A DNA stretch of 64,000 nucleotides from Thermotogaceae bacterium (lineage in GTDB: Bacteria > Thermotogota > Thermotogae > B21-G9 > HyVt-16). The notes under the pieces were generated by a model that was given only the letters and a program-made list of their open reading frames with translations, was not told where the DNA came from and searched no databases. Shown one piece after another: positions 1 to 64,000 of the stretch (within the stretch, counting starts at the first letter, position 1; the number at the start of each line of letters is the position of its first letter). Made by a program: the position numbers and the translations under genes. The stretch is from positions 15,603 to 79,602 of the forward strand of contig JARRBB010000003.1 of NCBI GenBank assembly GCA_029981435.1, given 5' to 3'.

Positions 1-435
1 TATACCCACCCATACTTTTTCATGTCCAGATATGAAAATTCTGAAATAGCCGGTTTTTTCATCACTTTGTATTTCGGTGAGTATTTTAGCTATATCGTTT
101 TTTTCATTCAATATAATTTTAGAAGCAACTATATATTTATCAATAATTCCTTGAGGGCCAAGAAAACGCTCCACATCCTTTATGCTTTCATCAATTTTTG
201 AATTCAAATTGTTTATTTTATTTGTTAAAACATTCTGTGTCCTTGCAAGTTCATCTTTCAATGAATCCAGAACTAAAAGGTTATAACTCGAAAAAATTAA
301 TGATATCAAAACAGCGACAAAAATCAGCAATCCAAAAAAACTAAGCTTGTATTTACCCCTGTAACTACCTGATTCTCTTCTTTTCGGTAACTGCCTCAAA
401 AGATTTCTTGACCTTCTTCTGGGAATATAAGCCAA
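1..435 (-). CDS. hypothetical single-pass membrane protein; its C-terminal part runs off the window start
   Basis: Not in the ORF track. Read by hand on the minus strand, a TTG start at 435-433 lies 6 nt after GGAGGG. The N-terminus is basic (PRRRSRN..KRRESG). One hydrophobic helix (FFGLLIFVAVLISLIF) is followed by a coiled-coil-like N/K/L-rich segment. The frame stays open to position 1. It lies directly downstream of the sigma factor gene. Confidence 0.4.
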   Translation of the reverse strand, partial: MAYIPRRRSRNLLRQLPKRRESGSYRGKYKLSFFGLLIFVAVLISLIFSSYNLLVLDSLKDELARTQNVLTNKINNLNSKIDESIKDVERFLGPQGIIDKYIVASKIILNEKNDIAKILTEIQSDEKTGYFRIFISGHEKVWVGI

Positions 436-457
436 TTATATCCCTCCGCATATTTTT

Positions 458-1096
458 TCATTTTACCAGTACTAAAGATTTTATAACTTTATATCTTTCA
501 TACAAAGGTCTCAATTTCTTTTTAACTTTTTGATAAGTATTATCCACAGCCTTCCATTTAATTTCAAGTGTTTCTGATATATCGTTATATGAATATCCTT
601 CCAAGCGCATCTTGAGAACATTGTATTCTAAATCCGTTAAAATTTTTTTTGCTTCTTCCAAGAAGGATTCAGCTAAATAAACATCAAACGGTGTATTTGT
701 ATCCTGTACATCTGAATTAGTCATCATATAACCTGGTTCTTCAGAATCATCTTCTAAGAAGATAGAATCCATATTCACAGCGTTGGTTAAAATCTTGTTC
801 TTCATTCTGTTCAGATATGTTAGAAATGATTTTATTTCGGATTCTATACTTCTCCAGGCAAAAGATGTAAAAGAGCTTTTGTTTTTTTGATAATAGAAAA
901 TGGCTTTCAAGAGCCCTACCAAACCATTCTGAATTATATCTTCATGTTCTGCCCAGTTCCCATAATATTTCGAAGAGATTTTTACAACCATTGGATAGTA
1001 CTGGTCTATGATGATTTCTATTGCTTCTTGAAGGCCCGTTTGAGCCAAATCAATTATTTCTTCTATCTTTTTATTCCTCAACCTATATTTTATCAT
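458..1096 (-). CDS. RNA polymerase sigma-70 family factor, SigH-like
   Basis: Region 2.2-like DIIQNGLVGLLKAIFYY. Region 4 HTH LTDLEYNVLKMRLEGYSYNDISETLEIKWKAVDNTYQKVKKKL resembles Bacillus SigH (LSDLERKVL..GRSYQEISDEL..SIDNALQRVKRKL). Length 212 aa. Confidence 0.75.
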   Translation of the reverse strand: MIKYRLRNKKIEEIIDLAQTGLQEAIEIIIDQYYPMVVKISSKYYGNWAEHEDIIQNGLVGLLKAIFYYQKNKSSFTSFAWRSIESEIKSFLTYLNRMKNKILTNAVNMDSIFLEDDSEEPGYMMTNSDVQDTNTPFDVYLAESFLEEAKKILTDLEYNVLKMRLEGYSYNDISETLEIKWKAVDNTYQKVKKKLRPLYERYKVIKSLVLVK

Positions 1097-1186
1097 CCTT
1101 GCCCCGCCTGTCTTTTGGTTTCTAAGATTAATTATATATTAAAAGTTCAACTTTTGGAAAGATTTTTGAAAACTTATGCAATTCTA

Positions 1187-1969
1187 TCACTTTTCGGTGT
1201 TCTTCGGGGTTTCTTTGATATGCAAGTCGAGTTGAGGAAATGGTATAAAGATACCGTTGTTCTCTAACTTTCTTTTTATTCTTGTTGCCAAAGAATTTGT
1301 GGCAGAAAAATAATTTTCTCTACTCACCCAAAATCTCATTATTAAATTTATCGATGAATCTGCGAACTGATCAAATATAATGGAAGGTTCCGGTTCTTTT
1401 TCAATCAATTCTTCTTCGGCCAAGGTTTCTTTTAAAATATTCATTACTTTTTCTATATCAACTTCATAAGGAATACCTATGGGTAAATCTTTTCTTCTAA
1501 TAGAATCAGGCCAAAAATGTACAATTTCACGATTCCAAACCATTCTATTTGGAATTAAAACCCTTTTTCCATCCCATGTTTTTATTAACGTATGGTTGAC
1601 ATGTATTACTTCTACCATCCCACTTGTATCACCTACCTGAACAGCATCTCCTTCTTTTAAAGTCCTTGTGAATATCAACAGCAGTCCAGATGCAAAATTG
1701 GAAAGAGGTTCTTGAAAAGCTATACCAAATACAATACCGCTGAATCCTGCGCCAGCAAGCAATGGTCCTAAATTCACATTCCATATAGCTAATACAACAA
1801 AAACTGCTATGAGATAGAAAAGCACACGCATTATAGCTTTAAAGGTTTTAGGCGCCCCAAGTTCTCTTCCCATCTTTTTAAATGCAGCTATAACTGAATT
1901 CACTGTCAAATTTAGAGCCAACCATGTTATAATGAATACAACAATACTAAGGATGATTTTGACGATCAT
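1187..1969 (-). CDS. mscS: small-conductance mechanosensitive channel (MscS family)
   Basis: TM helices followed by the MscS beta-domain (GDAVQVGDTSGMVEVIHVNHTLIKTWDGKRVLIPN). Start placed at the ATG at 1969, with GGAGGTGA 4 nt upstream. The ORF track's 1990 start is an alternative. Confidence 0.8.
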   Translation of the reverse strand: MIVKIILSIVVFIITWLALNLTVNSVIAAFKKMGRELGAPKTFKAIMRVLFYLIAVFVVLAIWNVNLGPLLAGAGFSGIVFGIAFQEPLSNFASGLLLIFTRTLKEGDAVQVGDTSGMVEVIHVNHTLIKTWDGKRVLIPNRMVWNREIVHFWPDSIRRKDLPIGIPYEVDIEKVMNILKETLAEEELIEKEPEPSIIFDQFADSSINLIMRFWVSRENYFSATNSLATRIKRKLENNGIFIPFPQLDLHIKETPKNTEK

Positions 1970-1986
1970 TTTATCACCTCCAAAAA

Positions 1987-2746
1987 TCAAATATGAAACA
2001 CGTGGTCGCTATCGGGAAAAATCCCATTTTTAACATCGTTGATGAAGTCTATAACGGCCTCTTTTGAAGTTTCAAAGAGATTGGCATATCTTTTTACGAA
2101 TTTAGGCTTAAACGAAGGAATCAGTCCAAGCAAATCATGAAGAACCACAACCTGACCATCGCAAAATCTTCCCGATCCAATACCAATTGTTGGGATTTCG
2201 ATTTTTTCAGTAATTTCTTTTGCAGTTTCTTCAACTACAAGCTCCAGAACAATACTGAAAGCACCAGCTTCCTGAAGAGCTAAAGCCCCTTCAAGTAATT
2301 TTCTTTTACTTTTCTCGTCTTTTCCCTGAACTCTGTATCCGCCTATCTGGTTTACTGATTGTGGAGTTAATCCAAGGTGTCCCATCACAGGTATTCCGAA
2401 ATCGACGAATTTTTTAACTATTTCTGCTACTTCTATACCACCTTCGATTTTAACAGCATTGGCGCCCAATTTCAGGAATTTTCCAGCGTTTTCAACCGCT
2501 TTATCGAGACCGCACTGATATGAGAGAAAAGGCATGTCTGCAACTATAAAAGTTTCAGGAGCTCCTCGTTTTACAGCAGCTACATGGATCATCATTTCAT
2601 CCATAGTTACTGGTATTGTATTGGGGTAACCTAACACAACGTTTCCAAGAGAATCACCAACAAGAATAATGTCCACACCTGCTTCCGAAACAATTTTTGC
2701 TGTTATAAAATCGTAAGCTGTTATCATAACAAGTTTATTTTTCCTT

Positions 2747-2775
<29 letters not shown>
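1987..2775 (-). CDS. panB: 3-methyl-2-oxobutanoate hydroxymethyltransferase (ketopantoate hydroxymethyltransferase)
   Basis: Full-length PanB-like sequence (ITAYDF..AGVDIILVGDSLGNVVLGY..T..VTMDEMIHV..KIEGG). AGGAGGG RBS before the ATG. Confidence 0.9.
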
Positions 2776-5009
<2,234 letters not shown>

Positions 5010-5077
5010 TTAGTGTTTTCCCTCCTTATTCTTTAGTCAATTCAAAGTATAATACAAAAAGAATTAAATAAAAACTG

Positions 5078-5824
5078 TTATTTTACGTATCCTATAATAA
5101 TTGCAATAAGGTTTGCAATACTCCAGATACCACCAACGATAACTGCTAATTCAAGTTTGTCCATTAGAGGAAGCAGAAAGTAAACAACTGTCTCAAGTTC
5201 TACGGAGGTTGGAAATAACCAGTAGTTTCTGTCATCTTTTGATAGTTTTACGAAGAAGTCTGCTATCCATAAAAATGGTATAAAAAGAAAAAAGGACTTT
5301 TGTTTTTCTTTTGTATTTGTTGGAATTTTTTGGCTTGGCCTTAAATTATCAAAGAGCTGCTTGTAACCAACCCACATAGAAGCCATGTGGGAGGTAATTA
5401 AGACTATTCCCCAGAACAATATTGTTCTTTCATTGCTTGAATTTTGAAGAGTTCTGAAAACTAATGCTAAAGTTCCGCCTCCAAGTCTTAAAGAATCAGC
5501 GCTTATGTCGAGTGCTGTCCCAAGCTTTGAGTTTTTATTAAGTATCCTTGCGACTGGCCCATCGATACAGTCCAAAAAGTAAGAAAGTTCGAAAAACACT
5601 GCTCCGAGCAAAACTCCGATATATCCATAAACAAAAGCAAAAAAGTAAACTTCTAAAAATGAAAAAAATAAGGAGAATATCGTAATAAAATTAGGGTGAA
5701 GCCATGGAACTTTGTTTACAATTAAGACGATTAAAGGCTTAAATAAAGGTTGCAGAACGAATTTTGTCCAGAGTGGTTGTTTAGTCAGAAAACTGTCGAT
5801 ATCTTTTTTGGTGAATTTGTTCAA
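5078..5824 (-). CDS. CDP-alcohol phosphatidyltransferase family membrane protein
   Basis: Exact family motif D-x2-DG-x2-AR-x8-G-x3-D-x3-D is present as DCIDGPVARILNKNSKLGTALDISAD. Polytopic membrane protein. Confidence 0.75.
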   Translation of the reverse strand: MNKFTKKDIDSFLTKQPLWTKFVLQPLFKPLIVLIVNKVPWLHPNFITIFSLFFSFLEVYFFAFVYGYIGVLLGAVFFELSYFLDCIDGPVARILNKNSKLGTALDISADSLRLGGGTLALVFRTLQNSSNERTILFWGIVLITSHMASMWVGYKQLFDNLRPSQKIPTNTKEKQKSFFLFIPFLWIADFFVKLSKDDRNYWLFPTSVELETVVYFLLPLMDKLELAVIVGGIWSIANLIAIIIGYVK

Positions 5825-5972
5825 TTTTTACACCTGCCTTGTATATTTGAGTAGTTTGATATTTAATATATAAGGAGTCAAATGTAATTTTATCACTCTA
5901 TCTGCCGAAACTTAAAACAAAATTTTTTTAATCGCTAAAAAAGATATTTGAAGTGTTATTATTCAACAAAAA

Positions 5973-5981
5973 TGATATAAT
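5973..5981 (+). promoter_or_regulatory. candidate extended -10 promoter (TGaTATAAT) for the pepP-efp operon
   Basis: TG at 5973-5974 and TATAAT at 5976-5981, about 20 nt upstream of the pepP start. The -35 is weak. Confidence 0.3.
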
Positions 5982-6000
5982 CGTCTAAGGGGTGAATTAT

Positions 6001-7089
6001 ATGCTAAACAGTATTGATGAACGTCTAAAAAAATTGAAAAGCGAGATGGAGAAATTATCTGTTGATGCGTATTTGTGTGTGAACATAGAAAATTCTAATC
6101 ATCCAGAAGCTTTTTATTTTTCAGGATTTTCTGGTTCGTTCTCCATATTAATCATTGATAAAGACAGGAAATTGATACTAACTGATTCAAGATACTACGA
6201 GCAAGTCAAACTTGAAACTCAATTCACCTTGGTAAAATTTGAAGGCAAAGAATCTGGTGAGAAAAAACTGTTTGAGATTCTTGGTGATTACAAAAGAATA
6301 GGTTTAAATTTTTCAAGAATAAATCTCAAATTCTACGAGAATTTGAAAAAGAATTTGAAAGGTGCTGAATTTGTCGACTTTGATGAAATAATTTCAAAAT
6401 TGAGAATGATAAAATATGGTGATGAAATCGAAAAAATAAAAAATGCAATCCAAATTACTCAAAGAGCTTTCGAGAATTCGTTAAATTTTCTCAAAGCAGG
6501 TATGACTGAAAATGAATTTGCTGCAAGGCTTGAATATGAGATGAAACTCTTGGGGGCTGAAAGAACAGCTTTTGAAACCATCGTTGCTTCTGGCTTTAGA
6601 GGTGCTTTACCTCATGGAAGAGCAAGCGACAAAATCATAGAAGAGGGAGATTTGGTTGTTATCGATTTTGGCGCGGTTTACAAAGGGTACTGCGGTGATA
6701 TAACAAGGACAGTGGCTGTTGGTGATATAGATGATGAAAAATACGAAGTTTACAAAACAGTTGAACGTGCCCAGAGAGAAGCAATAAAAAAAATGAGAGC
6801 TGGTATGACAGGAAAAGAAATTGATAAAATCGCAAGGGATATAATAAATAACGCTGGATATGGATCAAATTTTGGGCATAGTTTGGGACACGGGATTGGT
6901 ATAGAAGTTCATGAAGCTCCATCTGTTTCTCCTTCAAATGATACAACCTTACCAAGTGGTGTGGTTGTGACGGTAGAACCGGGAATTTATTTGCCAGGAA
7001 AATTTGGTGTTAGAATAGAAGACAATGTGATTCTGACTGAAAATGGTGCTGTGCTTTTAAGTAAACCGAATGAATTAATAAAAGTCTAA
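6001..7089 (+). CDS. pepP: Xaa-Pro aminopeptidase/dipeptidase (M24B family)
   Basis: Metal ligands are in context: DFGAVYKGYCGDITRT, HSLGHGIGIEVHE, VTVEPGIY, RIEDNV. Synteny with efp matches Bacillus yqhT-efp. The ATG at 6001 is preferred over the track's 5992. Confidence 0.85.
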   Translation: MLNSIDERLKKLKSEMEKLSVDAYLCVNIENSNHPEAFYFSGFSGSFSILIIDKDRKLILTDSRYYEQVKLETQFTLVKFEGKESGEKKLFEILGDYKRIGLNFSRINLKFYENLKKNLKGAEFVDFDEIISKLRMIKYGDEIEKIKNAIQITQRAFENSLNFLKAGMTENEFAARLEYEMKLLGAERTAFETIVASGFRGALPHGRASDKIIEEGDLVVIDFGAVYKGYCGDITRTVAVGDIDDEKYEVYKTVERAQREAIKKMRAGMTGKEIDKIARDIINNAGYGSNFGHSLGHGIGIEVHEAPSVSPSNDTTLPSGVVVTVEPGIYLPGKFGVRIEDNVILTENGAVLLSKPNELIKV

Positions 7090-7118
7090 AATTTTGAGAT
7101 GGAGGTGTATTTAAAGAA

Positions 7119-7679
7119 ATGATAGAAGTAGGAGATTTAAAAAAAGGTATGCATATTCTTTGGAATAACGACATATACAGAGTTATAGATGTTAATAAAC
7201 ATTTTATGGGTAGAGGTAGTGGACTTATAAGGACAAAACTTAAAAGTATTACAACTGGTTATACAATTGATCAATCGTTTAACAGTGGTGAGAAAGTTCA
7301 GGAAGCTTCTTTATCTTTGAGAAAAGCTCAGTACCTTTATAGGGAAAATAATGATGTGTATTATTTTATGACTCTTGATGATTATGAAACGCATTCGTTG
7401 GATGAAGAGGCTGTTGGAGATGCAAAGTGGTATCTGATAGAAAATATGGAAGTTGATCTCCAATTTCATGATAACAAACTACTTGGTATTTTGTTGCCTA
7501 CGTCTGTTGTTTTAGAGGTTAGAGAAACTGAACCTGGATTCAAAGGTGACACTGTTTCAGGTGGTAGCAAACCTGCTGTACTTGAAACAGGTTTGAAAAT
7601 AAATGTTCCTCTTTTTGTTGAGGTTGGTGATAAAGTTAGGGTGGACACGAGGACTGGTGAGTATATAGAAAGAGCCTGA
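7119..7679 (+). CDS. efp: translation elongation factor P
   Basis: Full-length EF-P. GGAGGTG RBS. The loop residue at position 32 is Arg (HFMGRGSG). Confidence 0.93.
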
Positions 7680-7693
7680 AGGAGGTGATTTTT

Positions 7694-8149
7694 ATGGATG
7701 AAAAGAGAATAAGTGGAGAGTATGGAGAAATTAATATTGCCGACAATGTCATATTGGATATTGCGACTGTTGCTTTATCCAAGGTGGAAGACGTTTATGT
7801 TGATGACAGAAAAAATATCAAGAAGTTGAAACGTAATATATCTATACAACATGAAGGAGAAGGAGATGAAGAAAAATTAATTATAAACATCAAAACTAAT
7901 GTTAAGTATGGTCGAAGTTTGCTGGACATTGCGAAGGATATCCAGAAAATTTTAAAGGAAGAGGTTCAAAATCTTACTGGAATAGAGGTTAACGAAGTGA
8001 ATGTGAAGATAGAGGATATAATCTTCGAAGAACCAAAGAATATAGAAAATCTGGACAAAGAAATTCAGGAAAACCTGGATGAGATGGTCGAGAAAGTAGA
8101 GAATGAAACTGAAAATATCACAAAAGATAGTGAGGCTGACGAAAAATGA
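7694..8149 (+). CDS. Asp23/Gls24 family envelope stress protein
   Basis: Asp23-type N-terminus (GEINIADNVILDIATVALSKVEDV) and an acidic tail. The ATG at 7694 follows GGAGGTG. The track's 7685 GTG lies inside the RBS. Confidence 0.75.
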   Translation: MDEKRISGEYGEINIADNVILDIATVALSKVEDVYVDDRKNIKKLKRNISIQHEGEGDEEKLIINIKTNVKYGRSLLDIAKDIQKILKEEVQNLTGIEVNEVNVKIEDIIFEEPKNIENLDKEIQENLDEMVEKVENETENITKDSEADEK

Positions 8150-8646
8150 AAAAACTATCCAGATATTTGGGATTTACTGTAATAGGTTTCTCAATAGTTT
8201 TGTGGTTGTTCAATTTTGAGGCGTTCAAAGGGTTCATCGAGATCGCTGGAAAATTTGATATTTGGGGTCTTGTGCTGAAAATAATCATAACAACAGTGGG
8301 TGTGTTCATGATCCTTTTGGACCGCTTTCTGAAGCCGAAAGAAAGATATCTCAGCATACTTGAAGATGGAGAAACAGGTATTCAAGTATCCGAACACGCT
8401 TTGAATTCCATGGTGATGGCTGTACTTTCCAATAATGTTGAAGGCATAGAAATAAAATCTTGCAATGCAACAGAACAAGAAGGAGAGATAAAAATTTCTT
8501 TGATTTTAGAATTTACAGACAGTGAAAATGTTAATGAAGCTTCCAGAAGAATTATAGATTTACTCAAAAGTGAATTGGCAAGTAAACTCGGTGTTTTGAA
8601 TATCAAGGTACAGATAATAGTGCAGAAACTATCTTTCCAGGGTTAG
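8146..8646 (+). CDS. AmaP-like alkaline-shock membrane anchor protein
   Basis: Two N-terminal TM helices, then an Asp23-like soluble domain. ATGA overlap with the Asp23 gene, the arrangement known from Firmicutes asp23-amaP. Confidence 0.55.
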   Translation: MKKLSRYLGFTVIGFSIVLWLFNFEAFKGFIEIAGKFDIWGLVLKIIITTVGVFMILLDRFLKPKERYLSILEDGETGIQVSEHALNSMVMAVLSNNVEGIEIKSCNATEQEGEIKISLILEFTDSENVNEASRRIIDLLKSELASKLGVLNIKVQIIVQKLSFQG

Positions 8647-8664
8647 CAAAAGGGTGGTTATTAA

Positions 8665-9105
8665 ATGGAAAAAAAAGTTGTACCACGTCGCAGAACAATG
8701 AGAGAATTTGTCTTCAAAGTTATATATCAATATGACTTCACAGGTGATAGTCTGGATGAGATTTTCAAATATACACTTGAAAATGATAGATTAGATCAAT
8801 TGAGCGCTAAAGAGGCATGGGATTTTGCTAAAGGGATAATTGAGAACTTAGACGAGATAGATTCCTTAATAAAGAAGCACTTGATAAACTGGACTTTTGA
8901 AAGACTTTCATCTATTGATAAAAACATTTTGAGACTTGGAACCTATGAACTTTTATTCAAAGATGATATTCCGATTGAAGTTACTTTGAATGAAGCCATA
9001 GAAATCGCTAAGAAGTTTGGATCGGATAAAAGTGGAAAATTTGTTAATGGAATTTTAGACAGAATCGCTAAAGAACATGCTCCAAGGCATAAATTTGATT
9101 TATAG
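8665..9105 (+). CDS. nusB: transcription antitermination factor NusB
   Basis: NusB family sequence ([18 protein letters not shown] .. [27 protein letters not shown]). Confidence 0.9.
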
Positions 9106-9106
9106 G

Positions 9107-10786
9107 GTGGTGAAAACTTTGACGGATATAGAGATTGCAAAGAAAGCGAAGCTGTTTCCAATAGAACAAATTGCAAATAGAATGAAGATTCCAGATGAAT
9201 TCGTATATCCATATGGAAAATACATCGCCAAAATTGATCATCGCTTTTTAAAGATATTAGGTGACAAGCCTTCTGGTAAATTGATAATTGTAACGGCAAT
9301 GACCCCGACTAAATTTGGCGAGGGTAAAACAACGACCAGTATAGGTTTATCCCAAGCCATAAACAAACTTGGAAAAAATTCAGTAGTTACTTTGAGAGAA
9401 CCTTCTCTTGGACCTGTAATGGGAATAAAAGGTGGAGCAACTGGTGGAGGCTATTCACAGGTATTGCCTATGGAAGATATAAACCTTCATTTTACGGGCG
9501 ATATACACGCAGTTACGACTGCTCATAATCTTCTTTCAGCAATGATAGATGCAAGTATAAAATTCGGCAATCCGTTGAATATAAATCCAACGAAAGTTTA
9601 TTGGCCTCGAGCGATGGATATGAATGACAGAGCTTTGAGAAATATTGTAATTGCTTTAGGCGGAAGTCCAAATGGTCTTCCAAGGGAAGAACATTTCATA
9701 ATAACTGCCGCTTCAGAGGTTATGGCAATATTATGTTTATCTAAGAATTTGGAGGAATTGAAAGAACGTCTTGGCAAAATTATCGTTGCTGAGACTTTTT
9801 CAGGTGAACTTGTTAAAGCCTCAGATTTGAAGGCTAACAATGCTATGGCGGTTATTTTAAAAGATGCTATAAATCCTAACCTTGTTCAAACAATAGAAAA
9901 TACCCCCGCAATAATTCATGGGGGACCTTTTGCGAACATAGCACACGGTACTAATTCGGTTATCGCAACGGAATTGGCTTTAAAACTGTCGGATTATGTC
10001 GTTACTGAAACTGGTTTTGGTGCTGATCTTGGGGCTGAGAAGTTTTTTGATGTTGTTGCTCCTATGACAGGTATAACACCTAACTGTGTGGTTCTGGTAG
10101 CCACTGTAAGAGCTTTGAAATTACATGGTGGAAAATCCGAAAAAGAAATAGAGACAGAAGATATTGGCGCACTCAAAAATGGAATGAAGAATTTGCTTAG
10201 ACACATTGAAAATATGAAAAAATACAATCTTCCAGTTGTTGTAGCGATAAATAGATTTCCCTCTGATACCGATAGGGAAATTGAGGTTCTTTCATCGGAA
10301 CTTGAAGAATTGGGAATATTAAATGCTGTTTCTGATGTTTGGGCAAAAGGTGGAAATGGAGCTATGGATCTTGCTAAAAAAGTTATTGAAAGTTGCGATG
10401 AAAGTGATATTTCATTCAAGCCTATTTACGACTGGAACGAACCTATAAGTTCAAAAATCGAGAAAATAGCAAAGGAAATTTATAGAGCTTCAAATGTAGA
10501 ATATTCTCAAACCGCCAGAATTAAAATCAAAAAATTTGAAAGATCTGGATTTGGTAATCTTCCTGTTATCATTGCTAAAACTCAATATTCTTTCTCTGAC
10601 AATCCTAAACTACTTGGTGCTCCTGGAAATTTCGTTTTCAGTATTAAAGATGTTAGTTTGTCAGCAGGTGCAGGTTTTTTAGTAGCACTTGCTGGAGATA
10701 TAATGACAATGCCGGGTTTACCGAAAATACCAAATGCGGTGAATATGAATATCGACAACAGTGGAAATATCGAAGGATTGTTTTAG
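9107..10786 (+). CDS. fhs: formate--tetrahydrofolate ligase
   Basis: FTHFS signatures ([26 protein letters not shown]). Start uncertain: GTG at 9107 or 9110, or TTG at 9119. The track's 9077 ATG overlaps nusB. Confidence 0.9.
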
Positions 10787-10806
10787 AGAAAGTATTTATC
10801 CAATTT

Positions 10807-10838
10807 AAGGGGGAATTTTCCCCTTATTTTTGTTTTTT
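10807..10838 (+). terminator. rho-independent terminator after fhs
   Basis: Hairpin AAGGGGGAATTTTCCCCTT followed by ATTTTTGTTTTTT. Confidence 0.7.
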
Positions 10839-10855
10839 CAGGAGGTTGCGGTTTT

Positions 10856-12481
10856 ATGTTGTTAAAGTTACAAACAAAGAATTATGCTTTTTTTGAAGAT
10901 TTAGATATTACTTTCTCAGATAGACTCAATGTTATAACAGGTGAAAGTGGTTCGGGAAAGTCTCTTTTTGTTAAGGCACTGCAGACTTTGATGGGAGAAC
11001 CACAAAACACAATGAAAATGAACGAAGATTCTATGATACAGGGATATTTAGTGGTTGGAGATACAATCAGAAAATCCTTGAGGGAACATGGAATAAAAGT
11101 TGATGAAGAACTTATAGTAACCGTGAGTTTTCAAAATAAAAGATTAATATACAGGATAAATGGTATCATGGTCCCCAAGGAATTTTTAAGAAACCTGTCA
11201 AGAGATCTTTTTGTCTTTCATACCCAGGGTTCTCAATCAAAGCTTTTCTCAAATTCTTTTTATATGGATCTAATCGACCAATTTGTCGATGCTCAACTCT
11301 TGGAAAGTTATAGAAAAAAGTTCAAAACTTATTTTGAACTTCTGGAAAAAAAGAAAAAATATCTGAATGGTGTCTCGAACATTTTGAAAAGAAAGGATTA
11401 TCTCAGTTTCCAGATTAACGAGATAGAAACTTTTTCTCCAAGCAGTGAGGAAGAAAAAACTTTGAATAGCAAATATTCGATGATGTTGAATTCAAAGAAA
11501 ATAAGAGAATCACTTGCCTATGCTCTGGAACTTATCAGAACAGGTGATAAAAGTATATACGATATTTTAAACGATTTGAAGTACATGATATCATCTCTGA
11601 ATCAGGAACCACTTAAGCCTTTGGTGGAGAAATTGAACATTCTGATAGATGGCGTTGAAGACTGGAGATATGAAGCGGAAAAAATATTTGATGAGGCAGA
11701 ATACAGTGATGAAGAATTTGAAAGATTAACGCAACGTTTAAATGGTTATCAATTACTGAAGAAAAAATATGGTTCAGATGTTGATTCTATATTGAGGAAT
11801 TTAGAAGACATGAGAAAGGAGCTTTTTGAGCTTGAAAATATTGAATTAGAGCTAGAAAATATTGATGAAAAACTCGAAACCCTCAAGATAGATTTGCAGG
11901 AACTTGCCTTAAAAATTAGAGAAAAGAGAAGAAAGGTTATACCGACCATTGAAAGATCAATAAAAAAGCATTTAAACGATTTGAAAATGAAAGATGCCGA
12001 GATAAAGTTCGAACTTAATGAATTGAATGATTTTGCCATGAATGGTCTTGATGAAATCAAATTAGTTGCGAGTATGAATCCAGGTATTCCAGAAGCTCCA
12101 ATTGCTAAGATAGCATCTGGAGGCGAGCTTTCAAGAATCATGCTGGCTATAGAACTTGCAATCTCGGAAAGGATCGGTGAATTATCTCTGATTTTCGATG
12201 AAGTAGATTCTGGAATTGGACAAAGAATAGCTGAAGTAGTGGCAAAAAAATTGAAGGAAGTTTCCAAAAAACATCAGGTCTTGGTTGTTTCACATCTTCC
12301 ACAAATTCCTCTTGTGGCAGATAAACACTTCGTTGTTCAGAAAGCTTCAATGGAAAATGAAACCAGAACGTTTATAAAAGAGTTAAATGAGAGCGAGAGA
12401 ATAGTGGAGATAACCAGTATGTTTGGAGAAAGTTTTGAGGATATAAAGTCAAAAATTGAGAAATTTATAAGATTAAATTAG
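10856..12481 (+). CDS. recN: DNA repair protein RecN
   Basis: SMC-like protein. N-terminal Walker A GESGSGKS, long coiled coil, C-terminal signature SGGELSRIMLA and Walker B LIFDEVDSGI. Confidence 0.9.
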   Translation: MLLKLQTKNYAFFEDLDITFSDRLNVITGESGSGKSLFVKALQTLMGEPQNTMKMNEDSMIQGYLVVGDTIRKSLREHGIKVDEELIVTVSFQNKRLIYRINGIMVPKEFLRNLSRDLFVFHTQGSQSKLFSNSFYMDLIDQFVDAQLLESYRKKFKTYFELLEKKKKYLNGVSNILKRKDYLSFQINEIETFSPSSEEEKTLNSKYSMMLNSKKIRESLAYALELIRTGDKSIYDILNDLKYMISSLNQEPLKPLVEKLNILIDGVEDWRYEAEKIFDEAEYSDEEFERLTQRLNGYQLLKKKYGSDVDSILRNLEDMRKELFELENIELELENIDEKLETLKIDLQELALKIREKRRKVIPTIERSIKKHLNDLKMKDAEIKFELNELNDFAMNGLDEIKLVASMNPGIPEAPIAKIASGGELSRIMLAIELAISERIGELSLIFDEVDSGIGQRIAEVVAKKLKEVSKKHQVLVVSHLPQIPLVADKHFVVQKASMENETRTFIKELNESERIVEITSMFGESFEDIKSKIEKFIRLN

Positions 12482-12492
12482 GAGGCGAGATC

Positions 12493-12681
12493 TTGAAAGT
12501 GCTTTTCAAAGATAAGGTGTATGAATTTAAAAATGAACTCAAGGTTAAAGAACTTATGAAAAAATTGGATTTAAATAGCGAAGAGAATCTTGTTGCGGTG
12601 AATGGTAGGCTTGTTACAGAAGATGAAACTATACCAGAAGATGCGGAAGTAAAAATAATACCCGTGGTATCGGGGGGATAA
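12493..12681 (+). CDS. ThiS/MoaD-family ubiquitin-like small protein with C-terminal Gly-Gly
   Basis: 62 aa ending ..IIPVVSGG-stop, with a beta-grasp-like pattern. TTG start 7 nt after AGGAGG. Confidence 0.6.
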
Positions 12682-12683
12682 TC

Positions 12684-13763
12684 GTGATCGAAAAATTAGT
12701 GGAACTTTATCCAAAAATCGTAGAAAACTATAGAATTGTTGAAAAACGTTTAACAGACCCGGATGTTCTGGAAGATCCCAACTTGTTGAAGGAATATTCA
12801 AAAAAACATGCAAGATATTACGAATTAGTTCAGGCTTTTCAGGAACTGGAAAATCTGGAAAAAGAGCTGGAAGAATTAAAAGAAATGGAAGAAGATCCCG
12901 AAATGATGGAAATGGTTGAAGAAGAGAAAAAGCAACTTCTTGAGAAGCGCGAGCGACTTATTCCAAAGATAAAAATTCTGTTATTGCCAGAGTCTCCTAA
13001 TGATTCGAAAGATGTAATACTGGAAATAAGAGCTGCCGCTGGTGGAGAAGAAGCTGCCCTATTTGCTGCAGATTTATTCAGAATGTACTTGAAGTATGCT
13101 GAAAAAAATGGTTGGAAAGTTGAATTGATAGATTCAACTCCAACCGAACTTGGGGGGTTCAAGGAAATAGTTGCAGAAATAAAAGGAAAAGATGTTTATA
13201 GGAAAATGAAATATGAGAGTGGTGTACACAGAGTTCAAAGAATACCGGTTACAGAATCAGGAGGAAGAATACACACATCTACAGCAACGGTAGCTATATT
13301 GCCTGAAGCAGATGAAATTGACATCAGTATTGATCCTTCAGAATTGAAAATAGACACGTTCAGAGCATCTGGACATGGTGGACAACATGTCAATAAGACT
13401 GAATCAGCAGTTAGAATAGTTCATATACCAACTGGTATAACAGTGACCTCACAAAGTGAAAGATCACAATTTCAGAACAAGCAAAAAGCTTTAATGGTAC
13501 TGCGTTCTAAACTACTTAACTTGATGACTATGAAAGAAAATATAGAGAGATCAAAACAGAGAAAAATCCAAATCGGTACAGGAGAAAGAAGTGAAAAAAT
13601 AAGAACTTATAATTTCCCACAAAATAGAGTGACAGACCACAGGATAAATTTCACATTGCATAATCTTCAAAGTGTTTTGGATGGTGATTTAGACCCGATA
13701 ATAGAGAAATTGATTGAAACAGAACTTGAAGAACGATTGGGAGAGATAGAGATTGAGTCTTGA
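12684..13763 (+). CDS. prfA: peptide chain release factor 1
   Basis: GGQ motif ([17 protein letters not shown]) and an RF1-type PVT tripeptide (RIPVTES). Confidence 0.93.
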
Positions 13764-14163
13764 AGAGCTTATTTTTGAAGATAAAGAAATCGATATGAAA
13801 TTAGTCTCAAGTGATCTTTTGGCGTTTATTGGTGATGCATTTTATTCTCTTTATATAAAAACCAAATTGATAGTTCGTGGGGATTTGAAAGCAGGTGTCG
13901 TTCATGAAAAAGCAAAAGAGAGAGTATTTTCCAAAGCACAAGCAATCTCATTGGAAAAACTTTTGGATTTTTTAAATGAATCCGAAAAGTCTGTGGTAAG
14001 AAGAGCTTTGAATAGCAATGGTGCCAAAAGATATGGTAACGATCCTTATTACAGAAAAAGTACTGCATTCGAAGCATTACTCGGTTATCATTATCTTTCA
14101 AAAAATTTCGACAGGTTGAACCAGTTACTTAAAGAGGTGGAAAGATGTTCTTGTACGGAATAA
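13753..14163 (+). CDS. mrnC: mini-ribonuclease III
   Basis: [14 protein letters not shown] and [10 protein letters not shown] motifs, size about 130 aa. The mrnC-rlmB synteny matches Bacillus. Start ambiguous (TTG at 13753 or ATG at 13795). Confidence 0.8.
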
Positions 14164-14861
14164 ACATTTTAATGGAAGCTATAAAGTCTGGTCAGAAGAT
14201 CAAGAGGGTTTATATACTTGAAGGAATTAAAAGATTTGAAGAAATAAAAAGTATTTTAGAAAAAAACAGAATACATTTTCAGAAAGTTCCAGAGAAGATT
14301 CTAAGAAAGCTTTCAGAAGGGGAAAAGAATCAAGGGGTTGTTTTTGAAATCGATGATTTTAAATACTACAGTTTGGAAGATTTTTTAAAAATAGATAAAA
14401 AGAATTGGTTTTTAATCTTATTGGATCAGATACAAGATCCTCACAATTTAGGAGCGATAATAAGAACAGCAGTTTGCGCAGGCGCTGATGGAATTGTAAT
14501 CACCAAGGACAGAAGCGCAAAAGTAACTCCTGCTGTTGTCAAAGTTTCAGCTGGCCTGATATTTAATATTCCGATAATAATGGTAACCAACCTTGTGAAC
14601 ACGATTAAAACTCTTAAAGAAAAAGGAATATGGGTTTATGGTGCGGATATGAAGGGAAAAAACTTGTGGCAAACTGATTTCAAGATTCCTTTGGCTTTGG
14701 TAATGGGGAATGAAGGAAATGGCTTAAGAAAATTAGTTAAAGAAAGTTGTGATGAACTGGTATCCATTCCAATGAAAAATGATGCAGATTCTTTAAATGT
14801 TTCAGTAAGTACAGGAATATTAGCTTTTGAAGTTATGCGACAGAGGGAATACTCAGGTTGA
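14145..14861 (+). CDS. rlmB: 23S rRNA (guanosine-2'-O)-methyltransferase, SpoU/TrmH family (RlmB-like)
   Basis: SpoU motifs (DQIQDPHNLGAIIRTA, LVMGNEGNGL, IPM..DADSLNVSV). Confidence 0.85.
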   Translation: MFLYGINILMEAIKSGQKIKRVYILEGIKRFEEIKSILEKNRIHFQKVPEKILRKLSEGEKNQGVVFEIDDFKYYSLEDFLKIDKKNWFLILLDQIQDPHNLGAIIRTAVCAGADGIVITKDRSAKVTPAVVKVSAGLIFNIPIIMVTNLVNTIKTLKEKGIWVYGADMKGKNLWQTDFKIPLALVMGNEGNGLRKLVKESCDELVSIPMKNDADSLNVSVSTGILAFEVMRQREYSG

Positions 14862-15485
14862 TTTTGAATTAAAATATTTGCAGTAATTTGAAAAGGGGCA
14901 CTTTTGGCATTGTGGATTGATTGGTTTACAGATTTTCTTACCAAATTCAACCATGGAACCATTTATAGGTCCCCACAACTCTTTTGGTAGAATTTTCGTC
15001 AATTCTTCCTCGGTTTTTTCAGGTGTTCTTGTCGATATCCAGCCTAATCTGTTCGATATCCTGTGGACATGGGTATCAACTGCCAATGCTGGTATATTGT
15101 AACCAACCGAAAGAACGATATTTGCTGTTTTTCTTCCAACTCCCGGTAATTTAAGCAATTCACTCAAATCATTCGGAACATTTCCGTTGTATTTTTCAAC
15201 TAAAATCCTCGAGATTTCAACAATCCTTTTCGCTTTTTGTTTGTACATTCCGGCTGGTTTTATAAAAACATGAATATCTTCTGGATTGACTTTTGATAAT
15301 TCCCAAGGACTTTTATATTTTGAAAAAAGATTCTTTGCAGCTTTTTCAGTGTTTTCGTCACGTGTCCTCTGACTTAAAACAGTTGCTATTAAAACCTTGA
15401 ATGGGTCATTGTTGGAATGATACCTTGGAAAAAGTTCAATAATTTTTTTAGCTACTTCAACTATTGATTTCACATTATCCATCAT
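14853..15485 (-). CDS. nth: endonuclease III
   Basis: HhH-GPD element (LPGVGRKTANIVL) and the C-terminal 4Fe-4S cluster loop C-x6-C-x2-C-x5-C (CKPINPQCQKCPFSNYC). Confidence 0.9.
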   Translation of the reverse strand: MMDNVKSIVEVAKKIIELFPRYHSNNDPFKVLIATVLSQRTRDENTEKAAKNLFSKYKSPWELSKVNPEDIHVFIKPAGMYKQKAKRIVEISRILVEKYNGNVPNDLSELLKLPGVGRKTANIVLSVGYNIPALAVDTHVHRISNRLGWISTRTPEKTEEELTKILPKELWGPINGSMVEFGKKICKPINPQCQKCPFSNYCKYFNSKST

Positions 15486-16570
15486 ATCAACCTTTTCTTC
15501 AGATTTTCTTGATCTCGAGCAAACAAAAGTGCATCATCTTTACTTATTAAGCCTTGATTGTGTGCTCTGATCAAAGCATCATCGAACGTGACCATACCAA
15601 ATCTTCCGCCAGCTTCCATCATAGATTCTATTTGATGCAATTTGTTTTCTCTAATCAGATTTTTAATTGCCGGGGTTCCAACAAGAATTTCAACTATTGG
15701 TACAAAGCCTTTTGCATCCTTCCGAGGTAAAAGCCGCTGATAAACTATACCTATAAGGGTATTTGCAACTTGAAGTGCTATCTGTCTTTGTTGAACAGGC
15801 GGAAAAACACCTATTATTCTTTCGGGGGCAGTCGCTGCAGAATTTGTATGTATTGTTGCAAAGACCAAATGCCCTGTTTCAGCAGCTGTAAGAGCTAATT
15901 CCATTGTTTCAGGATCTCGCATTTCTCCAACGAGTATAACGTCAGGATCCTGTCTCAGGGAATATTTCAATCCATCTGCAAATGATTCTGTATCCATACC
16001 GAGCTCACGTTGATGGATGAGGGCCATTTTGTTTTCAAACAAATATTCTATAGGGTCCTCTATCGTAATTATATGTACAGGCCTTCTGGAATTTATATAA
16101 TCTATCATTGCTGCAAGTGTTGTGGATTTACCACTACCGGTTGGTCCGGCTACAAGAACTAATCCTCTGTCTCTATCACAAAATTCTCTCAGAATCGAAG
16201 GAAGACCAAGTTCATCAAAATTCCTAATATTTTTAGTTATAATTCTTAGAGCGGCTGCGATATTTTTTCTCTCGTAAAAAACGTTTGCCCTTACTCTTAT
16301 CAAATCTTCTATTCCAAAAGAAAAATCGATCTCTTTTTTGCTTTTGTTATTGCGGTTTACTCCTAATTCTTCAAGAAGAGTATTGATGCTATGCGTCAAA
16401 GTTTCATTGGAGAATGGAGGTATTTCATCATATTTTCTCAGTTTTCCATATATTCTGAAAACGGGGGGTATCCCAACTGAAAGATGAACATCTGAAGCTT
16501 CCATTCGATAAGCCTCAAGGACAAGTTTTTTTATATCGATTATACTATCTTGTTTTTTTATTTCTATCAT
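15482..16570 (-). CDS. pilT: type IV pilus retraction ATPase PilT
   Basis: Walker A GPTGSGKSTT, Asp box, Walker B ILVGEMRD, His box. Start set at the ATG at 16570 (MIEIKK..) behind AGAGGTGA. The track's 70-aa N-terminal extension has no RBS and no homology pattern. Confidence 0.85.
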   Translation of the reverse strand: MIEIKKQDSIIDIKKLVLEAYRMEASDVHLSVGIPPVFRIYGKLRKYDEIPPFSNETLTHSINTLLEELGVNRNNKSKKEIDFSFGIEDLIRVRANVFYERKNIAAALRIITKNIRNFDELGLPSILREFCDRDRGLVLVAGPTGSGKSTTLAAMIDYINSRRPVHIITIEDPIEYLFENKMALIHQRELGMDTESFADGLKYSLRQDPDVILVGEMRDPETMELALTAAETGHLVFATIHTNSAATAPERIIGVFPPVQQRQIALQVANTLIGIVYQRLLPRKDAKGFVPIVEILVGTPAIKNLIRENKLHQIESMMEAGGRFGMVTFDDALIRAHNQGLISKDDALLFARDQENLKKRLI

Positions 16571-16735
16571 CAATTCATCACCTCTTTTTAATATTTGTGT
16601 ATAAATATTGAAACCCAAATTATGGAATAATAGATATAAGTGATGATTTCCACATTCTGCTTTTGTTTTTATAATTATATTATATAATATACCAGGTTTA
16701 AATTTTAAATTATTTTTCTGAAAGGAGGAATTTTG

Positions 16736-17680
16736 ATGCCATTTGTTAACACTAAAGAAATATTGGAAGATGCAAATCAAAGAGGTTATGGCGTAGCTGC
16801 TTTTAACATCAACGATTTAGAATTTTTTATGGCGATTTTCGAGGCGGGGGTCGAAGAGAGATCACCAATAATAATTGAAACAAGTGAAGGTGCTCTTAAG
16901 TATGCAGGCTTGGGGAATCCTTTAAGAGGCGCGAGATTTTTTTACGAACTTGTTAGAAATTATGCTGAATCAGTTGATATTCCAATATCTTTGCACCTTG
17001 ATCATGGCAAAAAATTCGAATACATCATGGCTGCTATCAAATCCGGATACACTTCGGTAATGATTGATGCATCACATCTTCCATTTGAACAGAACGTCGA
17101 GGAGACAAAAAAAATAGTTGATATCGCTCACGCAGTCGGAGTGTCTGTGGAAGCTGAACTTGGAAGATTGATGGGAGTTGAGGATAACGTATCGGTATCT
17201 GAGAAGGATGCAATCCTTGTAAATCCAGATGAAGCTGAAGAATTTGTAGCCAGAACTAAAGTAGACTTTTTAGCCCCAGCAATTGGGACAAGCCATGGTG
17301 CATTTAAGTTCAAGGGAGAAGCCAAACTGGATTTTGAAAGATTGAAGAAGGTTAAGGAAAAAACAGGTATTCCCCTTGTGCTTCATGGTGCTTCAAGTGT
17401 TCCACAGGAATTGGTGGAACTTGCTAACAATTACGGAGCTGAAATTGAAGGTACCAAGGGTGTTCCTTTTGAAGTTTTGAAAGAAGCGGTAAAATATGGG
17501 ATAAACAAGGTTAACACAGATACTGATTTAAGAATGGCTTTTATGGCTTACCTTAGAAAGACACTGAGCGAAAAGAAAACAGAATTCGATCCGAGAAAAT
17601 ATTTCAAAGAACCTATGGATGCTGTAAAGGAAGTTGTGAAGGAAAGAATGAGAGTTTTGGGTTCATCAGGAAAGGCTTGA
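16736..17680 (+). CDS. fba: class II fructose-1,6-bisphosphate aldolase
   Basis: Class II FBA pattern (GYGVAAFN, HLDHG, GTSHGAFKF, LVLHGASS). GGAGG 6 nt before the ATG at 16736. Confidence 0.92.
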   Translation: MPFVNTKEILEDANQRGYGVAAFNINDLEFFMAIFEAGVEERSPIIIETSEGALKYAGLGNPLRGARFFYELVRNYAESVDIPISLHLDHGKKFEYIMAAIKSGYTSVMIDASHLPFEQNVEETKKIVDIAHAVGVSVEAELGRLMGVEDNVSVSEKDAILVNPDEAEEFVARTKVDFLAPAIGTSHGAFKFKGEAKLDFERLKKVKEKTGIPLVLHGASSVPQELVELANNYGAEIEGTKGVPFEVLKEAVKYGINKVNTDTDLRMAFMAYLRKTLSEKKTEFDPRKYFKEPMDAVKEVVKERMRVLGSSGKA

Positions 17681-17713
17681 TGTTATCAACAAAAAACTTC
17701 AGGAGGTAAAAAA

Positions 17714-18925
17714 ATGCTTGTTTTGGTAATAAACTCAGGAAGTTCTTCCATCAAATATCAGTTGATAGATATGAATGATGAAAAGGTTATTAGTAAAGGA
17801 ATGATTGAACGAATAGGAATTGAAGGTTCGAGAATGAAGCATAAAAAAAATGCTGAACAATTTGTCATTGAAAAAAATATACCTGATCATGAAGTGGGGC
17901 TGGCATTACTTTTAGAAGTACTTCAAGATGAAAAGATGGGAGTCATAAAAGATTTAAGTGATATAAAGGCTGTTGGTCATAGAGTGGTACATGGTGGTGA
18001 GAGGTTCGCAAGCTCTGTAAGAATAGATGAAGAGGTTTTAAAAGCTATCGAGGAAAATGCTGTGCTTGCTCCGTTACATAATCCTCCAAACATAGCCGGT
18101 ATAAAAGCAGCCATGAAATTACTCCCGAATGTTCCACAGGTTGCTGTTTTTGATACCGCTTTCCATCAGACTATGCCCAAAAAAGCGTATCTTTATGCCA
18201 TACCTTATGAATATTATGAAAAATACAAAATCAGAAGATATGGATTTCACGGAACATCTCATAGATATGTTTCAAAACGCGCTGCGGAAATTCTTGGAAA
18301 AAAGTATGAGGAATTGAAAATAATAACTTGCCACCTTGGTAATGGTGCTTCTATAGCTGCTGTGAAAAATGGAAAGTCCGTTGATACATCCATGGGATTT
18401 ACACCTCTTGAAGGTCTTGTAATGGGAACACGCTCCGGTGATCTTGATCCCGCTATAGTTACTTATTTACAGGAAGTCGAGAATCTAAGTGCAGGCGAAA
18501 TTTACGAAATATTGAATAGAAAGAGTGGTGTACTTGGGCTCAGCGGTATAAGCAGTGATATGAGAGAAATCGAAGATGGTGCTATTGCCGGGGATCCTAT
18601 TGCACGATTGACTCTGGATATATACGAATACAGAATTGCTAAATACATTGGTGCTTACGCTGCTGCTATGAATGGCGTGGATGCTATTGTTTTCACCGCA
18701 GGAGTAGGTGAAAATTCGCCAATATTGAGGGAAGAAATTTGTGAGAATTATTTAGGTTATCTTGGGGTGAAAATAGATAAAGAAACAAACGATGTAAAAG
18801 GTAAAGAAACAGTTATTTCTACCCCAGATTCTAAAGTCAGTGTTATCGTAATTCCAACCAACGAGGAACTTGTAATTGCGCGAGATACTAAGGAAATCGT
18901 CGAAAAAAATTTAAAGGAACTCTGA
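17714..18925 (+). CDS. ackA: acetate kinase
   Basis: [16 protein letters not shown]-terminus, GHRVVHGG, and FHGTSH. Confidence 0.93.
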
Positions 18926-18941
18926 AAATGGGGGTGAAAAA

Positions 18942-19880
18942 GTGTCAGTGAATCTTATGGGGAAACACATACTTGGAATAAGAGAACTAACGTCGGAAGA
19001 GATATATCAATTAATAGAGACTGCTATTACTCTAAAAAGAGACAAACAAACAGGTAGATCCCACGAGCTTTTGAAAGGAAAAACTCTGGCAATGATTTTT
19101 CAAAAGCCTTCTCTCAGAACAAGAGTTTCTTTTGAAACAGCTATGACACATCTTGGAGGTCATGCTCTTTATTTAGGTCCTGATGATATAAAGCTTGGTA
19201 AGAGAGAAGATATAGATGATATAGCTGAAGTATTGTCAAGAATGGTTGATTTGATGATGGCCAGGGTTTTCGAGCATGTTGTCGTTGAAGAGCTTGCTAA
19301 GAATTCTAAAGTTCCTGTTGTCAATGGACTGAGTGATTTTGAACATCCAACTCAAATAATAGGAGATTTCATGACCATCTTGGAAAAAAAGAAGAAACTC
19401 GAAGGTCTAAAACTTGCTTATGTTGGCGATGGAAACAATGTCGCTAATTCTCTGATCTTTGGTGCCCCAAAAGTTGGTATGGATATATTCGTAGCTTCAC
19501 CTAAAAATTATGAGCCTAAACCAGAAGTTTTAGAACAAGCTAAGGAGTTTGCGCAGAAAGCGGGAACCATAATAGAAATAACTGAAGATCCGAAGATAGC
19601 AGTCGAAGGTGCTGATATAGTTTATACAGATGTATGGACCAGTATGGGACAAGAAGCAGAGAAGGAAGAAAGATTGAAAATATTTAAACCTTATCAGGTT
19701 AATATGGAACTACTAAAATATGCAAAACCCGACGCAATATTCATGCATTGTTTGCCAGCACATTATGGCGAAGAGGTAACAAAAGATGTTTCCAGGAGTA
19801 AATACAGCGTTATCTTCGATCAAGCAGAGAATAGATTGCATTCTATAAAATCTATTCTTGTCCACATAGCTTATAAATGA
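18942..19880 (+). CDS. argF: ornithine carbamoyltransferase
   Basis: Carbamoyl-phosphate motif SLRTRVSFE, plus HPTQ, the ornithine motif DVWTSMG, and HCLPA. Confidence 0.85.
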   Translation: MSVNLMGKHILGIRELTSEEIYQLIETAITLKRDKQTGRSHELLKGKTLAMIFQKPSLRTRVSFETAMTHLGGHALYLGPDDIKLGKREDIDDIAEVLSRMVDLMMARVFEHVVVEELAKNSKVPVVNGLSDFEHPTQIIGDFMTILEKKKKLEGLKLAYVGDGNNVANSLIFGAPKVGMDIFVASPKNYEPKPEVLEQAKEFAQKAGTIIEITEDPKIAVEGADIVYTDVWTSMGQEAEKEERLKIFKPYQVNMELLKYAKPDAIFMHCLPAHYGEEVTKDVSRSKYSVIFDQAENRLHSIKSILVHIAYK

Positions 19881-19912
19881 AAACTCTAATTTTGAAGGGA
19901 GGCATTTAATAG

Positions 19913-22048
19913 ATGGGACCAATTTATTATGCACTTATTTCAGCAGTTTTATCTTCTATTCTTGCGTTTATAATGTTAAAAAATGCAATGTCCCAAAGAA
20001 TTGGTAGTAAGCAATTGGCAGAGATATCAGGTGCAATTCAAGAAGGAGCTTCGGCGTTTTTAAAAGCTGAAGGTAAAAACATAGGAATAATTGCTATACT
20101 CGTTGCACTGGTTTTAGGAATCATATTCTTTCCTAAATATGCTTTTACACTTTTATTTGGTGCCTTTGTTTCAGAAATGGCCGGCGTTATAGGAATGTAC
20201 GCTGCCACCAGATCCAATGCAAGAGTTACTACAGGAGCTCAAAAAGGCTTATTTGAGGCATTCAAAGTTGCATTCACAGGTGGTTCAGTAATGGGATTAT
20301 CAGTTGCAGGATTTTCAGTGACAGGTTTGATGATAGTTATGTTGATATTCAAAGATGCCTTTGCTTTTAACAACATTGCGATAGGTCACACAAAAGGAAT
20401 ATCTTTCGTTGATGGTGCGATGCTTATAAGTTCATACTCACTTGGGGCCAGCTTGATTGCGCTGTTTGACAGGGTTGGTGGTGGTATGTACACCAAAGCT
20501 GCCGATATGAGTGCCGATCTGGTTGGAAAAGTCGAATGGGGTATACCGGAGGATGACCCAAGAAATCCTGCGACGATAGCTGACAACGTTGGTGACAATG
20601 TTGGTGATGTTGCAGGCCTTGGTGCAGATATCCTTGAATCGTATGTTGCGTCGATTGTTTCGGCAATAGTTTTAGCGCTTTATATGAAACTTGCTGATCC
20701 TACTATGACTGAACCACAATACAAAGGTTTAATTTATCTTCCAATATTGCTGGCTGCAGGTGGAATAGTTGCCTCAATGATAGGAGTAATAGTTGTCAGG
20801 TTGAGAAAGACTCGAAACGCTGCTAAGGCCCTTTCTTTTGGTAATCTATTTACAGGGATTCTTGTTATGATAATAATGGCTTTTACCGTTTATTTTGTAG
20901 GGCTTGACTATAAATTCAAAGATGCATTTATTCTTTTCCCTGATGTCGTTTCAAGATGGAGACCTTTCTGGGCTATTATAAGTGGTCTAATTGCTGGAAT
21001 AGTTATAAGTAGATTGAGTGAATATTATACGTCTGATGAATATAAACCTGTAAAAACGCTGGCGGAAAAGACGAAATCGGGAGTAGCTGTTAATATAACA
21101 AGCGGTCTTGCTCTTGGAATGGGAAGCACATTCTGGCCAGTATTGACACTTGCACTTGCTATACTTGCAGCATATTTGTCTGCTGGTGTTTATGGTATAG
21201 CAATAGCTGCACTTGGAATGCTTTCATTTGTAGGTTATATAGTCAGTGTTGATAGTTATGGACCTGTTGCTGATAATGCTGGCGGGATAGCTCAAATGGC
21301 TGAGCTTGACCCTAAGGTCAGGGAGATAACCGATAAGCTTGATTCGGTTGGAAATACTACGGCTGCCATAGGTAAAGGCTTTGCTATAGGTTCTGCTGCT
21401 TTTGCCGCTCTTGCATTGATAGTTTCGTATATTTGGGGGACGGCTCAGAGCGTTGAGCAACTCTCGTTGAATCCTATTATAAATCTTGTCAATCCTTACA
21501 CACTTATCGGTTTGATAATAGGTGGTATGCTTCCTTACTACTTTGCTTCTCTTTTAATAAACGGTGTTGCTGATTCGGCATTTGTGATGATTCAGGAAAT
21601 AAGAAGACAATTCACTGAAAGACCTGGAATACTTCAGGGAAAAGAAAAACCGGATTATGCGAGATGTATCGAAATAACCGCACATGGTGCATTAAAAAGA
21701 ATGATACTCCCAGGAATAATCGCAATTGTCACCCCGTTTGTAGTCGGATTCTTACTCGGTAAATCAGCAGTTGCCGGTCTTTTGATAGGCGGACTCCTGA
21801 GTGCAATAACAATAGCAATATTCTCTGCAAACTCCGGTGGTGCGTGGGACAATGCAAAAAAATATGTTGAAGCAGGAAATCTTGGTGGTAAGGGTTCTGA
21901 GGCGCATAAAGCTGCTGTAGTAGGAGATACGGTTGGTGATCCACTCAAAGATACTGTCGGACCTTCCATGGACATTCTTGTGAAACTTATGTCAGTTGTT
22001 TCACTTGTTTTTGGTTCTTTGTTCCCAGATACTCCGTTTTTCATGTAA
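19913..22048 (+). CDS. hppA: K+-dependent membrane-integral pyrophosphatase (likely Na+-translocating)
   Basis: 16-TM M-PPase with [12 protein letters not shown] and [11 protein letters not shown] motifs. GNTTAA (Ala rather than Lys) marks the K+-dependent subfamily. Confidence 0.92.
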
Positions 22049-22066
22049 ATAAAACATAGTTTAAAA

Positions 22067-22099
22067 AGCTGAGGCTTTTAAAAAAGCCTCAGCTTTTTT
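22067..22099 (+). terminator. rho-independent terminator after hppA
   Basis: 12-bp stem AGCTGAGGCTTT / AAAGCCTCAGCT followed by a T-run. Confidence 0.85.
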
Positions 22100-22151
22100 A
22101 TTTGAGAATTGATAACTACTAAACGTAACAAATCAAACTGTCGCTGCTTTC

Positions 22152-22180
22152 TTGACAATTTTCAGGATAAGTGCTAACAT
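22152..22180 (+). promoter_or_regulatory. sigma-A type promoter of the hrcA operon (TTGACA-17-TAACAT)
   Basis: Perfect -35 TTGACA at 22152-22157. After a 17-nt spacer comes TAACAT at 22175-22180, immediately upstream of CIRCE. Confidence 0.5.
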
Positions 22181-22184
22181 AAAA

Positions 22185-22211
22185 TTAGCACTCAATAAGG
22201 GGGAGTGCTAA
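22185..22211 (+). promoter_or_regulatory. CIRCE operator (HrcA binding site)
   Basis: Perfect match to the consensus TTAGCACTC-N9-GAGTGCTAA. It ends 1 nt before the hrcA ATG. Confidence 0.95.
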
Positions 22212-22212
22212 A

Positions 22213-23274
22213 ATGTCGAGGAAAAATAAGAAAAATCTGAATGAAAGGCAACAAAAAGTTTTATTTTGTTTGATAAAGGAATACATTAAAACTCACAAAC
22301 CTGTGAGTTCTGCAAGGTTATTAGAAGTATCAAATATAAATTACAGCAGTGCAACTATAAGAAATGATATGAGAAAACTCGATTATTTTGGATATTTAAA
22401 GCAACCTCATATGTCGGCTGGTAGAATACCGACTGACAAGGCTTTACGTTTTTATCTAAATGTTATTGAGGAAATATTGAGAACCTCGAAGGAACATGGG
22501 AGCGAGATCGATATTGATCTTCAGGAATATTTTGAAGGTGACTTCAACAAAATTCTTGAAGGTGCTATAAAACTCTTGGCGATATCCACTAATGGAATAG
22601 CCATAATAGAGAAGCCAAAGATGGAATCCTTGAAGATTTTAAGTATAAGGCTTAATAAAATAGACGAGTTCAGAACAATCGTATTTATCTCCACTGAACT
22701 GGGATTGAATGAAACTTTTACGATATTTCATCCAAACGATTTGAACTTTGCCGAACTCGAGGATTTGCTTAACAATAATTTAAAAAACATGTCAATAAGA
22801 GAAGTAAAAAAATATGTTTCAGACTTACAGATAAATTCGCAAATATGGTACGATAAAAAATTTGAAGAATTGTTGAGATTTTTGAAAAAACTTGTTGGTG
22901 AACATTTTGAGGAAGGCTTTTTGAAATATGGATTTCAGCGTATAATATTGCATGATTTGATAGATCTAACTGACATACGTAATGTAATAGGTTTCGTAGA
23001 GAATGATAGACTTTTACAAAAGTTTCTTGAAGAAGATTTTCCGCTGGAATCTTCAGATGATATGAAAGTAATTATAGGTTCTGAAAGTAGTTTAAGAGAT
23101 CTTGAAGCATTCTCGTTTTTTTTAACCAATTATAAGATTCTTGATAGAAAAATTGGTCGATTGCTTTTAGTAACACCAAAAATAATAGATTATCAAAGAA
23201 CGATTCAACTTGTAGAATACGTTTCAAACAGATTGACAGAAATATTGACACGACTTGCTAAAAGGAGGGATTGA
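22213..23274 (+). CDS. hrcA: heat-inducible transcription repressor HrcA
   Basis: N-terminal winged helix (ERQQKVLFCLIKEYIKTHKPVSSARL) and the CIRCE context. Confidence 0.9.
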   Translation: MSRKNKKNLNERQQKVLFCLIKEYIKTHKPVSSARLLEVSNINYSSATIRNDMRKLDYFGYLKQPHMSAGRIPTDKALRFYLNVIEEILRTSKEHGSEIDIDLQEYFEGDFNKILEGAIKLLAISTNGIAIIEKPKMESLKILSIRLNKIDEFRTIVFISTELGLNETFTIFHPNDLNFAELEDLLNNNLKNMSIREVKKYVSDLQINSQIWYDKKFEELLRFLKKLVGEHFEEGFLKYGFQRIILHDLIDLTDIRNVIGFVENDRLLQKFLEEDFPLESSDDMKVIIGSESSLRDLEAFSFFLTNYKILDRKIGRLLLVTPKIIDYQRTIQLVEYVSNRLTEILTRLAKRRD

Positions 23275-23275
23275 T

Positions 23276-23896
23276 ATGGCAGAAAGAAAAGTGAACGGAA
23301 AAACTAAGGAAGTTCGGAAACAATCTGAAGAAAAAACTAAAAAACAACCAAATGAAAGCGTAGTAAAAGAATTGGAAAATAAGTATAAAAAACTCGAAGA
23401 GGATTATCTTGCTTTGAAAGAGAGATATAATGAACTGGAAAGTTATTCAAAAAAACTGAAAGCGGAGTTTGAGAATTACAAACAGCTTGTAGTAAAAGAA
23501 AAACAGCAGATAATAAAAAATGCCACTGAATATATGATCGAAAAGTTGATACCTATAGTTGATAATTTTGAAAGAGCTTTGAAGAATGTCAATTTCGATG
23601 ACTTGGAAAGTCTTAAAAGTCTTATTAAAGGTGTTGAAATGATATACAAATCGCTATTGAAGCTCTTGGAAAATGAGGGAGTTAAAATTATAGAGAGTAA
23701 CGGCAAAAAATTTGATCCATTCGAACATGAGGCAGTCGAAAAGATTGAAACAGATGAGGTTGACGAATTCACAATTATAGAAGAAATTGAAAAGGGTTAT
23801 AAGCTCCACTCTAAGGTTTTAAAACCAGCAAAAGTGAAAGTAGCTATAAAGTCTACTAAACGGCAAAATACGGATGGTGAAAATGCCAAAAATTAA
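23276..23896 (+). CDS. grpE: nucleotide exchange factor GrpE
   Basis: Coiled-coil N-terminus plus the GrpE C-terminal domain (KFDPFEHEAV .. GYKLHSKVLKPAKV). AGGAGGG RBS. Confidence 0.88.
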   Translation: MAERKVNGKTKEVRKQSEEKTKKQPNESVVKELENKYKKLEEDYLALKERYNELESYSKKLKAEFENYKQLVVKEKQQIIKNATEYMIEKLIPIVDNFERALKNVNFDDLESLKSLIKGVEMIYKSLLKLLENEGVKIIESNGKKFDPFEHEAVEKIETDEVDEFTIIEEIEKGYKLHSKVLKPAKVKVAIKSTKRQNTDGENAKN

Positions 23897-23908
23897 GGTG
23901 GTGATAAA

Positions 23909-25012
23909 ATGCCCCCAAGAAAAGACTATTACGAAATATTAGGAGTTTCGCGAGATGCAACACAGGAAGAAATAAAAAAAGCGTATAAAAAGCTCGCCAA
24001 AAAATGGCATCCTGACTTGAATCCAGAGAATAAAAAAGAGGCGGAGGAAAAATTTAAAGAAATTACAGAGGCGTATCAGGTTCTCAGTGATCCTGAAAAA
24101 AGAGCTCAATACGATAGATTTGGTTATGTTGGTGAACAGCCCTTTAATTATAACACAACTGGCAATGGCGGAAGTATATTTCAGGATCTATTTGGAGATT
24201 TTGAGGATATATTTGATATGTTTTTTGGAAGGCGTCCCGGTACTTCAGCAACTCGTGAAAAAGTTTCGAGAGCCGGAGAGGATATCCACCATTTTGTTAG
24301 TATAGAACTTGAAGATGTTCTGACCGGTAAAGAAGTACCTCTGGAATACGATAGAAGGATCTATTGCACCTCCTGTAATGGAACAGGCGCGGAGAATGGT
24401 ACATCTTTTAGAACGTGCCATAGGTGTGGTGGAACTGGTGTTATACGCGAAGAACAAAGAACTTTTTTTGGAAGTTTTGTAAACACTTACACATGTCCAA
24501 CGTGTGGAGGAAATGGTAGAGTAGTTGACAAAAAATGTAAAGTTTGCAGTGGAACAGGATATATTAATGAAAAGAGGAAAGTAAAACTGAAAATACCTCC
24601 TGGTATTGAAGATGGTGCAAGACTGAGAATAACTGGAGGTGGACATGCAGGAGTTAACGGAGGCCCAAACGGAGATCTTTACGTGACTGTGAAAATTAAA
24701 CCACATCCAATTTTTAAGAGAAAAGGAGATGATATATATTCAGAAGTAAATGTGCACTTTTTACAAGCTATACTTGGAAGTACCATAGAAATTCCCACAC
24801 TTGAAGGACCGCTGAAATTGAAGATAAAACCAGGTACCCAACCAGATACTCTTATAAGATTGAGAGAAAAAGGTTTACCGAATATGAAGACAGGTAAACG
24901 TGGAGATTTGTATGTAAAGGTAAAATTAGAAATACCAGCAAGAGTTTCAAGAAAAGAACGAGAACTTTTAAAAAATCTTGCCGAAATTTCCGGGATCAAT
25001 GTAGAAGAATAG
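23909..25012 (+). CDS. dnaJ: molecular chaperone DnaJ
   Basis: J domain with HPD ([16 protein letters not shown]), a G/F region, and four CxxCxGxG zinc repeats. Confidence 0.93.
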
Positions 25013-25264
25013 GTGGTGGTATTTATTATATTTGAAAAAGATCAAGAAAACAGAGAAGATATGGAAAAGTATGTTAAAGCTATAGAAGCAAGTTTGTTCA
25101 AAGTTCCAGTAAGAGAGGGAGATAGTATTTACCTGAGTGATATATGGCTTGTGACATCCTTACCAAAGGATTTAATAGTAGAAATTTTGAAAAATTATCC
25201 CATAGAGATGCCAGAAAATGTTAAAATAATAGTGGATGGAAAAAAGGTGATTAAGCGAAGGTGA
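25013..25264 (+). CDS. hypothetical small protein downstream of dnaJ
   Basis: 83-codon ORF with a GTG start abutting the dnaJ stop. No recognisable family. Its TGA stop is in the same frame as the following DUF362 gene. Confidence 0.35.
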   Translation: MVVFIIFEKDQENREDMEKYVKAIEASLFKVPVREGDSIYLSDIWLVTSLPKDLIVEILKNYPIEMPENVKIIVDGKKVIKRR

Positions 25265-25270
25265 TGTAAA

Positions 25271-26359
25271 ATCTCTGTAAATGTATGGATATCGAATATT
25301 CAGGACTACACTCTTGATTTAGTCAAATCTAAGATAGAAGAATTTATAAACATAGAATTTTCAGGCGCTTTTTCGCATGATGATAAAGTTTTAATAAAGC
25401 CGAATTTTCTCTCACCTGTTGAAGCTATTCAGGCTGTTACAACACATCCGGTAGTTATAGAAGCAGTAATAAGTATTTTGAAAGACTTTGGAGTGAGCAA
25501 AATCACAGTTGGAGATAGTCCTGCTGTTTCGAGTGCCATTAGAGTGGCTAAAAAAAGTGGAGTTGAAGAGGTATGTAAAAAATACGGTGTGGATATTGTC
25601 GATTTCAATACCCCTGTTAAAGTCAAAGGAAAATTTGGAAGAAATTTTGAACTGTCAAGAGAAGTTTTGGAAGCTGATAAGATAATAAACATTGCCAAGT
25701 TTAAAACCCATACTCATATGATAATGACTTTAAGCGTTAAAAACATGTTTGGAGCAATAGTCGGACTTAGGAAATCAGCCTGGCACGCTAAAACAGGTAC
25801 AAATAAAATGCGCTTTGCTGATATGCTTGTCGAGTTATATGAGACTGTAAGGCCAACTTTCAACATAATAGATGGTATTTGGGGAATGGAAGGAAATGGT
25901 CCAAGAAATGGTAAACCAAAAAAGCTTGGTACATTGATAATAGGACAAAATGGTCACGCAGTTGATTTTATTGCCTGTAAAATGGTAAAGCTTCAAAAAG
26001 TTGTTCCTACTCTTTTAGCGGCTGAAAAAAGGGGTTTACTTAGTAGCAAATCTATTAATTTAGTTGGAGACAGTTTAAGGATTTTCGATGATTTTATTCC
26101 ACCGGATACATCTATAAAAGGAATTACAGGTATCATAAATCCATTTAGTAGATTTTCTGCAAAATTCCCTAAAGTAAATCCTGATGAATGTATTGGATGT
26201 AGGATTTGTGAAGAACATTGTCCAGCGAATGCTATAAGTATTACTGCTGATGACAAAGCGATTGTTGATATTAGCAAATGTATAAGATGTTATGTGTGTC
26301 AGGAAGTTTGTCCACAAAATGCAATAGAGCTTGTGAGAAAAAACCGCTACCTGAGGTGA
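25271..26359 (+). CDS. DUF362 domain protein with C-terminal 2x[4Fe-4S] ferredoxin domain; start codon non-canonical or unresolved
   Basis: The conserved DUF362 N-terminus (DKVLIKPNFLSPV..AVTTHPVVIEAV) lies at 25376-25470, upstream of the first canonical start (TTG at 25478). The only SD-backed in-frame candidate is ATC at 25271, 6 nt after AAGGTGA. C-terminal CIGCRICEEHCP and CIRCYVCQEVCP. Confidence 0.6.
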   Translation: MSVNVWISNIQDYTLDLVKSKIEEFINIEFSGAFSHDDKVLIKPNFLSPVEAIQAVTTHPVVIEAVISILKDFGVSKITVGDSPAVSSAIRVAKKSGVEEVCKKYGVDIVDFNTPVKVKGKFGRNFELSREVLEADKIINIAKFKTHTHMIMTLSVKNMFGAIVGLRKSAWHAKTGTNKMRFADMLVELYETVRPTFNIIDGIWGMEGNGPRNGKPKKLGTLIIGQNGHAVDFIACKMVKLQKVVPTLLAAEKRGLLSSKSINLVGDSLRIFDDFIPPDTSIKGITGIINPFSRFSAKFPKVNPDECIGCRICEEHCPANAISITADDKAIVDISKCIRCYVCQEVCPQNAIELVRKNRYLR

Positions 26360-27288
26360 TAAAACTGCCTGCATACGATACCATACTATCTGTTGCTATA
26401 ATATTCTTTCTGGGTTTTTTTATCGGAAAAATTTATTCAAAACTTTCGATAAAATTGCTATCAAAACTTTCTATATGGATTTTTACAACGACTGTAAATT
26501 TTGTTTATTTAAATGATAATCCAATACCCTTGAAATTGTTTATCATACTTGTAATTAGTAATTTGTTGGTATTGAGTTTAATATTCTTCGTCTGGTTTAT
26601 AATTGGTAAATTTTCAAAACACACCCTTTTGAATTTTTTGTTGACAGCTTTCAGTAATACAGGTTATATAGGTTATCCCATCTTCTTAGGATTATTTGGT
26701 GAAAAAGGACTCGGATATGCAGTTGCATTTTCAGTGCCGCATTCGTTTATACTTGCAACTGTAGGTGTTGCGATTTTGTCTCTATCAGCAAAGGAAAAAT
26801 TTTCTCATGATTTGATTAAAGCGATTAAAAAAGTTTTTAAGATGCCGTGGATATACGCAATATTTCTTGCGGCTTTTTGTAATTGGATTGGATTTTCATG
26901 GAGAGAATTACCAAAGTTTTTGAGAGGATTTGTTGATATGTTGAGAAGCGCTTCAATACCAATGATATTGTTGACAGTTGGACTTGAAATGTCGAGAGTG
27001 GTATTTTCTGCGGATTTTTTCAAAAAGGTCGGTTTCAATACAATTTTTAAACTTTTTATTGCTCCAACGATATCGTTACCATTTGTTTTTTTGTTTAAAT
27101 TCGATAGTTTGATGGCTAAGATCTTTATATTGCAGTTTGCCATGCCAACTGCGGTTAATTCAGCCATAATAGCTGCGGATCAAAATGTTGAACCTGAATA
27201 TGCTAGTTTTACAGTTTTTTCAACCACTGTTTTTTCTTTCATAAGCCTTGGATTCTGGGTATGGCTGATCGAGAAAATAGGTGTTTGA
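26356..27288 (+). CDS. AEC (auxin efflux carrier) family transporter
   Basis: About 10 TM helices arranged as 5+5 around a central loop, size about 310 aa. GTG at 26356 overlaps the upstream stop (GTGA). Confidence 0.65.
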   Translation: MIKLPAYDTILSVAIIFFLGFFIGKIYSKLSIKLLSKLSIWIFTTTVNFVYLNDNPIPLKLFIILVISNLLVLSLIFFVWFIIGKFSKHTLLNFLLTAFSNTGYIGYPIFLGLFGEKGLGYAVAFSVPHSFILATVGVAILSLSAKEKFSHDLIKAIKKVFKMPWIYAIFLAAFCNWIGFSWRELPKFLRGFVDMLRSASIPMILLTVGLEMSRVVFSADFFKKVGFNTIFKLFIAPTISLPFVFLFKFDSLMAKIFILQFAMPTAVNSAIIAADQNVEPEYASFTVFSTTVFSFISLGFWVWLIEKIGV

Positions 27289-29626
27289 TATGATAGCCAG
27301 AATAGCGATTTTAGGTTCACCTGTTCGAAAAGTTTTTGATTATACAGTACCAGATAATTTTCAAGTTTCAATTGGGCAACGTGTAATAGTTGATTTTGCT
27401 AACAGATTGGTTACTGGGATCGTTGTAGCGACATCAGAAAGTTCGAAAATTTCTTCTTTGAAACCTGTTGAAGATATAGTGGATTTCAAACCATACCTTT
27501 CAGGGCTCGATGTTGAACTTGCCAAGATTACTTCAAATTACTTTTTATCACCAATAGGTAAAATTTTGGAGGCTTCTTTTCCTCCAAACATGAGATTTAA
27601 AATCAAAGAAATTCTTGTGAAACGTGCAGAAATTGTACCAGGTTTTTTGAAAGACGAGAAATCTGTATCAAAGGATGATTTTCTAAAGAGATTTCCTGAT
27701 AGAAAAAAAGGTCTGAAAGTTTTATCAGAGCTAATAAACTTGGGAACAGTTGATATATATTTTTCTTACCCTTATTCAAAAAAATTGTATCCCAAAAGAA
27801 AACAGGTAAAAAAGGTGTGTTTAAATGTGGATTTCAATATATTGCTTAAAAATAGAAAGATAAACAAAAAGCGAATGGAAATTATCAATTATTTACTCGT
27901 ACATGAAGAAGCAGAGCTTAGTAGATTGAAAAAAGAATTGAATTTGAAAGATACGAGGCTCATAAATTTGCTGAAAAATGAGGGTATTTTGAAAATAGAA
28001 GAAGAATTATCTGATGAGGAATTTTTAGAAAACTATAAAATTTCTTTGACCAAAGAACAACTGGAAATTTCAAAGAAGATTAAAAATAATCAAGAAAAAC
28101 ATTATTTGTTTGGGGTTACAGGTAGCGGCAAAACTGAGATTTATTTTGATGTTATTGAAGAAGTCTTAAAAAGCGATAGGAATGTTTTATATCTGGTTCC
28201 TGAAATTTCGCTGACGCCTCAGATGATCCACAGGATGAAAATGAGATTTCCAGAGTTCAAAATAGCCATATATCATAGTAATTTAAAACCAAGAGAAAGA
28301 TTCTTAGAATGGCTTAAAGTCGTTAATAATGAAGCGCAAATACTTCTTGGAACACGAAGTGCGGTTTGGTTACCAATTAAAAATCTTGGTTTAGTGATAA
28401 TCGATGAAGAACACGATGAAAGTTATTACCAGAAAGAAATGGAACCGGTTTATGACGCTGTAAAAGTTGCAGAATGGAAGAGTGAATTAAATAATGCAAA
28501 ATTTGTAATTGGATCTGCGACTCCAAGTGTATCACGATTTTTCATTGCAAGCCAAAAAGACTTTATGATTCACTATCTCAGAGAAAGACCTTATAATTCA
28601 AAATTACCAGATGTTGAAGTAATAGATATGAGAAAAGAACAAAAGTACAACTGGCTTTTTTCCAAAAAACTTGTTGAAGAGATTGATAAAACAGTTAGGG
28701 AAGGAAAACAGGTTTTCTTATTTACTAATAGAAAAGGATTTTTCTCATATATAATTTGCCAAAATTGCGGGTATGTTTATAAATGTAAAAACTGCGATGT
28801 TTCAATGACTTTTCATTACAGTATAAGAGCCCTTAAATGTCATTATTGTGGACATTTAGAAGCGGTGCCCGCAGTGTGTCCAATATGTAAATCAAAAGAA
28901 CTTTCAAGCAAGGGATTTGGTACAGAAAAAGTGGAAAGTGAGATACTAAGAATTTTTCCAGATTTTAGAGTTATTAGGATGGACAGAGATAATGTAAAAG
29001 ATTTAAGAGAGCTGGAAGAGATCTTAAAGTTAATAAAGGAGAACCAGGTTGATGTTGTAGTGGGAACAAAAATGATAACCAAAGGGCTTGATTTTCCAAA
29101 TGTGACACTTGTTGGAATAATAAGTGCCGATCAACTTTTAAATTTTCCCGATTATACGGCTTCTGAAAGAACGTTTGAAATGATAAATCAGGTAGCAGGC
29201 AGAAGTGGAAGAGGAGCTTTTGAGGGAAAAGTTCTGATTCAAACGTACAATCCCGAAACTTCTGTAATAAATTTTGCAGTTAACCATGATTATTTTGATT
29301 TTTTCAAGGAAGAATTGAAAAGTCGCGAAAAACTTCATTATCCACCCTTTTCGGATATAGTGAATATTACTGTCGAAAATATTTCAAAAGAAAAAGCAGA
29401 GGAATTAGCACTAAAACTTTTTAATCTCCTAAGCCAAGGTATCAAAGGAGAATTACTAGGTCCTGTTGAAGCATTGATATTTAAATTGAGAAATAAGTAT
29501 AGATATAACCTTATCCTGAAAACTGATTTTTTGAGTGAGGATATCGAAAGCATCAGCAGGATTTTAGATGAAAATAATTTTTGGAGTATGGTGAAGATTC
29601 TGGTTAATCCCCCAAATTTGTTTTAA
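27281..29626 (+). CDS. priA: primosomal replication-restart helicase PriA
   Basis: Walker A GVTGSGKTE, DEEHD box, Cys-rich zinc insert (CQNCG..CKNCD..CHYCG..CPICK), helicase C motifs. Start at GTG 27281 or ATG 27290. Confidence 0.9.
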   Translation: MFDMIARIAILGSPVRKVFDYTVPDNFQVSIGQRVIVDFANRLVTGIVVATSESSKISSLKPVEDIVDFKPYLSGLDVELAKITSNYFLSPIGKILEASFPPNMRFKIKEILVKRAEIVPGFLKDEKSVSKDDFLKRFPDRKKGLKVLSELINLGTVDIYFSYPYSKKLYPKRKQVKKVCLNVDFNILLKNRKINKKRMEIINYLLVHEEAELSRLKKELNLKDTRLINLLKNEGILKIEEELSDEEFLENYKISLTKEQLEISKKIKNNQEKHYLFGVTGSGKTEIYFDVIEEVLKSDRNVLYLVPEISLTPQMIHRMKMRFPEFKIAIYHSNLKPRERFLEWLKVVNNEAQILLGTRSAVWLPIKNLGLVIIDEEHDESYYQKEMEPVYDAVKVAEWKSELNNAKFVIGSATPSVSRFFIASQKDFMIHYLRERPYNSKLPDVEVIDMRKEQKYNWLFSKKLVEEIDKTVREGKQVFLFTNRKGFFSYIICQNCGYVYKCKNCDVSMTFHYSIRALKCHYCGHLEAVPAVCPICKSKELSSKGFGTEKVESEILRIFPDFRVIRMDRDNVKDLRELEEILKLIKENQVDVVVGTKMITKGLDFPNVTLVGIISADQLLNFPDYTASERTFEMINQVAGRSGRGAFEGKVLIQTYNPETSVINFAVNHDYFDFFKEELKSREKLHYPPFSDIVNITVENISKEKAEELALKLFNLLSQGIKGELLGPVEALIFKLRNKYRYNLILKTDFLSEDIESISRILDENNFWSMVKILVNPPNLF

Positions 29627-29663
29627 TTTTCTATGCTTCTGATTTATTTTTTTAATTATTTTA

Positions 29664-29691
29664 TTGACTTTTATGATTTTTGAATTATAAT
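29664..29691 (+). promoter_or_regulatory. sigma-A type promoter (TTGACT-16-TATAAT) for the DUF2089 operon
   Basis: TTGACT at 29664-29669 and TATAAT at 29686-29691, about 30 nt upstream of the CDS. Confidence 0.45.
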
Positions 29692-29719
29692 AATTAATGT
29701 ATAGATTAAAAAATATAAC

Positions 29720-30109
29720 TTGGTGGTGATTCTGGTGGACAATAAAAATCTTACATCCTGTCCTGTGTGTTCTTCGGAAATGATGATAACGGAATATACA
29801 TGTCCAAAATGTGGTGTAATTATAAAAGGTAGATTCAAACTTGACGATTTTTTCAAGCTTTCGCCTGATCAGTTATATTTTGTGAAGATATTTCTGAAAC
29901 ACCGTGGTAATTTATCTGAAGTTCAAAAAGAATTAGGAATATCTTATCCAACTGCTCGAAACCGTCTTGAAGATGTCGCTCAGACTCTTGGTTATGGCCA
30001 AGTAAGTACACAGAAAACTCATGCGCGCGAAATACTCGATAAATTGGAAAAAGGTGAAATTGACGCTAAAACTGCATTGAAACTTCTGAAAGAAGTAGGA
30101 GTGGAGTAA
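29720..30109 (+). CDS. DUF2089-type zinc-ribbon/HTH protein
   Basis: CPVC..x12..CPKC zinc ribbon, then LSPDQLYFVKIFLKHRGNLSEVQKELGISYPTARNRLEDV (HTH). Start ambiguous between TTG at 29720 and GTG at 29735. Confidence 0.7.
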   Translation: MVVILVDNKNLTSCPVCSSEMMITEYTCPKCGVIIKGRFKLDDFFKLSPDQLYFVKIFLKHRGNLSEVQKELGISYPTARNRLEDVAQTLGYGQVSTQKTHAREILDKLEKGEIDAKTALKLLKEVGVE

Positions 30110-30110
30110 A

Positions 30111-30329
30111 ATGTTAGAATTTCTGCTGGTGTTTTTAGGGATGCTTGTAATTGGGTATATAATAATAAGGTTTTTTCCTTTTATAGGTTGGTTGTTTTTC
30201 GGAATAGGTTTTGTCGCGATTATATTATTTCTGATTGCGGGACTGTTCATACTTGCCTTACCAGTTTTGATAGCCATCTTGATTGTCGTATTAATATCAA
30301 GACTAATAAAAGGGATGGTAAAGAATTAA
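30111..30329 (+). CDS. small two-TM membrane protein
   Basis: 72 aa, two long hydrophobic helices. GGAGTGGAG RBS, 1-nt gap from the upstream gene. Confidence 0.5.
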   Translation: MLEFLLVFLGMLVIGYIIIRFFPFIGWLFFGIGFVAIILFLIAGLFILALPVLIAILIVVLISRLIKGMVKN

Positions 30330-30330
30330 A

Positions 30331-30546
30331 ATGGTTGAATTTCTTTTTGCAATCATTGGTGCCTTGGCATACCTGTATATAGGAATAAAAGTTTTACCGA
30401 TGAAAGTGAAGCTGATAACAGCTGCTTACATAATATCGATTTGTATATACAGTGTAATTCTTGTCATAAGTTGGTTACCGTTGATAATAGTTTTCTCTTT
30501 GTTGACATTCCTTTTTGCGATAATTTTGAAACGGTTTTTAGGATAG
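30331..30546 (+). CDS. small two-TM membrane protein
   Basis: 71 aa, hydrophobic. 1-nt gap from the previous gene, same operon. Confidence 0.45.
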   Translation: MVEFLFAIIGALAYLYIGIKVLPMKVKLITAAYIISICIYSVILVISWLPLIIVFSLLTFLFAIILKRFLG

Positions 30547-30558
30547 GAGGTAAATTAT

Positions 30559-31464
30559 ATGAAATACAATGAAACTCTGAAAATCGAAGATATAGAGACA
30601 CTGACATTGATAACTATAAATGCTGATTTAAGGGTCAAACAGGTTGCAAGAGAAGAATTGTTCTACGATGTAATTCTCGGGGACGATTATCCAGAATACA
30701 AGCCAATAATTAACAGACTTAACAAAAATCTGGAAATAAGGTTTCAAAAAAAGAGCAATAAAACATTTCTTGGTTTCTTGAATTTGAGATCTTTCGATGT
30801 TGAAAAAGTTTATGTAGAAGTTCCTGAAGACAAAATTTTGAACTTGGTTATTAAAACAGTAAGTGGTAATGTAGAATTGGAAAATTTAAATGTCAGTTCA
30901 CTTAATTTCTCTGGTGTATCTGGCGAGCTCGAATGCGAAAATATAACTGCTGATAAAGTTTCAATTTCTTTAGTTAGTGGTGATGTAAATCTCGATGGTC
31001 TGAATTCAAAGAAAATCAACTTAAGCAGTGTTAGTGGTGATGTAAAAATCAACAGAATAGCCGAAGCAATACAGGAAATATCAGGTTCAACAGTCAGTGG
31101 TGATATAGATCTGGATTTTGAAATAAAAAAACCAGCTAAAGTACTTGTAAAATCAACCTCAGGAGAAATCAAGTCAAACATACCACTTTATAAGCTTGAA
31201 AAAGGAGTTTTTGTGAATTACAATATTAATGAAAAACCTGATGATCTTTTAATAGTAAAAGCGAGCAGTATTTCTGGTGATCTTCAATTGAATTTTGGAG
31301 ACTCTAAGAACGAGGATACTAAAAATTCATATGTTCTATCTGATGATGAGGTTCAAAGAGTTTTGAGAATGATTGAGAGTGGAATTTTAAAAAGGGAAGA
31401 GGGAATAGAAATATTGAAAACTATAGGATATTCTGAGGAAGAAATATCAGAAATAATCAAATAA
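30559..31464 (+). CDS. DUF4097/LiaG-like beta-helix repeat protein with C-terminal helical module
   Basis: Repeated (V/T)SG(D/N/E)(V/I/L) rungs: VSGNVELENL, VSGELECENI, VSGDVNLDGL, VSGDVKINRI, VSGDIDLDFE, TSGEIKSN, ISGDLQLNF. Strong RBS (AGGAGGT). Confidence 0.65.
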   Translation: MKYNETLKIEDIETLTLITINADLRVKQVAREELFYDVILGDDYPEYKPIINRLNKNLEIRFQKKSNKTFLGFLNLRSFDVEKVYVEVPEDKILNLVIKTVSGNVELENLNVSSLNFSGVSGELECENITADKVSISLVSGDVNLDGLNSKKINLSSVSGDVKINRIAEAIQEISGSTVSGDIDLDFEIKKPAKVLVKSTSGEIKSNIPLYKLEKGVFVNYNINEKPDDLLIVKASSISGDLQLNFGDSKNEDTKNSYVLSDDEVQRVLRMIESGILKREEGIEILKTIGYSEEEISEIIK

Positions 31465-31525
31465 GTTGTTGTATTGAAAGCAGGAATATAGTACAATGAT
31501 AATGATTGAAAATTGAATGATGATT

Positions 31526-31617
31526 GCTCCTCTCAGGGGGTGCTTGTCCTTTAAAGGATAGGCTGAGATTATACCCCTCGAACCTGAACGGGTAATGCCG
31601 GCGTAGGGAATGAGAGG
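31526..31617 (+). promoter_or_regulatory. TPP (THI-box) riboswitch aptamer
   Basis: P1 CCTCTCA...TGAGAGG encloses the conserved cores GGGGTGC, GGCTGAGA, ACCC, and GAACCTGA..GGTAATGCCGGCGTAGGGAA. Confidence 0.92.
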
Positions 31618-31633
31618 TAATACAGAGGTTTAT

Positions 31634-31660
31634 TCCCGCCGGCTGGCGGGATTTTTTTTT
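31634..31660 (+). terminator. riboswitch expression-platform terminator
   Basis: TCCCGCC-GGCT-GGCGGGA hairpin followed by T9, 13 nt before the ykoF-like ATG. Confidence 0.85.
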
Positions 31661-31673
31661 GGAGGTGAAGAAT

Positions 31674-31958
31674 ATGGCTATTACAATGAGCATTCAATTG
31701 TTACCTCTTGTTAAAAACGATAAGGAACTCTATGAAATTATTGACAACGCAATAGAAATTATAGGTTCTTCAGGCTTGAAATTTGAGGTCAATGCTCATT
31801 CTACAATCGTTGAAGGAGATTTTGAAAGATTGTTGGAAATCGTTAAGAAGATCAAGGAGAATACCTTGAAAGTTTCAAAAAGGTTCGTCTTGAACGTTCA
31901 ATTTGACGTTTCAGAAAAAGGAGTAACCATAGATGAAAAAACGAAGAAGTATCGTTAA
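31674..31958 (+). CDS. MTH1187/YkoF-family thiamine-binding protein
   Basis: About 95-aa ACT-like protein. The opening (ITMSIQLLPL) and EGDFE pattern are typical of the family. First gene after the TPP riboswitch. GGAGGTG RBS. Confidence 0.65.
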   Translation: MAITMSIQLLPLVKNDKELYEIIDNAIEIIGSSGLKFEVNAHSTIVEGDFERLLEIVKKIKENTLKVSKRFVLNVQFDVSEKGVTIDEKTKKYR

Positions 31959-32709
31959 GTCTTTGGAACCATTTTTACTGATATTTCTTTTACTCTTTGT
32001 TTGGGAATTAATATGTATTCTCTTTAGGATACCAATTTATCTTTTACCAAAGCCATCTCAAGTTTTCAAAGAACTTTTCGAACAATTTTATCTTTTGATG
32101 CAACATTCAATTATAACCTTAATAGAATCCATTGCTGGTTTAATAATCGCGATGCTTTTTGGTGTTTTAATAGCAGTTATTATGAATGCTTTTAAACCTT
32201 TAGGTAGGATGCTTTATCCCATTTTGGTAATTTCACAGGCAGTTCCAATAATAGCAATTGCTCCTTTAATATTGATTTGGTTCGGTCTGGGAATTGGACC
32301 AAAGATAGGAATAGTAACCATCGTGTGTTTTTTTCCTATAGCTGTTAGCAGTTTTGAAGGTTTTAAACTTATTGATACTGATGCAATAGACATAATGAGA
32401 ACTCTAAATGCAACTAAATTTCAAATTTATAGGCATGTTGTTTTACCTTCGACGCTTCCATACATATTTTCAGGTTTAAAGATCGCAGCATCTTACTGTG
32501 TACTTGGGGCTGTGGTTGGAGAATGGTTAGGTGCAGATAAAGGTCTTGGAGTTTATATGGTCAGAGCAATGGGAGCATTTAGAACTGATAGACTTTTTGT
32601 GGCAATACTTTTAACGGTTTTTTTCAGTATTATAATTTTTAAAGTTGTTGACATTTTGTCAGAGGTCCTTTTACCCTGGGTTAAACTCAAGCAGGTTCAA
32701 GGAGGTTGA
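31933..32709 (+). CDS. thiX: ABC transporter permease (NitT/TauT type; ThiX-like HMP/FAMP importer)
   Basis: 6-TM BPD permease. TPP riboswitch context with an NMT1/THI5-like binding protein. Confidence 0.75.
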   Translation: MKKRRSIVKSLEPFLLIFLLLFVWELICILFRIPIYLLPKPSQVFKELFEQFYLLMQHSIITLIESIAGLIIAMLFGVLIAVIMNAFKPLGRMLYPILVISQAVPIIAIAPLILIWFGLGIGPKIGIVTIVCFFPIAVSSFEGFKLIDTDAIDIMRTLNATKFQIYRHVVLPSTLPYIFSGLKIAASYCVLGAVVGEWLGADKGLGVYMVRAMGAFRTDRLFVAILLTVFFSIIIFKVVDILSEVLLPWVKLKQVQGG

Positions 32710-32711
32710 AG

Positions 32712-33698
32712 ATGATGAAAAAGGTGATTTTCTCTGTTCTGATTTTTAGTCTACTCTTAGTAACCTCTTTTGCATTTGGAGATATTATCAAAGTTAAGGT
32801 AGTTCTTGACTGGTATCCTAACACGAATCACACCGGTATATATGTAGCAAAGGAACTCGGTTTTTATAAAGAGGTTGGGTTAGATGTAGAAATAAGTCAA
32901 CCATCTAAGCTAACAGCTGAGCAGCTTGTAGCAGCTCAAAAAGCTGAATTTGGAATTAGTTTTCAGGAAACTGTTACTCTTGGACGTGCACAGGGAATGC
33001 CAATTGTTTCCATTGCTGCCATAATTCAGCATAACACTTCTGGTTTTGCTGCAAGAAAAGAGGAAGGAGTAAGAACTCCGAAGGATTTTGAGGGTAAAAA
33101 GTATGGTTCCTGGGGTTCGCCAATAGAGGAAGCAACTTTGAAGTACATAATGAATCTTTATGGTGCAGATTATAAAAAGGTTAAATTCGTTGAACTTGGT
33201 GCTGTTGATTTTCTTGCAGCAACTGAGAGGGACATATGTGATTTTATGTGGATATATTACGGCTGGGAAGGGTTGGCAGCAAAGTTGAATGGAATAGATA
33301 TTTACTATTTACCCTTAAGAGAGCTTTCAGAAATTTTTGATTATTACACACCGGTTATAATCACAAACGAAAAATTAATAAAAGATTCTCCAGATATCAT
33401 AAAGAAATTCGTTTATGCCACTGCAAAAGGATATGAATATGCTATAGAACATCCAGAAGAAGCTGCGGAAATACTTCTTAAATTTGCACCTGAACTTGAT
33501 GAAAAGCTTGTTTATGAATCTCAGAAATGGTTGAAGGATCAGTACAAAGCTGATACTCCTTTTTGGGGTTATCAAAAAAGGGAAGTCTGGGAAAGGTATA
33601 CAAAATGGTTGTATGAACAGGGGTTCATTGAGGAGATGATAGATATTGAAAAAGCCTTCACAAACGAATTTTTACCGGGACAAAAAGGTACTCATTGA
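32712..33698 (+). CDS. thiY: NMT1/THI5-like substrate-binding protein (ThiY-like pyrimidine precursor binding)
   Basis: Signal peptide, then VVLDWYPNTNHTGIYVA, typical of the NMT1/THI5 fold. The ATG at 32712 lies 6 nt after GGAGG. Confidence 0.75.
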   Translation: MMKKVIFSVLIFSLLLVTSFAFGDIIKVKVVLDWYPNTNHTGIYVAKELGFYKEVGLDVEISQPSKLTAEQLVAAQKAEFGISFQETVTLGRAQGMPIVSIAAIIQHNTSGFAARKEEGVRTPKDFEGKKYGSWGSPIEEATLKYIMNLYGADYKKVKFVELGAVDFLAATERDICDFMWIYYGWEGLAAKLNGIDIYYLPLRELSEIFDYYTPVIITNEKLIKDSPDIIKKFVYATAKGYEYAIEHPEEAAEILLKFAPELDEKLVYESQKWLKDQYKADTPFWGYQKREVWERYTKWLYEQGFIEEMIDIEKAFTNEFLPGQKGTH

Positions 33699-34410
33699 TA
33701 TAAAAGATCTGGATTACTGTTTTGACGATTTACAAGTTCTCAAAAATATAAACCTTAAAATATTCGAGAAAGAATTTCTGAGTATAGTAGGCCCATCAGG
33801 ATGTGGTAAAACGACCTTACTTAAAATAATGGCAGGATTGATAGATAGCAAAAGTGGAAATGTTGAGAGAAATATATTTGATATAGCTTATATGCCTCAA
33901 AAAGGGGCCTTGTTTGAATGGAAGACACTTATTTCAAATTTAGCTTTACCTTTGATTGTGAAAGGTGAAGAAAAAAAACAAGCTTATCAAAAGGCAAGGA
34001 ATTTTTTGGAAGACTTCAATCTTGAAAAATTTGAAAATTATTACCCCTCGCAACTATCAGGTGGCATGAAACAGCGAGGGGCTTTTTTAAGAACAATGAT
34101 CACTGGTTCCGAATTAATACTCTTAGATGAACCTTTTGCCTCTGTTGATGAAATAAATCGTCGAAAACTTCAGTTATGGTTGATAGAATTACTTAGAAGA
34201 TATAGTAAAACTGTTGTACTCGTTACACATGATATAGAAGAGGCAATACTTTTATCTGATAGAATCGTGATTATGAGTGATAAGCCTTCAAAGATAATCG
34301 AAACTATAAATGTGGATATACCAAAACCACGAAGTTTGGAGAGCCTTACAGATCCAAGGTTTTCAACCTTAGAGAAAAAAATTTATGAACTTCTTGGTTC
34401 ATCGTTTTGA
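33646..34410 (+). CDS. thiZ: ABC transporter ATP-binding protein (ThiZ-like)
   Basis: Walker A GPSGCGKTT, signature LSGGMKQR, Walker B LILLDEPF. The exact start is uncertain. Confidence 0.8.
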   Translation: MKKPSQTNFYRDKKVLIDIKDLDYCFDDLQVLKNINLKIFEKEFLSIVGPSGCGKTTLLKIMAGLIDSKSGNVERNIFDIAYMPQKGALFEWKTLISNLALPLIVKGEEKKQAYQKARNFLEDFNLEKFENYYPSQLSGGMKQRGAFLRTMITGSELILLDEPFASVDEINRRKLQLWLIELLRRYSKTVVLVTHDIEEAILLSDRIVIMSDKPSKIIETINVDIPKPRSLESLTDPRFSTLEKKIYELLGSSF

Positions 34411-34547
34411 ATTTTTTCACCTTCGCCACTTTGCTTTGAAATATCATCTAATTTTCTTGAAATGATTTTGTATTGTGCTTTGTATAAAGTTATAAAAAAT
34501 ATCAAAAACGGCGAGAGCAAAAAAACAATGAGTAATAGCCATGCCAT
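34383..34547 (-). CDS. candidate 54-aa single-TM small protein at the 3' end of the nucleoside ABC operon
   Basis: Below the ORF-track cut-off, translated by hand: MAWLLLIVFLLSPFLIFFITLYKAQYKIISRKLDDISKQSGEGEKIQNDEPRSS. The ATG lies 4 nt after the permease stop, with AAGGA upstream. The tail overlaps the convergent thiZ by 28 nt. Confidence 0.3.
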   Translation of the reverse strand: MAWLLLIVFLLSPFLIFFITLYKAQYKIISRKLDDISKQSGEGEKIQNDEPRSS

Positions 34548-34551
34548 AATA

Positions 34552-35508
34552 TCAATCCTTTATGTAAGGCACACCATCAGCTGCAGGTGCACGTGTTCTT
34601 CCAATAAAACCTGAGACAACAATTATCGTAACTATGAAAGGCAACATATTGAACAGAGGTTTGGTTGATGCTGAAATTTGGAGAATCGGACTGCTCTGCA
34701 ACTGATTGTTCATAGCTTCAGCAGCGCCAAACAACAGACATGCCCAAAAAGCACCTATTGGGTTCCAATTTCCAAGAATCATAGCTGCCAGTGCTATGAA
34801 ACCTCTTCCTCCTGTCATAAGCTCTTTAAATTGTCCTAATTCTCCAACACTTAGAAATGCCCCTCCAAGGCTGGCTAAAATTCCACTCATTAATACTCCA
34901 AAATATCTGATTTTATAAACGTTTATACCAAGAGTATCGGCAGCTTCAGGATTTTCGCCAACGGCTCTCATTCTTAAACCCATCGTAGTTTTATATAAAA
35001 ACCACCAAGAAAAGAAAACAAGACCAATGGCTATAAAAACCAGTGGGTTAAGCTCTCCAATAATTTCACCGACAAACGGAATATTTTTTACAAAAGGTAT
35101 TTTTATATCTTTTATCCTACCAATGAAATCGGTTTGACCGGGTTTTCCGAATATTGGTTCCATTAAAAAGCCTGTTAATCCCTGTGCGAGAAGTATCAAA
35201 GCCGTTCCACTGACTATCTGATTACCATACCATTTTATACTTGCCCAGGCATGTAACCAGGCCATTCCCAGTCCGGAAATCATTGCCATTAAAACACCGA
35301 TCCAGGGAGAACCTGTTAAATATGTAAAAACGATAGACACAAAAGCACCAAGAAGCATTATTCCTTCAAGCGCTATGTTTACCACACCGGTTATTTCACT
35401 GAAAACGCCACCAAGTGCAGCAAATATGAAAGGTGTTGCAGCTGTTAAGGTGATTTTGTAAAACAATGGATTGGTAAATATGTTCAATATAGAAATTATC
35501 CATGTCAT
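34552..35508 (-). CDS. ABC transporter permease (nucleoside/BMP type, NupQ/RnsD-like)
   Basis: Polytopic permease in an operon with a BMP-family binding protein and a duplicated ATPase. Confidence 0.8.
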   Translation of the reverse strand: MTWIISILNIFTNPLFYKITLTAATPFIFAALGGVFSEITGVVNIALEGIMLLGAFVSIVFTYLTGSPWIGVLMAMISGLGMAWLHAWASIKWYGNQIVSGTALILLAQGLTGFLMEPIFGKPGQTDFIGRIKDIKIPFVKNIPFVGEIIGELNPLVFIAIGLVFFSWWFLYKTTMGLRMRAVGENPEAADTLGINVYKIRYFGVLMSGILASLGGAFLSVGELGQFKELMTGGRGFIALAAMILGNWNPIGAFWACLLFGAAEAMNNQLQSSPILQISASTKPLFNMLPFIVTIIVVSGFIGRTRAPAADGVPYIKD

Positions 35509-36569
35509 TTTTCAACACCAGCCTTGTGCTTCTTTCTGTAAGTTAGTATCGTTTTTACAATCCTGTCCGCTGCCACCAAAAAGATAACTATACCCTGTAT
35601 GATCATCACTATATGTTTGGGGATACCAGCAAATTGCATAGCGTTTGATCCTGTTCTTAGCGAACCGATTAAAAGTGCTGCAAAAATAATTCCAATAGGG
35701 TGATTCTGTCCTATAAGAGATATTGAAATTCCGTCAAACCCCTTTCCAGAAGTTAGAGTACCAAGATATCTGTAGTGAAGCCCCATAACTTCGAGTGCAC
35801 CTGCAAGACCTGCAAGCGCGCCACTTATAGCCATCGCAAGAACAACGTTCTTAGCTATGCTTATTCCACCGTATTCAGCAGCATAGGGATTGAAACCTAC
35901 GGCCTTTATTTCATAACCTGTACTTGTTTTTTCTAACAAGACATAAATTACTATCGCCATGAGTATTGCAATGAATATTCCAGGGGTTAATTCTATGGAT
36001 TGAGATTTGATGATGACTGGAAGTTTGGCACTTGCAGCTATTTCAGGACTTTTAGGAGTTCCAGATCCCACAGATAGTGGACCAGCGACCATGTAATTAC
36101 CGAGATAATAGGATATCCAGTTAAGCATTATAGTAGTTATAACTTCGTGAGCACCTGTGCGAGCTTTTAAAAAACCCGCTATGCTGGCCCAGAGAGCACC
36201 CATTAACATTCCCGAGAGTATAGTTATAGGTATCGCGATATATGGTGGAAATCCTCCCAAATTCATTCCCGCTATTGTTGCAAAAAGAGCTCCCATTGAC
36301 ATCTGACCTTCTGCACCTATATTGAAAACCCCAGCCCTAAAGCCAAAACCAACCGCAAGACCAGTTAAAATGAGAGGAGTTGTTTTAACAATGGTATTTA
36401 TAAAATCTTGTGAACTCCCAAAAGCACCTTTTAACATCTCGTAATATGCTATAAGAGGATTTTTGCCAATGAGAAGAATAACAACTGATGCAATTAACAA
36501 AGCTATGATAACAGACATAACCGGCACAATAAAAGCTGATAGATTTATTTTCATAATTCTCTTTTTCAT
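35505..36569 (-). CDS. ABC transporter permease (nucleoside/BMP type, NupP/RnsC-like)
   Basis: Polytopic permease. 4-nt overlaps with both neighbours. Confidence 0.8.
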   Translation of the reverse strand: MKKRIMKINLSAFIVPVMSVIIALLIASVVILLIGKNPLIAYYEMLKGAFGSSQDFINTIVKTTPLILTGLAVGFGFRAGVFNIGAEGQMSMGALFATIAGMNLGGFPPYIAIPITILSGMLMGALWASIAGFLKARTGAHEVITTIMLNWISYYLGNYMVAGPLSVGSGTPKSPEIAASAKLPVIIKSQSIELTPGIFIAILMAIVIYVLLEKTSTGYEIKAVGFNPYAAEYGGISIAKNVVLAMAISGALAGLAGALEVMGLHYRYLGTLTSGKGFDGISISLIGQNHPIGIIFAALLIGSLRTGSNAMQFAGIPKHIVMIIQGIVIFLVAADRIVKTILTYRKKHKAGVEK

Positions 36570-38122
36570 TTTATACCACTCCGAATCATTTCTAATTTGC
36601 TTCCGGCCATCATTAATCCCACTTCTTCATAAGAAGTTTCTTCTGGCATAACTTCGCCCATTATTTCACCTTCGTACATCACGATAATTCTATCTGAAAG
36701 AGAAAATATTTCTTCGAGTTCCATTGAAACCAGTATTATCGCAACATCTTCATCTCTCAACTTCAAGATGTTTTTATGAATGTATTCAATAGCACCTATG
36801 TCAAGTCCTCTCGTGGGTTGGGCAAATATACTCACAATTGGAGATGAACTCATCTCACGTGCTAGAATAACTTTTTGTTGATTACCACCGGATAAATTTG
36901 CAGCGAGAATTTTTGGGTCTTTTGGTCTTACATCGAAATCTTCAAAAAGTTTTTTTGAGTAATCAATGATGTACCTCATATCCAGGAATCCATCAATACA
37001 AAACGGAGTTTTATAATGCCTTCCAAGTATCACATTGTAATATCCAGGAAACTGTAGAACCAACCCATGCTTTTGCCTGTCTTCAGGAATATGGACAAGT
37101 CCTTTTTCTCTCAGAATCCTTGCATCTTTATTGGTAACCTCGTCATTTAAAAGAAATACCTTTCCATTTTCAGCCTTTCTAAGGCCTGTCAAAGCTTCTA
37201 TCAATTCTGTTTGACCATTTCCAGCTACACCTGCAATTCCAAGAATTTCTCCAGCTCTAACGTTGAAAGAAATTCCTTTAACAGCATCAAGGCCTCTATT
37301 ATCTTTGACCCATAAATTTTCCACCCTCAGAACTTCATGCTTAGGTTTTTTAGGTTTTTTCTCCACTCTTAACAATACATCTCTACCAACCATAAACTTG
37401 GCTATTTCTTTTGGGTTGGTTTGCGATGTTTTAAGATTACCCGTCACTTTTCCGAGTCTCATAACAGTTATTGTATCTGTTATTTCCATAACTTCGTTGA
37501 GTTTATGTGATATAAATATAATAGTCTTACCAGATTCTTTTAATTTTCTCATGATTTCGAACAACTCTTCAGTTTCCTGAGGAGTCAAAACAGCTGTAGG
37601 TTCATCAAGAATGAGGATTTCCGCTCCCCTATAAAGTGTTTTCAGTATTTCAATTCTTTGTTGCATTCCGACAGGTGTGTCTTCAATTTTAGCTTCAATA
37701 TCGATATAAAGTCCATAGCGCTCGGACAATTCTTTAACCTCTTTTTTAGCTTTCTTTATATCCAGAACAGCACCCTTCCGAGGCTCAGAACCAAGTATTA
37801 TATTTTCAACAGCTGTCAGGTTGCTTACGAGCATAAAGTGTTGATGGACCATTCCTATACCATTTTTTATAGCGTCTGATGGATTTTTTATGTTCACTTT
37901 TTTACCATTAATATATATTTCACCTTCATCTGGATTTATCAAGCCATAAAGCTGGTTCATCAGTGTAGTTTTACCGGCTCCATTCTCACCAACGATGGCA
38001 TGAATTTCACCTTTTTTGACAAAAAGATCAACATGATCATTCGCCACTACATTTGGAAATCGTTTGGTTATACCTCTCATAACAACAGCATAGTCTTTAA
38101 CATTTTCGATTCCAGCTGCCAA
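36566..38122 (-). CDS. ABC transporter ATP-binding protein, duplicated cassette (nucleoside/sugar type)
   Basis: First cassette has Walker A GENGAGKTT and Walker B ILILDEP. A second, degenerate cassette has LSGGNQQK. TTG start behind GGAGGGG. Confidence 0.85.
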   Translation of the reverse strand: MAAGIENVKDYAVVMRGITKRFPNVVANDHVDLFVKKGEIHAIVGENGAGKTTLMNQLYGLINPDEGEIYINGKKVNIKNPSDAIKNGIGMVHQHFMLVSNLTAVENIILGSEPRKGAVLDIKKAKKEVKELSERYGLYIDIEAKIEDTPVGMQQRIEILKTLYRGAEILILDEPTAVLTPQETEELFEIMRKLKESGKTIIFISHKLNEVMEITDTITVMRLGKVTGNLKTSQTNPKEIAKFMVGRDVLLRVEKKPKKPKHEVLRVENLWVKDNRGLDAVKGISFNVRAGEILGIAGVAGNGQTELIEALTGLRKAENGKVFLLNDEVTNKDARILREKGLVHIPEDRQKHGLVLQFPGYYNVILGRHYKTPFCIDGFLDMRYIIDYSKKLFEDFDVRPKDPKILAANLSGGNQQKVILAREMSSSPIVSIFAQPTRGLDIGAIEYIHKNILKLRDEDVAIILVSMELEEIFSLSDRIIVMYEGEIMGEVMPEETSYEEVGLMMAGSKLEMIRSGIK

Positions 38123-38184
38123 GTTTCAACCCCTCCATAATCAAAAAGGAAGGGGAGAAAATCCCCTCCCTTTTTGTATTCGAA

Positions 38185-39270
38185 TTAAAATGGAAACTCT
38201 ATTTCAGGAACACTGAATGAATCAAGTTCTTCCTGGGTTATCGGTATGGAAAGAATTCCTTCGTTCACAAGGTTGATTATATAGTAAAGTTCTGCTATTA
38301 CAGAATTTGGAACAAGGCCCTTGGTGTACTTCATAGGACTTATACCAACACCTTTTTCTTTCAATCCAAGCACTTTCATTCCACCTTCGAAGGTACCTTC
38401 GAATGCATCTCTAACACCATAGTAAGCGGCCATGTCTACTCTTTTCATCGCACTTGCAAGTACAGCGCCTGGTGCGAGATAATCTTGGTCAGCATCCACC
38501 CCCATTGCAAAGAGACCAGTTCCATTTTTCCAATAGTAATCAATCAAACCTGCAAGATCAGATGTTCCGGCAAGCGCTGTGAATTTTTCTTTAGCAGCTT
38601 CTATAACACCATTTCCACAGGCACCAGATGCGTGGAATATTATGTCAGCACCTTCTGCAAATTGACTCATTGCGAGGTCTTTACCTTTTTTAGGATCGTC
38701 GAAAACCATTGTATAACCTTTTAAAATTTGAACATCTTTGTCATGAAGTTCGGAGTAAGTTTTCACACCTGCTTCAAAACCGTATCTGAATCTTTCAACT
38801 GGTGGTATTGGTATTCCACCAATAAATCCAACTATATTGCTCTTTGTCATAGCAGCTGCGACATATCCAACTAAGAAGGCTGCTTCATTCTCTTTGAATG
38901 TGAAAGTCATTACATTAGGATATTCGGAACCTTCTGGTGGTGTTATATCGATTCCTACAAAATATGTACCGGGAAATTGTGGAGCAACTTTGAAAAGCGC
39001 ATCTGTCATCATGAATCCTACTGCAAATACCACATCAGCTTCTTGAGCTGCTTTTGTTAAATTTGGTATATAATCAGCTTGTTCGTAACTCTGAATAACG
39101 TTAGCTTCAAGTCCGAATTCTTCTACAGCCATTTGTATCCCAGCCCAGGTGCCATCATTGAAAGACTTATCACCCAAGCCACCCGTATCAGTGACCATTA
39201 TTACTTTGAACGCATAAGCTGAAACCACAAAAGTTAAAATCAAAACTAAGAACACTAAGAACCTCTTCAT
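38185..39270 (-). CDS. BMP-family (PnrA/Med-like) nucleoside-binding protein
   Basis: Signal peptide, then VTDTGGLGDKSFND, the hallmark start of BMP/PnrA lipoprotein-family binding proteins. Confidence 0.85.
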   Translation of the reverse strand: MKRFLVFLVLILTFVVSAYAFKVIMVTDTGGLGDKSFNDGTWAGIQMAVEEFGLEANVIQSYEQADYIPNLTKAAQEADVVFAVGFMMTDALFKVAPQFPGTYFVGIDITPPEGSEYPNVMTFTFKENEAAFLVGYVAAAMTKSNIVGFIGGIPIPPVERFRYGFEAGVKTYSELHDKDVQILKGYTMVFDDPKKGKDLAMSQFAEGADIIFHASGACGNGVIEAAKEKFTALAGTSDLAGLIDYYWKNGTGLFAMGVDADQDYLAPGAVLASAMKRVDMAAYYGVRDAFEGTFEGGMKVLGLKEKGVGISPMKYTKGLVPNSVIAELYYIINLVNEGILSIPITQEELDSFSVPEIEFPF

Positions 39271-39274
39271 TGAA

Positions 39275-41254
39275 TCATCCCTCCTTTAAAGTTTTTTTAA
39301 TAACAAGAGATAGAATTGAAAATATAAGGAACATAACTGGAACAAGAAGATTGGGATTAGAAATGTTTTTAATGACTAAATTAGGAACATTTTTGTCTAC
39401 AAAGATAGTTGTTGAAGATGCTTTAAATATCCATAGAACTGAATTTGCAATTAAGAACAAAGAAACTGACTTATAGTACTTTCTTTTCGACAAAAACATC
39501 AATATGATCACCATAGTGGTCAAAACAATCGCTACATTTCCTTCAGGTGTTTTTTGAATTTTCACCCTGATTGGCTCGGAAGATTTTAAAGAAATATCAT
39601 TTTTAAGCTCTTCAACGTACTCAAGCATAAATTTTGTTGTATTCGATCTTTTTAAAGATTTTTCAAGATAATCGAACAGATCATCTCTCATTTCTTGAGT
39701 GAAAATAGTGGAATAATCTTTAATTCTGTTCATCACATCATCAACGAGTCTGTAAATCTTATTTTTTCTATTTTTAGAGCGCCAGTTGAAGTCTTTGATG
39801 TTTTTATCCAGTTCAGAAAGAAATGAATTGTAATTTTCCCAATTGCTAATGCTGTAAAACTCTGAAAAACTTGGAATACCCATTTTTAAAACGCTGCCTT
39901 TTGTTGAAAAATTTGAAATAGCTTTGGAGTCATATAAAGCATTAACAAGTTTTTCGAATCTTTTAATTTGATCTTTGAGTTCTGAATATTCCTTCGAAGT
40001 TAATGAATAAATTTCTGCAATTTCTCTGTTTAAATCTGAAGTTGAATCCAGATAGAGATCATGTTTCAATAGTTCATAATAAATCGAGTTTTCAAAACCT
40101 TTGAAATTAGAAATTTTCAATTCTTCTGAATCAGGATAGATAGGAATGAAAATTGAAAAGACATAGACTACTATACCCAATAATCCAACGATTGTAGCAA
40201 TAACTGAGAGTTTCTTTGCGAACAGCAGGCTCACAAATCTATACAGACTAAATAAAAGAACAAGAACAAGTAAAGAATAAACCACGCTATCGAATTTTCC
40301 AAAAAATCCTTTCGAAAAAGCTAAGATGTACAGAGATTCAAAGGAAATTATCAGGTATATTATAAGACCTAATCTTTTCCTAAAGTATATCCAGAAAACA
40401 GCTAAAAATATTGCATAAGCAATGAATCTGAGCCACCAGAAATTCAATCGTTTAGGAGTTGCTTTTACAATATCTTCAGCCATTTTCAACTGGTAAGAGC
40501 TAAGAACGCTTCGGAGTTCTCTCGCCAAGGAATTTGAAGCAATATTGATCGATCTGTTCAGTTCTTTTGAGTCCTTCGGATTAGACTTGAGTATCTCCTT
40601 TGCTTTTTGTAGTAGTATAGTTTTTATGTTCGTTTCCTGAAATATTTTAATTATGTCCGAATAAAACCCATATTTATCAGCAGAGAATTCGGGGAGATTT
40701 GTTTTGATAGCTACATTTCCGACTGTAGATATATCTTCAAAACCTTCAGGAACAACGTCAATCAGGCCTATCGAATAGGCAAGCAAATACTTCGAAATTT
40801 CTCTAAAATCTTTTGTCAGAAGAGAAACATAATCATTAAAAGCACTTATAAAAGCAGGAAGATTGTTTATTGTAACAGTTTTGAGGTTTTCACCCAGCAG
40901 ATTTGAGGTAATATAAGCAAGTAAACCTGCAAGAGCTATTCTTTCTTTAACCTGTGATGGTTTGTTGTTATTGTAGAAAAATGTCAGATAGTCAAAAATA
41001 TTGCTCGCGCTTTCTTTGCGTTCGACACTACCGGCTGTTTCTAACCTTATAAGTCTGTAAACGGCAAGATTTGTAAGTTCATTTTTAAGCTTGTTTGCCA
41101 GATCTGTGTTGGATTTTTCAAGATTATAATCATTTAAAAGATTTTTGTATTCTTCTAATGCTTTTTCAAGAGTGCCAGTGGATGAAAAAGATTGAGAGGC
41201 GAGTATCAGAATTATTATTATCAAATATGCTACCTTTTTTTTCATTTTCTCCAC
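39275..41254 (-). CDS. hypothetical 659-aa polytopic membrane protein (orphan)
   Basis: Signal peptide (ILILASQSFSS). About 270-aa helical ectodomain, a cluster of about 5 TM helices, a 220-aa K/E/N-rich domain, and 2-3 C-terminal TM helices. Its stop lies 4 nt from the bmp start. No family recognised. Confidence 0.6.
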   Translation of the reverse strand: MEKMKKKVAYLIIIILILASQSFSSTGTLEKALEEYKNLLNDYNLEKSNTDLANKLKNELTNLAVYRLIRLETAGSVERKESASNIFDYLTFFYNNNKPSQVKERIALAGLLAYITSNLLGENLKTVTINNLPAFISAFNDYVSLLTKDFREISKYLLAYSIGLIDVVPEGFEDISTVGNVAIKTNLPEFSADKYGFYSDIIKIFQETNIKTILLQKAKEILKSNPKDSKELNRSINIASNSLARELRSVLSSYQLKMAEDIVKATPKRLNFWWLRFIAYAIFLAVFWIYFRKRLGLIIYLIISFESLYILAFSKGFFGKFDSVVYSLLVLVLLFSLYRFVSLLFAKKLSVIATIVGLLGIVVYVFSIFIPIYPDSEELKISNFKGFENSIYYELLKHDLYLDSTSDLNREIAEIYSLTSKEYSELKDQIKRFEKLVNALYDSKAISNFSTKGSVLKMGIPSFSEFYSISNWENYNSFLSELDKNIKDFNWRSKNRKNKIYRLVDDVMNRIKDYSTIFTQEMRDDLFDYLEKSLKRSNTTKFMLEYVEELKNDISLKSSEPIRVKIQKTPEGNVAIVLTTMVIILMFLSKRKYYKSVSLFLIANSVLWIFKASSTTIFVDKNVPNLVIKNISNPNLLVPVMFLIFSILSLVIKKTLKEG

Positions 41255-41416
41255 CTTTCGAATGACCTTTTTGAATCCATGACCAAAAATATTTTATCAT
41301 AATGTCCTTTTAGTTCATAGATTATTTTAAAAATTTTGAATAAAAGTTGTCAGGTTCGTGTTAAATCCATACGGTATTAGTGTATAATTAAGAAAAATCC
41401 CGAAAGGAGGAATAAA

Positions 41417-41836
41417 ATGTACGAAGAACTTGAAATTTTGCTCAGGAGATTATGCTTCAGTGTGAAAGTCGCTGGGAGAAAAGTATTGAGAGACTTTGAC
41501 ATCACTCCTTCTCAATTTGATATGTTGCAGAAGCTCTTTTTTAAAGGTGAGATGCGTCTCACAGATTTGAGCGAAGAACTTGGAATAACCAAAGGAACTG
41601 CAAGTGGAATAATCAAGCGTCTGGTAGACTATGGATACGTAAAGAAGGTAAAAAGTCAGGTTGATAAAAGGGTCTATAATCTAAGCATAACTGACGAAGG
41701 TAGAAAAGTAATAGAGGAAGTTATAAATAAACGTGTAGAATACATAAGGAATATTTTTTCTGTTTTTGATGAATCCAAGAAAAAATCTTTTTTGGAACAA
41801 TTAAAACAGCTAACCAACATTATAGAGAATAAATAA
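41417..41836 (+). CDS. MarR family transcriptional regulator
   Basis: Winged HTH (ITPSQFDMLQKLFFKGEMRLTDLSEELGITKGTASGIIKRLVDYGYVKK..DKRV). AGGAGG RBS. Confidence 0.85.
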   Translation: MYEELEILLRRLCFSVKVAGRKVLRDFDITPSQFDMLQKLFFKGEMRLTDLSEELGITKGTASGIIKRLVDYGYVKKVKSQVDKRVYNLSITDEGRKVIEEVINKRVEYIRNIFSVFDESKKKSFLEQLKQLTNIIENK

Positions 41837-41840
41837 CAAA

Positions 41841-41861
41841 ATCCCCGGTAGAACCGGGGAT
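41841..41861. terminator. 8-bp GC hairpin; terminator for tRNA-Pro (minus strand), possibly bidirectional for marR
   Basis: ATCCCCGG-TAGAA-CCGGGGAT. The T-rich tract is present only on the minus-strand side (TTTGTTATTT). Confidence 0.55.
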
Positions 41862-41869
41862 TCAAACAA

Positions 41870-41945
41870 TGGTCGGGGTGACTGGACTTGAACCAGCGAC
41901 CTTTTGCGCCCCATGCAAACGCGCTTCCATCTGCGCCACACCCCG
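41870..41945 (-). tRNA. tRNA-Pro (anticodon GGG), CCA encoded
   Basis: Folded by hand. Acceptor CGGGGTG/CACCCCG, D arm GCGC-AGATGGAA-GCGC, anticodon arm TTTGC-AT GGG GC-GCAAA with G37, T arm GCTGG-TTCAAGT-CCAGT, discriminator A, then CCA. Length 76 nt. Confidence 0.92.
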
Positions 41946-42022
41946 CTATAGAAAATTATGTCATATTTGATCCTAAAAATCAAGGGGTTAAAGCTTTGAA
42001 AAAGAAAGGGTGGATTACTTTA

Positions 42023-44218
42023 ATGAGAATAAAGGCAATAGTATTTGCGATCGTTTTTCTACTGTGCTCAATTTCTTTTTCAAGAACATTGTTGTTATTC
42101 AAAGGCTCAGAAAAAGGTTATGGAGAAAATATCTTAAAAAGCTTAGTTGTACCGGTTCTTGAAAAACTTGGTGAAAGTTATTCATTGAAAGATACTGAAA
42201 CAGACTTTGAGATAAATTTTCTGGACTATGATACAATAATAACCTGTTATTATTCTTCAAAGATGCAGAATGCCAAGGTTTACCTGAAAAAACTCTTCGA
42301 TTTTCTTTTGAATGGTGGAAAACTTTTTATAATCAACAATATTGGTGCAGCTTTAGACGAAAATGGCAATAATCCGAATTTATCACATTTGAATTCTATC
42401 TATAATCTGCTCGGTTTTTATTACAAATATAGCTGGCGAAAGGAAAAAATTAAATCTGTTAATATTGACAATGAATATCTTCTGAAACAGCCGATCATGG
42501 ATAATGAAAGAGGCATTGAAACATTTGAGATATTTTCTCCAAAAGTGAAAATAATAGAGGAAATAGAAACAGATACCGGAAGATATCCAACCGTTTTTCT
42601 CGGTGAAAAAGGTGGAATGATCTTGTACGATTATGCCTTTTCTGATGATGAAAGTTTGTTTCTGGATATTGGTAAGATCGTGGAAGAACTACTTTGCAGA
42701 CGTGGGAGTTTAGAAAATAAAGTGCTCATCATCGGTTATTCTCAGGATGTGAGAAAGACTTTTGAAAATTCGCTATTTGAAATTGAAAATAAGAACAATA
42801 TTGATTCAATTGATTCATTTGAATGTGAGAATTTCAAAGCAATAATATTAATTGATGATGCTTCTCCAACCGCTAATTCGAAAATTCAAAAATATCTTGA
42901 AAATGGTGGTACCGTAATCTGGATTGGTAATGGCTCTAAAGAAATATACGGAGAAATAGTATTCAAAAGTGATTTTTTGATGATTCCCAAGGATATTGTT
43001 TTTGACAAAAGAACAGTTAAATTCCAGCAAGCGACTAAAGGTTCCAAGGTCATAATACAGGTAAATGATACTGTAGTATCATGGATTTCAAAAGTTGGAA
43101 AAGGTAATATCTTTTTCTTTCCAAGATCTTTGCTTGGAAAAGTAACACGCGGAATTCTAATGAACGGACTATTGTTAGCATCGAATAGCATTATATGTCC
43201 GATTGTTAACAGTTATTCTGTGTTTCTTGACGATTTTCCACTTCCTTCGTACAACAGTGTAAAAGAAGAGATAATTAAGGAGTTTGGAAATATTGATACT
43301 TCTCAATTCTATTATCAGGTATGGTGGAAAGATATGAAAGAATTATCGAGAGAGTTGAATTTAAAATACACTGCTGCTCTGGTTACCACTTATAACTCAT
43401 CCAAATCGTTTCCCAATGATTTCAGTGATTTTCTGATATCCGTACCGTTGAGTTATTTGGAGATGCTTTTGAAATCTAGCGAAATAGAAATTGGAATACA
43501 TGGATACAATCATCTATCACCTATAAAAGATAACTGGACGAAAGAAGATCTTGTAAAATCTTATAAAGCCTTGAAGATATTTGTTGAAAATATCGCAGAA
43601 AATTACAAACCTCTATCATTCGTTGCTCCTAACAATAAGATAGATGATATGGGCTTTGAAGCACTTAGAAGTGCCTTTCCTTCCATAAAGCTCATAGGAA
43701 CCGCTTATTCAGGAAATGATGAATACAGTGAATTCGGTGTAAAGAATGGTGTTGTAATACTTCCAAGAACCACCTCGGGATATTATCCCATCGAAAAGCT
43801 TATATTATCTTCTATTTCAGCTGTTCTAAATATGGGAACTTTCCAGTATTTCGTTCATCCAGATGATTTGTTTTCAAATGATAGAAATCCTGAGAAATTG
43901 TCTTGGAAAGATATGAAAAAAAATTTCAAAGAATTTATAGAAACAATACAGCGATATTATCCATGGCTTAGAAATAATTATTCCTATGAAGCAGGTGTTA
44001 TTTTCAGAGATTATTTTACAAAAAGGCCGGATATAAGATATTCTCAGGATAGAATAGAAATTATTGTTGAACCGGAAACAAGATTACCAAGATACTTTTT
44101 CTTGAAAACAAATAAAAATTTTAACATTATTGGAGGTAAGATAATATATAATTATAAAAATAATGTATATGTTGTTGAAATGTTTGAAACACCAATGATT
44201 ATTCAGGAGTATGATTAA
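42023..44218 (+). CDS. secreted DUF2194-like protein with CE4-type polysaccharide deacetylase motifs (PelA deacetylase-domain analogue)
   Basis: Start moved to the ATG at 42023, because the track's ORF begins inside the tRNA. Signal peptide MRIKAIVFAIVFLLCSISFS. In the C-terminal half: FLDDFP (43229-43234 encodes DD), HGYNH (43499-43513), FVAPNN, FVHPDD. First gene of the pelG/pelD cluster. Confidence 0.6.
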   Translation: MRIKAIVFAIVFLLCSISFSRTLLLFKGSEKGYGENILKSLVVPVLEKLGESYSLKDTETDFEINFLDYDTIITCYYSSKMQNAKVYLKKLFDFLLNGGKLFIINNIGAALDENGNNPNLSHLNSIYNLLGFYYKYSWRKEKIKSVNIDNEYLLKQPIMDNERGIETFEIFSPKVKIIEEIETDTGRYPTVFLGEKGGMILYDYAFSDDESLFLDIGKIVEELLCRRGSLENKVLIIGYSQDVRKTFENSLFEIENKNNIDSIDSFECENFKAIILIDDASPTANSKIQKYLENGGTVIWIGNGSKEIYGEIVFKSDFLMIPKDIVFDKRTVKFQQATKGSKVIIQVNDTVVSWISKVGKGNIFFFPRSLLGKVTRGILMNGLLLASNSIICPIVNSYSVFLDDFPLPSYNSVKEEIIKEFGNIDTSQFYYQVWWKDMKELSRELNLKYTAALVTTYNSSKSFPNDFSDFLISVPLSYLEMLLKSSEIEIGIHGYNHLSPIKDNWTKEDLVKSYKALKIFVENIAENYKPLSFVAPNNKIDDMGFEALRSAFPSIKLIGTAYSGNDEYSEFGVKNGVVILPRTTSGYYPIEKLILSSISAVLNMGTFQYFVHPDDLFSNDRNPEKLSWKDMKKNFKEFIETIQRYYPWLRNNYSYEAGVIFRDYFTKRPDIRYSQDRIEIIVEPETRLPRYFFLKTNKNFNIIGGKIIYNYKNNVYVVEMFETPMIIQEYD

Positions 44219-45604
44219 ATGGCTGGTATAGGTTTTAAATTAAAAAGAATACTTTCAAAGGAATTTTTCTTAACTGATTTAACTACATTTCTCTATTCAG
44301 TTCTTATAACCGCTGGGCCTTGGGTTATTTCGTCAATATCGTTACTTATAATTTTCAAGTTTATAGGTGTTGAAGATAGATTCTTTGTTGGTAGTACTGC
44401 TTATTCATTTATATTTTCCATGGTACTCTCTGGTGGGTTCAGTTTTTTGATCATAAGAGTTGTTGCTGATCTGACATATGAAAAGAAATATGCCGAAATA
44501 TATCGCAATTATTCTGGAGCAATCATATTGATCTTTATTATTTCAGCGATTTTATCAGCCCTATTCTTTACAATAAACGATGATTATACTTTTCAACAAA
44601 AGTTTCTGGCGTCATATCTTTTTGTAGTTTTATCTTTGATTTGGACTCAAACAATTTTCTTATCTGCAACTGAGGATTACAGACCAGCTGTTTTTTCTTT
44701 CGTTTCTGGTTTTTCAATAGCAGTTCTTTTAGCTTATTTTTTAAAGAAGCTCGACAATGGCACACTCATTTCTTTTGATGTTGGTATGGGGTTCATCCTG
44801 TTTTTGCAGAATATCTACATTGTTAAATCCTTTAAACGTTCTGGAAAACCGAGTTTTTATTTTTTAAAAAACTTGAGAAAATATCCACAGAATCTTTTTA
44901 TAGGCTTTCTCTATTATTTTTCCGTCTGGATAGACGATATAATTGCCTGGTTTAAATCAGGTGAAATCCTATTACCTGGTTTCAGATTTTCTTCAATGTA
45001 TGATTTGCCAATGTTTGTAGCGTATTTATTCATTATTCCAGCCCTTTCAATGTTTGTATTACAAATAGAAACAGAATTTTATCTTGAATACAGAAGATTT
45101 TTCATGAATTTGGAACAAAATAAACCTCTTAGAAATATTGTGCTTCAGAAAAAACGTATGAAGGATTCTCTTTTGTATTCGATAAAAAACATTCTGATAG
45201 TTCAACTTTCTGCAGCTTTCATAGGATTGCTTTTAAGTTCAATAATAGGTGAAAATTTAGGTTTTTCAAATGTTTCGTTATATATTTTCAGGTTAGGTAT
45301 TATCGGTGCGAGTTTTAATTCTTTATTTTTGACACTGATTCTGATAAATCTATATTTTGATTTTAGAGATATAGTTCTCGAAAGTGTTGTTTTGACTTTT
45401 GGAACAAACTTTATTGTTTCCATGATAACCTTTGAAGAGGTTCCTGGCTTAGGTTTTGTTCTTGCGTTCTTTTTAGGGACATTGTATATCTTTTTAAGAT
45501 TCTATAGAAGATATAAGGAACTTATATTCTATGTTTATATAACACAGCCAACAAATCTTCCAAAATCGAAAAAGAAAATTCTGAAGTTAGGTGAGGAGGC
45601 ATAA
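44219..45604 (+). CDS. pelG: exopolysaccharide Pel export/polymerisation membrane protein PelG
   Basis: N-terminus MAGIGFKLKRILSKE....GPWVISSISLL and internal MYDLPMFVAYLFIIPALSMFVLQIETEFYLEYRRFF match the PelG hallmark blocks as I recall them from Pseudomonas PelG. About 12 TM helices, 461 aa. Confidence 0.85.
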   Translation: MAGIGFKLKRILSKEFFLTDLTTFLYSVLITAGPWVISSISLLIIFKFIGVEDRFFVGSTAYSFIFSMVLSGGFSFLIIRVVADLTYEKKYAEIYRNYSGAIILIFIISAILSALFFTINDDYTFQQKFLASYLFVVLSLIWTQTIFLSATEDYRPAVFSFVSGFSIAVLLAYFLKKLDNGTLISFDVGMGFILFLQNIYIVKSFKRSGKPSFYFLKNLRKYPQNLFIGFLYYFSVWIDDIIAWFKSGEILLPGFRFSSMYDLPMFVAYLFIIPALSMFVLQIETEFYLEYRRFFMNLEQNKPLRNIVLQKKRMKDSLLYSIKNILIVQLSAAFIGLLLSSIIGENLGFSNVSLYIFRLGIIGASFNSLFLTLILINLYFDFRDIVLESVVLTFGTNFIVSMITFEEVPGLGFVLAFFLGTLYIFLRFYRRYKELIFYVYITQPTNLPKSKKKILKLGEEA

Positions 45605-46803
45605 TGAAAAAGATTTTTATAACCTTATTAGAGATTGTTTTTATTTATCTGTTTATATTTTTTATCGATATAATTACACAATCAAATATTTTTCAAACTT
45701 TTTCGTTCAATATCTACTGGATCCCTTTACTTTTTTACTCTATTAGAGGCGGTCTTGTAAGTTTTTTAGCATCTATCTCATCTTACATCATTGTGGTCAT
45801 ACTTTCTTCCTTTTTACAGAAAAGCGGTTTTTCAGCTGGATTTCTTATCGGAAGCGCAATAACGATGGGGTTAGCTACTTTGTTTAGATTAATGTTCGAG
45901 GTGCGAAGACACAAGATAGAGGAGCTTAAGCTGGACCTCGAAGAAAAAGAAGAAGATATAAAAAAACTTGAAGCAAACATTGAGGATTTGAAAGCATTGA
46001 TAGAATCTTTGAAAAAAAGATTGATTTATGAAGGTGAAGGATTATCTGCACTTTTTTCGAGGTTAAGAGATTTACCGCTGGATGATCCTGAGGTTTTGCT
46101 TTATGAATTTCTGCGGGTTATATCTGAATTTTTTGAGATCGATAAAATGTCCATCTACAAATATAAAAATGGTTTTTTCAGATTTGTTGCTGGTAAAGGC
46201 TTACCGATCCTTGGTTTTACATTTAGAGAGGAAGATTCTGTGGTTGTTAGAAGAGCTCTTGAAATAGGTTATGCTAAGATAACCGATGTTATTTTGGAAA
46301 GTGAAATACAAAAGTTGGAGCCCTGGTTAGTAGCGTTAATAGGTCCTAAAGAAGATCCTTATGGCGTACTGATTGTTGAGGAAATAGCACCTGAGAAGTT
46401 GTCATCTACTTATGAAAAATATCTTTGGTCTTTGGGCGGATGGTTGCATGGTGTTATGAAACGTTTTGATAGATTTGCGAAAGCAGAGAAAGAAAGACAT
46501 TTGGTTGGATACAAATTATTTGACTTTGAGTATTACGAGGAGATTAAAGAAGATTTCAGAAAGTCCTTTGAAGAATTTGGTATACCTTTTTCTGAGATAT
46601 GTGTGTGTGTCTATAAGGATCTTCTTGGCGAATTTTTAGATAACTTTAGAGAAGACGATGTGGCAACTAAAATAAATGAAACCAGTGATAAAGTATGTAT
46701 AAGTGTCCTTTTAGCGGCATGTGATTCAGGTGGTAAAATTGCTATTTTAGAGAGGCTAAAGAAAAAATATGGCGAGAAGATCGGTTTTTGTCAACACAAT
46801 TAA
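45604..46803 (+). CDS. pelD: PelD-like c-di-GMP receptor (4 TM, coiled coil, GAF, degenerate GGDEF with retained I-site)
   Basis: Four N-terminal TM helices and a coiled coil (residues 100-140). GAF-like core (MSIYKYKNGFFRFVAGKG..VALIGPKEDPYGVLIVEE). C-terminal REDD-x5-NETSD (46648-46689) has the RxxD-x5-GGDEF geometry. ATGA overlap with pelG. Confidence 0.6.
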   Translation: MKKIFITLLEIVFIYLFIFFIDIITQSNIFQTFSFNIYWIPLLFYSIRGGLVSFLASISSYIIVVILSSFLQKSGFSAGFLIGSAITMGLATLFRLMFEVRRHKIEELKLDLEEKEEDIKKLEANIEDLKALIESLKKRLIYEGEGLSALFSRLRDLPLDDPEVLLYEFLRVISEFFEIDKMSIYKYKNGFFRFVAGKGLPILGFTFREEDSVVVRRALEIGYAKITDVILESEIQKLEPWLVALIGPKEDPYGVLIVEEIAPEKLSSTYEKYLWSLGGWLHGVMKRFDRFAKAEKERHLVGYKLFDFEYYEEIKEDFRKSFEEFGIPFSEICVCVYKDLLGEFLDNFREDDVATKINETSDKVCISVLLAACDSGGKIAILERLKKKYGEKIGFCQHN

Positions 46804-47590
46804 TTTGATTAATTTGATTATAGGAATACTCAACTGTTTGTTTCTGATCTTAATATTTAAGAGTCTGTCGTTTTTTGTGTTTGTAGTTATAATCAATCTT
46901 TTGATATTTTTAATTGTAAATCGTGATGTAGGCCTTTTATTGATAGCTGTTTTGACATATCCAATAGGTTTAATGAATCTTTTAAAAGGTTCCGAGCAAT
47001 CTTTTCCAGATATCTTCGAAGTCGAACCCAAGGATTTTATGAATCAACCTGAAACTGTAGACATCGATGTTTTACCCTTGAAAAGTTATCTCATAGCGGG
47101 TACTCAAAGTGAAAAGAAAGTTTTGGTTCAATTAATAGTCGAGAGAATAAAGCAAAAAATCGATGTTGAAAATATGTTTGTTTTGCTCAGAAAACTGATA
47201 AATGACCCGCATCCAGATGTTGGATTATATGCTTCTGAAGTTATTGAAGAACTTGAAAATTATTATATAAGAAAGATGACGGAGAATTTTGACAACCCTG
47301 AGGTGTTTTGTGAAGCAGCTCTTGATTATATAAAGGCGGGTTTCGCATATGGAGAGTTACTAAACTATTACAAAAAAGCAGTTTTAGAGAAATTGGAAAG
47401 TATTGAGGGTTCAGAAAAATATTATCTTTTGAAATATAGATTACTTGAGGACAAGGAAATCTTGTATGAGGGTTTTGAAAAAACAAATTCTATTCAAATT
47501 ATCGATGAACTGATTAAAATAGAACTTAAAGAAAGAAATTTTGCAAAATTAAAAGAATTACTGGAACTTAGAAAAACCTTAAATACCTGA
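46769..47590 (+). CDS. PelE-like membrane protein with cytoplasmic helical-repeat domain
   Basis: Two or three N-terminal TM helices, then an all-helical, TPR/HEAT-like 190-aa domain. Assigned by position after pelD. Start at ATG 46769 or TTG 46805. Confidence 0.4.
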   Translation: MARRSVFVNTINLINLIIGILNCLFLILIFKSLSFFVFVVIINLLIFLIVNRDVGLLLIAVLTYPIGLMNLLKGSEQSFPDIFEVEPKDFMNQPETVDIDVLPLKSYLIAGTQSEKKVLVQLIVERIKQKIDVENMFVLLRKLINDPHPDVGLYASEVIEELENYYIRKMTENFDNPEVFCEAALDYIKAGFAYGELLNYYKKAVLEKLESIEGSEKYYLLKYRLLEDKEILYEGFEKTNSIQIIDELIKIELKERNFAKLKELLELRKTLNT

Positions 47591-47602
47591 ATCAACATTA
47601 TT

Positions 47603-47611
47603 TGATATAAT
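47603..47611 (+). promoter_or_regulatory. candidate extended -10 promoter (TGaTATAAT) for glgA
   Basis: TG at 47603-47604 and TATAAT at 47606-47611 in the 64-nt pelE-glgA spacer. An 8-bp hairpin TTGCCTTA/TAAGGCAA follows. Confidence 0.35.
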
Positions 47612-47657
47612 AAAAATTGCCTTATTAAACTAAGGCAAAAATCTGGAGGTGTAATTG

Positions 47658-49127
47658 ATGAAAATAGCTTTTTTTTCTTTTGAGGTTTATCCACTTGCAA
47701 AAGTTGGAGGACTTGCAGATGTGGTTGGAAGCCTTCCGAAGTTTTTAAAAAGAGAAGGTCAGGAAGTTTTTATAGTGATGCCTTTTCACAAGGTTGTTGA
47801 GAGAAATATCCAGAAATACAATTTGAAAGTTGAAAAAGTTCTGGATGCTTTTAAACCTTCTTTTGTTTCAACTAATCAGACTGCTGAAGTTTACAAGACA
47901 AACCTTCCCAACACAGATGTTGAAATTTACTTGGTAAAGAATGATTATTATTTTTCTGCTGAACAGGTATATTCTTCTCCTGATAGTGCTGAACAATCCA
48001 TATTTTTCTGTTCAGCAGGATTAGATGTTTTAAAGAAATTGGACAAAAAAGTTGATATCATTCATTCACATGATTGGCAGACTGCCTTGATTCCTGTATA
48101 TTTTAAAGCTAATTATAAAGAGGATCAGTTTTTTAAAGATACCGCTTCCGTCTTTACTATTCATAATCTTGGCTATCAGGGAATATTCGACAAAAAGTAC
48201 CTGGATTTTGCAGGCTTGCCCTGGTATTTGTACAACATAGATGCCTTGGAATTTTATGGTCAGCTCAATTTTCTAAAGGGTGGAATAGTTTTTAGTGATA
48301 TGATTACTACTGTTAGTCCTACATATTCTGAAGAAATTCGATCAGAAGAATATGGTGAAAAGTTACATGATGTCTTGAGAATCAGAGGAGATTCTCTGGT
48401 GGGGATTTTAAACGGTATAGACTATGAAGAATACAATCCGGAAACTGATAAAAGAATAAAGTATAATTACAACTCGAGTAATTTAGAAGGAAAATACAAA
48501 AACAAAACGGAACTTCAGAGGGAACTTGGACTGGAAGAGACTCTGGAAAAGCCTCTTTTTGGATTCATAGGAAGACTTGTTGATCAAAAAGGACTGGATC
48601 TTTTAAGTGAAATAATCGACTATCTTATAATGTATGATACTCAGTTTGTCCTTCTTGGTACTGGTGATCCAAAATACGAGAAGATATTTGAAGATCTGAA
48701 TAACAAATATCCCTCTAGAATGGCTGTTAAAATAACTTTTGACATCGAATTGGCTCAGAGAATATACGCTGGATGCGATATGTTCCTTATGCCTTCAAGA
48801 TATGAACCTTGTGGTCTTGGGCAAATGTACAGTCTACGGTATGGCACAATTCCGATCGTTCGTTATACTGGTGGATTGGCTGATACGGTTTTTGAGTACA
48901 ATCCCGAAAAAATGGAAGGCAATGGGTTTGGTTTTAAGGATTATAAAGCCTCAGATTTTTTAATGGCTTGTTCAAGAGGTATATATTTCTTTAAGAATGA
49001 AAAGAATCACTGGAGAAAGATCATCGAAAATGCTATGTCTACAGATGTTTCCTGGGATAAATCAGCAAGAGAATACATAAAGGTCTACAACGAAACAGTT
49101 AATAGAATAAGAAACGTTAATCATTGA
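47658..49127 (+). CDS. glgA: glycogen (starch) synthase, GT5
   Basis: N-terminal K-x-GGL motif (PLAKVGGLADVVGSLP). C-terminal MPSRYEPCGLGQMYSLRYGTIPIVRYTGGLADTV. The ATG lies 6 nt after GGAGGTG. Confidence 0.9.
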   Translation: MKIAFFSFEVYPLAKVGGLADVVGSLPKFLKREGQEVFIVMPFHKVVERNIQKYNLKVEKVLDAFKPSFVSTNQTAEVYKTNLPNTDVEIYLVKNDYYFSAEQVYSSPDSAEQSIFFCSAGLDVLKKLDKKVDIIHSHDWQTALIPVYFKANYKEDQFFKDTASVFTIHNLGYQGIFDKKYLDFAGLPWYLYNIDALEFYGQLNFLKGGIVFSDMITTVSPTYSEEIRSEEYGEKLHDVLRIRGDSLVGILNGIDYEEYNPETDKRIKYNYNSSNLEGKYKNKTELQRELGLEETLEKPLFGFIGRLVDQKGLDLLSEIIDYLIMYDTQFVLLGTGDPKYEKIFEDLNNKYPSRMAVKITFDIELAQRIYAGCDMFLMPSRYEPCGLGQMYSLRYGTIPIVRYTGGLADTVFEYNPEKMEGNGFGFKDYKASDFLMACSRGIYFFKNEKNHWRKIIENAMSTDVSWDKSAREYIKVYNETVNRIRNVNH

Positions 49128-49141
49128 GGAGGGTATTAAAT

Positions 49142-50140
49142 ATGCCGGAACTTCGTAAAGATCCTGTTATAAAACGCTGGGTTATAATAGCTACTGAACG
49201 TGCGAAAAGGCCAAAAGATTTTGCTCAGCAGGAAGAGGAGATAAAATCAACTTTCTGTCCTTTTGATTACGGTAATGAGCACCTTACTCCGCCTGAAGTA
49301 CTCGCTTTTAGACCAGCTGATACAGAGCCGAATACCCCTGGTTGGTGGATTAGGGTTGTTCCCAATAAATTTCCTGCCTTAGATCCCAACAGTAATTTAA
49401 AAAGATATGGTCAAGGGATGTACGATGCAATGAGTGGATTTGGGGCACATGAAGTTGTTATAGAAACTCCTGACCATAATACTACCCTTGCTTTGCTTCC
49501 AACAAAACAGGTTGAAGAAATTGTATGGGCATATAGACATAGGTACAATGAACTTTCGAAGGATCCGAGAGTAAAATACATTTTGATTTTCAGAAATCAT
49601 AAAAAGGATGCAGGCGCTTCACTTGCACATCCTCACAGTCAAATAATTGCAACGCCAATAGTACCAAAAAGAGCTCATGAAGAATTGAATGGTTCTAAAG
49701 AATACTATGAATACAAGGAAAGATGTGTTTTTTGCGATATGATAGATCAGGAAAAAGCAGATGACAAAAGGATTGTTGAAGAAAATGACGATTTTATATC
49801 CTTTGAACCTTTTGCAGCACGTTTCCCTTTTGAAACTTGGATTCTTCCCAAAGCTCACCAGAACAATTTTTCAGATATAACTGAAGAACAGGTAAAAGAA
49901 TTTGCACACATACTGAAAAATACACTTTTAAGAATTTACAAAGCACTTGATAATCCGCCATATAATTTTATGCTTCATACGTCACCTACATCTAACGATG
50001 GGAAACTGTATTATCACTGGCATCTTGAAATAGTTCCAAGGTTAACTAAGGTTGCAGGCTTTGAATGGGGATCTGGATTTTATATAAATCCTGTTCCACC
50101 TGAAGATGCTGCTAAATATCTCAGAGAAGTGGAACTCTAA
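49142..50140 (+). CDS. galT: GalT-family hexose-1-phosphate nucleotidyltransferase
   Basis: HIT-superfamily class I GalT fold with the active-site HPH (ASLAHPHSQIIATP). The ATG at 49142 sits behind GAGGAGGG. Confidence 0.8.
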   Translation: MPELRKDPVIKRWVIIATERAKRPKDFAQQEEEIKSTFCPFDYGNEHLTPPEVLAFRPADTEPNTPGWWIRVVPNKFPALDPNSNLKRYGQGMYDAMSGFGAHEVVIETPDHNTTLALLPTKQVEEIVWAYRHRYNELSKDPRVKYILIFRNHKKDAGASLAHPHSQIIATPIVPKRAHEELNGSKEYYEYKERCVFCDMIDQEKADDKRIVEENDDFISFEPFAARFPFETWILPKAHQNNFSDITEEQVKEFAHILKNTLLRIYKALDNPPYNFMLHTSPTSNDGKLYYHWHLEIVPRLTKVAGFEWGSGFYINPVPPEDAAKYLREVEL

Positions 50141-50142
50141 GT

Positions 50143-51036
50143 TTAGTTTTTTGAATACGGCTCAATGTGAATTTGAATATCTTTTATGTTCTTGATTTTC
50201 TCCATAATTTTGTCCTTTACTGTATGAGAAATTTCATGAGCTTCTTTTATGGAAAGATTGGGGTCCACAAGGATATGGAACTCACAGTAAATGTAGGGCC
50301 CCACATATCTTGCTTTTAAATTATGATATTCTATAACCTCTGGAATTGATTTTATGCTCTCTGCAATTGATTCCAAGGTTTTTTTATCTATTGCCATATC
50401 CATTAAGGCATTGGTATTTTTAACGATGAGTTTTATACCAATCCTCATTATTATTATCGATACAATTATTGCACTTACCGGGTCTGCAATCTTAAGGTTT
50501 GCAATCGTTGCGATTATCCCTATTAAGGCAGCTATGGAAGAGAATGAATCGGACCTGTGATGCCATGCGTTTGCAATAATCATTTCACTGTTAAACTCTT
50601 TTCCTATTTTTAAAGTTTTTCTGAAGATATACTCTTTTGAAATAACGGAGAACAGAGCTACTATAAACGCAAGCCACAGTTTTTCACGTTCGAGGTATTC
50701 TTTGGTTATAATTGAATTAAGCGCTTCGTAGATTAAAAAAGAGGCAGCTCCTATTAGTACTAATCCTACAATTATAGTAAAAAGGTTTTCGAATCTATAG
50801 TGACCATAATGATGGGTATCATCAGGTGGTTTGGAAGAGATTTTTATTCCAAGAAAAACAAAAGCGTCTGAAATAAAATCAGATAACGAATGTAAAGCAT
50901 CAGCTATTATTACTTGAGCCCCACTTAAAAAGCCAGCTAAAAATTTCAAAAAGACTAAAGCTACATTTAAAAGCAGACCTTCAAACGTTATTTTCTTTAA
51001 AGCTTCTTTCCTGCTTTCTTCTTCCAAAAAAGCCAC
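50143..51036 (-). CDS. cation diffusion facilitator (CDF) family metal efflux transporter
   Basis: 6 TM helices with HSLSDFISD on TM2 and HHRSD on TM5. C-terminal cytoplasmic metallochaperone-like domain. Confidence 0.85.
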   Translation of the reverse strand: MAFLEEESRKEALKKITFEGLLLNVALVFLKFLAGFLSGAQVIIADALHSLSDFISDAFVFLGIKISSKPPDDTHHYGHYRFENLFTIIVGLVLIGAASFLIYEALNSIITKEYLEREKLWLAFIVALFSVISKEYIFRKTLKIGKEFNSEMIIANAWHHRSDSFSSIAALIGIIATIANLKIADPVSAIIVSIIIMRIGIKLIVKNTNALMDMAIDKKTLESIAESIKSIPEVIEYHNLKARYVGPYIYCEFHILVDPNLSIKEAHEISHTVKDKIMEKIKNIKDIQIHIEPYSKN

Positions 51037-51086
51037 CTCTTCGTGTTATAATTTATTTGCTGTTTATTCAGAGGAGGTACACACAG

Positions 51087-51626
51087 GTGCTTTTTATAAT
51101 AATTTTAAAGATAATCGGTTGGGCGGTTGCAATACCAATCGGGTTGTTATATGCATTTATAGAATCTTTGACAGACTTAGGAATAAATATCAATAAGTTC
51201 AAACTCAAGAATTTGATTAGAATTGTGTTCATACCTATTATATCATTTTTAATTTTGATTTTACTTGGAATTAAAGCGGGTTTGATATTTTTAATTATAT
51301 ATTTTGGTTTCATTTTCGTGAGCAGGTCTTTTTACATGAGAGCATTTCATAGTAACAAACTGAAAAATATTCTTTTGAAATATGTGAAAAACAAATTTGG
51401 GAAGGAAAAAACAATAAAGAATATTATGAAAGCTTTGAGAAAGAAGCGAAAAGCAAATCTTATTACAGTATTTGTTGATACAAAAGATGTTTCAATAAAA
51501 ATATTTATACCGGGATTTTTAGTTGGCCTTGTTCTGAAATTATTTCCCAGAGGTTTGATAAGAAAAGGTTTTCATGAAGACTCAGCGATATGGACATATT
51601 ATCACCATAGCAAAAAAGTTGAATAA
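51087..51626 (+). CDS. hypothetical membrane protein
   Basis: The GTG at 51087 lies 9 nt after GAGGAGG. Three TM helices, a basic linker, and a C-terminal segment LITVFVDTKDVSIKIFIPGFLVGLVLKLF that resembles the next gene's core. Confidence 0.45.
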   Translation: MLFIIILKIIGWAVAIPIGLLYAFIESLTDLGININKFKLKNLIRIVFIPIISFLILILLGIKAGLIFLIIYFGFIFVSRSFYMRAFHSNKLKNILLKYVKNKFGKEKTIKNIMKALRKKRKANLITVFVDTKDVSIKIFIPGFLVGLVLKLFPRGLIRKGFHEDSAIWTYYHHSKKVE

Positions 51627-51738
51627 ATAAAAGATTCCAAGAATCCCGTTGATCTAAAAATATTAAATTGTATTTTTATTTTTTTAATCTATGTTATAAT
51701 AATATTGAATGTAAGAATAAAAAAATGGAGGGGATTTT

Positions 51739-52118
51739 ATGTACGATTCTCTCAAAAGTATTTTGGAACTCTTAAAAAGCAAAAAATAGATATTGATGAA
51801 GCAATAGAACTAATAGAGGCCCTTTATGATGTTGAAAAAGAAGAAACGAAAAGCGAAGAAGTAAGTTACGGTAAGGAAAAAAGAAAATTTTTGAGAATAG
51901 TTGTTGATTCCTCAGAAGGAGATAAAGTCAGAGTCAATGTTCCTATAGATCTTATTAAATATGTTAAGACGTTTATCCCAAAAAATGTGAAGAATGAATT
52001 AGATTCCCAAGAGGTGGATCTCGATAATATAATAAAAATGGTCGAAGAAGGTTTTGAAGGAGAAATAGCTACAATTGACTCGGGGAAGGGTGACCATATA
52101 AGAATATTTGTTGAATAA
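51739..52118 (+). CDS. hypothetical protein with SHOCT/LiaX-N-like helical N-terminus; reading frame interrupted at an A6 run (51781-51786)
   Basis: The ATG at 51739, 5 nt after GGAGGGG, encodes MYDSLKSILELLKSKK-stop. The -1 frame continues seamlessly as IDIDEAIELIEALYD...IRIFVE through to 52118. The track's TTG at 51705 reads through the RBS and has no SD of its own. Confidence 0.5.
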
Positions 52119-52129
52119 AGATAATCTGT

Positions 52130-53605
52130 TCATTTGTTTTGAAAAACGAGTTCACCGTTTAAAACAACTAAGCTGGGGCTTAATCCATCTGGATTTGTTT
52201 TAATTTTTTCAAATGGGTTTTCTTTGAATATGCAAAAATCTGCAAATTTATTTTTTTCAATGCTTCCAAGTATGTTTTCAATTCCAAACATTTTTGCAGG
52301 ATTCAATGTGTATGTTTTTAAAGCATCTACTTCTGTGAAACCTTCGTTTATCAATATGTTCATACCCAAATAAGGATTCGGAGATTCTACTGGTGCATCG
52401 GAAGACGATGATATTAAAATGCCACGATTCTTCAGTTTGATGAAAGGATAGACATGTTTCTTCCTTTCTTCATCGAATATTTTTTCTACGAGTATTTCAT
52501 CAGATCTCTTGAAAATCGGCTGTATCGTGACATTAATACCTTTTTCTTTGGTTGATTTTATAAGTTCGTCATCAGCTATCTGAAAATGTATTATTCTTAT
52601 CTTTTCACCTGGTGAACCTGTTTTTTCGGCTATTTTTAAGATTTGTTCTATTGCTCTATCACCAATTGCATGAATAGATAATCTAATTCCAAATTCTTTA
52701 CTCTTCAAAAATATTTCTGAAAGTTCCTCATCGGATTTTAGAAGCATACCAATGTTTTCAGAATCGTCTTTGTACGGCTTTTTAAGTGCTGCAGTTCTTG
52801 CGCCAAAGGAACCATCGGCAAAAAGCTTAACAGATGTAACATAGAAGAAATCGTTATATTTTTTGAATGCTTTTCTGGAAACAATGGATTCAATATCATT
52901 TTGAGAATTTATGGTTATTTCGTCAAAAACTCTCAGATTTTTAAATTTGAGAAGAGCTTCTTTTATTTTATCGAATTTTTCAACAAAAATATCATTGCTG
53001 ATTACTGATGTTATACCAAAACTCTTTAAATTTTCCTGAGCTTTTTGAATATAAGACTCTATTTTTTCTTCGCTTTCTATGAGTTTCATAACTTCACTTA
53101 AAGCATTTTCAGAAATTAAACCATTTTCCATGTCTATTTCAGCTGACTTAATTTTTGATAGTTGAAACTTTAAGAGTAATTGTGTATTTGCAACTGCTAT
53201 ATGTCCACATTTTCTTACTAATATGACAGGTTTATCCGGGAAAAAAGTATCCAGTACGGAACGCTCAGGTTTTTTGTCAAGTAGATCATCATTCCAACCT
53301 CTTGCTACAAGAAGTTCAGAGTTATCTTTTTCTTTCAAAAAATCAAGCATTTCATGAAGTTTTGAAAAATTTGAAAGGTCATAATTGGAAAGCTGCCTTC
53401 CATAACTTATCAGATGAAGATGTGAGTCTATTAGTCCCGGTAACACGTATTGACCACTTAAATTGATTTCTTTAAAACCGATTTTATCCAGATTTCTGGA
53501 TATTTCAACTATTATTCCGTTTATTACCAACAAATCTTTCTGCACGAAATCTTCAACTTTGAAGTCGAAAACTCTTGCATTCTTAAATAAAACTGTTTTC
53601 TCCAT
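52130..53605 (-). CDS. metal-dependent amidohydrolase (Amidohydro_3 / YtcJ-like)
   Basis: LPGLIDSHLHL metal-binding start, internal HAIGD, and C-terminal SSSDAPVE. Confidence 0.75.
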   Translation of the reverse strand: MEKTVLFKNARVFDFKVEDFVQKDLLVINGIIVEISRNLDKIGFKEINLSGQYVLPGLIDSHLHLISYGRQLSNYDLSNFSKLHEMLDFLKEKDNSELLVARGWNDDLLDKKPERSVLDTFFPDKPVILVRKCGHIAVANTQLLLKFQLSKIKSAEIDMENGLISENALSEVMKLIESEEKIESYIQKAQENLKSFGITSVISNDIFVEKFDKIKEALLKFKNLRVFDEITINSQNDIESIVSRKAFKKYNDFFYVTSVKLFADGSFGARTAALKKPYKDDSENIGMLLKSDEELSEIFLKSKEFGIRLSIHAIGDRAIEQILKIAEKTGSPGEKIRIIHFQIADDELIKSTKEKGINVTIQPIFKRSDEILVEKIFDEERKKHVYPFIKLKNRGILISSSSDAPVESPNPYLGMNILINEGFTEVDALKTYTLNPAKMFGIENILGSIEKNKFADFCIFKENPFEKIKTNPDGLSPSLVVLNGELVFQNK

Positions 53606-53613
53606 TTTTTAAC

Positions 53614-53919
53614 TTAAAAACCCAGCTTCTTTTTAACTTCAGGATCAATTCTATCAGGCGTCCATGCGGGCTCCCAAACAAGATTTATATTAACTTCACC
53701 TACATTCGGAAGATCCTTTAAACGTGCTCTGGCATCTTCAAGCATTAAACCAGCGAGAGGACAACCGGGTACAGTCATGGTCATATTAACGGAAATATTG
53801 TTGTTATCATCGATATTGATATCGTATACTAATCCCAAACTCACAACATCTATACCTATTTCGGGATCTACAACCTCAGATAAAGCTTTAATAACATCAT
53901 CCTTTGTTATTTTTGACAT
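53614..53919 (-). CDS. DUF59 (MIP18/SufT-like) Fe-S cluster assembly protein
   Basis: DPEIGIDVVSLGLVYDI and MTMTVPGCPLA motifs, 101 aa. Confidence 0.8.
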   Translation of the reverse strand: MSKITKDDVIKALSEVVDPEIGIDVVSLGLVYDINIDDNNNISVNMTMTVPGCPLAGLMLEDARARLKDLPNVGEVNINLVWEPAWTPDRIDPEVKKKLGF

Positions 53920-53981
53920 CTTATAAAACTCCTTTCTACTTTTATCTTTGACATTTTGATTATACTATATAAAAAAGAAAC

Positions 53982-54926
53982 TCATCTTAAATTTATTTTA
54001 AAAGTTGTTCCAAGCATCCAGTCAGATTCCACTTTTATTGAATATCCTGCGAGTTGTGCAAGATGTTTTACAACTGATAAACCAAGGCCAGAACCTTTAG
54101 GAGCCATTTTTATCGCCTCGGGACTTCTATAGAATCTCTGAAAAATCTTGTTTAAATCCTCTTTTTTTATGCCAATTCCATGATCTTTCACTTGGATAAC
54201 TTTGTCTGTTATCAAGATTTCAACCACCGAATTTTCAAAGGAATACTTAACAGCATTTGATAAGAGATTTCTAAGAATAGTGTATATGACAAATCCATCG
54301 GCTTCTAAAAATTCAACATGACAATTTAGTTCGAGTTTGATGTTTTTTTCCAATATAATTTTTGATAAATCGTTTTTAACCTCCTCGAATATTTTCTTGG
54401 GGTCTATTAACGTTTTTTTTAACTCATACAGTCCCATTTGAGCCATAGCGATTAGTTGGGTTTGCTTTACAATCCTTTCAATTCTTTTAATAGAATTCAA
54501 AATACTATCCAAAGATTCAGTATCTGGGAATTTTTCTTTCAAAATCAATGAATTCGCTTTCAAAGAAGACAAGGGGGTGAGTATTTCATGAGCTATAGAT
54601 GAAACGAGGTTGTACTTTATTTCTTCGATTAGTTTTTCTTTTGTTTTGTCTTTAATTATCATCAGTTGTTCTTCAGAAATATAAATTATCTGACCATAAA
54701 TCAGATCTTCGGATGGGAATCTTATGATTTGTTCAGAATTATAACTTTTTTGCTCATAAACATACTTTGCGAACTTTTCAATATCATCGAAAAAAAGTTG
54801 TTCAAATATATTTGAATCAGATTTTAATTTGAATTCTTCGCCCTTTTTGTTGAACCATAATATCTTTGTATTTTCGAGTTTGATAACTATTTCATCAATA
54901 TGATTTAGGAATTTTAAACTTATCAA
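53982..54926 (-). CDS. phoR: soluble sensor histidine kinase (PhoR-like partner of the pst operon)
   Basis: H-box SSIAHEILTPLSSL, N box LLSNAVKYS, G boxes DHGIGI and GSGLGLS. No TM helix in the 110-aa N-terminal region. Confidence 0.75.
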   Translation of the reverse strand: MISLKFLNHIDEIVIKLENTKILWFNKKGEEFKLKSDSNIFEQLFFDDIEKFAKYVYEQKSYNSEQIIRFPSEDLIYGQIIYISEEQLMIIKDKTKEKLIEEIKYNLVSSIAHEILTPLSSLKANSLILKEKFPDTESLDSILNSIKRIERIVKQTQLIAMAQMGLYELKKTLIDPKKIFEEVKNDLSKIILEKNIKLELNCHVEFLEADGFVIYTILRNLLSNAVKYSFENSVVEILITDKVIQVKDHGIGIKKEDLNKIFQRFYRSPEAIKMAPKGSGLGLSVVKHLAQLAGYSIKVESDWMLGTTFKINLR

Positions 54927-54930
54927 TTTT

Positions 54931-55596
54931 TTATCCCCGCTTGACGAAACAATATCCTATACCTCTTATTGTTTTTATCCAGTTCTTCCCTATTTTTGAC
55001 CGTATCATACTTATGTGAACATCCACAACTCTGTCAGAAACAAAATCATCCTCACTCCATATAATATCAAGTAATTGAGTTCTTGTATAAACTTTTCCTG
55101 GATTTGAAGCAAGAAGTTTCAATATTTCGAATTCTTTGGTGCTTAGCTCTAACTTTTGCCCCTTGAGTTCTACTTCAAAGCTATCAGGATATATCTTTAG
55201 ATCACCAAAATCGTAAATTTCAAAGTCTTTCCTGATTCTTCTCAACAATGACCTTATTCTGGCAACAAGTTCCCTTGGATTGAAAGGTTTTGTTAAGTAA
55301 TCATCCGCTCCAGCTTCAATACCATATATTTTATCTCTATCAAGATTTCTGGCTGATAAGACTATTATTCCAACTCCTTCGTTTTTTGCTCTTAAATCCG
55401 GTATAATGTCCAACGCATCACCATCGGGTAACATCAGATCTAATATTATGATATCAACCTTAGTATTTTTTAGCTGTTCAAACATTTTTTGGATATTCTC
55501 TGCTTCTAAAATATTGAATCCTTCTATTTTTAGATAATTTTTCACAATGTTTCTAATATCTTTGTCATCTTCCACAATTAATATGTTGTTACTCAT
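54931..55596 (-). CDS. phoB: OmpR/PhoB-family response regulator
   Basis: Receiver domain (ILIVEDD .. DIIILDLMLPDGD .. LSAR .. KPF) plus winged-helix output. The ATG at 55596 sits behind GAAGGAG. Confidence 0.85.
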   Translation of the reverse strand: MSNNILIVEDDKDIRNIVKNYLKIEGFNILEAENIQKMFEQLKNTKVDIIILDLMLPDGDALDIIPDLRAKNEGVGIIVLSARNLDRDKIYGIEAGADDYLTKPFNPRELVARIRSLLRRIRKDFEIYDFGDLKIYPDSFEVELKGQKLELSTKEFEILKLLASNPGKVYTRTQLLDIIWSEDDFVSDRVVDVHISMIRSKIGKNWIKTIRGIGYCFVKRG

Positions 55597-55607
55597 ATTC
55601 AGCTCCT

Positions 55608-56273
55608 TCAAAGAACATCCGTTATGTTTTTACCAGTTTCAATATAAATCACTTCCTCACATAAGTTAGTGGCATGATCAGCTATTCTTTCAATATCGTG
55701 AGCAAGTAGAATGTAAATTGAAATAAGTTCAGGCTGGAAACTATCATCGCTTTTAACTTTATTTTCAACGAGTTTGATTATTTCCACCTGTAAATCATCA
55801 ACGATATCATCTTCTTTCCAAATTCTTTTAGCAAGCTCCAAATCCCTATTACTAAAGGATTTAACAGCTTCTTTAACCATCTTTATAGCTGTTCCAACCA
55901 TATCTTTCAATTCTTTGGTCAATCTAAAATCAAGGTTATTTTCAATAACTTTTACGGTTTTCTCTGCTATATTGCATGCTAAATCTCCTATTCTTTCAAG
56001 GTCGTTAGAAAATTTTATCATCGCAATAACATATCTCAAGTTTTTAGACAAAGGTGTGTATCTGCCTATTATCTGGAAGACTTCATTTTCAGTATCTCTG
56101 TTTGTTTGGTCTATCAAGTCATCCATCTCTAAAACACGATTTGCAAGGTTAAGATCTCTGCTTTCAAGAGATTTGATCGAATTTTCAAGTGATTCAGTAA
56201 CCAAAAGTAACATTTTTGAGATTTTAGATCTGAGAAAATCTATTTCTCTCTCAAAATGATGCAATTGTTCCAT
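55608..56273 (-). CDS. phoU: phosphate signalling complex protein PhoU
   Basis: Two PhoU repeats with ERIGD and ERIADH metal-binding motifs. Confidence 0.9.
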   Translation of the reverse strand: MEQLHHFEREIDFLRSKISKMLLLVTESLENSIKSLESRDLNLANRVLEMDDLIDQTNRDTENEVFQIIGRYTPLSKNLRYVIAMIKFSNDLERIGDLACNIAEKTVKVIENNLDFRLTKELKDMVGTAIKMVKEAVKSFSNRDLELAKRIWKEDDIVDDLQVEIIKLVENKVKSDDSFQPELISIYILLAHDIERIADHATNLCEEVIYIETGKNITDVL

Positions 56274-56288
56274 AATAAAATTACCTCC

Positions 56289-57044
56289 TTAGCTTATTTG
56301 ACCATTAAGATAAGCTTCTGTAAGTTCCGATTCAGGTTGATTAACTATTTTAGAAGTTTCACCAAATTCTATCAAGTCACCCCTATATAGAAAAGCCATG
56401 TAATCAGAAATCCTAATCGCCTGTGCCAGATTATGAGTAACTATTATTATAGTATACTTCTCTGATAGTTCTTCAAGCAAAAATTCTATTTTTTTTGTTG
56501 CGATTGGATCAAGTGCAGAAGTAGGTTCATCTAAAAGTAAAACTTCCGGTTCAACTGCTATAGCTCTTGCAATACACAATCTTTGCTGTTGTCCACCAGA
56601 AAGCTGTGTTGCTGTTTTTTTTAATTCATCTTTTACTTCATCCCACAAAGCAGCATCTCTAAGAGCTTTTTCGACGATCAGATCGAGTTTTCTTTTATCT
56701 TTTATCCCGTGTATTCTCGGTCCAAAAGCAACGTTATCGTATATTGACATTGGAAATACTGTAGGTTTCTGAAAGACCATTCCTACATTTTTTCTGAACT
56801 CTGAGATATCTATGTCAGGATCGTATATGTTTTTCCCTTTGAAATAGATCTCACCCGTGACTTTGAAATTTGGTATTTCATCGTTTATGCGATTCAGACA
56901 CCTTACCAATGTAGACTTTCCACATCCTGAAGGGCCTATTATCGCAGTTATAACCTTCTTTGGAAATTTGATATTTATATTTTTTAATGCGATTTTTTCA
57001 CCATAAAATGCGCTTAGGTTATTTACCTCTATTATCCAGTCCAA
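56289..57044 (-). CDS. pstB: phosphate ABC transporter ATP-binding protein
   Basis: [35 protein letters not shown]. Typical PstB length. Confidence 0.93.
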
Positions 57045-57867
57045 TTTTACCCCTCCTCATAGTAAAAGCTATGGAGTATATTATGAGAACTATTATTAAA
57101 AGAAGAGCAGAAGATGCTTTTGCCATCCATTGTGCACTCTCTCCATATGCCATAGAAGCGTAGTAGATATGTGATGGGAGTGCCATCACAGGATCTAAAA
57201 AGCTTTTTGGAAGATGTGTTGAGAAAAATACAGCACCTGTTAAAATTATCGGAGCGGTTTCACCAAAGATTCTGCCACTTCCAATCAACGCTGAGGTTAT
57301 AATTCTATTTTTTGCTGCTTTTAGCAAAACTTTTGATATCACTTCCGTTTTGTTGCAGCCAAGGGCATAAGCTGCTTCTCTTAATTCTACTGGAACAGCT
57401 TTTACAGCTTCCTTTACAGAAGAAGCGATTACAGGTAATGTCATTAAAGATAGTGTTAGACTTGCAGATATTAAGGAAGTTCCCAAATTCATTCTTATAC
57501 AGAACAGCGATAAACCGAATAAACCATAAACAATTGATGGTATTCCTGAAAGGGAAGTTAAAGCTACGTCAATAGGTTTAATAAAAAATAGTGTATCATA
57601 TTCTGATAAAAATATGCCCATTATAATTCCAAGAGGAACAGAAAAAATTATTCCAAGGGAAATTAGAATCAAACTTCCTACAATCGCTGGAAACACACCA
57701 CCTTCTGTCATAGCATTACTTGGATATTTTATGAAAAAATCTATTGAAAAATATCTTGCACCGTCTATTATCACCACTAAGAATATACCAATAGTGGCAA
57801 GAAAAGTTGAATACGTTAAAATCCTGAATATCGTTTTTAGTATTAAATCCTTTTTCAATGCTTCCAA
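57019..57867 (-). CDS. pstA: phosphate ABC transporter permease PstA
   Basis: 6-TM BPD permease with an EAA loop ([11 protein letters not shown]), located between pstC and pstB. Confidence 0.88.
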
Positions 57868-58718
57868 CTCCTTTGAATACTTTTGGATATCCAGGTTAAG
57901 ATCAGAGAAATTATAAGTAATATTAGACCCGCTACAAATAAAACTGAATAATGTAGACTACCAAGCTCAACTTCACCCATTTCGCTTGCTATTGCTGATG
58001 TCAACGTTCTTAAAGGATCAAAGAGTGATTTTGGAATTATATTAGCATTTCCAGAGACCATTAAGACAACCATTGTTTCACCCATTATACGGTTTACAGT
58101 AAGTATAAACGCATTCAAAATTCCTGGAAGTGCAGCTCGAGTAATTACAATGAATAGAGCAGAGAATCTTGATGATCCTAACGCAAGGGCACTTTCGAAC
58201 AAAACTTTGTCAACAGACTCGAACGATTCGTAGGTTAGAGAGACAACGTAAGGTAACGAAAGAATGGTTAAACCAATTATAGTGAGTAAAAGATTTTCCG
58301 TTGACCATATTTCGAAAGTTATCAATACAGGAGCTATGTATATCAAAACAACAGAACCGATTACAACTGAAGGAACTCCAGATAGAAGATCCAAAACAGA
58401 TCTTACTATCTCTTTCTCTCTCAAATTCGCGTATGCGTACAGATAAGCCGAGACAATATAACCGAGCGGTATTACCACCAGAGAAGTCAGGAAAGTTAGA
58501 AGAAAGGAATCAACTATCATTGTTAAAAGTCCATACTCAGCATCATCGTATGTTGGATACCAGTTGAAACTTGTAAAAATCTCACTTCCCACACTTTTGA
58601 GTGCGGGAAGTGACTCACTAATCATGAAAATAAAAATCAAAGTAAGTATTACAATGCTTAATGTGGCAACTGCGAAAATCGTGATAGTATTCAATAAATA
58701 TTTCAATTCACGATACAC
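57855..58718 (-). CDS. pstC: phosphate ABC transporter permease PstC
   Basis: 6-TM BPD permease (ESALALGSSRF), immediately downstream of pstS. Confidence 0.88.
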   Translation of the reverse strand: MYRELKYLLNTITIFAVATLSIVILTLIFIFMISESLPALKSVGSEIFTSFNWYPTYDDAEYGLLTMIVDSFLLTFLTSLVVIPLGYIVSAYLYAYANLREKEIVRSVLDLLSGVPSVVIGSVVLIYIAPVLITFEIWSTENLLLTIIGLTILSLPYVVSLTYESFESVDKVLFESALALGSSRFSALFIVITRAALPGILNAFILTVNRIMGETMVVLMVSGNANIIPKSLFDPLRTLTSAIASEMGEVELGSLHYSVLFVAGLILLIISLILTWISKSIQRSWKH

Positions 58719-58739
58719 TTGAATTTTAACCCCCTATCC

Positions 58740-59564
58740 TTAAAACCCGTAAGCAGCTATATAACCAGCTTTTTCGACCAATTCTTGACCTTTTTTTGAA
58801 ACGGCGAAATTTATATATATTTTTACAGGTCCTCTATCTGGTAAACCGTTGGTTGCATCTATGAACATAAAAAGAGGTCTTGAAATTGGATATTCACCAG
58901 AAAGTATAGTTGCTTTTGTTGGCATAACTTTTTCTACTTTCAGTATTTTCACGTCTTCTGTGACATAACCAAGGCCAGTGTATGCTATAGCATAAGGATT
59001 GTTTTTGACACTATCAATCTCAAGTTGAGTTGATTCAACCATTCTCACAGTTGGAGACATTTTTTCACCTTTCAAAACTATGTTTTCAAAAGTTTCAAAT
59101 GTTCCTGAAGCCGTGTTGCGCGAATAAACAACTATCGGCTTTTTTGGAAGGTTAGGATTCAATTGTGCCCAATATCTTATTTTTCCTGTATAAATATCTT
59201 TGAGTTCTTCAAGTGAGATACTTTCAATATTCAGTTTTTTATTAACAATGATTGCTATTCCATCGTATCCAATTATGAAAGGTACGAAATATTTTCCTTC
59301 TTCGTGCATTCGAACAAGCTCCTTGTCTTTTAGCCATCTACTCGAGTTTGCAATATCAGCTGTTCCGTTGAAAAGCGCAGCAATTCCTGTTGATGATCCA
59401 GCTCCTTCGAGTGTTATCCTGATATCGTACTGCTTTTTAAGTTCTTCAATCCAAAGCTGGGCAATTGGAAACACTGTGTTTGATCCTTTGATAACAAGTG
59501 TTTCAGTTGCAAAAATCGAAATTCCCATTATCAATAACATAAACACTAACCAAAACTTTTTCAT
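58740..59564 (-). CDS. pstS: phosphate-binding protein PstS
   Basis: Signal peptide, then IKGSNTV .. GAGSSTG phosphate-binding motifs. The ATG at 59564 sits behind AGGAGGG. The track's 59600 start lacks an RBS. Confidence 0.88.
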   Translation of the reverse strand: MKKFWLVFMLLIMGISIFATETLVIKGSNTVFPIAQLWIEELKKQYDIRITLEGAGSSTGIAALFNGTADIANSSRWLKDKELVRMHEEGKYFVPFIIGYDGIAIIVNKKLNIESISLEELKDIYTGKIRYWAQLNPNLPKKPIVVYSRNTASGTFETFENIVLKGEKMSPTVRMVESTQLEIDSVKNNPYAIAYTGLGYVTEDVKILKVEKVMPTKATILSGEYPISRPLFMFIDATNGLPDRGPVKIYINFAVSKKGQELVEKAGYIAAYGF

Positions 59565-59636
59565 ACTTTTCCCTCCTATTAATTTTATCTGCATTTTCAA
59601 ATTACACCATGAATTTTTGGAGAGTTTTGTAGTTTT

Positions 59637-59653
59637 TTAAGAATTGTTAAGAA
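59637..59653 (-). promoter_or_regulatory. candidate Pho-box: direct repeat TTCTTAA-N3-TTCTTAA (minus-strand reading)
   Basis: A 7-nt direct repeat with a 10-bp period lies about 75-90 nt upstream of the pstS ATG. This geometry is typical for OmpR/PhoB-family binding. The match is short and AT-rich. Confidence 0.25.
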
Positions 59654-59683
59654 AAAAGGCCTGCATTCATGCAGGCCTTTTTG
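59651..59683 (-). terminator. rho-independent terminator after rpoD (symmetric, potentially bidirectional)
   Basis: GGCCTGCA-TTCA-TGCAGGCC flanked by A6 and T5. Confidence 0.85.
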
Positions 59684-59687
59684 AGTT

Positions 59688-60842
59688 TTATTGATTCAGT
59701 AAAGACATTAGAGCTTTAAGATTTTTGCTTCTTGAAGGATGCCTCAGTTTCCTCAGGGCTTTAACTTCAATTTGTCTTATTCTTTCACGAGTCACATTGA
59801 AATACTGTCCAACTTCTTCCAGAGTTTTAGCTTTACCATCTATCAACCCATACCTCATCTTTAAAACAGCTGCTTCACGTGGTCCGAGTGTGTTTAAAAC
59901 CTTCACAATTTCTTCCCTTATAAGCATTCTCATCGCAGTTTCTTCAGGTGAGCTTATGTTATCATCCTTTAGAAAATCTCCAAAGGTTGAATCTTCATCA
60001 CTTCCAACCGGTGACTCAAATGAAACCATTTCTTTATCAGCCTGAAGTATCTCTTCTATCTTTTCGACTGGCTTGTTAGCAAGTTTTGCAAGTTCTTCAA
60101 CTGAAGGATATTCACCGTTTTCCTGTAGATACTCTCTTATTATTTTGTTTAACTTGTTTATAGTTTCAACCATATGTACAGGCACGCGTATTGTTCGAGC
60201 CTGATCTGCTATTGCACGGGTTATTGCTTGCCTTATCCACCAGGTAGCATAAGTACTAAATTTATACCCTTTCTTCCAATCGAACTTTTCTACTGCTTTC
60301 AGAAGACCAATGTTACCTTCCTGAATGAGATCTAAAAAAGACAATCCTCTTCCTATGTATCTCTTTGCAATACTGACGACCAATCTCAAGTTTGCTACTG
60401 TAAGTTTCTCTTTTGCTTTTTTGTCACCCTGTTGGGCTCTACGAGCCAGAGCTCTTTCCTGACTTGCGGTTAGCAATGGTATCTTACCAATTTCTTTGAG
60501 ATATATTTTTACAGGATCCTTAAAGTAAGAATTTTCATAAACTTCAGGTCCACTTTCTTCAAGGATTGTATCGAAATCATCCTCAGAATTCGAACCAGAT
60601 TTTTTTTCTTCGTCAGCTGGACTATCGATGACTTTGATATTTCTGCTCTCTAATTCTTCATAAATTTTTTCTATAAAGTTTGAATCAAAGCCTTCGTAAT
60701 CTGGTGGAATGGCAGAATCTATATCTTCATATGTTATGTATCCTTTTTTTTCACCCAACTGAATTAATTTTTTAATCCGTTTCTCCAGTTCTTTTTCACT
60801 TAATTTTTTAGAAACATTTTTGAGGGGTTCTCTTTTTGCCAT
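59688..60842 (-). CDS. rpoD: primary RNA polymerase sigma factor (sigma-A/RpoD)
   Basis: Regions 1.2 to 4 are present. [27 protein letters not shown] (region 2.4/3) and [17 protein letters not shown] (4.2). Confidence 0.95.
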
Positions 60843-62569
60843 TAACTTTTCCCTCCTTTTAAATGAGAAAGTAAAATCATTCTCCGTTTCAACAAACTTT
60901 TTCTACTTTCAACATCACTAACCTGTAATTTCCTATCTATCTCACTAATTTCGTTGAGAATACTCTTCCTTCTCAATCTATCTTCGCAATCTAATATGAC
61001 CTTTTCAACGTTGATTTGTTCAATATTGAACATTAAAAGTTTGAAAAACCTATTTGAATGTTTTTCAGGTAATTTTTCAATGATAAGATCTTCAGAAAAA
61101 AATTCTAAATCTTCTATCAAACCTAAAAATGTTTCTCCAAAATCATCGAGAACACTTCTATAATTTCTCAAGGTCTCTATTATTTTTTTCCTTAGAGAAG
61201 GATATTCCAAAAAGATTTTTATCAATAAATCTATTTCGCTTTTGTAATCTTCTTTATTTACATTAGAATCTCTCGGTTTTTCTATTTCAGTTTTTAAGTT
61301 ACTGCTTCGAACAAAAAATGTTCTTGTAACTGTTTCTCTTATTCCAAGTTTAGTGTTTATTATCTCCACCAATCTTTCATATCTAACAGGTCTTTTTTCA
61401 AGCATTTTGAGTGCGAAAGGTTTTATTTTTTTTAAGAACAATTCAATACTTGCGGTATTGTTGAAATCAAGACCTTCTGATAATTCATTCACAAGAAATT
61501 CTTCGTAACCTATCGCGTTTTCTATATATTTCTTTAAATGTTCTTGGTTTCTTTTTTCGAGTATTTCAGAAGCATCTTTGAAATCTTTTAAAACTACTAC
61601 CGCTATGTTGAAATCACTGTCTTCGAGTCTGGGAATAACATTTAAAGTCGATTTTTTCCCAGCCTCATCTGAGTCAAAAAACAGTATAATGTTTTTAGTC
61701 GCTTTCGAAATTCTTTTTATATGGTCCATCGATAAAGCTGTTCCCATAGGTGCAAGTGTATTTTCAAAACCACAAACATTGAGTGCTAAAACATCGAAAT
61801 ATCCCTCCACAACTATAACAAAGTTCACTTCTTTAATCACATCGAATGCTTTGACTGAAGAAAAAAATTCTCTTGATTTTGAAAAAAATGGAGTTTCTGG
61901 AGAATTCAAATACTTGGGCGAATTCAAACTGTTTTTCAAAATGGTTCTACTTCCAAATGCAACTACATCTCCTTTTTCATTAAAAACTGGAAAAGTTAAT
62001 CTTCCACTATGGAAATCAAAACCTTTTGAATTTATCAATCCAAATTTTCTCAAGTCAGAATCGCTGAGATTGAAGTTTTTAGCTTCGAATTTTGCTGAAG
62101 TCGAATTAGGAGAACAAAATCCTATTTTGAATTTTCGGATTATGTTTAAGTCTATTTTCCTTACATTAATCAAATAATTTAGGAGGCCCCTTTGTTTAAA
62201 AACGTTCTTATGATATATTTCGGCCAATCTTGAATATATGTTAACATATTTTGAGTAATAGTCGTTCCGAGAGGAAATTTTTTTCGGTAATTCTATTCCA
62301 GCACGTTGGGCGAGCTTTTGAATTGCTTCTGTAAAGCTTATGTTTTCAATTTCTTGAACGAATTTTATAACATCGCCTGAAGCACCACATCCAAAACAAT
62401 GATAAAATCTTTTTTCAGGATTGACATAGAACGAAGGTGTCTTTTCACTATGAAAAGGACAAAGACCTCGAAAATTTTTTCCAACACGTTGTAAACTTAC
62501 ATATTCTGAAACAATATCCACAATATTCAATTGTGATTTAATGAGTTCTACAGTTTCTTTAGAGAGCAA
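60842..62569 (-). CDS. dnaG: DNA primase
   Basis: Zinc ribbon [22 protein letters not shown] and a Toprim domain (VVEGYFDV .. FDSDEAGKK). TAATG overlap with rpoD. TTG at 62569 (6 nt after GAGGTG) is preferred to the track's GTG at 62590, which lies inside the rpsI terminator stem. Confidence 0.9.
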
Positions 62570-62580
62570 TTTTAACACCT

Positions 62581-62616
62581 CAAAAACCACACACTGCTTT
62601 TAAAAACAGTGTGTGG
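62581..62616 (-). terminator. rho-independent terminator after rpsI, abutting the dnaG RBS
   Basis: 10-bp stem CCACACACTG/CAGTGTGTGG followed (minus strand) by TTTTT. Confidence 0.75.
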
Positions 62617-62634
62617 TTTAAATTGGTAAGCAAA

Positions 62635-63033
62635 TTAGCGTTTTGAAAATTGAGGTGCTCTTCTTGCTTTTTTGAGACCGTATTTCTTTCTTTCAACCAT
62701 TCTTGGATCTCTTGTGAGCATACCTTTTTCTTTCAAAGCTTTTCGAAGTTCAGGATTGTATTGAAGTAAAGCCCTTGCAATTCCAAGTCTTACTGCACCA
62801 GCCTGACCGCTTAATCCACCACCATTTACTCTTATTATCATGTCGAACTTACCAGTGGTGTTCGTGACATTGAAAGGCTCAACTATGTGTTGGACAAGTG
62901 TGCTTCTCTGAAAATACTTAATTAAATCATCGTATTCTTTCCCATTTATGATAATCTTGCCATTACCATTTCTCAAAAACACTCTTGCGACTGCGTTTTT
63001 CCTTCTACCAGTTCCATAGTAATTGGTCACCAA
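62635..63033 (-). CDS. rpsI: 30S ribosomal protein S9
   Basis: [12 protein letters not shown] .. [10 protein letters not shown] .. C-terminal [12 protein letters not shown]. Confidence 0.95.
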
Positions 63034-63050
63034 TTTAAAATCCTCCTTTC

Positions 63051-63485
63051 TTACAGGTCAATAACCTCAGGTTTTTGGGCTTGATGGGGATGTTCAGGAC
63101 CAGCGTAAACCTTCAATTTTTTCAACATTCTCTTACCGAGCTTATTCTTGGGAAGCATTCCCTTGACTGCCTGTTTGATTAAAAACTCAGGATTTTTGCG
63201 AAGAATTTCACCTGCTGTTTTTACTTTTAAATTTCCTAAATAACCACTATGTCTATAATATTTCTTTTCATCCAGCTTTTTACCTGTTAAAACTACTTTT
63301 TCACAATTTGTAACTATCACATAATCACCACAGTCGTTGTTTGGAGTATATTCGGGTTTGTTTTTTCCTTGAAGTATTGCAGCGATTCTGGTGGCAAGAC
63401 GTCCTAAAACTTTGTTTTCAGCATCTATAACATACCATTTCTTATCGACTTCTTCCTTTTTGAAAAACTTCGTTCTATTTTCCAT
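63051..63485 (-). CDS. rplM: 50S ribosomal protein L13
   Basis: [26 protein letters not shown] and YRHSGYLG motifs. Confidence 0.95.
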
Positions 63486-63500
63486 AGAACCAAACCTCCT

Positions 63501-64000
63501 TCAATCGATATTAGCAGCTCTCACTTCATCCTCAAAAGCTTCGAGTTTAAAGAACGAAGAGACCTTTTTGTAAATCAAAAAAGTAACAGTGGAAGCAATT
63601 AGTGTTTTACCGAAATTGAACAGAGTTATTATCAAGAGGTACTGATTTATTATTACACTTACATCAACGTGAAGATAAATTGGGTAAACTATTAGATTCA
63701 ATATGTCCATGATTGCTATCGTAAGAGCAGAAGCCATTACCATTGAAATTATTGCACGAATCTTGGTTTTTTTTCGGGAATAAAGCAATCCTGCGATTCC
63801 CACAAAGGTAGCTCCCATCATGAAGTTCATGAATATTCCAACAGGTTCTGCGCCTTTTATCATTAAAAACAACAAATCTTTCACCAAAACAGTAACGACT
63901 CCGGCTAATGGACCTATCAAGAACGACGTTATCAAAGCAATGATCTCACTGGCATCGTATTTGAAACCAGGCAAAAACGGTATTGGAATTTCAAAAAGCA
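63501..64000 (-). CDS. ECF transporter S component (RibU/vitamin type); N-terminus lies beyond the window end
   Basis: The frame stays open upstream of the track's Met to the window edge (..FEIPIPFLPGFKYDASEI..). GP..G and multi-TM pattern typical of ECF S components. Confidence 0.6.
   Translation of the reverse strand, partial: LFEIPIPFLPGFKYDASEIIALITSFLIGPLAGVVTVLVKDLLFLMIKGAEPVGIFMNFMMGATFVGIAGLLYSRKKTKIRAIISMVMASALTIAIMDILNLIVYPIYLHVDVSVIINQYLLIITLFNFGKTLIASTVTFLIYKKVSSFFKLEAFEDEVRAANID

Follow-up and report, generated by a model that had tools for sequence, protein, structure and literature searches.

The gene cluster at 42023-47590 of the window, the 64 kb stretch of DNA analysed here from an uncultivated Thermotogota bacterium, very probably represents the pelA_DA-G-D-E portion of a Gram-positive-type Pel system whose GT4 synthase PelF, the remaining essential component, is encoded by a stand-alone gene elsewhere in the genome. 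As PelF resides on another contig of the same metagenome bin, this would be an ordinary Pel system split over two loci. The earlier note had placed four tightly packed, co-directional genes here and had read them as Pel homologues in the order A_DA-G-D-E, in a Thermotogota-like genome. The open reading frames lie where they were placed, all on the forward strand (Table 1), profile and structure comparisons agree with the four assignments, and a cluster mate of a window protein, at least 90% identical, is named 'Thermotogae bacterium'/'Thermotogota bacterium'.

Table 1. Features of the pel module (positions are those of the window)
Feature	Position	Strand	Description
5' intergenic region of the module	41946..42022	+	77 nt; presumed promoter and ribosome-binding site
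pelA_DA	42023..44218	+	731 aa; DUF2194, CE26-type polysaccharide de-N-acetylase, predicted membrane-anchored or secreted
pelG	44219..45604	+	461 aa; polytopic membrane protein, predicted MOP superfamily exporter
pelD	45604..46803	+	399 aa; TM helices, coiled coil, GAF, degenerate GGDEF; predicted c-di-GMP receptor
pelE	46769..47590	+	273 aa; three N-terminal TM helices and helical-repeat domain; predicted assembly hub

Organization of the locus

A tRNA-Pro(GGG) gene on the minus strand (41870-41945) borders the intergenic stretch ahead of pelA_DA, in which the promoter of the module presumably lies and in which no Rfam riboswitch was found. The ATG of pelA_DA at 42023 is preceded by the Shine-Dalgarno-like sequence AAAGGGTGGA. 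An alternative, longer reading frame with a TTG start at 41888 would cross the tRNA gene on the opposite strand, so that the ATG is taken as the true start. As previously described, pelA_DA and pelG abut without a gap, the stop TAA being followed directly by ATG. The ATGA overlap proposed for pelG and pelD is an overlap indeed, but one of a single nucleotide with the sequence TAATG, the stop codon being TAA and not TGA. For pelD and pelE, a 35-nt or a 1-nt junction had been left to choose from, and both starts exist, an ATG giving an overlap of 35 nt and a TTG one base past the pelD stop; as an overlap of 29-41 nt is retained in four relatives, the upstream ATG is favoured.

Starting 64 nt downstream of pelE is a GT-B glycosyltransferase gene, glgA (GT5 glycogen synthase; 47655-49127), which the earlier note did not mention. 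Within the window, neither a PelA_H-type hydrolase (GH114 or GH166) nor a diguanylate cyclase or a UDP-GalNAc epimerase was found.

The four proteins as Pel components

What identifies the four products as Pel proteins? The proposed PelG is borne out by a full-length match to the Pfam PelG profile (PF16933; 1e-113), in which residues 1-440 cover all 452 profile positions, and has about 11-12 hydrophobic segments. In the pelA_DA product, the Pfam DUF2194 domain spans residues 21-717 (5.8e-157), a hydrophobic segment comprises residues 1-28, and residues 343-681 align with Bacillus cereus PelA_DA (PDB 9ZAU; 1.1e-39). The motifs already pointed out, FLDDFP, HGYNH, FVAPNN and FVHPDD, are present and correspond position by position to those of the B. 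cereus protein, for which the roles of the catalytic residues have been described (PMC13254593): the equivalents of D262, D263, H350, H354, P405, R458, H488, D490 and D491 are all conserved, the counterpart of R458 being located in LPRTTSGY. Judged by its sequence, the protein is a PelA_DA homologue. Of its former description as a CE4 deacetylase, the catalytic residues stand, but the fold has since been assigned to CE26/CBM114 instead of CE4 (PMC13254593).

On their own, the pelD and pelE products yielded no significant sequence match in Pfam, NCBIfam or the PDB. The reading of the former as PelD, with TM helices, coiled coil, GAF and degenerate GGDEF domains, agrees with both profile and structure comparisons: hhalign relates it to Firmicutes PelD at 98.9% (1e-17) and to Nitrosospira PelD at 96.4% (1.3e-9), and the eight top-ranking Foldseek matches of its AlphaFold model (mean pLDDT 92.5) are all P. 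aeruginosa PelD (2e-7 to 1.5e-6, about 280 columns). A broader PelD profile compared with the PDB matches PelD at 1.4e-13 and aligns the RxxD motif to R367-D370. The predicted I-site comprises R349-E-D-D352 plus R384; across 18 relatives R349 and D352 do not vary and R384 is almost always retained, and the spacing, with the arginine 35 residues downstream of RxxD, equals that of R367/D370/R402 in P. aeruginosa PelD. B. cereus PelD needs the equivalent residues, R363/D366/R395, to bind c-di-GMP, and biofilm formation depends on them as well (PMC7112168). Read directly, the sequence after the RxxD has neither a GGDEF nor a GGEEF motif.

For PelE, previously described as PelE-like on account of two to three TM helices and a helical repeat, the AlphaFold model has three N-terminal helices (3-31, 33-50, 52-73), a disordered linker of low confidence (74-101) and an all-alpha, cytoplasmic helical repeat (102-271; pLDDT mostly 80-95). 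With PelE from Paenibacillus and Tepidibacter pel operons, hhalign gives 96.3% (1.5e-9, 116 columns), and the motifs common to the window protein and Firmicutes PelE include LPL and DPhPDVglYAS; the negative controls of PelE against PelD and the reverse give P = 0.46-0.68. Homology to proteobacterial PelE is weak, with only P = 0.006 against Nitrosospira PelE; Foldseek returned only weak TPR-like or helical-repeat matches for the model.

A stand-alone PelF on a second contig

Where, then, is the synthase? That no GT4 gene accompanies the module holds for the whole 64 kb, in which neither tblastn nor Pfam searches of every ORF from 150 aa upwards detected GT4 or PelF. Of the two explanations offered, PelF being encoded elsewhere is the one supported. 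The metagenome-assembled genome (MAG) GCA_030446035.1 contains a contig, JASUSQ010000010.1, that is 99.8% identical to 36772-57589 of the window, and its contig JASUSQ010000016.1 encodes a stand-alone PelF (P0145), carrying the NCBI name 'Thermotogaceae bacterium' and scoring 336.7 bits against the NCBIfam PelF equivalog NF038011 (cut-off 100). This pelF is intact and monocistronic, and has its own terminator-bounded promoter region. Its link to the window is one of metagenome bin and nucleotide composition, the genome not being closed: the tetranucleotide correlation of JASUSQ010000016.1 with the window is r = 0.93, compared with 0.91-0.92 for segments inside the window and 0.70-0.80 for other Thermotogota loci. 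The runs listed for the pel-locus and PelF contigs come from one series, with no run common to both among those listed. The generalization that known Pel machineries always include PelF in the cluster fails within the phylum, as a Fervidobacterium locus is split as well.

Proposed mechanism and nature of the polymer

By analogy to B. cereus and P. aeruginosa, c-di-GMP would bind the I-site on the degenerate GGDEF domain of PelD. PelD and PelE, together with PelG, would keep PelF at the membrane and license the polymerisation of a UDP-HexNAc, most likely UDP-GalNAc, and PelG would move the chain over the cytoplasmic membrane. PelA_DA, anchored beside PelG by its N-terminal helix, would partially de-N-acetylate the polymer at its Asp-His-His metal site, which may yield a cationic matrix polymer. 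Complex formation, substrate, polymer chemistry, c-di-GMP gating and the destination of the polymer with respect to the toga are all features that we infer.

The proteins could be true PelDEFG/A_DA homologues and nonetheless serve a polymer made or placed differently from the Pel of Pseudomonas and Bacillus, for example a toga-associated or periplasmic polysaccharide or another HexNAc polymer, in place of a biofilm matrix that is released. The cluster is indeed of the monoderm type, its PelA_DA being of the DUF2194 kind and PelB/PelC being absent, yet Thermotogota have an outer toga, and a toga-crossing component analogous to PelB/PelC was not seen in the six Thermotogota loci examined; moreover, residues 1-340 of PelA_DA are longer than their B. 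cereus counterpart and lie outside the PDB alignment. However, conservation extends to all catalytic residues of the CE domain and to the DUF2194 profile as a whole, PelF passes its equivalog threshold, and no sequence feature points positively to another substrate, so that we consider such a divergence improbable. As for the suggestion that such a polymer in a toga-bearing organism would be functionally new, the literature searched contained no experimental Pel study in any Thermotogota or toga-bearing organism. The idea that the lineage might be uncatalogued did not hold, since Thermotogales Pel operons were listed in a 2020 operon survey (PMC7112194) and NCBI annotates a 'GT4 family glycosyltransferase PelF' in Thermotoga, Fervidobacterium, Marinitoga, Thermosipho, Mesoaciditoga and Pseudothermotoga.

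Conservation and the downstream glycogen synthase

Synteny across Thermotogota shows the pel genes to be co-conserved, usually with PelF adjacent, as in Thermotoga neapolitana (two copies), a Thermotogaceae MAG, Mesoaciditoga, Marinitoga and Thermosipho, although in differing gene orders; genes related to c-di-GMP (PilZ, HD/HD_5 domain proteins) border the clusters in relatives. A sister lineage, with 78-83% amino acid identity in the pel genes, has the same layout as the window, with glgA and not pelF downstream. Against this lineage (dS about 0.8-1.2), dN/dS is 0.10-0.12 for all four pel genes, and the module is therefore under purifying selection.

Could a different glycosyltransferase, chiefly the GT5 enzyme, feed the module, which would then produce a polymer other than Pel and have no use for PelF? 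PelF is not encoded in cis, glgA lies behind pelE on the same strand, the two genes not being separated by a T-tailed terminator, and their adjacency is kept in the sister lineage. The enzyme is, however, on sequence grounds unambiguously an ADP-glucose-type glycogen synthase (587.6 bits against TIGR02095, cut-off 328; Glyco_transf_5 starch-synthase domain, 5.4e-80), its gene has a TATAAT box and GGAGG site ahead of it and a GalT-like gene after it, and its far tighter constraint (92% identity and dN/dS of 0.03, versus 78-83% and 0.11 for the pel genes) fits a housekeeping role. As PelF, rather than GlgA, partners these genes in all other Thermotogota loci examined and is present in the MAG itself, this second explanation for the missing GT4 gene is highly improbable. 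Hardly credible is a decaying remnant that no longer makes a polymer after a rearrangement removed pelF: the locus lacks the pelF that several relatives have directly beside these genes, and a nearby GH114 hydrolase gene, but the four reading frames are intact with their catalytic and ligand-binding residues, the junctions at which start and stop codons overlap or abut are preserved, purifying selection has acted in two lineages sharing the pelF-less layout, and an intact pelF with its own promoter region persists in the same MAG.

Comparison with known Pel systems

With pelABCDEFG of P. aeruginosa, the split system identified here has in common the PelG family, the fold and I-site of PelD (Foldseek top matches 4EU0, 4DN0 and related entries) and the DUF3492+GT4 architecture of PelF. 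It differs in having neither PelB (TPR plus porin) nor PelC, in a membrane-anchored DUF2194 deacetylase without the GH166 hydrolase domain of PelA, in a PelE of marginal similarity, and in that its pel genes do not form one operon.

The orthologues of cultivated Thermotogota are 33-43% (PelG), 35-40% (PelD) and about 36% (PelE) identical to the window proteins. T. neapolitana, Mesoaciditoga (M. lauensis) and the Thermotogaceae MAG share the A_DA-G-D-E order and the pelD/pelE overlap. In cultivated Thermotogota, however, pelF stands beside the other pel genes, in convergent, divergent or D-E-x-F-G-A_DA order, frequently together with a GH114 hydrolase gene, whereas in the window lineage pelF has been relocated and the place downstream of the module is taken by glgA. 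The Fervidobacterium locus is split differently, with only F and A_DA together.

In B. cereus ATCC 10987, a monoderm host, pelDEA_DAFG (PMC7112168, PMC13254593) is ordered D-E-A_DA-F-G with pelF inside the operon, whereas the toga-bearing Thermotogota host of the window has pelF as a separate monocistronic locus, a PelA_DA about 120 residues longer at its N-terminus and no PelA_H hydrolase gene nearby. Both systems nevertheless consist of the same proteins, PelD, PelE, DUF2194-type PelA_DA, PelF and PelG, without PelB or PelC; in both, PelD combines TM, GAF and degenerate GGDEF domains with RxxD, and PelA_DA has an identical set of catalytic residues.

Layout of the pel module

The four plus-strand open reading frames at 42023-47590 (731, 461, 399 and 273 aa) encode PelA_DA, PelG, PelD and PelE. 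The TAA stop codon of pelA_DA is followed without a gap by the ATG of pelG, and pelD and pelE overlap by 35 nt. Between pelG and pelD, for which an earlier, sequence-only note had given an "ATGA" overlap, the genes do overlap, but through the sequence TAATG, with one base shared. A longer, 776-aa version of the first gene, starting with TTG at 41888, is an artefact; because it runs over the tRNA-Pro(GGG) gene of the other strand, we place the start of pelA_DA at the ATG at 42023.

The MarR-family protein encoded directly upstream matches the 'MarR_EPS' model weakly (20.7 bits; cut-off 88), marR does not adjoin pel genes in the other Thermotogota loci that were compared, and any regulatory link to the module would be tentative. 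On the plus strand, the hairpin that follows marR has no T-run, and Rfam finds no c-di-GMP riboswitch 5' of the module. At the other end, the spacer in front of glgA (47591-47654) contains a TATAAT box and a GGAGG site as well as a hairpin (47617-47638) that lacks a T-tail on the plus strand, and transcription may read through from the pel genes into glgA. The remainder of the window is ordinary chromosome, with genes for translation, chaperones, transport and central metabolism, and holds no GT4, GGDEF or GH114 gene. As a separate observation, the BMP-family (PnrA-like) ABC transporter operon of the window is headed by a 659-aa reading frame without a Pfam match at E <= 1e-5, whose copy in the MAG GCA_030446035.1 has 656 aa.

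Features of the window and of the compared pel loci
Feature	Source	Coordinates	Strand	Remarks
TPP riboswitch	window	31526-31627	+	Rfam RF00059, 65.4 bits; 5' of ABC transporter operon with NMT1/THI5-like binding protein (31933-34410)
659-aa reading frame	window	39275-41254	-	
MarR-family regulator gene	window	41417-41836	+	directly 5' of module
GC-rich hairpin	window	41839-41863		T-tailed terminator match on minus strand only, downstream of tRNA; beside tRNA-Pro
tRNA-Pro(GGG)	window	41870-41945	-	between marR and pelA_DA
pelA_DA	window	42023-44218	+	
pelG	window	44219-45604	+	
pelD	window	45604-46803	+	
pelE	window	46769-47590	+	
glgA (GT5 glycogen synthase) and GalT-like gene	window	47655-50140	+	directly after pelE, 64-nt spacer
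Terminator and TG-n-TATAAT box	L021, pelF locus of MAG GCA_030446035.1	7931-7972		strong intrinsic terminator, box after it, pelF 3'
Two tandem pel sets	L001, Thermotoga neapolitana	7431-19930		G-D-E, then GH114 (MJ1477/TM1410-family) gene and A_DA-G-D-E, each then convergent DUF3492+GT4 gene; GH114 gene between; first copy without DUF2194 gene
pel genes	Thermotogaceae MAG			A_DA-G-D-E, convergent F
pel genes	Mesoaciditoga			GH114-A_DA-G-D-E, divergent F
pel genes	Marinitoga, Thermosipho			D-E-x-F-G-A_DA, with GH114
pelF and DUF2194 gene	L067, Fervidobacterium sp.	10001-13628		only F-A_DA together
Small membrane proteins 5' of pelF	L068, Marinitoga; L069, Thermosipho; L066, Mesoaciditoga	9483-9986; 9616-10008; 9606-10004		130-167 aa, single helix, no known family
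c-di-GMP-linked genes (PilZ protein; HD/HD_5-domain proteins)	L068, Marinitoga; L069, Thermosipho; L001, Thermotoga	6653-7324; 551-2233 and 5855-7156; 19994-20762		flank pel clusters
PelD with SDR/epimerase-like fusion	L070, Paenibacillus	4086-6263		725 aa

Identity of the four proteins

The earlier note had read the four products as a protein with four deacetylase motifs, PelG, a protein of PelD architecture and a PelE-like protein, and all four assignments are borne out. PelA_DA matches Pfam DUF2194 over residues 21-717 (5.8e-157), and its sole significant relative in the PDB is 9ZAU (1.1e-39), the Bacillus cereus PelA_DA, an alpha-1,4-GalNAc de-N-acetylase and the founder of CE26 and CBM114 (2026 JBC paper, PMC13254593). 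Residues were matched by counting positions on the alignment, the crystallised chain being shifted by 25 residues against the numbering of that paper. Kept are D262 and D263 (FLDDFP), H350 and H354 (HGYNH), P405 (FVAPNN), R458 (LPRTTSGY) and H488, D490 and D491 (FVHPDD). The four motifs picked out beforehand are therefore real and are the functional ones, and the alignment supplies the Asp-His-His metal triad, the catalytic Asp base and the His acid of a DUF2194/CE26 de-N-acetylase. Residues 1-28, a hydrophobic N-terminal segment, correspond to the membrane helix that was modelled against PelG in B. cereus (PMC13254593). Wherever a Thermotogota layout includes both the DUF2194 gene and pelG, the two are neighbours, which is consistent with this contact. 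PelG itself is covered over its full length by PF16933 (1e-113, 381 bits; cut-off 29) and has about 11-12 hydrophobic segments.

As a single sequence, PelD yields nothing significant in Pfam, NCBIfam or the PDB. Word-indexed homologue searches with PelD and PelE returned just three to four relatives each, and it took an exhaustive profile search to gather 108 relatives of PelD. Among 45 aligned relatives, Pfam recognises GAF_3 in 21, GGDEF in five and PelD_GGDEF in two. The AlphaFold model built on this alignment (mean pLDDT 92.5) has N-terminal membrane helices, a long helix (78-155) and two alpha/beta domains (about 160-300 and 300-399). In a Foldseek search of the PDB its top eight matches are Pseudomonas aeruginosa PelD entries (2e-7 to 1.5e-6), aligned over about 280 columns across both the GAF and the GGDEF domain; the TM-scores are low, as might be expected if the two domains were oriented differently towards each other. 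Against PelD sets gathered independently, by gene position, hhalign gave 96.4% (1.3e-9, 364 columns) for Nitrosospira and 98.9% (1e-17) for Firmicutes. In searches of the PDB, a narrow Thermotogota profile reached PelD at E = 0.2 only, whereas the broader 45-sequence profile reached it at 1.4e-13, a value that is partly circular as this profile includes some recognisable PelD proteins. For this reason we prefer to rely on Foldseek and on hhalign against the independent sets.

The I-site of PelD aligns with the RxxD of known PelD proteins: across 18 relatives R349 and D352 never vary and R384 hardly does, with the same 35-residue spacing as in P. aeruginosa PelD (R367, D370, R402). In B. cereus, c-di-GMP binding and biofilm formation depend on the equivalent residues R363, D366 and R395 (PMC7112168). 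The GGDEF domain is degenerate, since REDD is followed by VATKINETS and not by GG(D/E)EF. Sequence and model together give PelD a transmembrane region, a GAF domain, a degenerate GGDEF domain and an intact RxxD I-site with its second arginine, and binding of c-di-GMP is predicted.

Two further features of PelD may be recorded. Five cysteines of the degenerate GGDEF domain (C333, C335, C365, C373 and C396, within FSEICVC, LLxxCDxxG and as a C-terminal Cys) are invariant in the closest relatives and kept in part across a wider Thermotogota set, and none appears where the protein is aligned to PelD of P. aeruginosa, Nitrosospira or Firmicutes; they might form a metal or disulphide site. Many PelD homologues (proteins P0026-P0029 and others, of about 650-770 aa, as well as that of Paenibacillus) reach about 700 aa through an N-terminal SDR/epimerase-like fusion, already described in the 2020 Gram-positive Pel paper, whereas Thermotogota PelD is without it.

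PelE as a single sequence has no Pfam, NCBIfam or PDB match. In its AlphaFold model, based on four sequences only (pLDDT 73.6), a disordered linker joins three membrane helices to an all-alpha repeat domain predicted with confidence, and with this model Foldseek returns TPR-like, helical-repeat or designed-repeat matches, none of them significant. When an alignment of eight Thermotogota members was compared by hhalign with PelE from a pelDEA_DAFG operon of Paenibacillus and from a pel cluster of Tepidibacter, the match reached 96.3% (1.5e-9, 116 columns), with the motifs LPL, DP.PDV..YAS and SGF in common. The comparison with Nitrosospira PelE was marginal (P = 0.006), and cross-controls of PelE against PelD gave P of about 0.5-0.7. 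The fourth gene is a pelE of the Gram-positive type, coding for a small membrane protein with a predicted cytoplasmic helical repeat, and it lies next to pelD.

PelF is encoded on another contig

Where, then, is the synthase of this module? The earlier note had seen no GT4 gene at the locus and had offered two readings, a PelF encoded elsewhere or another glycosyltransferase feeding the module. The absence extends to the whole window, in which tblastn detected no PelF (three Thermotogota queries), no pelF remnant and no GH114, placing pelF outside the 42 kb upstream and at least 16 kb downstream of the module. GlgA as an alternative synthase is rejected, being a glycogen synthase (TIGR02095, 587.6 bits).

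A contig of the MAG GCA_030446035.1 (JASUSQ010000010.1) is 99.8% identical to 36772-57589 of the window, and this MAG is the window's own species in NCBI. On a second contig of the same bin (JASUSQ010000016.1), lies the gene for P0145, a 464-aa protein that was returned by a search for PelF, is 55% identical to the PelF of the Thermotogaceae MAG and scores 336.7 bits against NF038011, the PelF equivalog (cut-off 100). A GT4 synthase with N-terminal DUF3492 is therefore encoded in the genome, and all five genes lie in one bin. It is linked to the module by the metagenome bin and by nucleotide composition: the 17-kb surroundings of P0145 have a GC content of 36.8% and a tetranucleotide correlation of 0.93 with the window, compared with 0.91-0.92 for parts of the window among themselves and 0.70-0.80 for other Thermotogota loci. 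There is no single contiguous pel operon that includes pelF, and the apparent anomaly of an export module "without a synthase" is removed, giving way to a normal Pel system with pelF at another locus.

The unlinked pelF is flanked by unrelated genes. On its 5' side lies a co-directional run for L-fucose utilisation (LacI, ABC transporter, alpha-L-fucosidase, fucose isomerase and FucU), and since the terminator insulates pelF from this run and is followed by a promoter-like box, the gene looks monocistronic.

Gene order and selection

Scanning genome contigs with the PelG alignment and two peptide patterns returned almost only Nitrosospira and one Thermotogaceae MAG, and not the window's own genome; we reused these loci for proteobacterial PelD and PelE, and synteny across Thermotogota was therefore obtained through PelF matches and their contigs. 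In relatives pelF adjoins the same genes, and in the comparison across the phylum that the earlier note had called for these co-occur with PelF in several orders. Up to 10 kb from the Fervidobacterium pair, pelG, pelD and pelE are all missing, which is a second, different mode of pel splitting within the phylum. The small reading frames upstream of pelF are homologous to each other in Marinitoga and Thermosipho, and neither the window nor the pelF locus of the MAG carries a counterpart. Of the genes flanking pel clusters, those for HD/HD_5-domain proteins may be of HD-GYP type, and together with the PilZ gene they fit a control of Pel by c-di-GMP in Thermotogota.

The layout A_DA-G-D-E-glgA recurs on a Logan contig of a related species, with 82% nucleotide and 78-83% protein identity. 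Comparison of the two lineages gives a dN/dS of 0.10-0.12 for every pel gene (dS about 0.8-1.2) and of 0.03 for glgA. From these values it follows that the pel genes have been maintained by selection since their separation from pelF.

Proposed working and comparison with known systems

How might the divided system work? Patterned on the systems of B. cereus and P. aeruginosa (PMC7112168, PMC13254593), our model would begin with the binding of c-di-GMP at the I-site of PelD. PelF, held and activated by PelD, PelE and PelG, would then polymerise UDP-GalNAc, the chain would be exported through PelG, and PelA_DA, anchored beside PelG, would remove acetyl groups from part of it. The complex, its substrate, its gating and its localisation are what we infer from these precedents.

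A further reading concerns the cell envelope. If a monoderm-type machine without PelB and PelC works here in a toga-bearing cell, its synthase gene uncoupled from those for export, regulation and modification, the polymer may be laid down inside or below the toga, or pass it on an undescribed route, with synthase supply and the c-di-GMP-gated platform regulated separately. We regard this reading as improbable; the one point in its favour is that no outer-layer export genes could be recognised. The Gram-positive-type machinery of Thermotogota raises the question of how a cationic polymer made by it would relate to the toga. The product that defines a Gram-positive-type Pel system is a partly de-N-acetylated alpha-1,4-GalNAc polymer needed for biofilm formation; our literature search found no experimental work on Pel, including product or biofilm data, for any Thermotogota.

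Thermotogales pel operons were already reported in a 2020 operon survey (PMC7112194), and NCBI annotation labels PelF across Thermotogota genera. Pel gene order is unusually fluid within the phylum, and operon catalogues that demand a pelF-pelG neighbourhood will miss such lineages. The Gram-negative pelABCDEFG system differs from that of the window in its export pair and bifunctional PelA: a Pfam search of all reading frames of at least 150 aa in the window found neither PelB (TPR and beta-barrel), PelC (lipoprotein) nor a bifunctional PelA (GH166 and CE21), six Thermotogota pel loci are equally devoid of them, and the deacetylase belongs to DUF2194. Gram-positive Pel (pelDEA_DAFG), in contrast, has the same protein set as found here, without PelB, PelC or GH166-PelA. 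This lineage stands out through its A_DA-G-D-E order combined with a relocated pelF, a change of organisation and not of mechanism.
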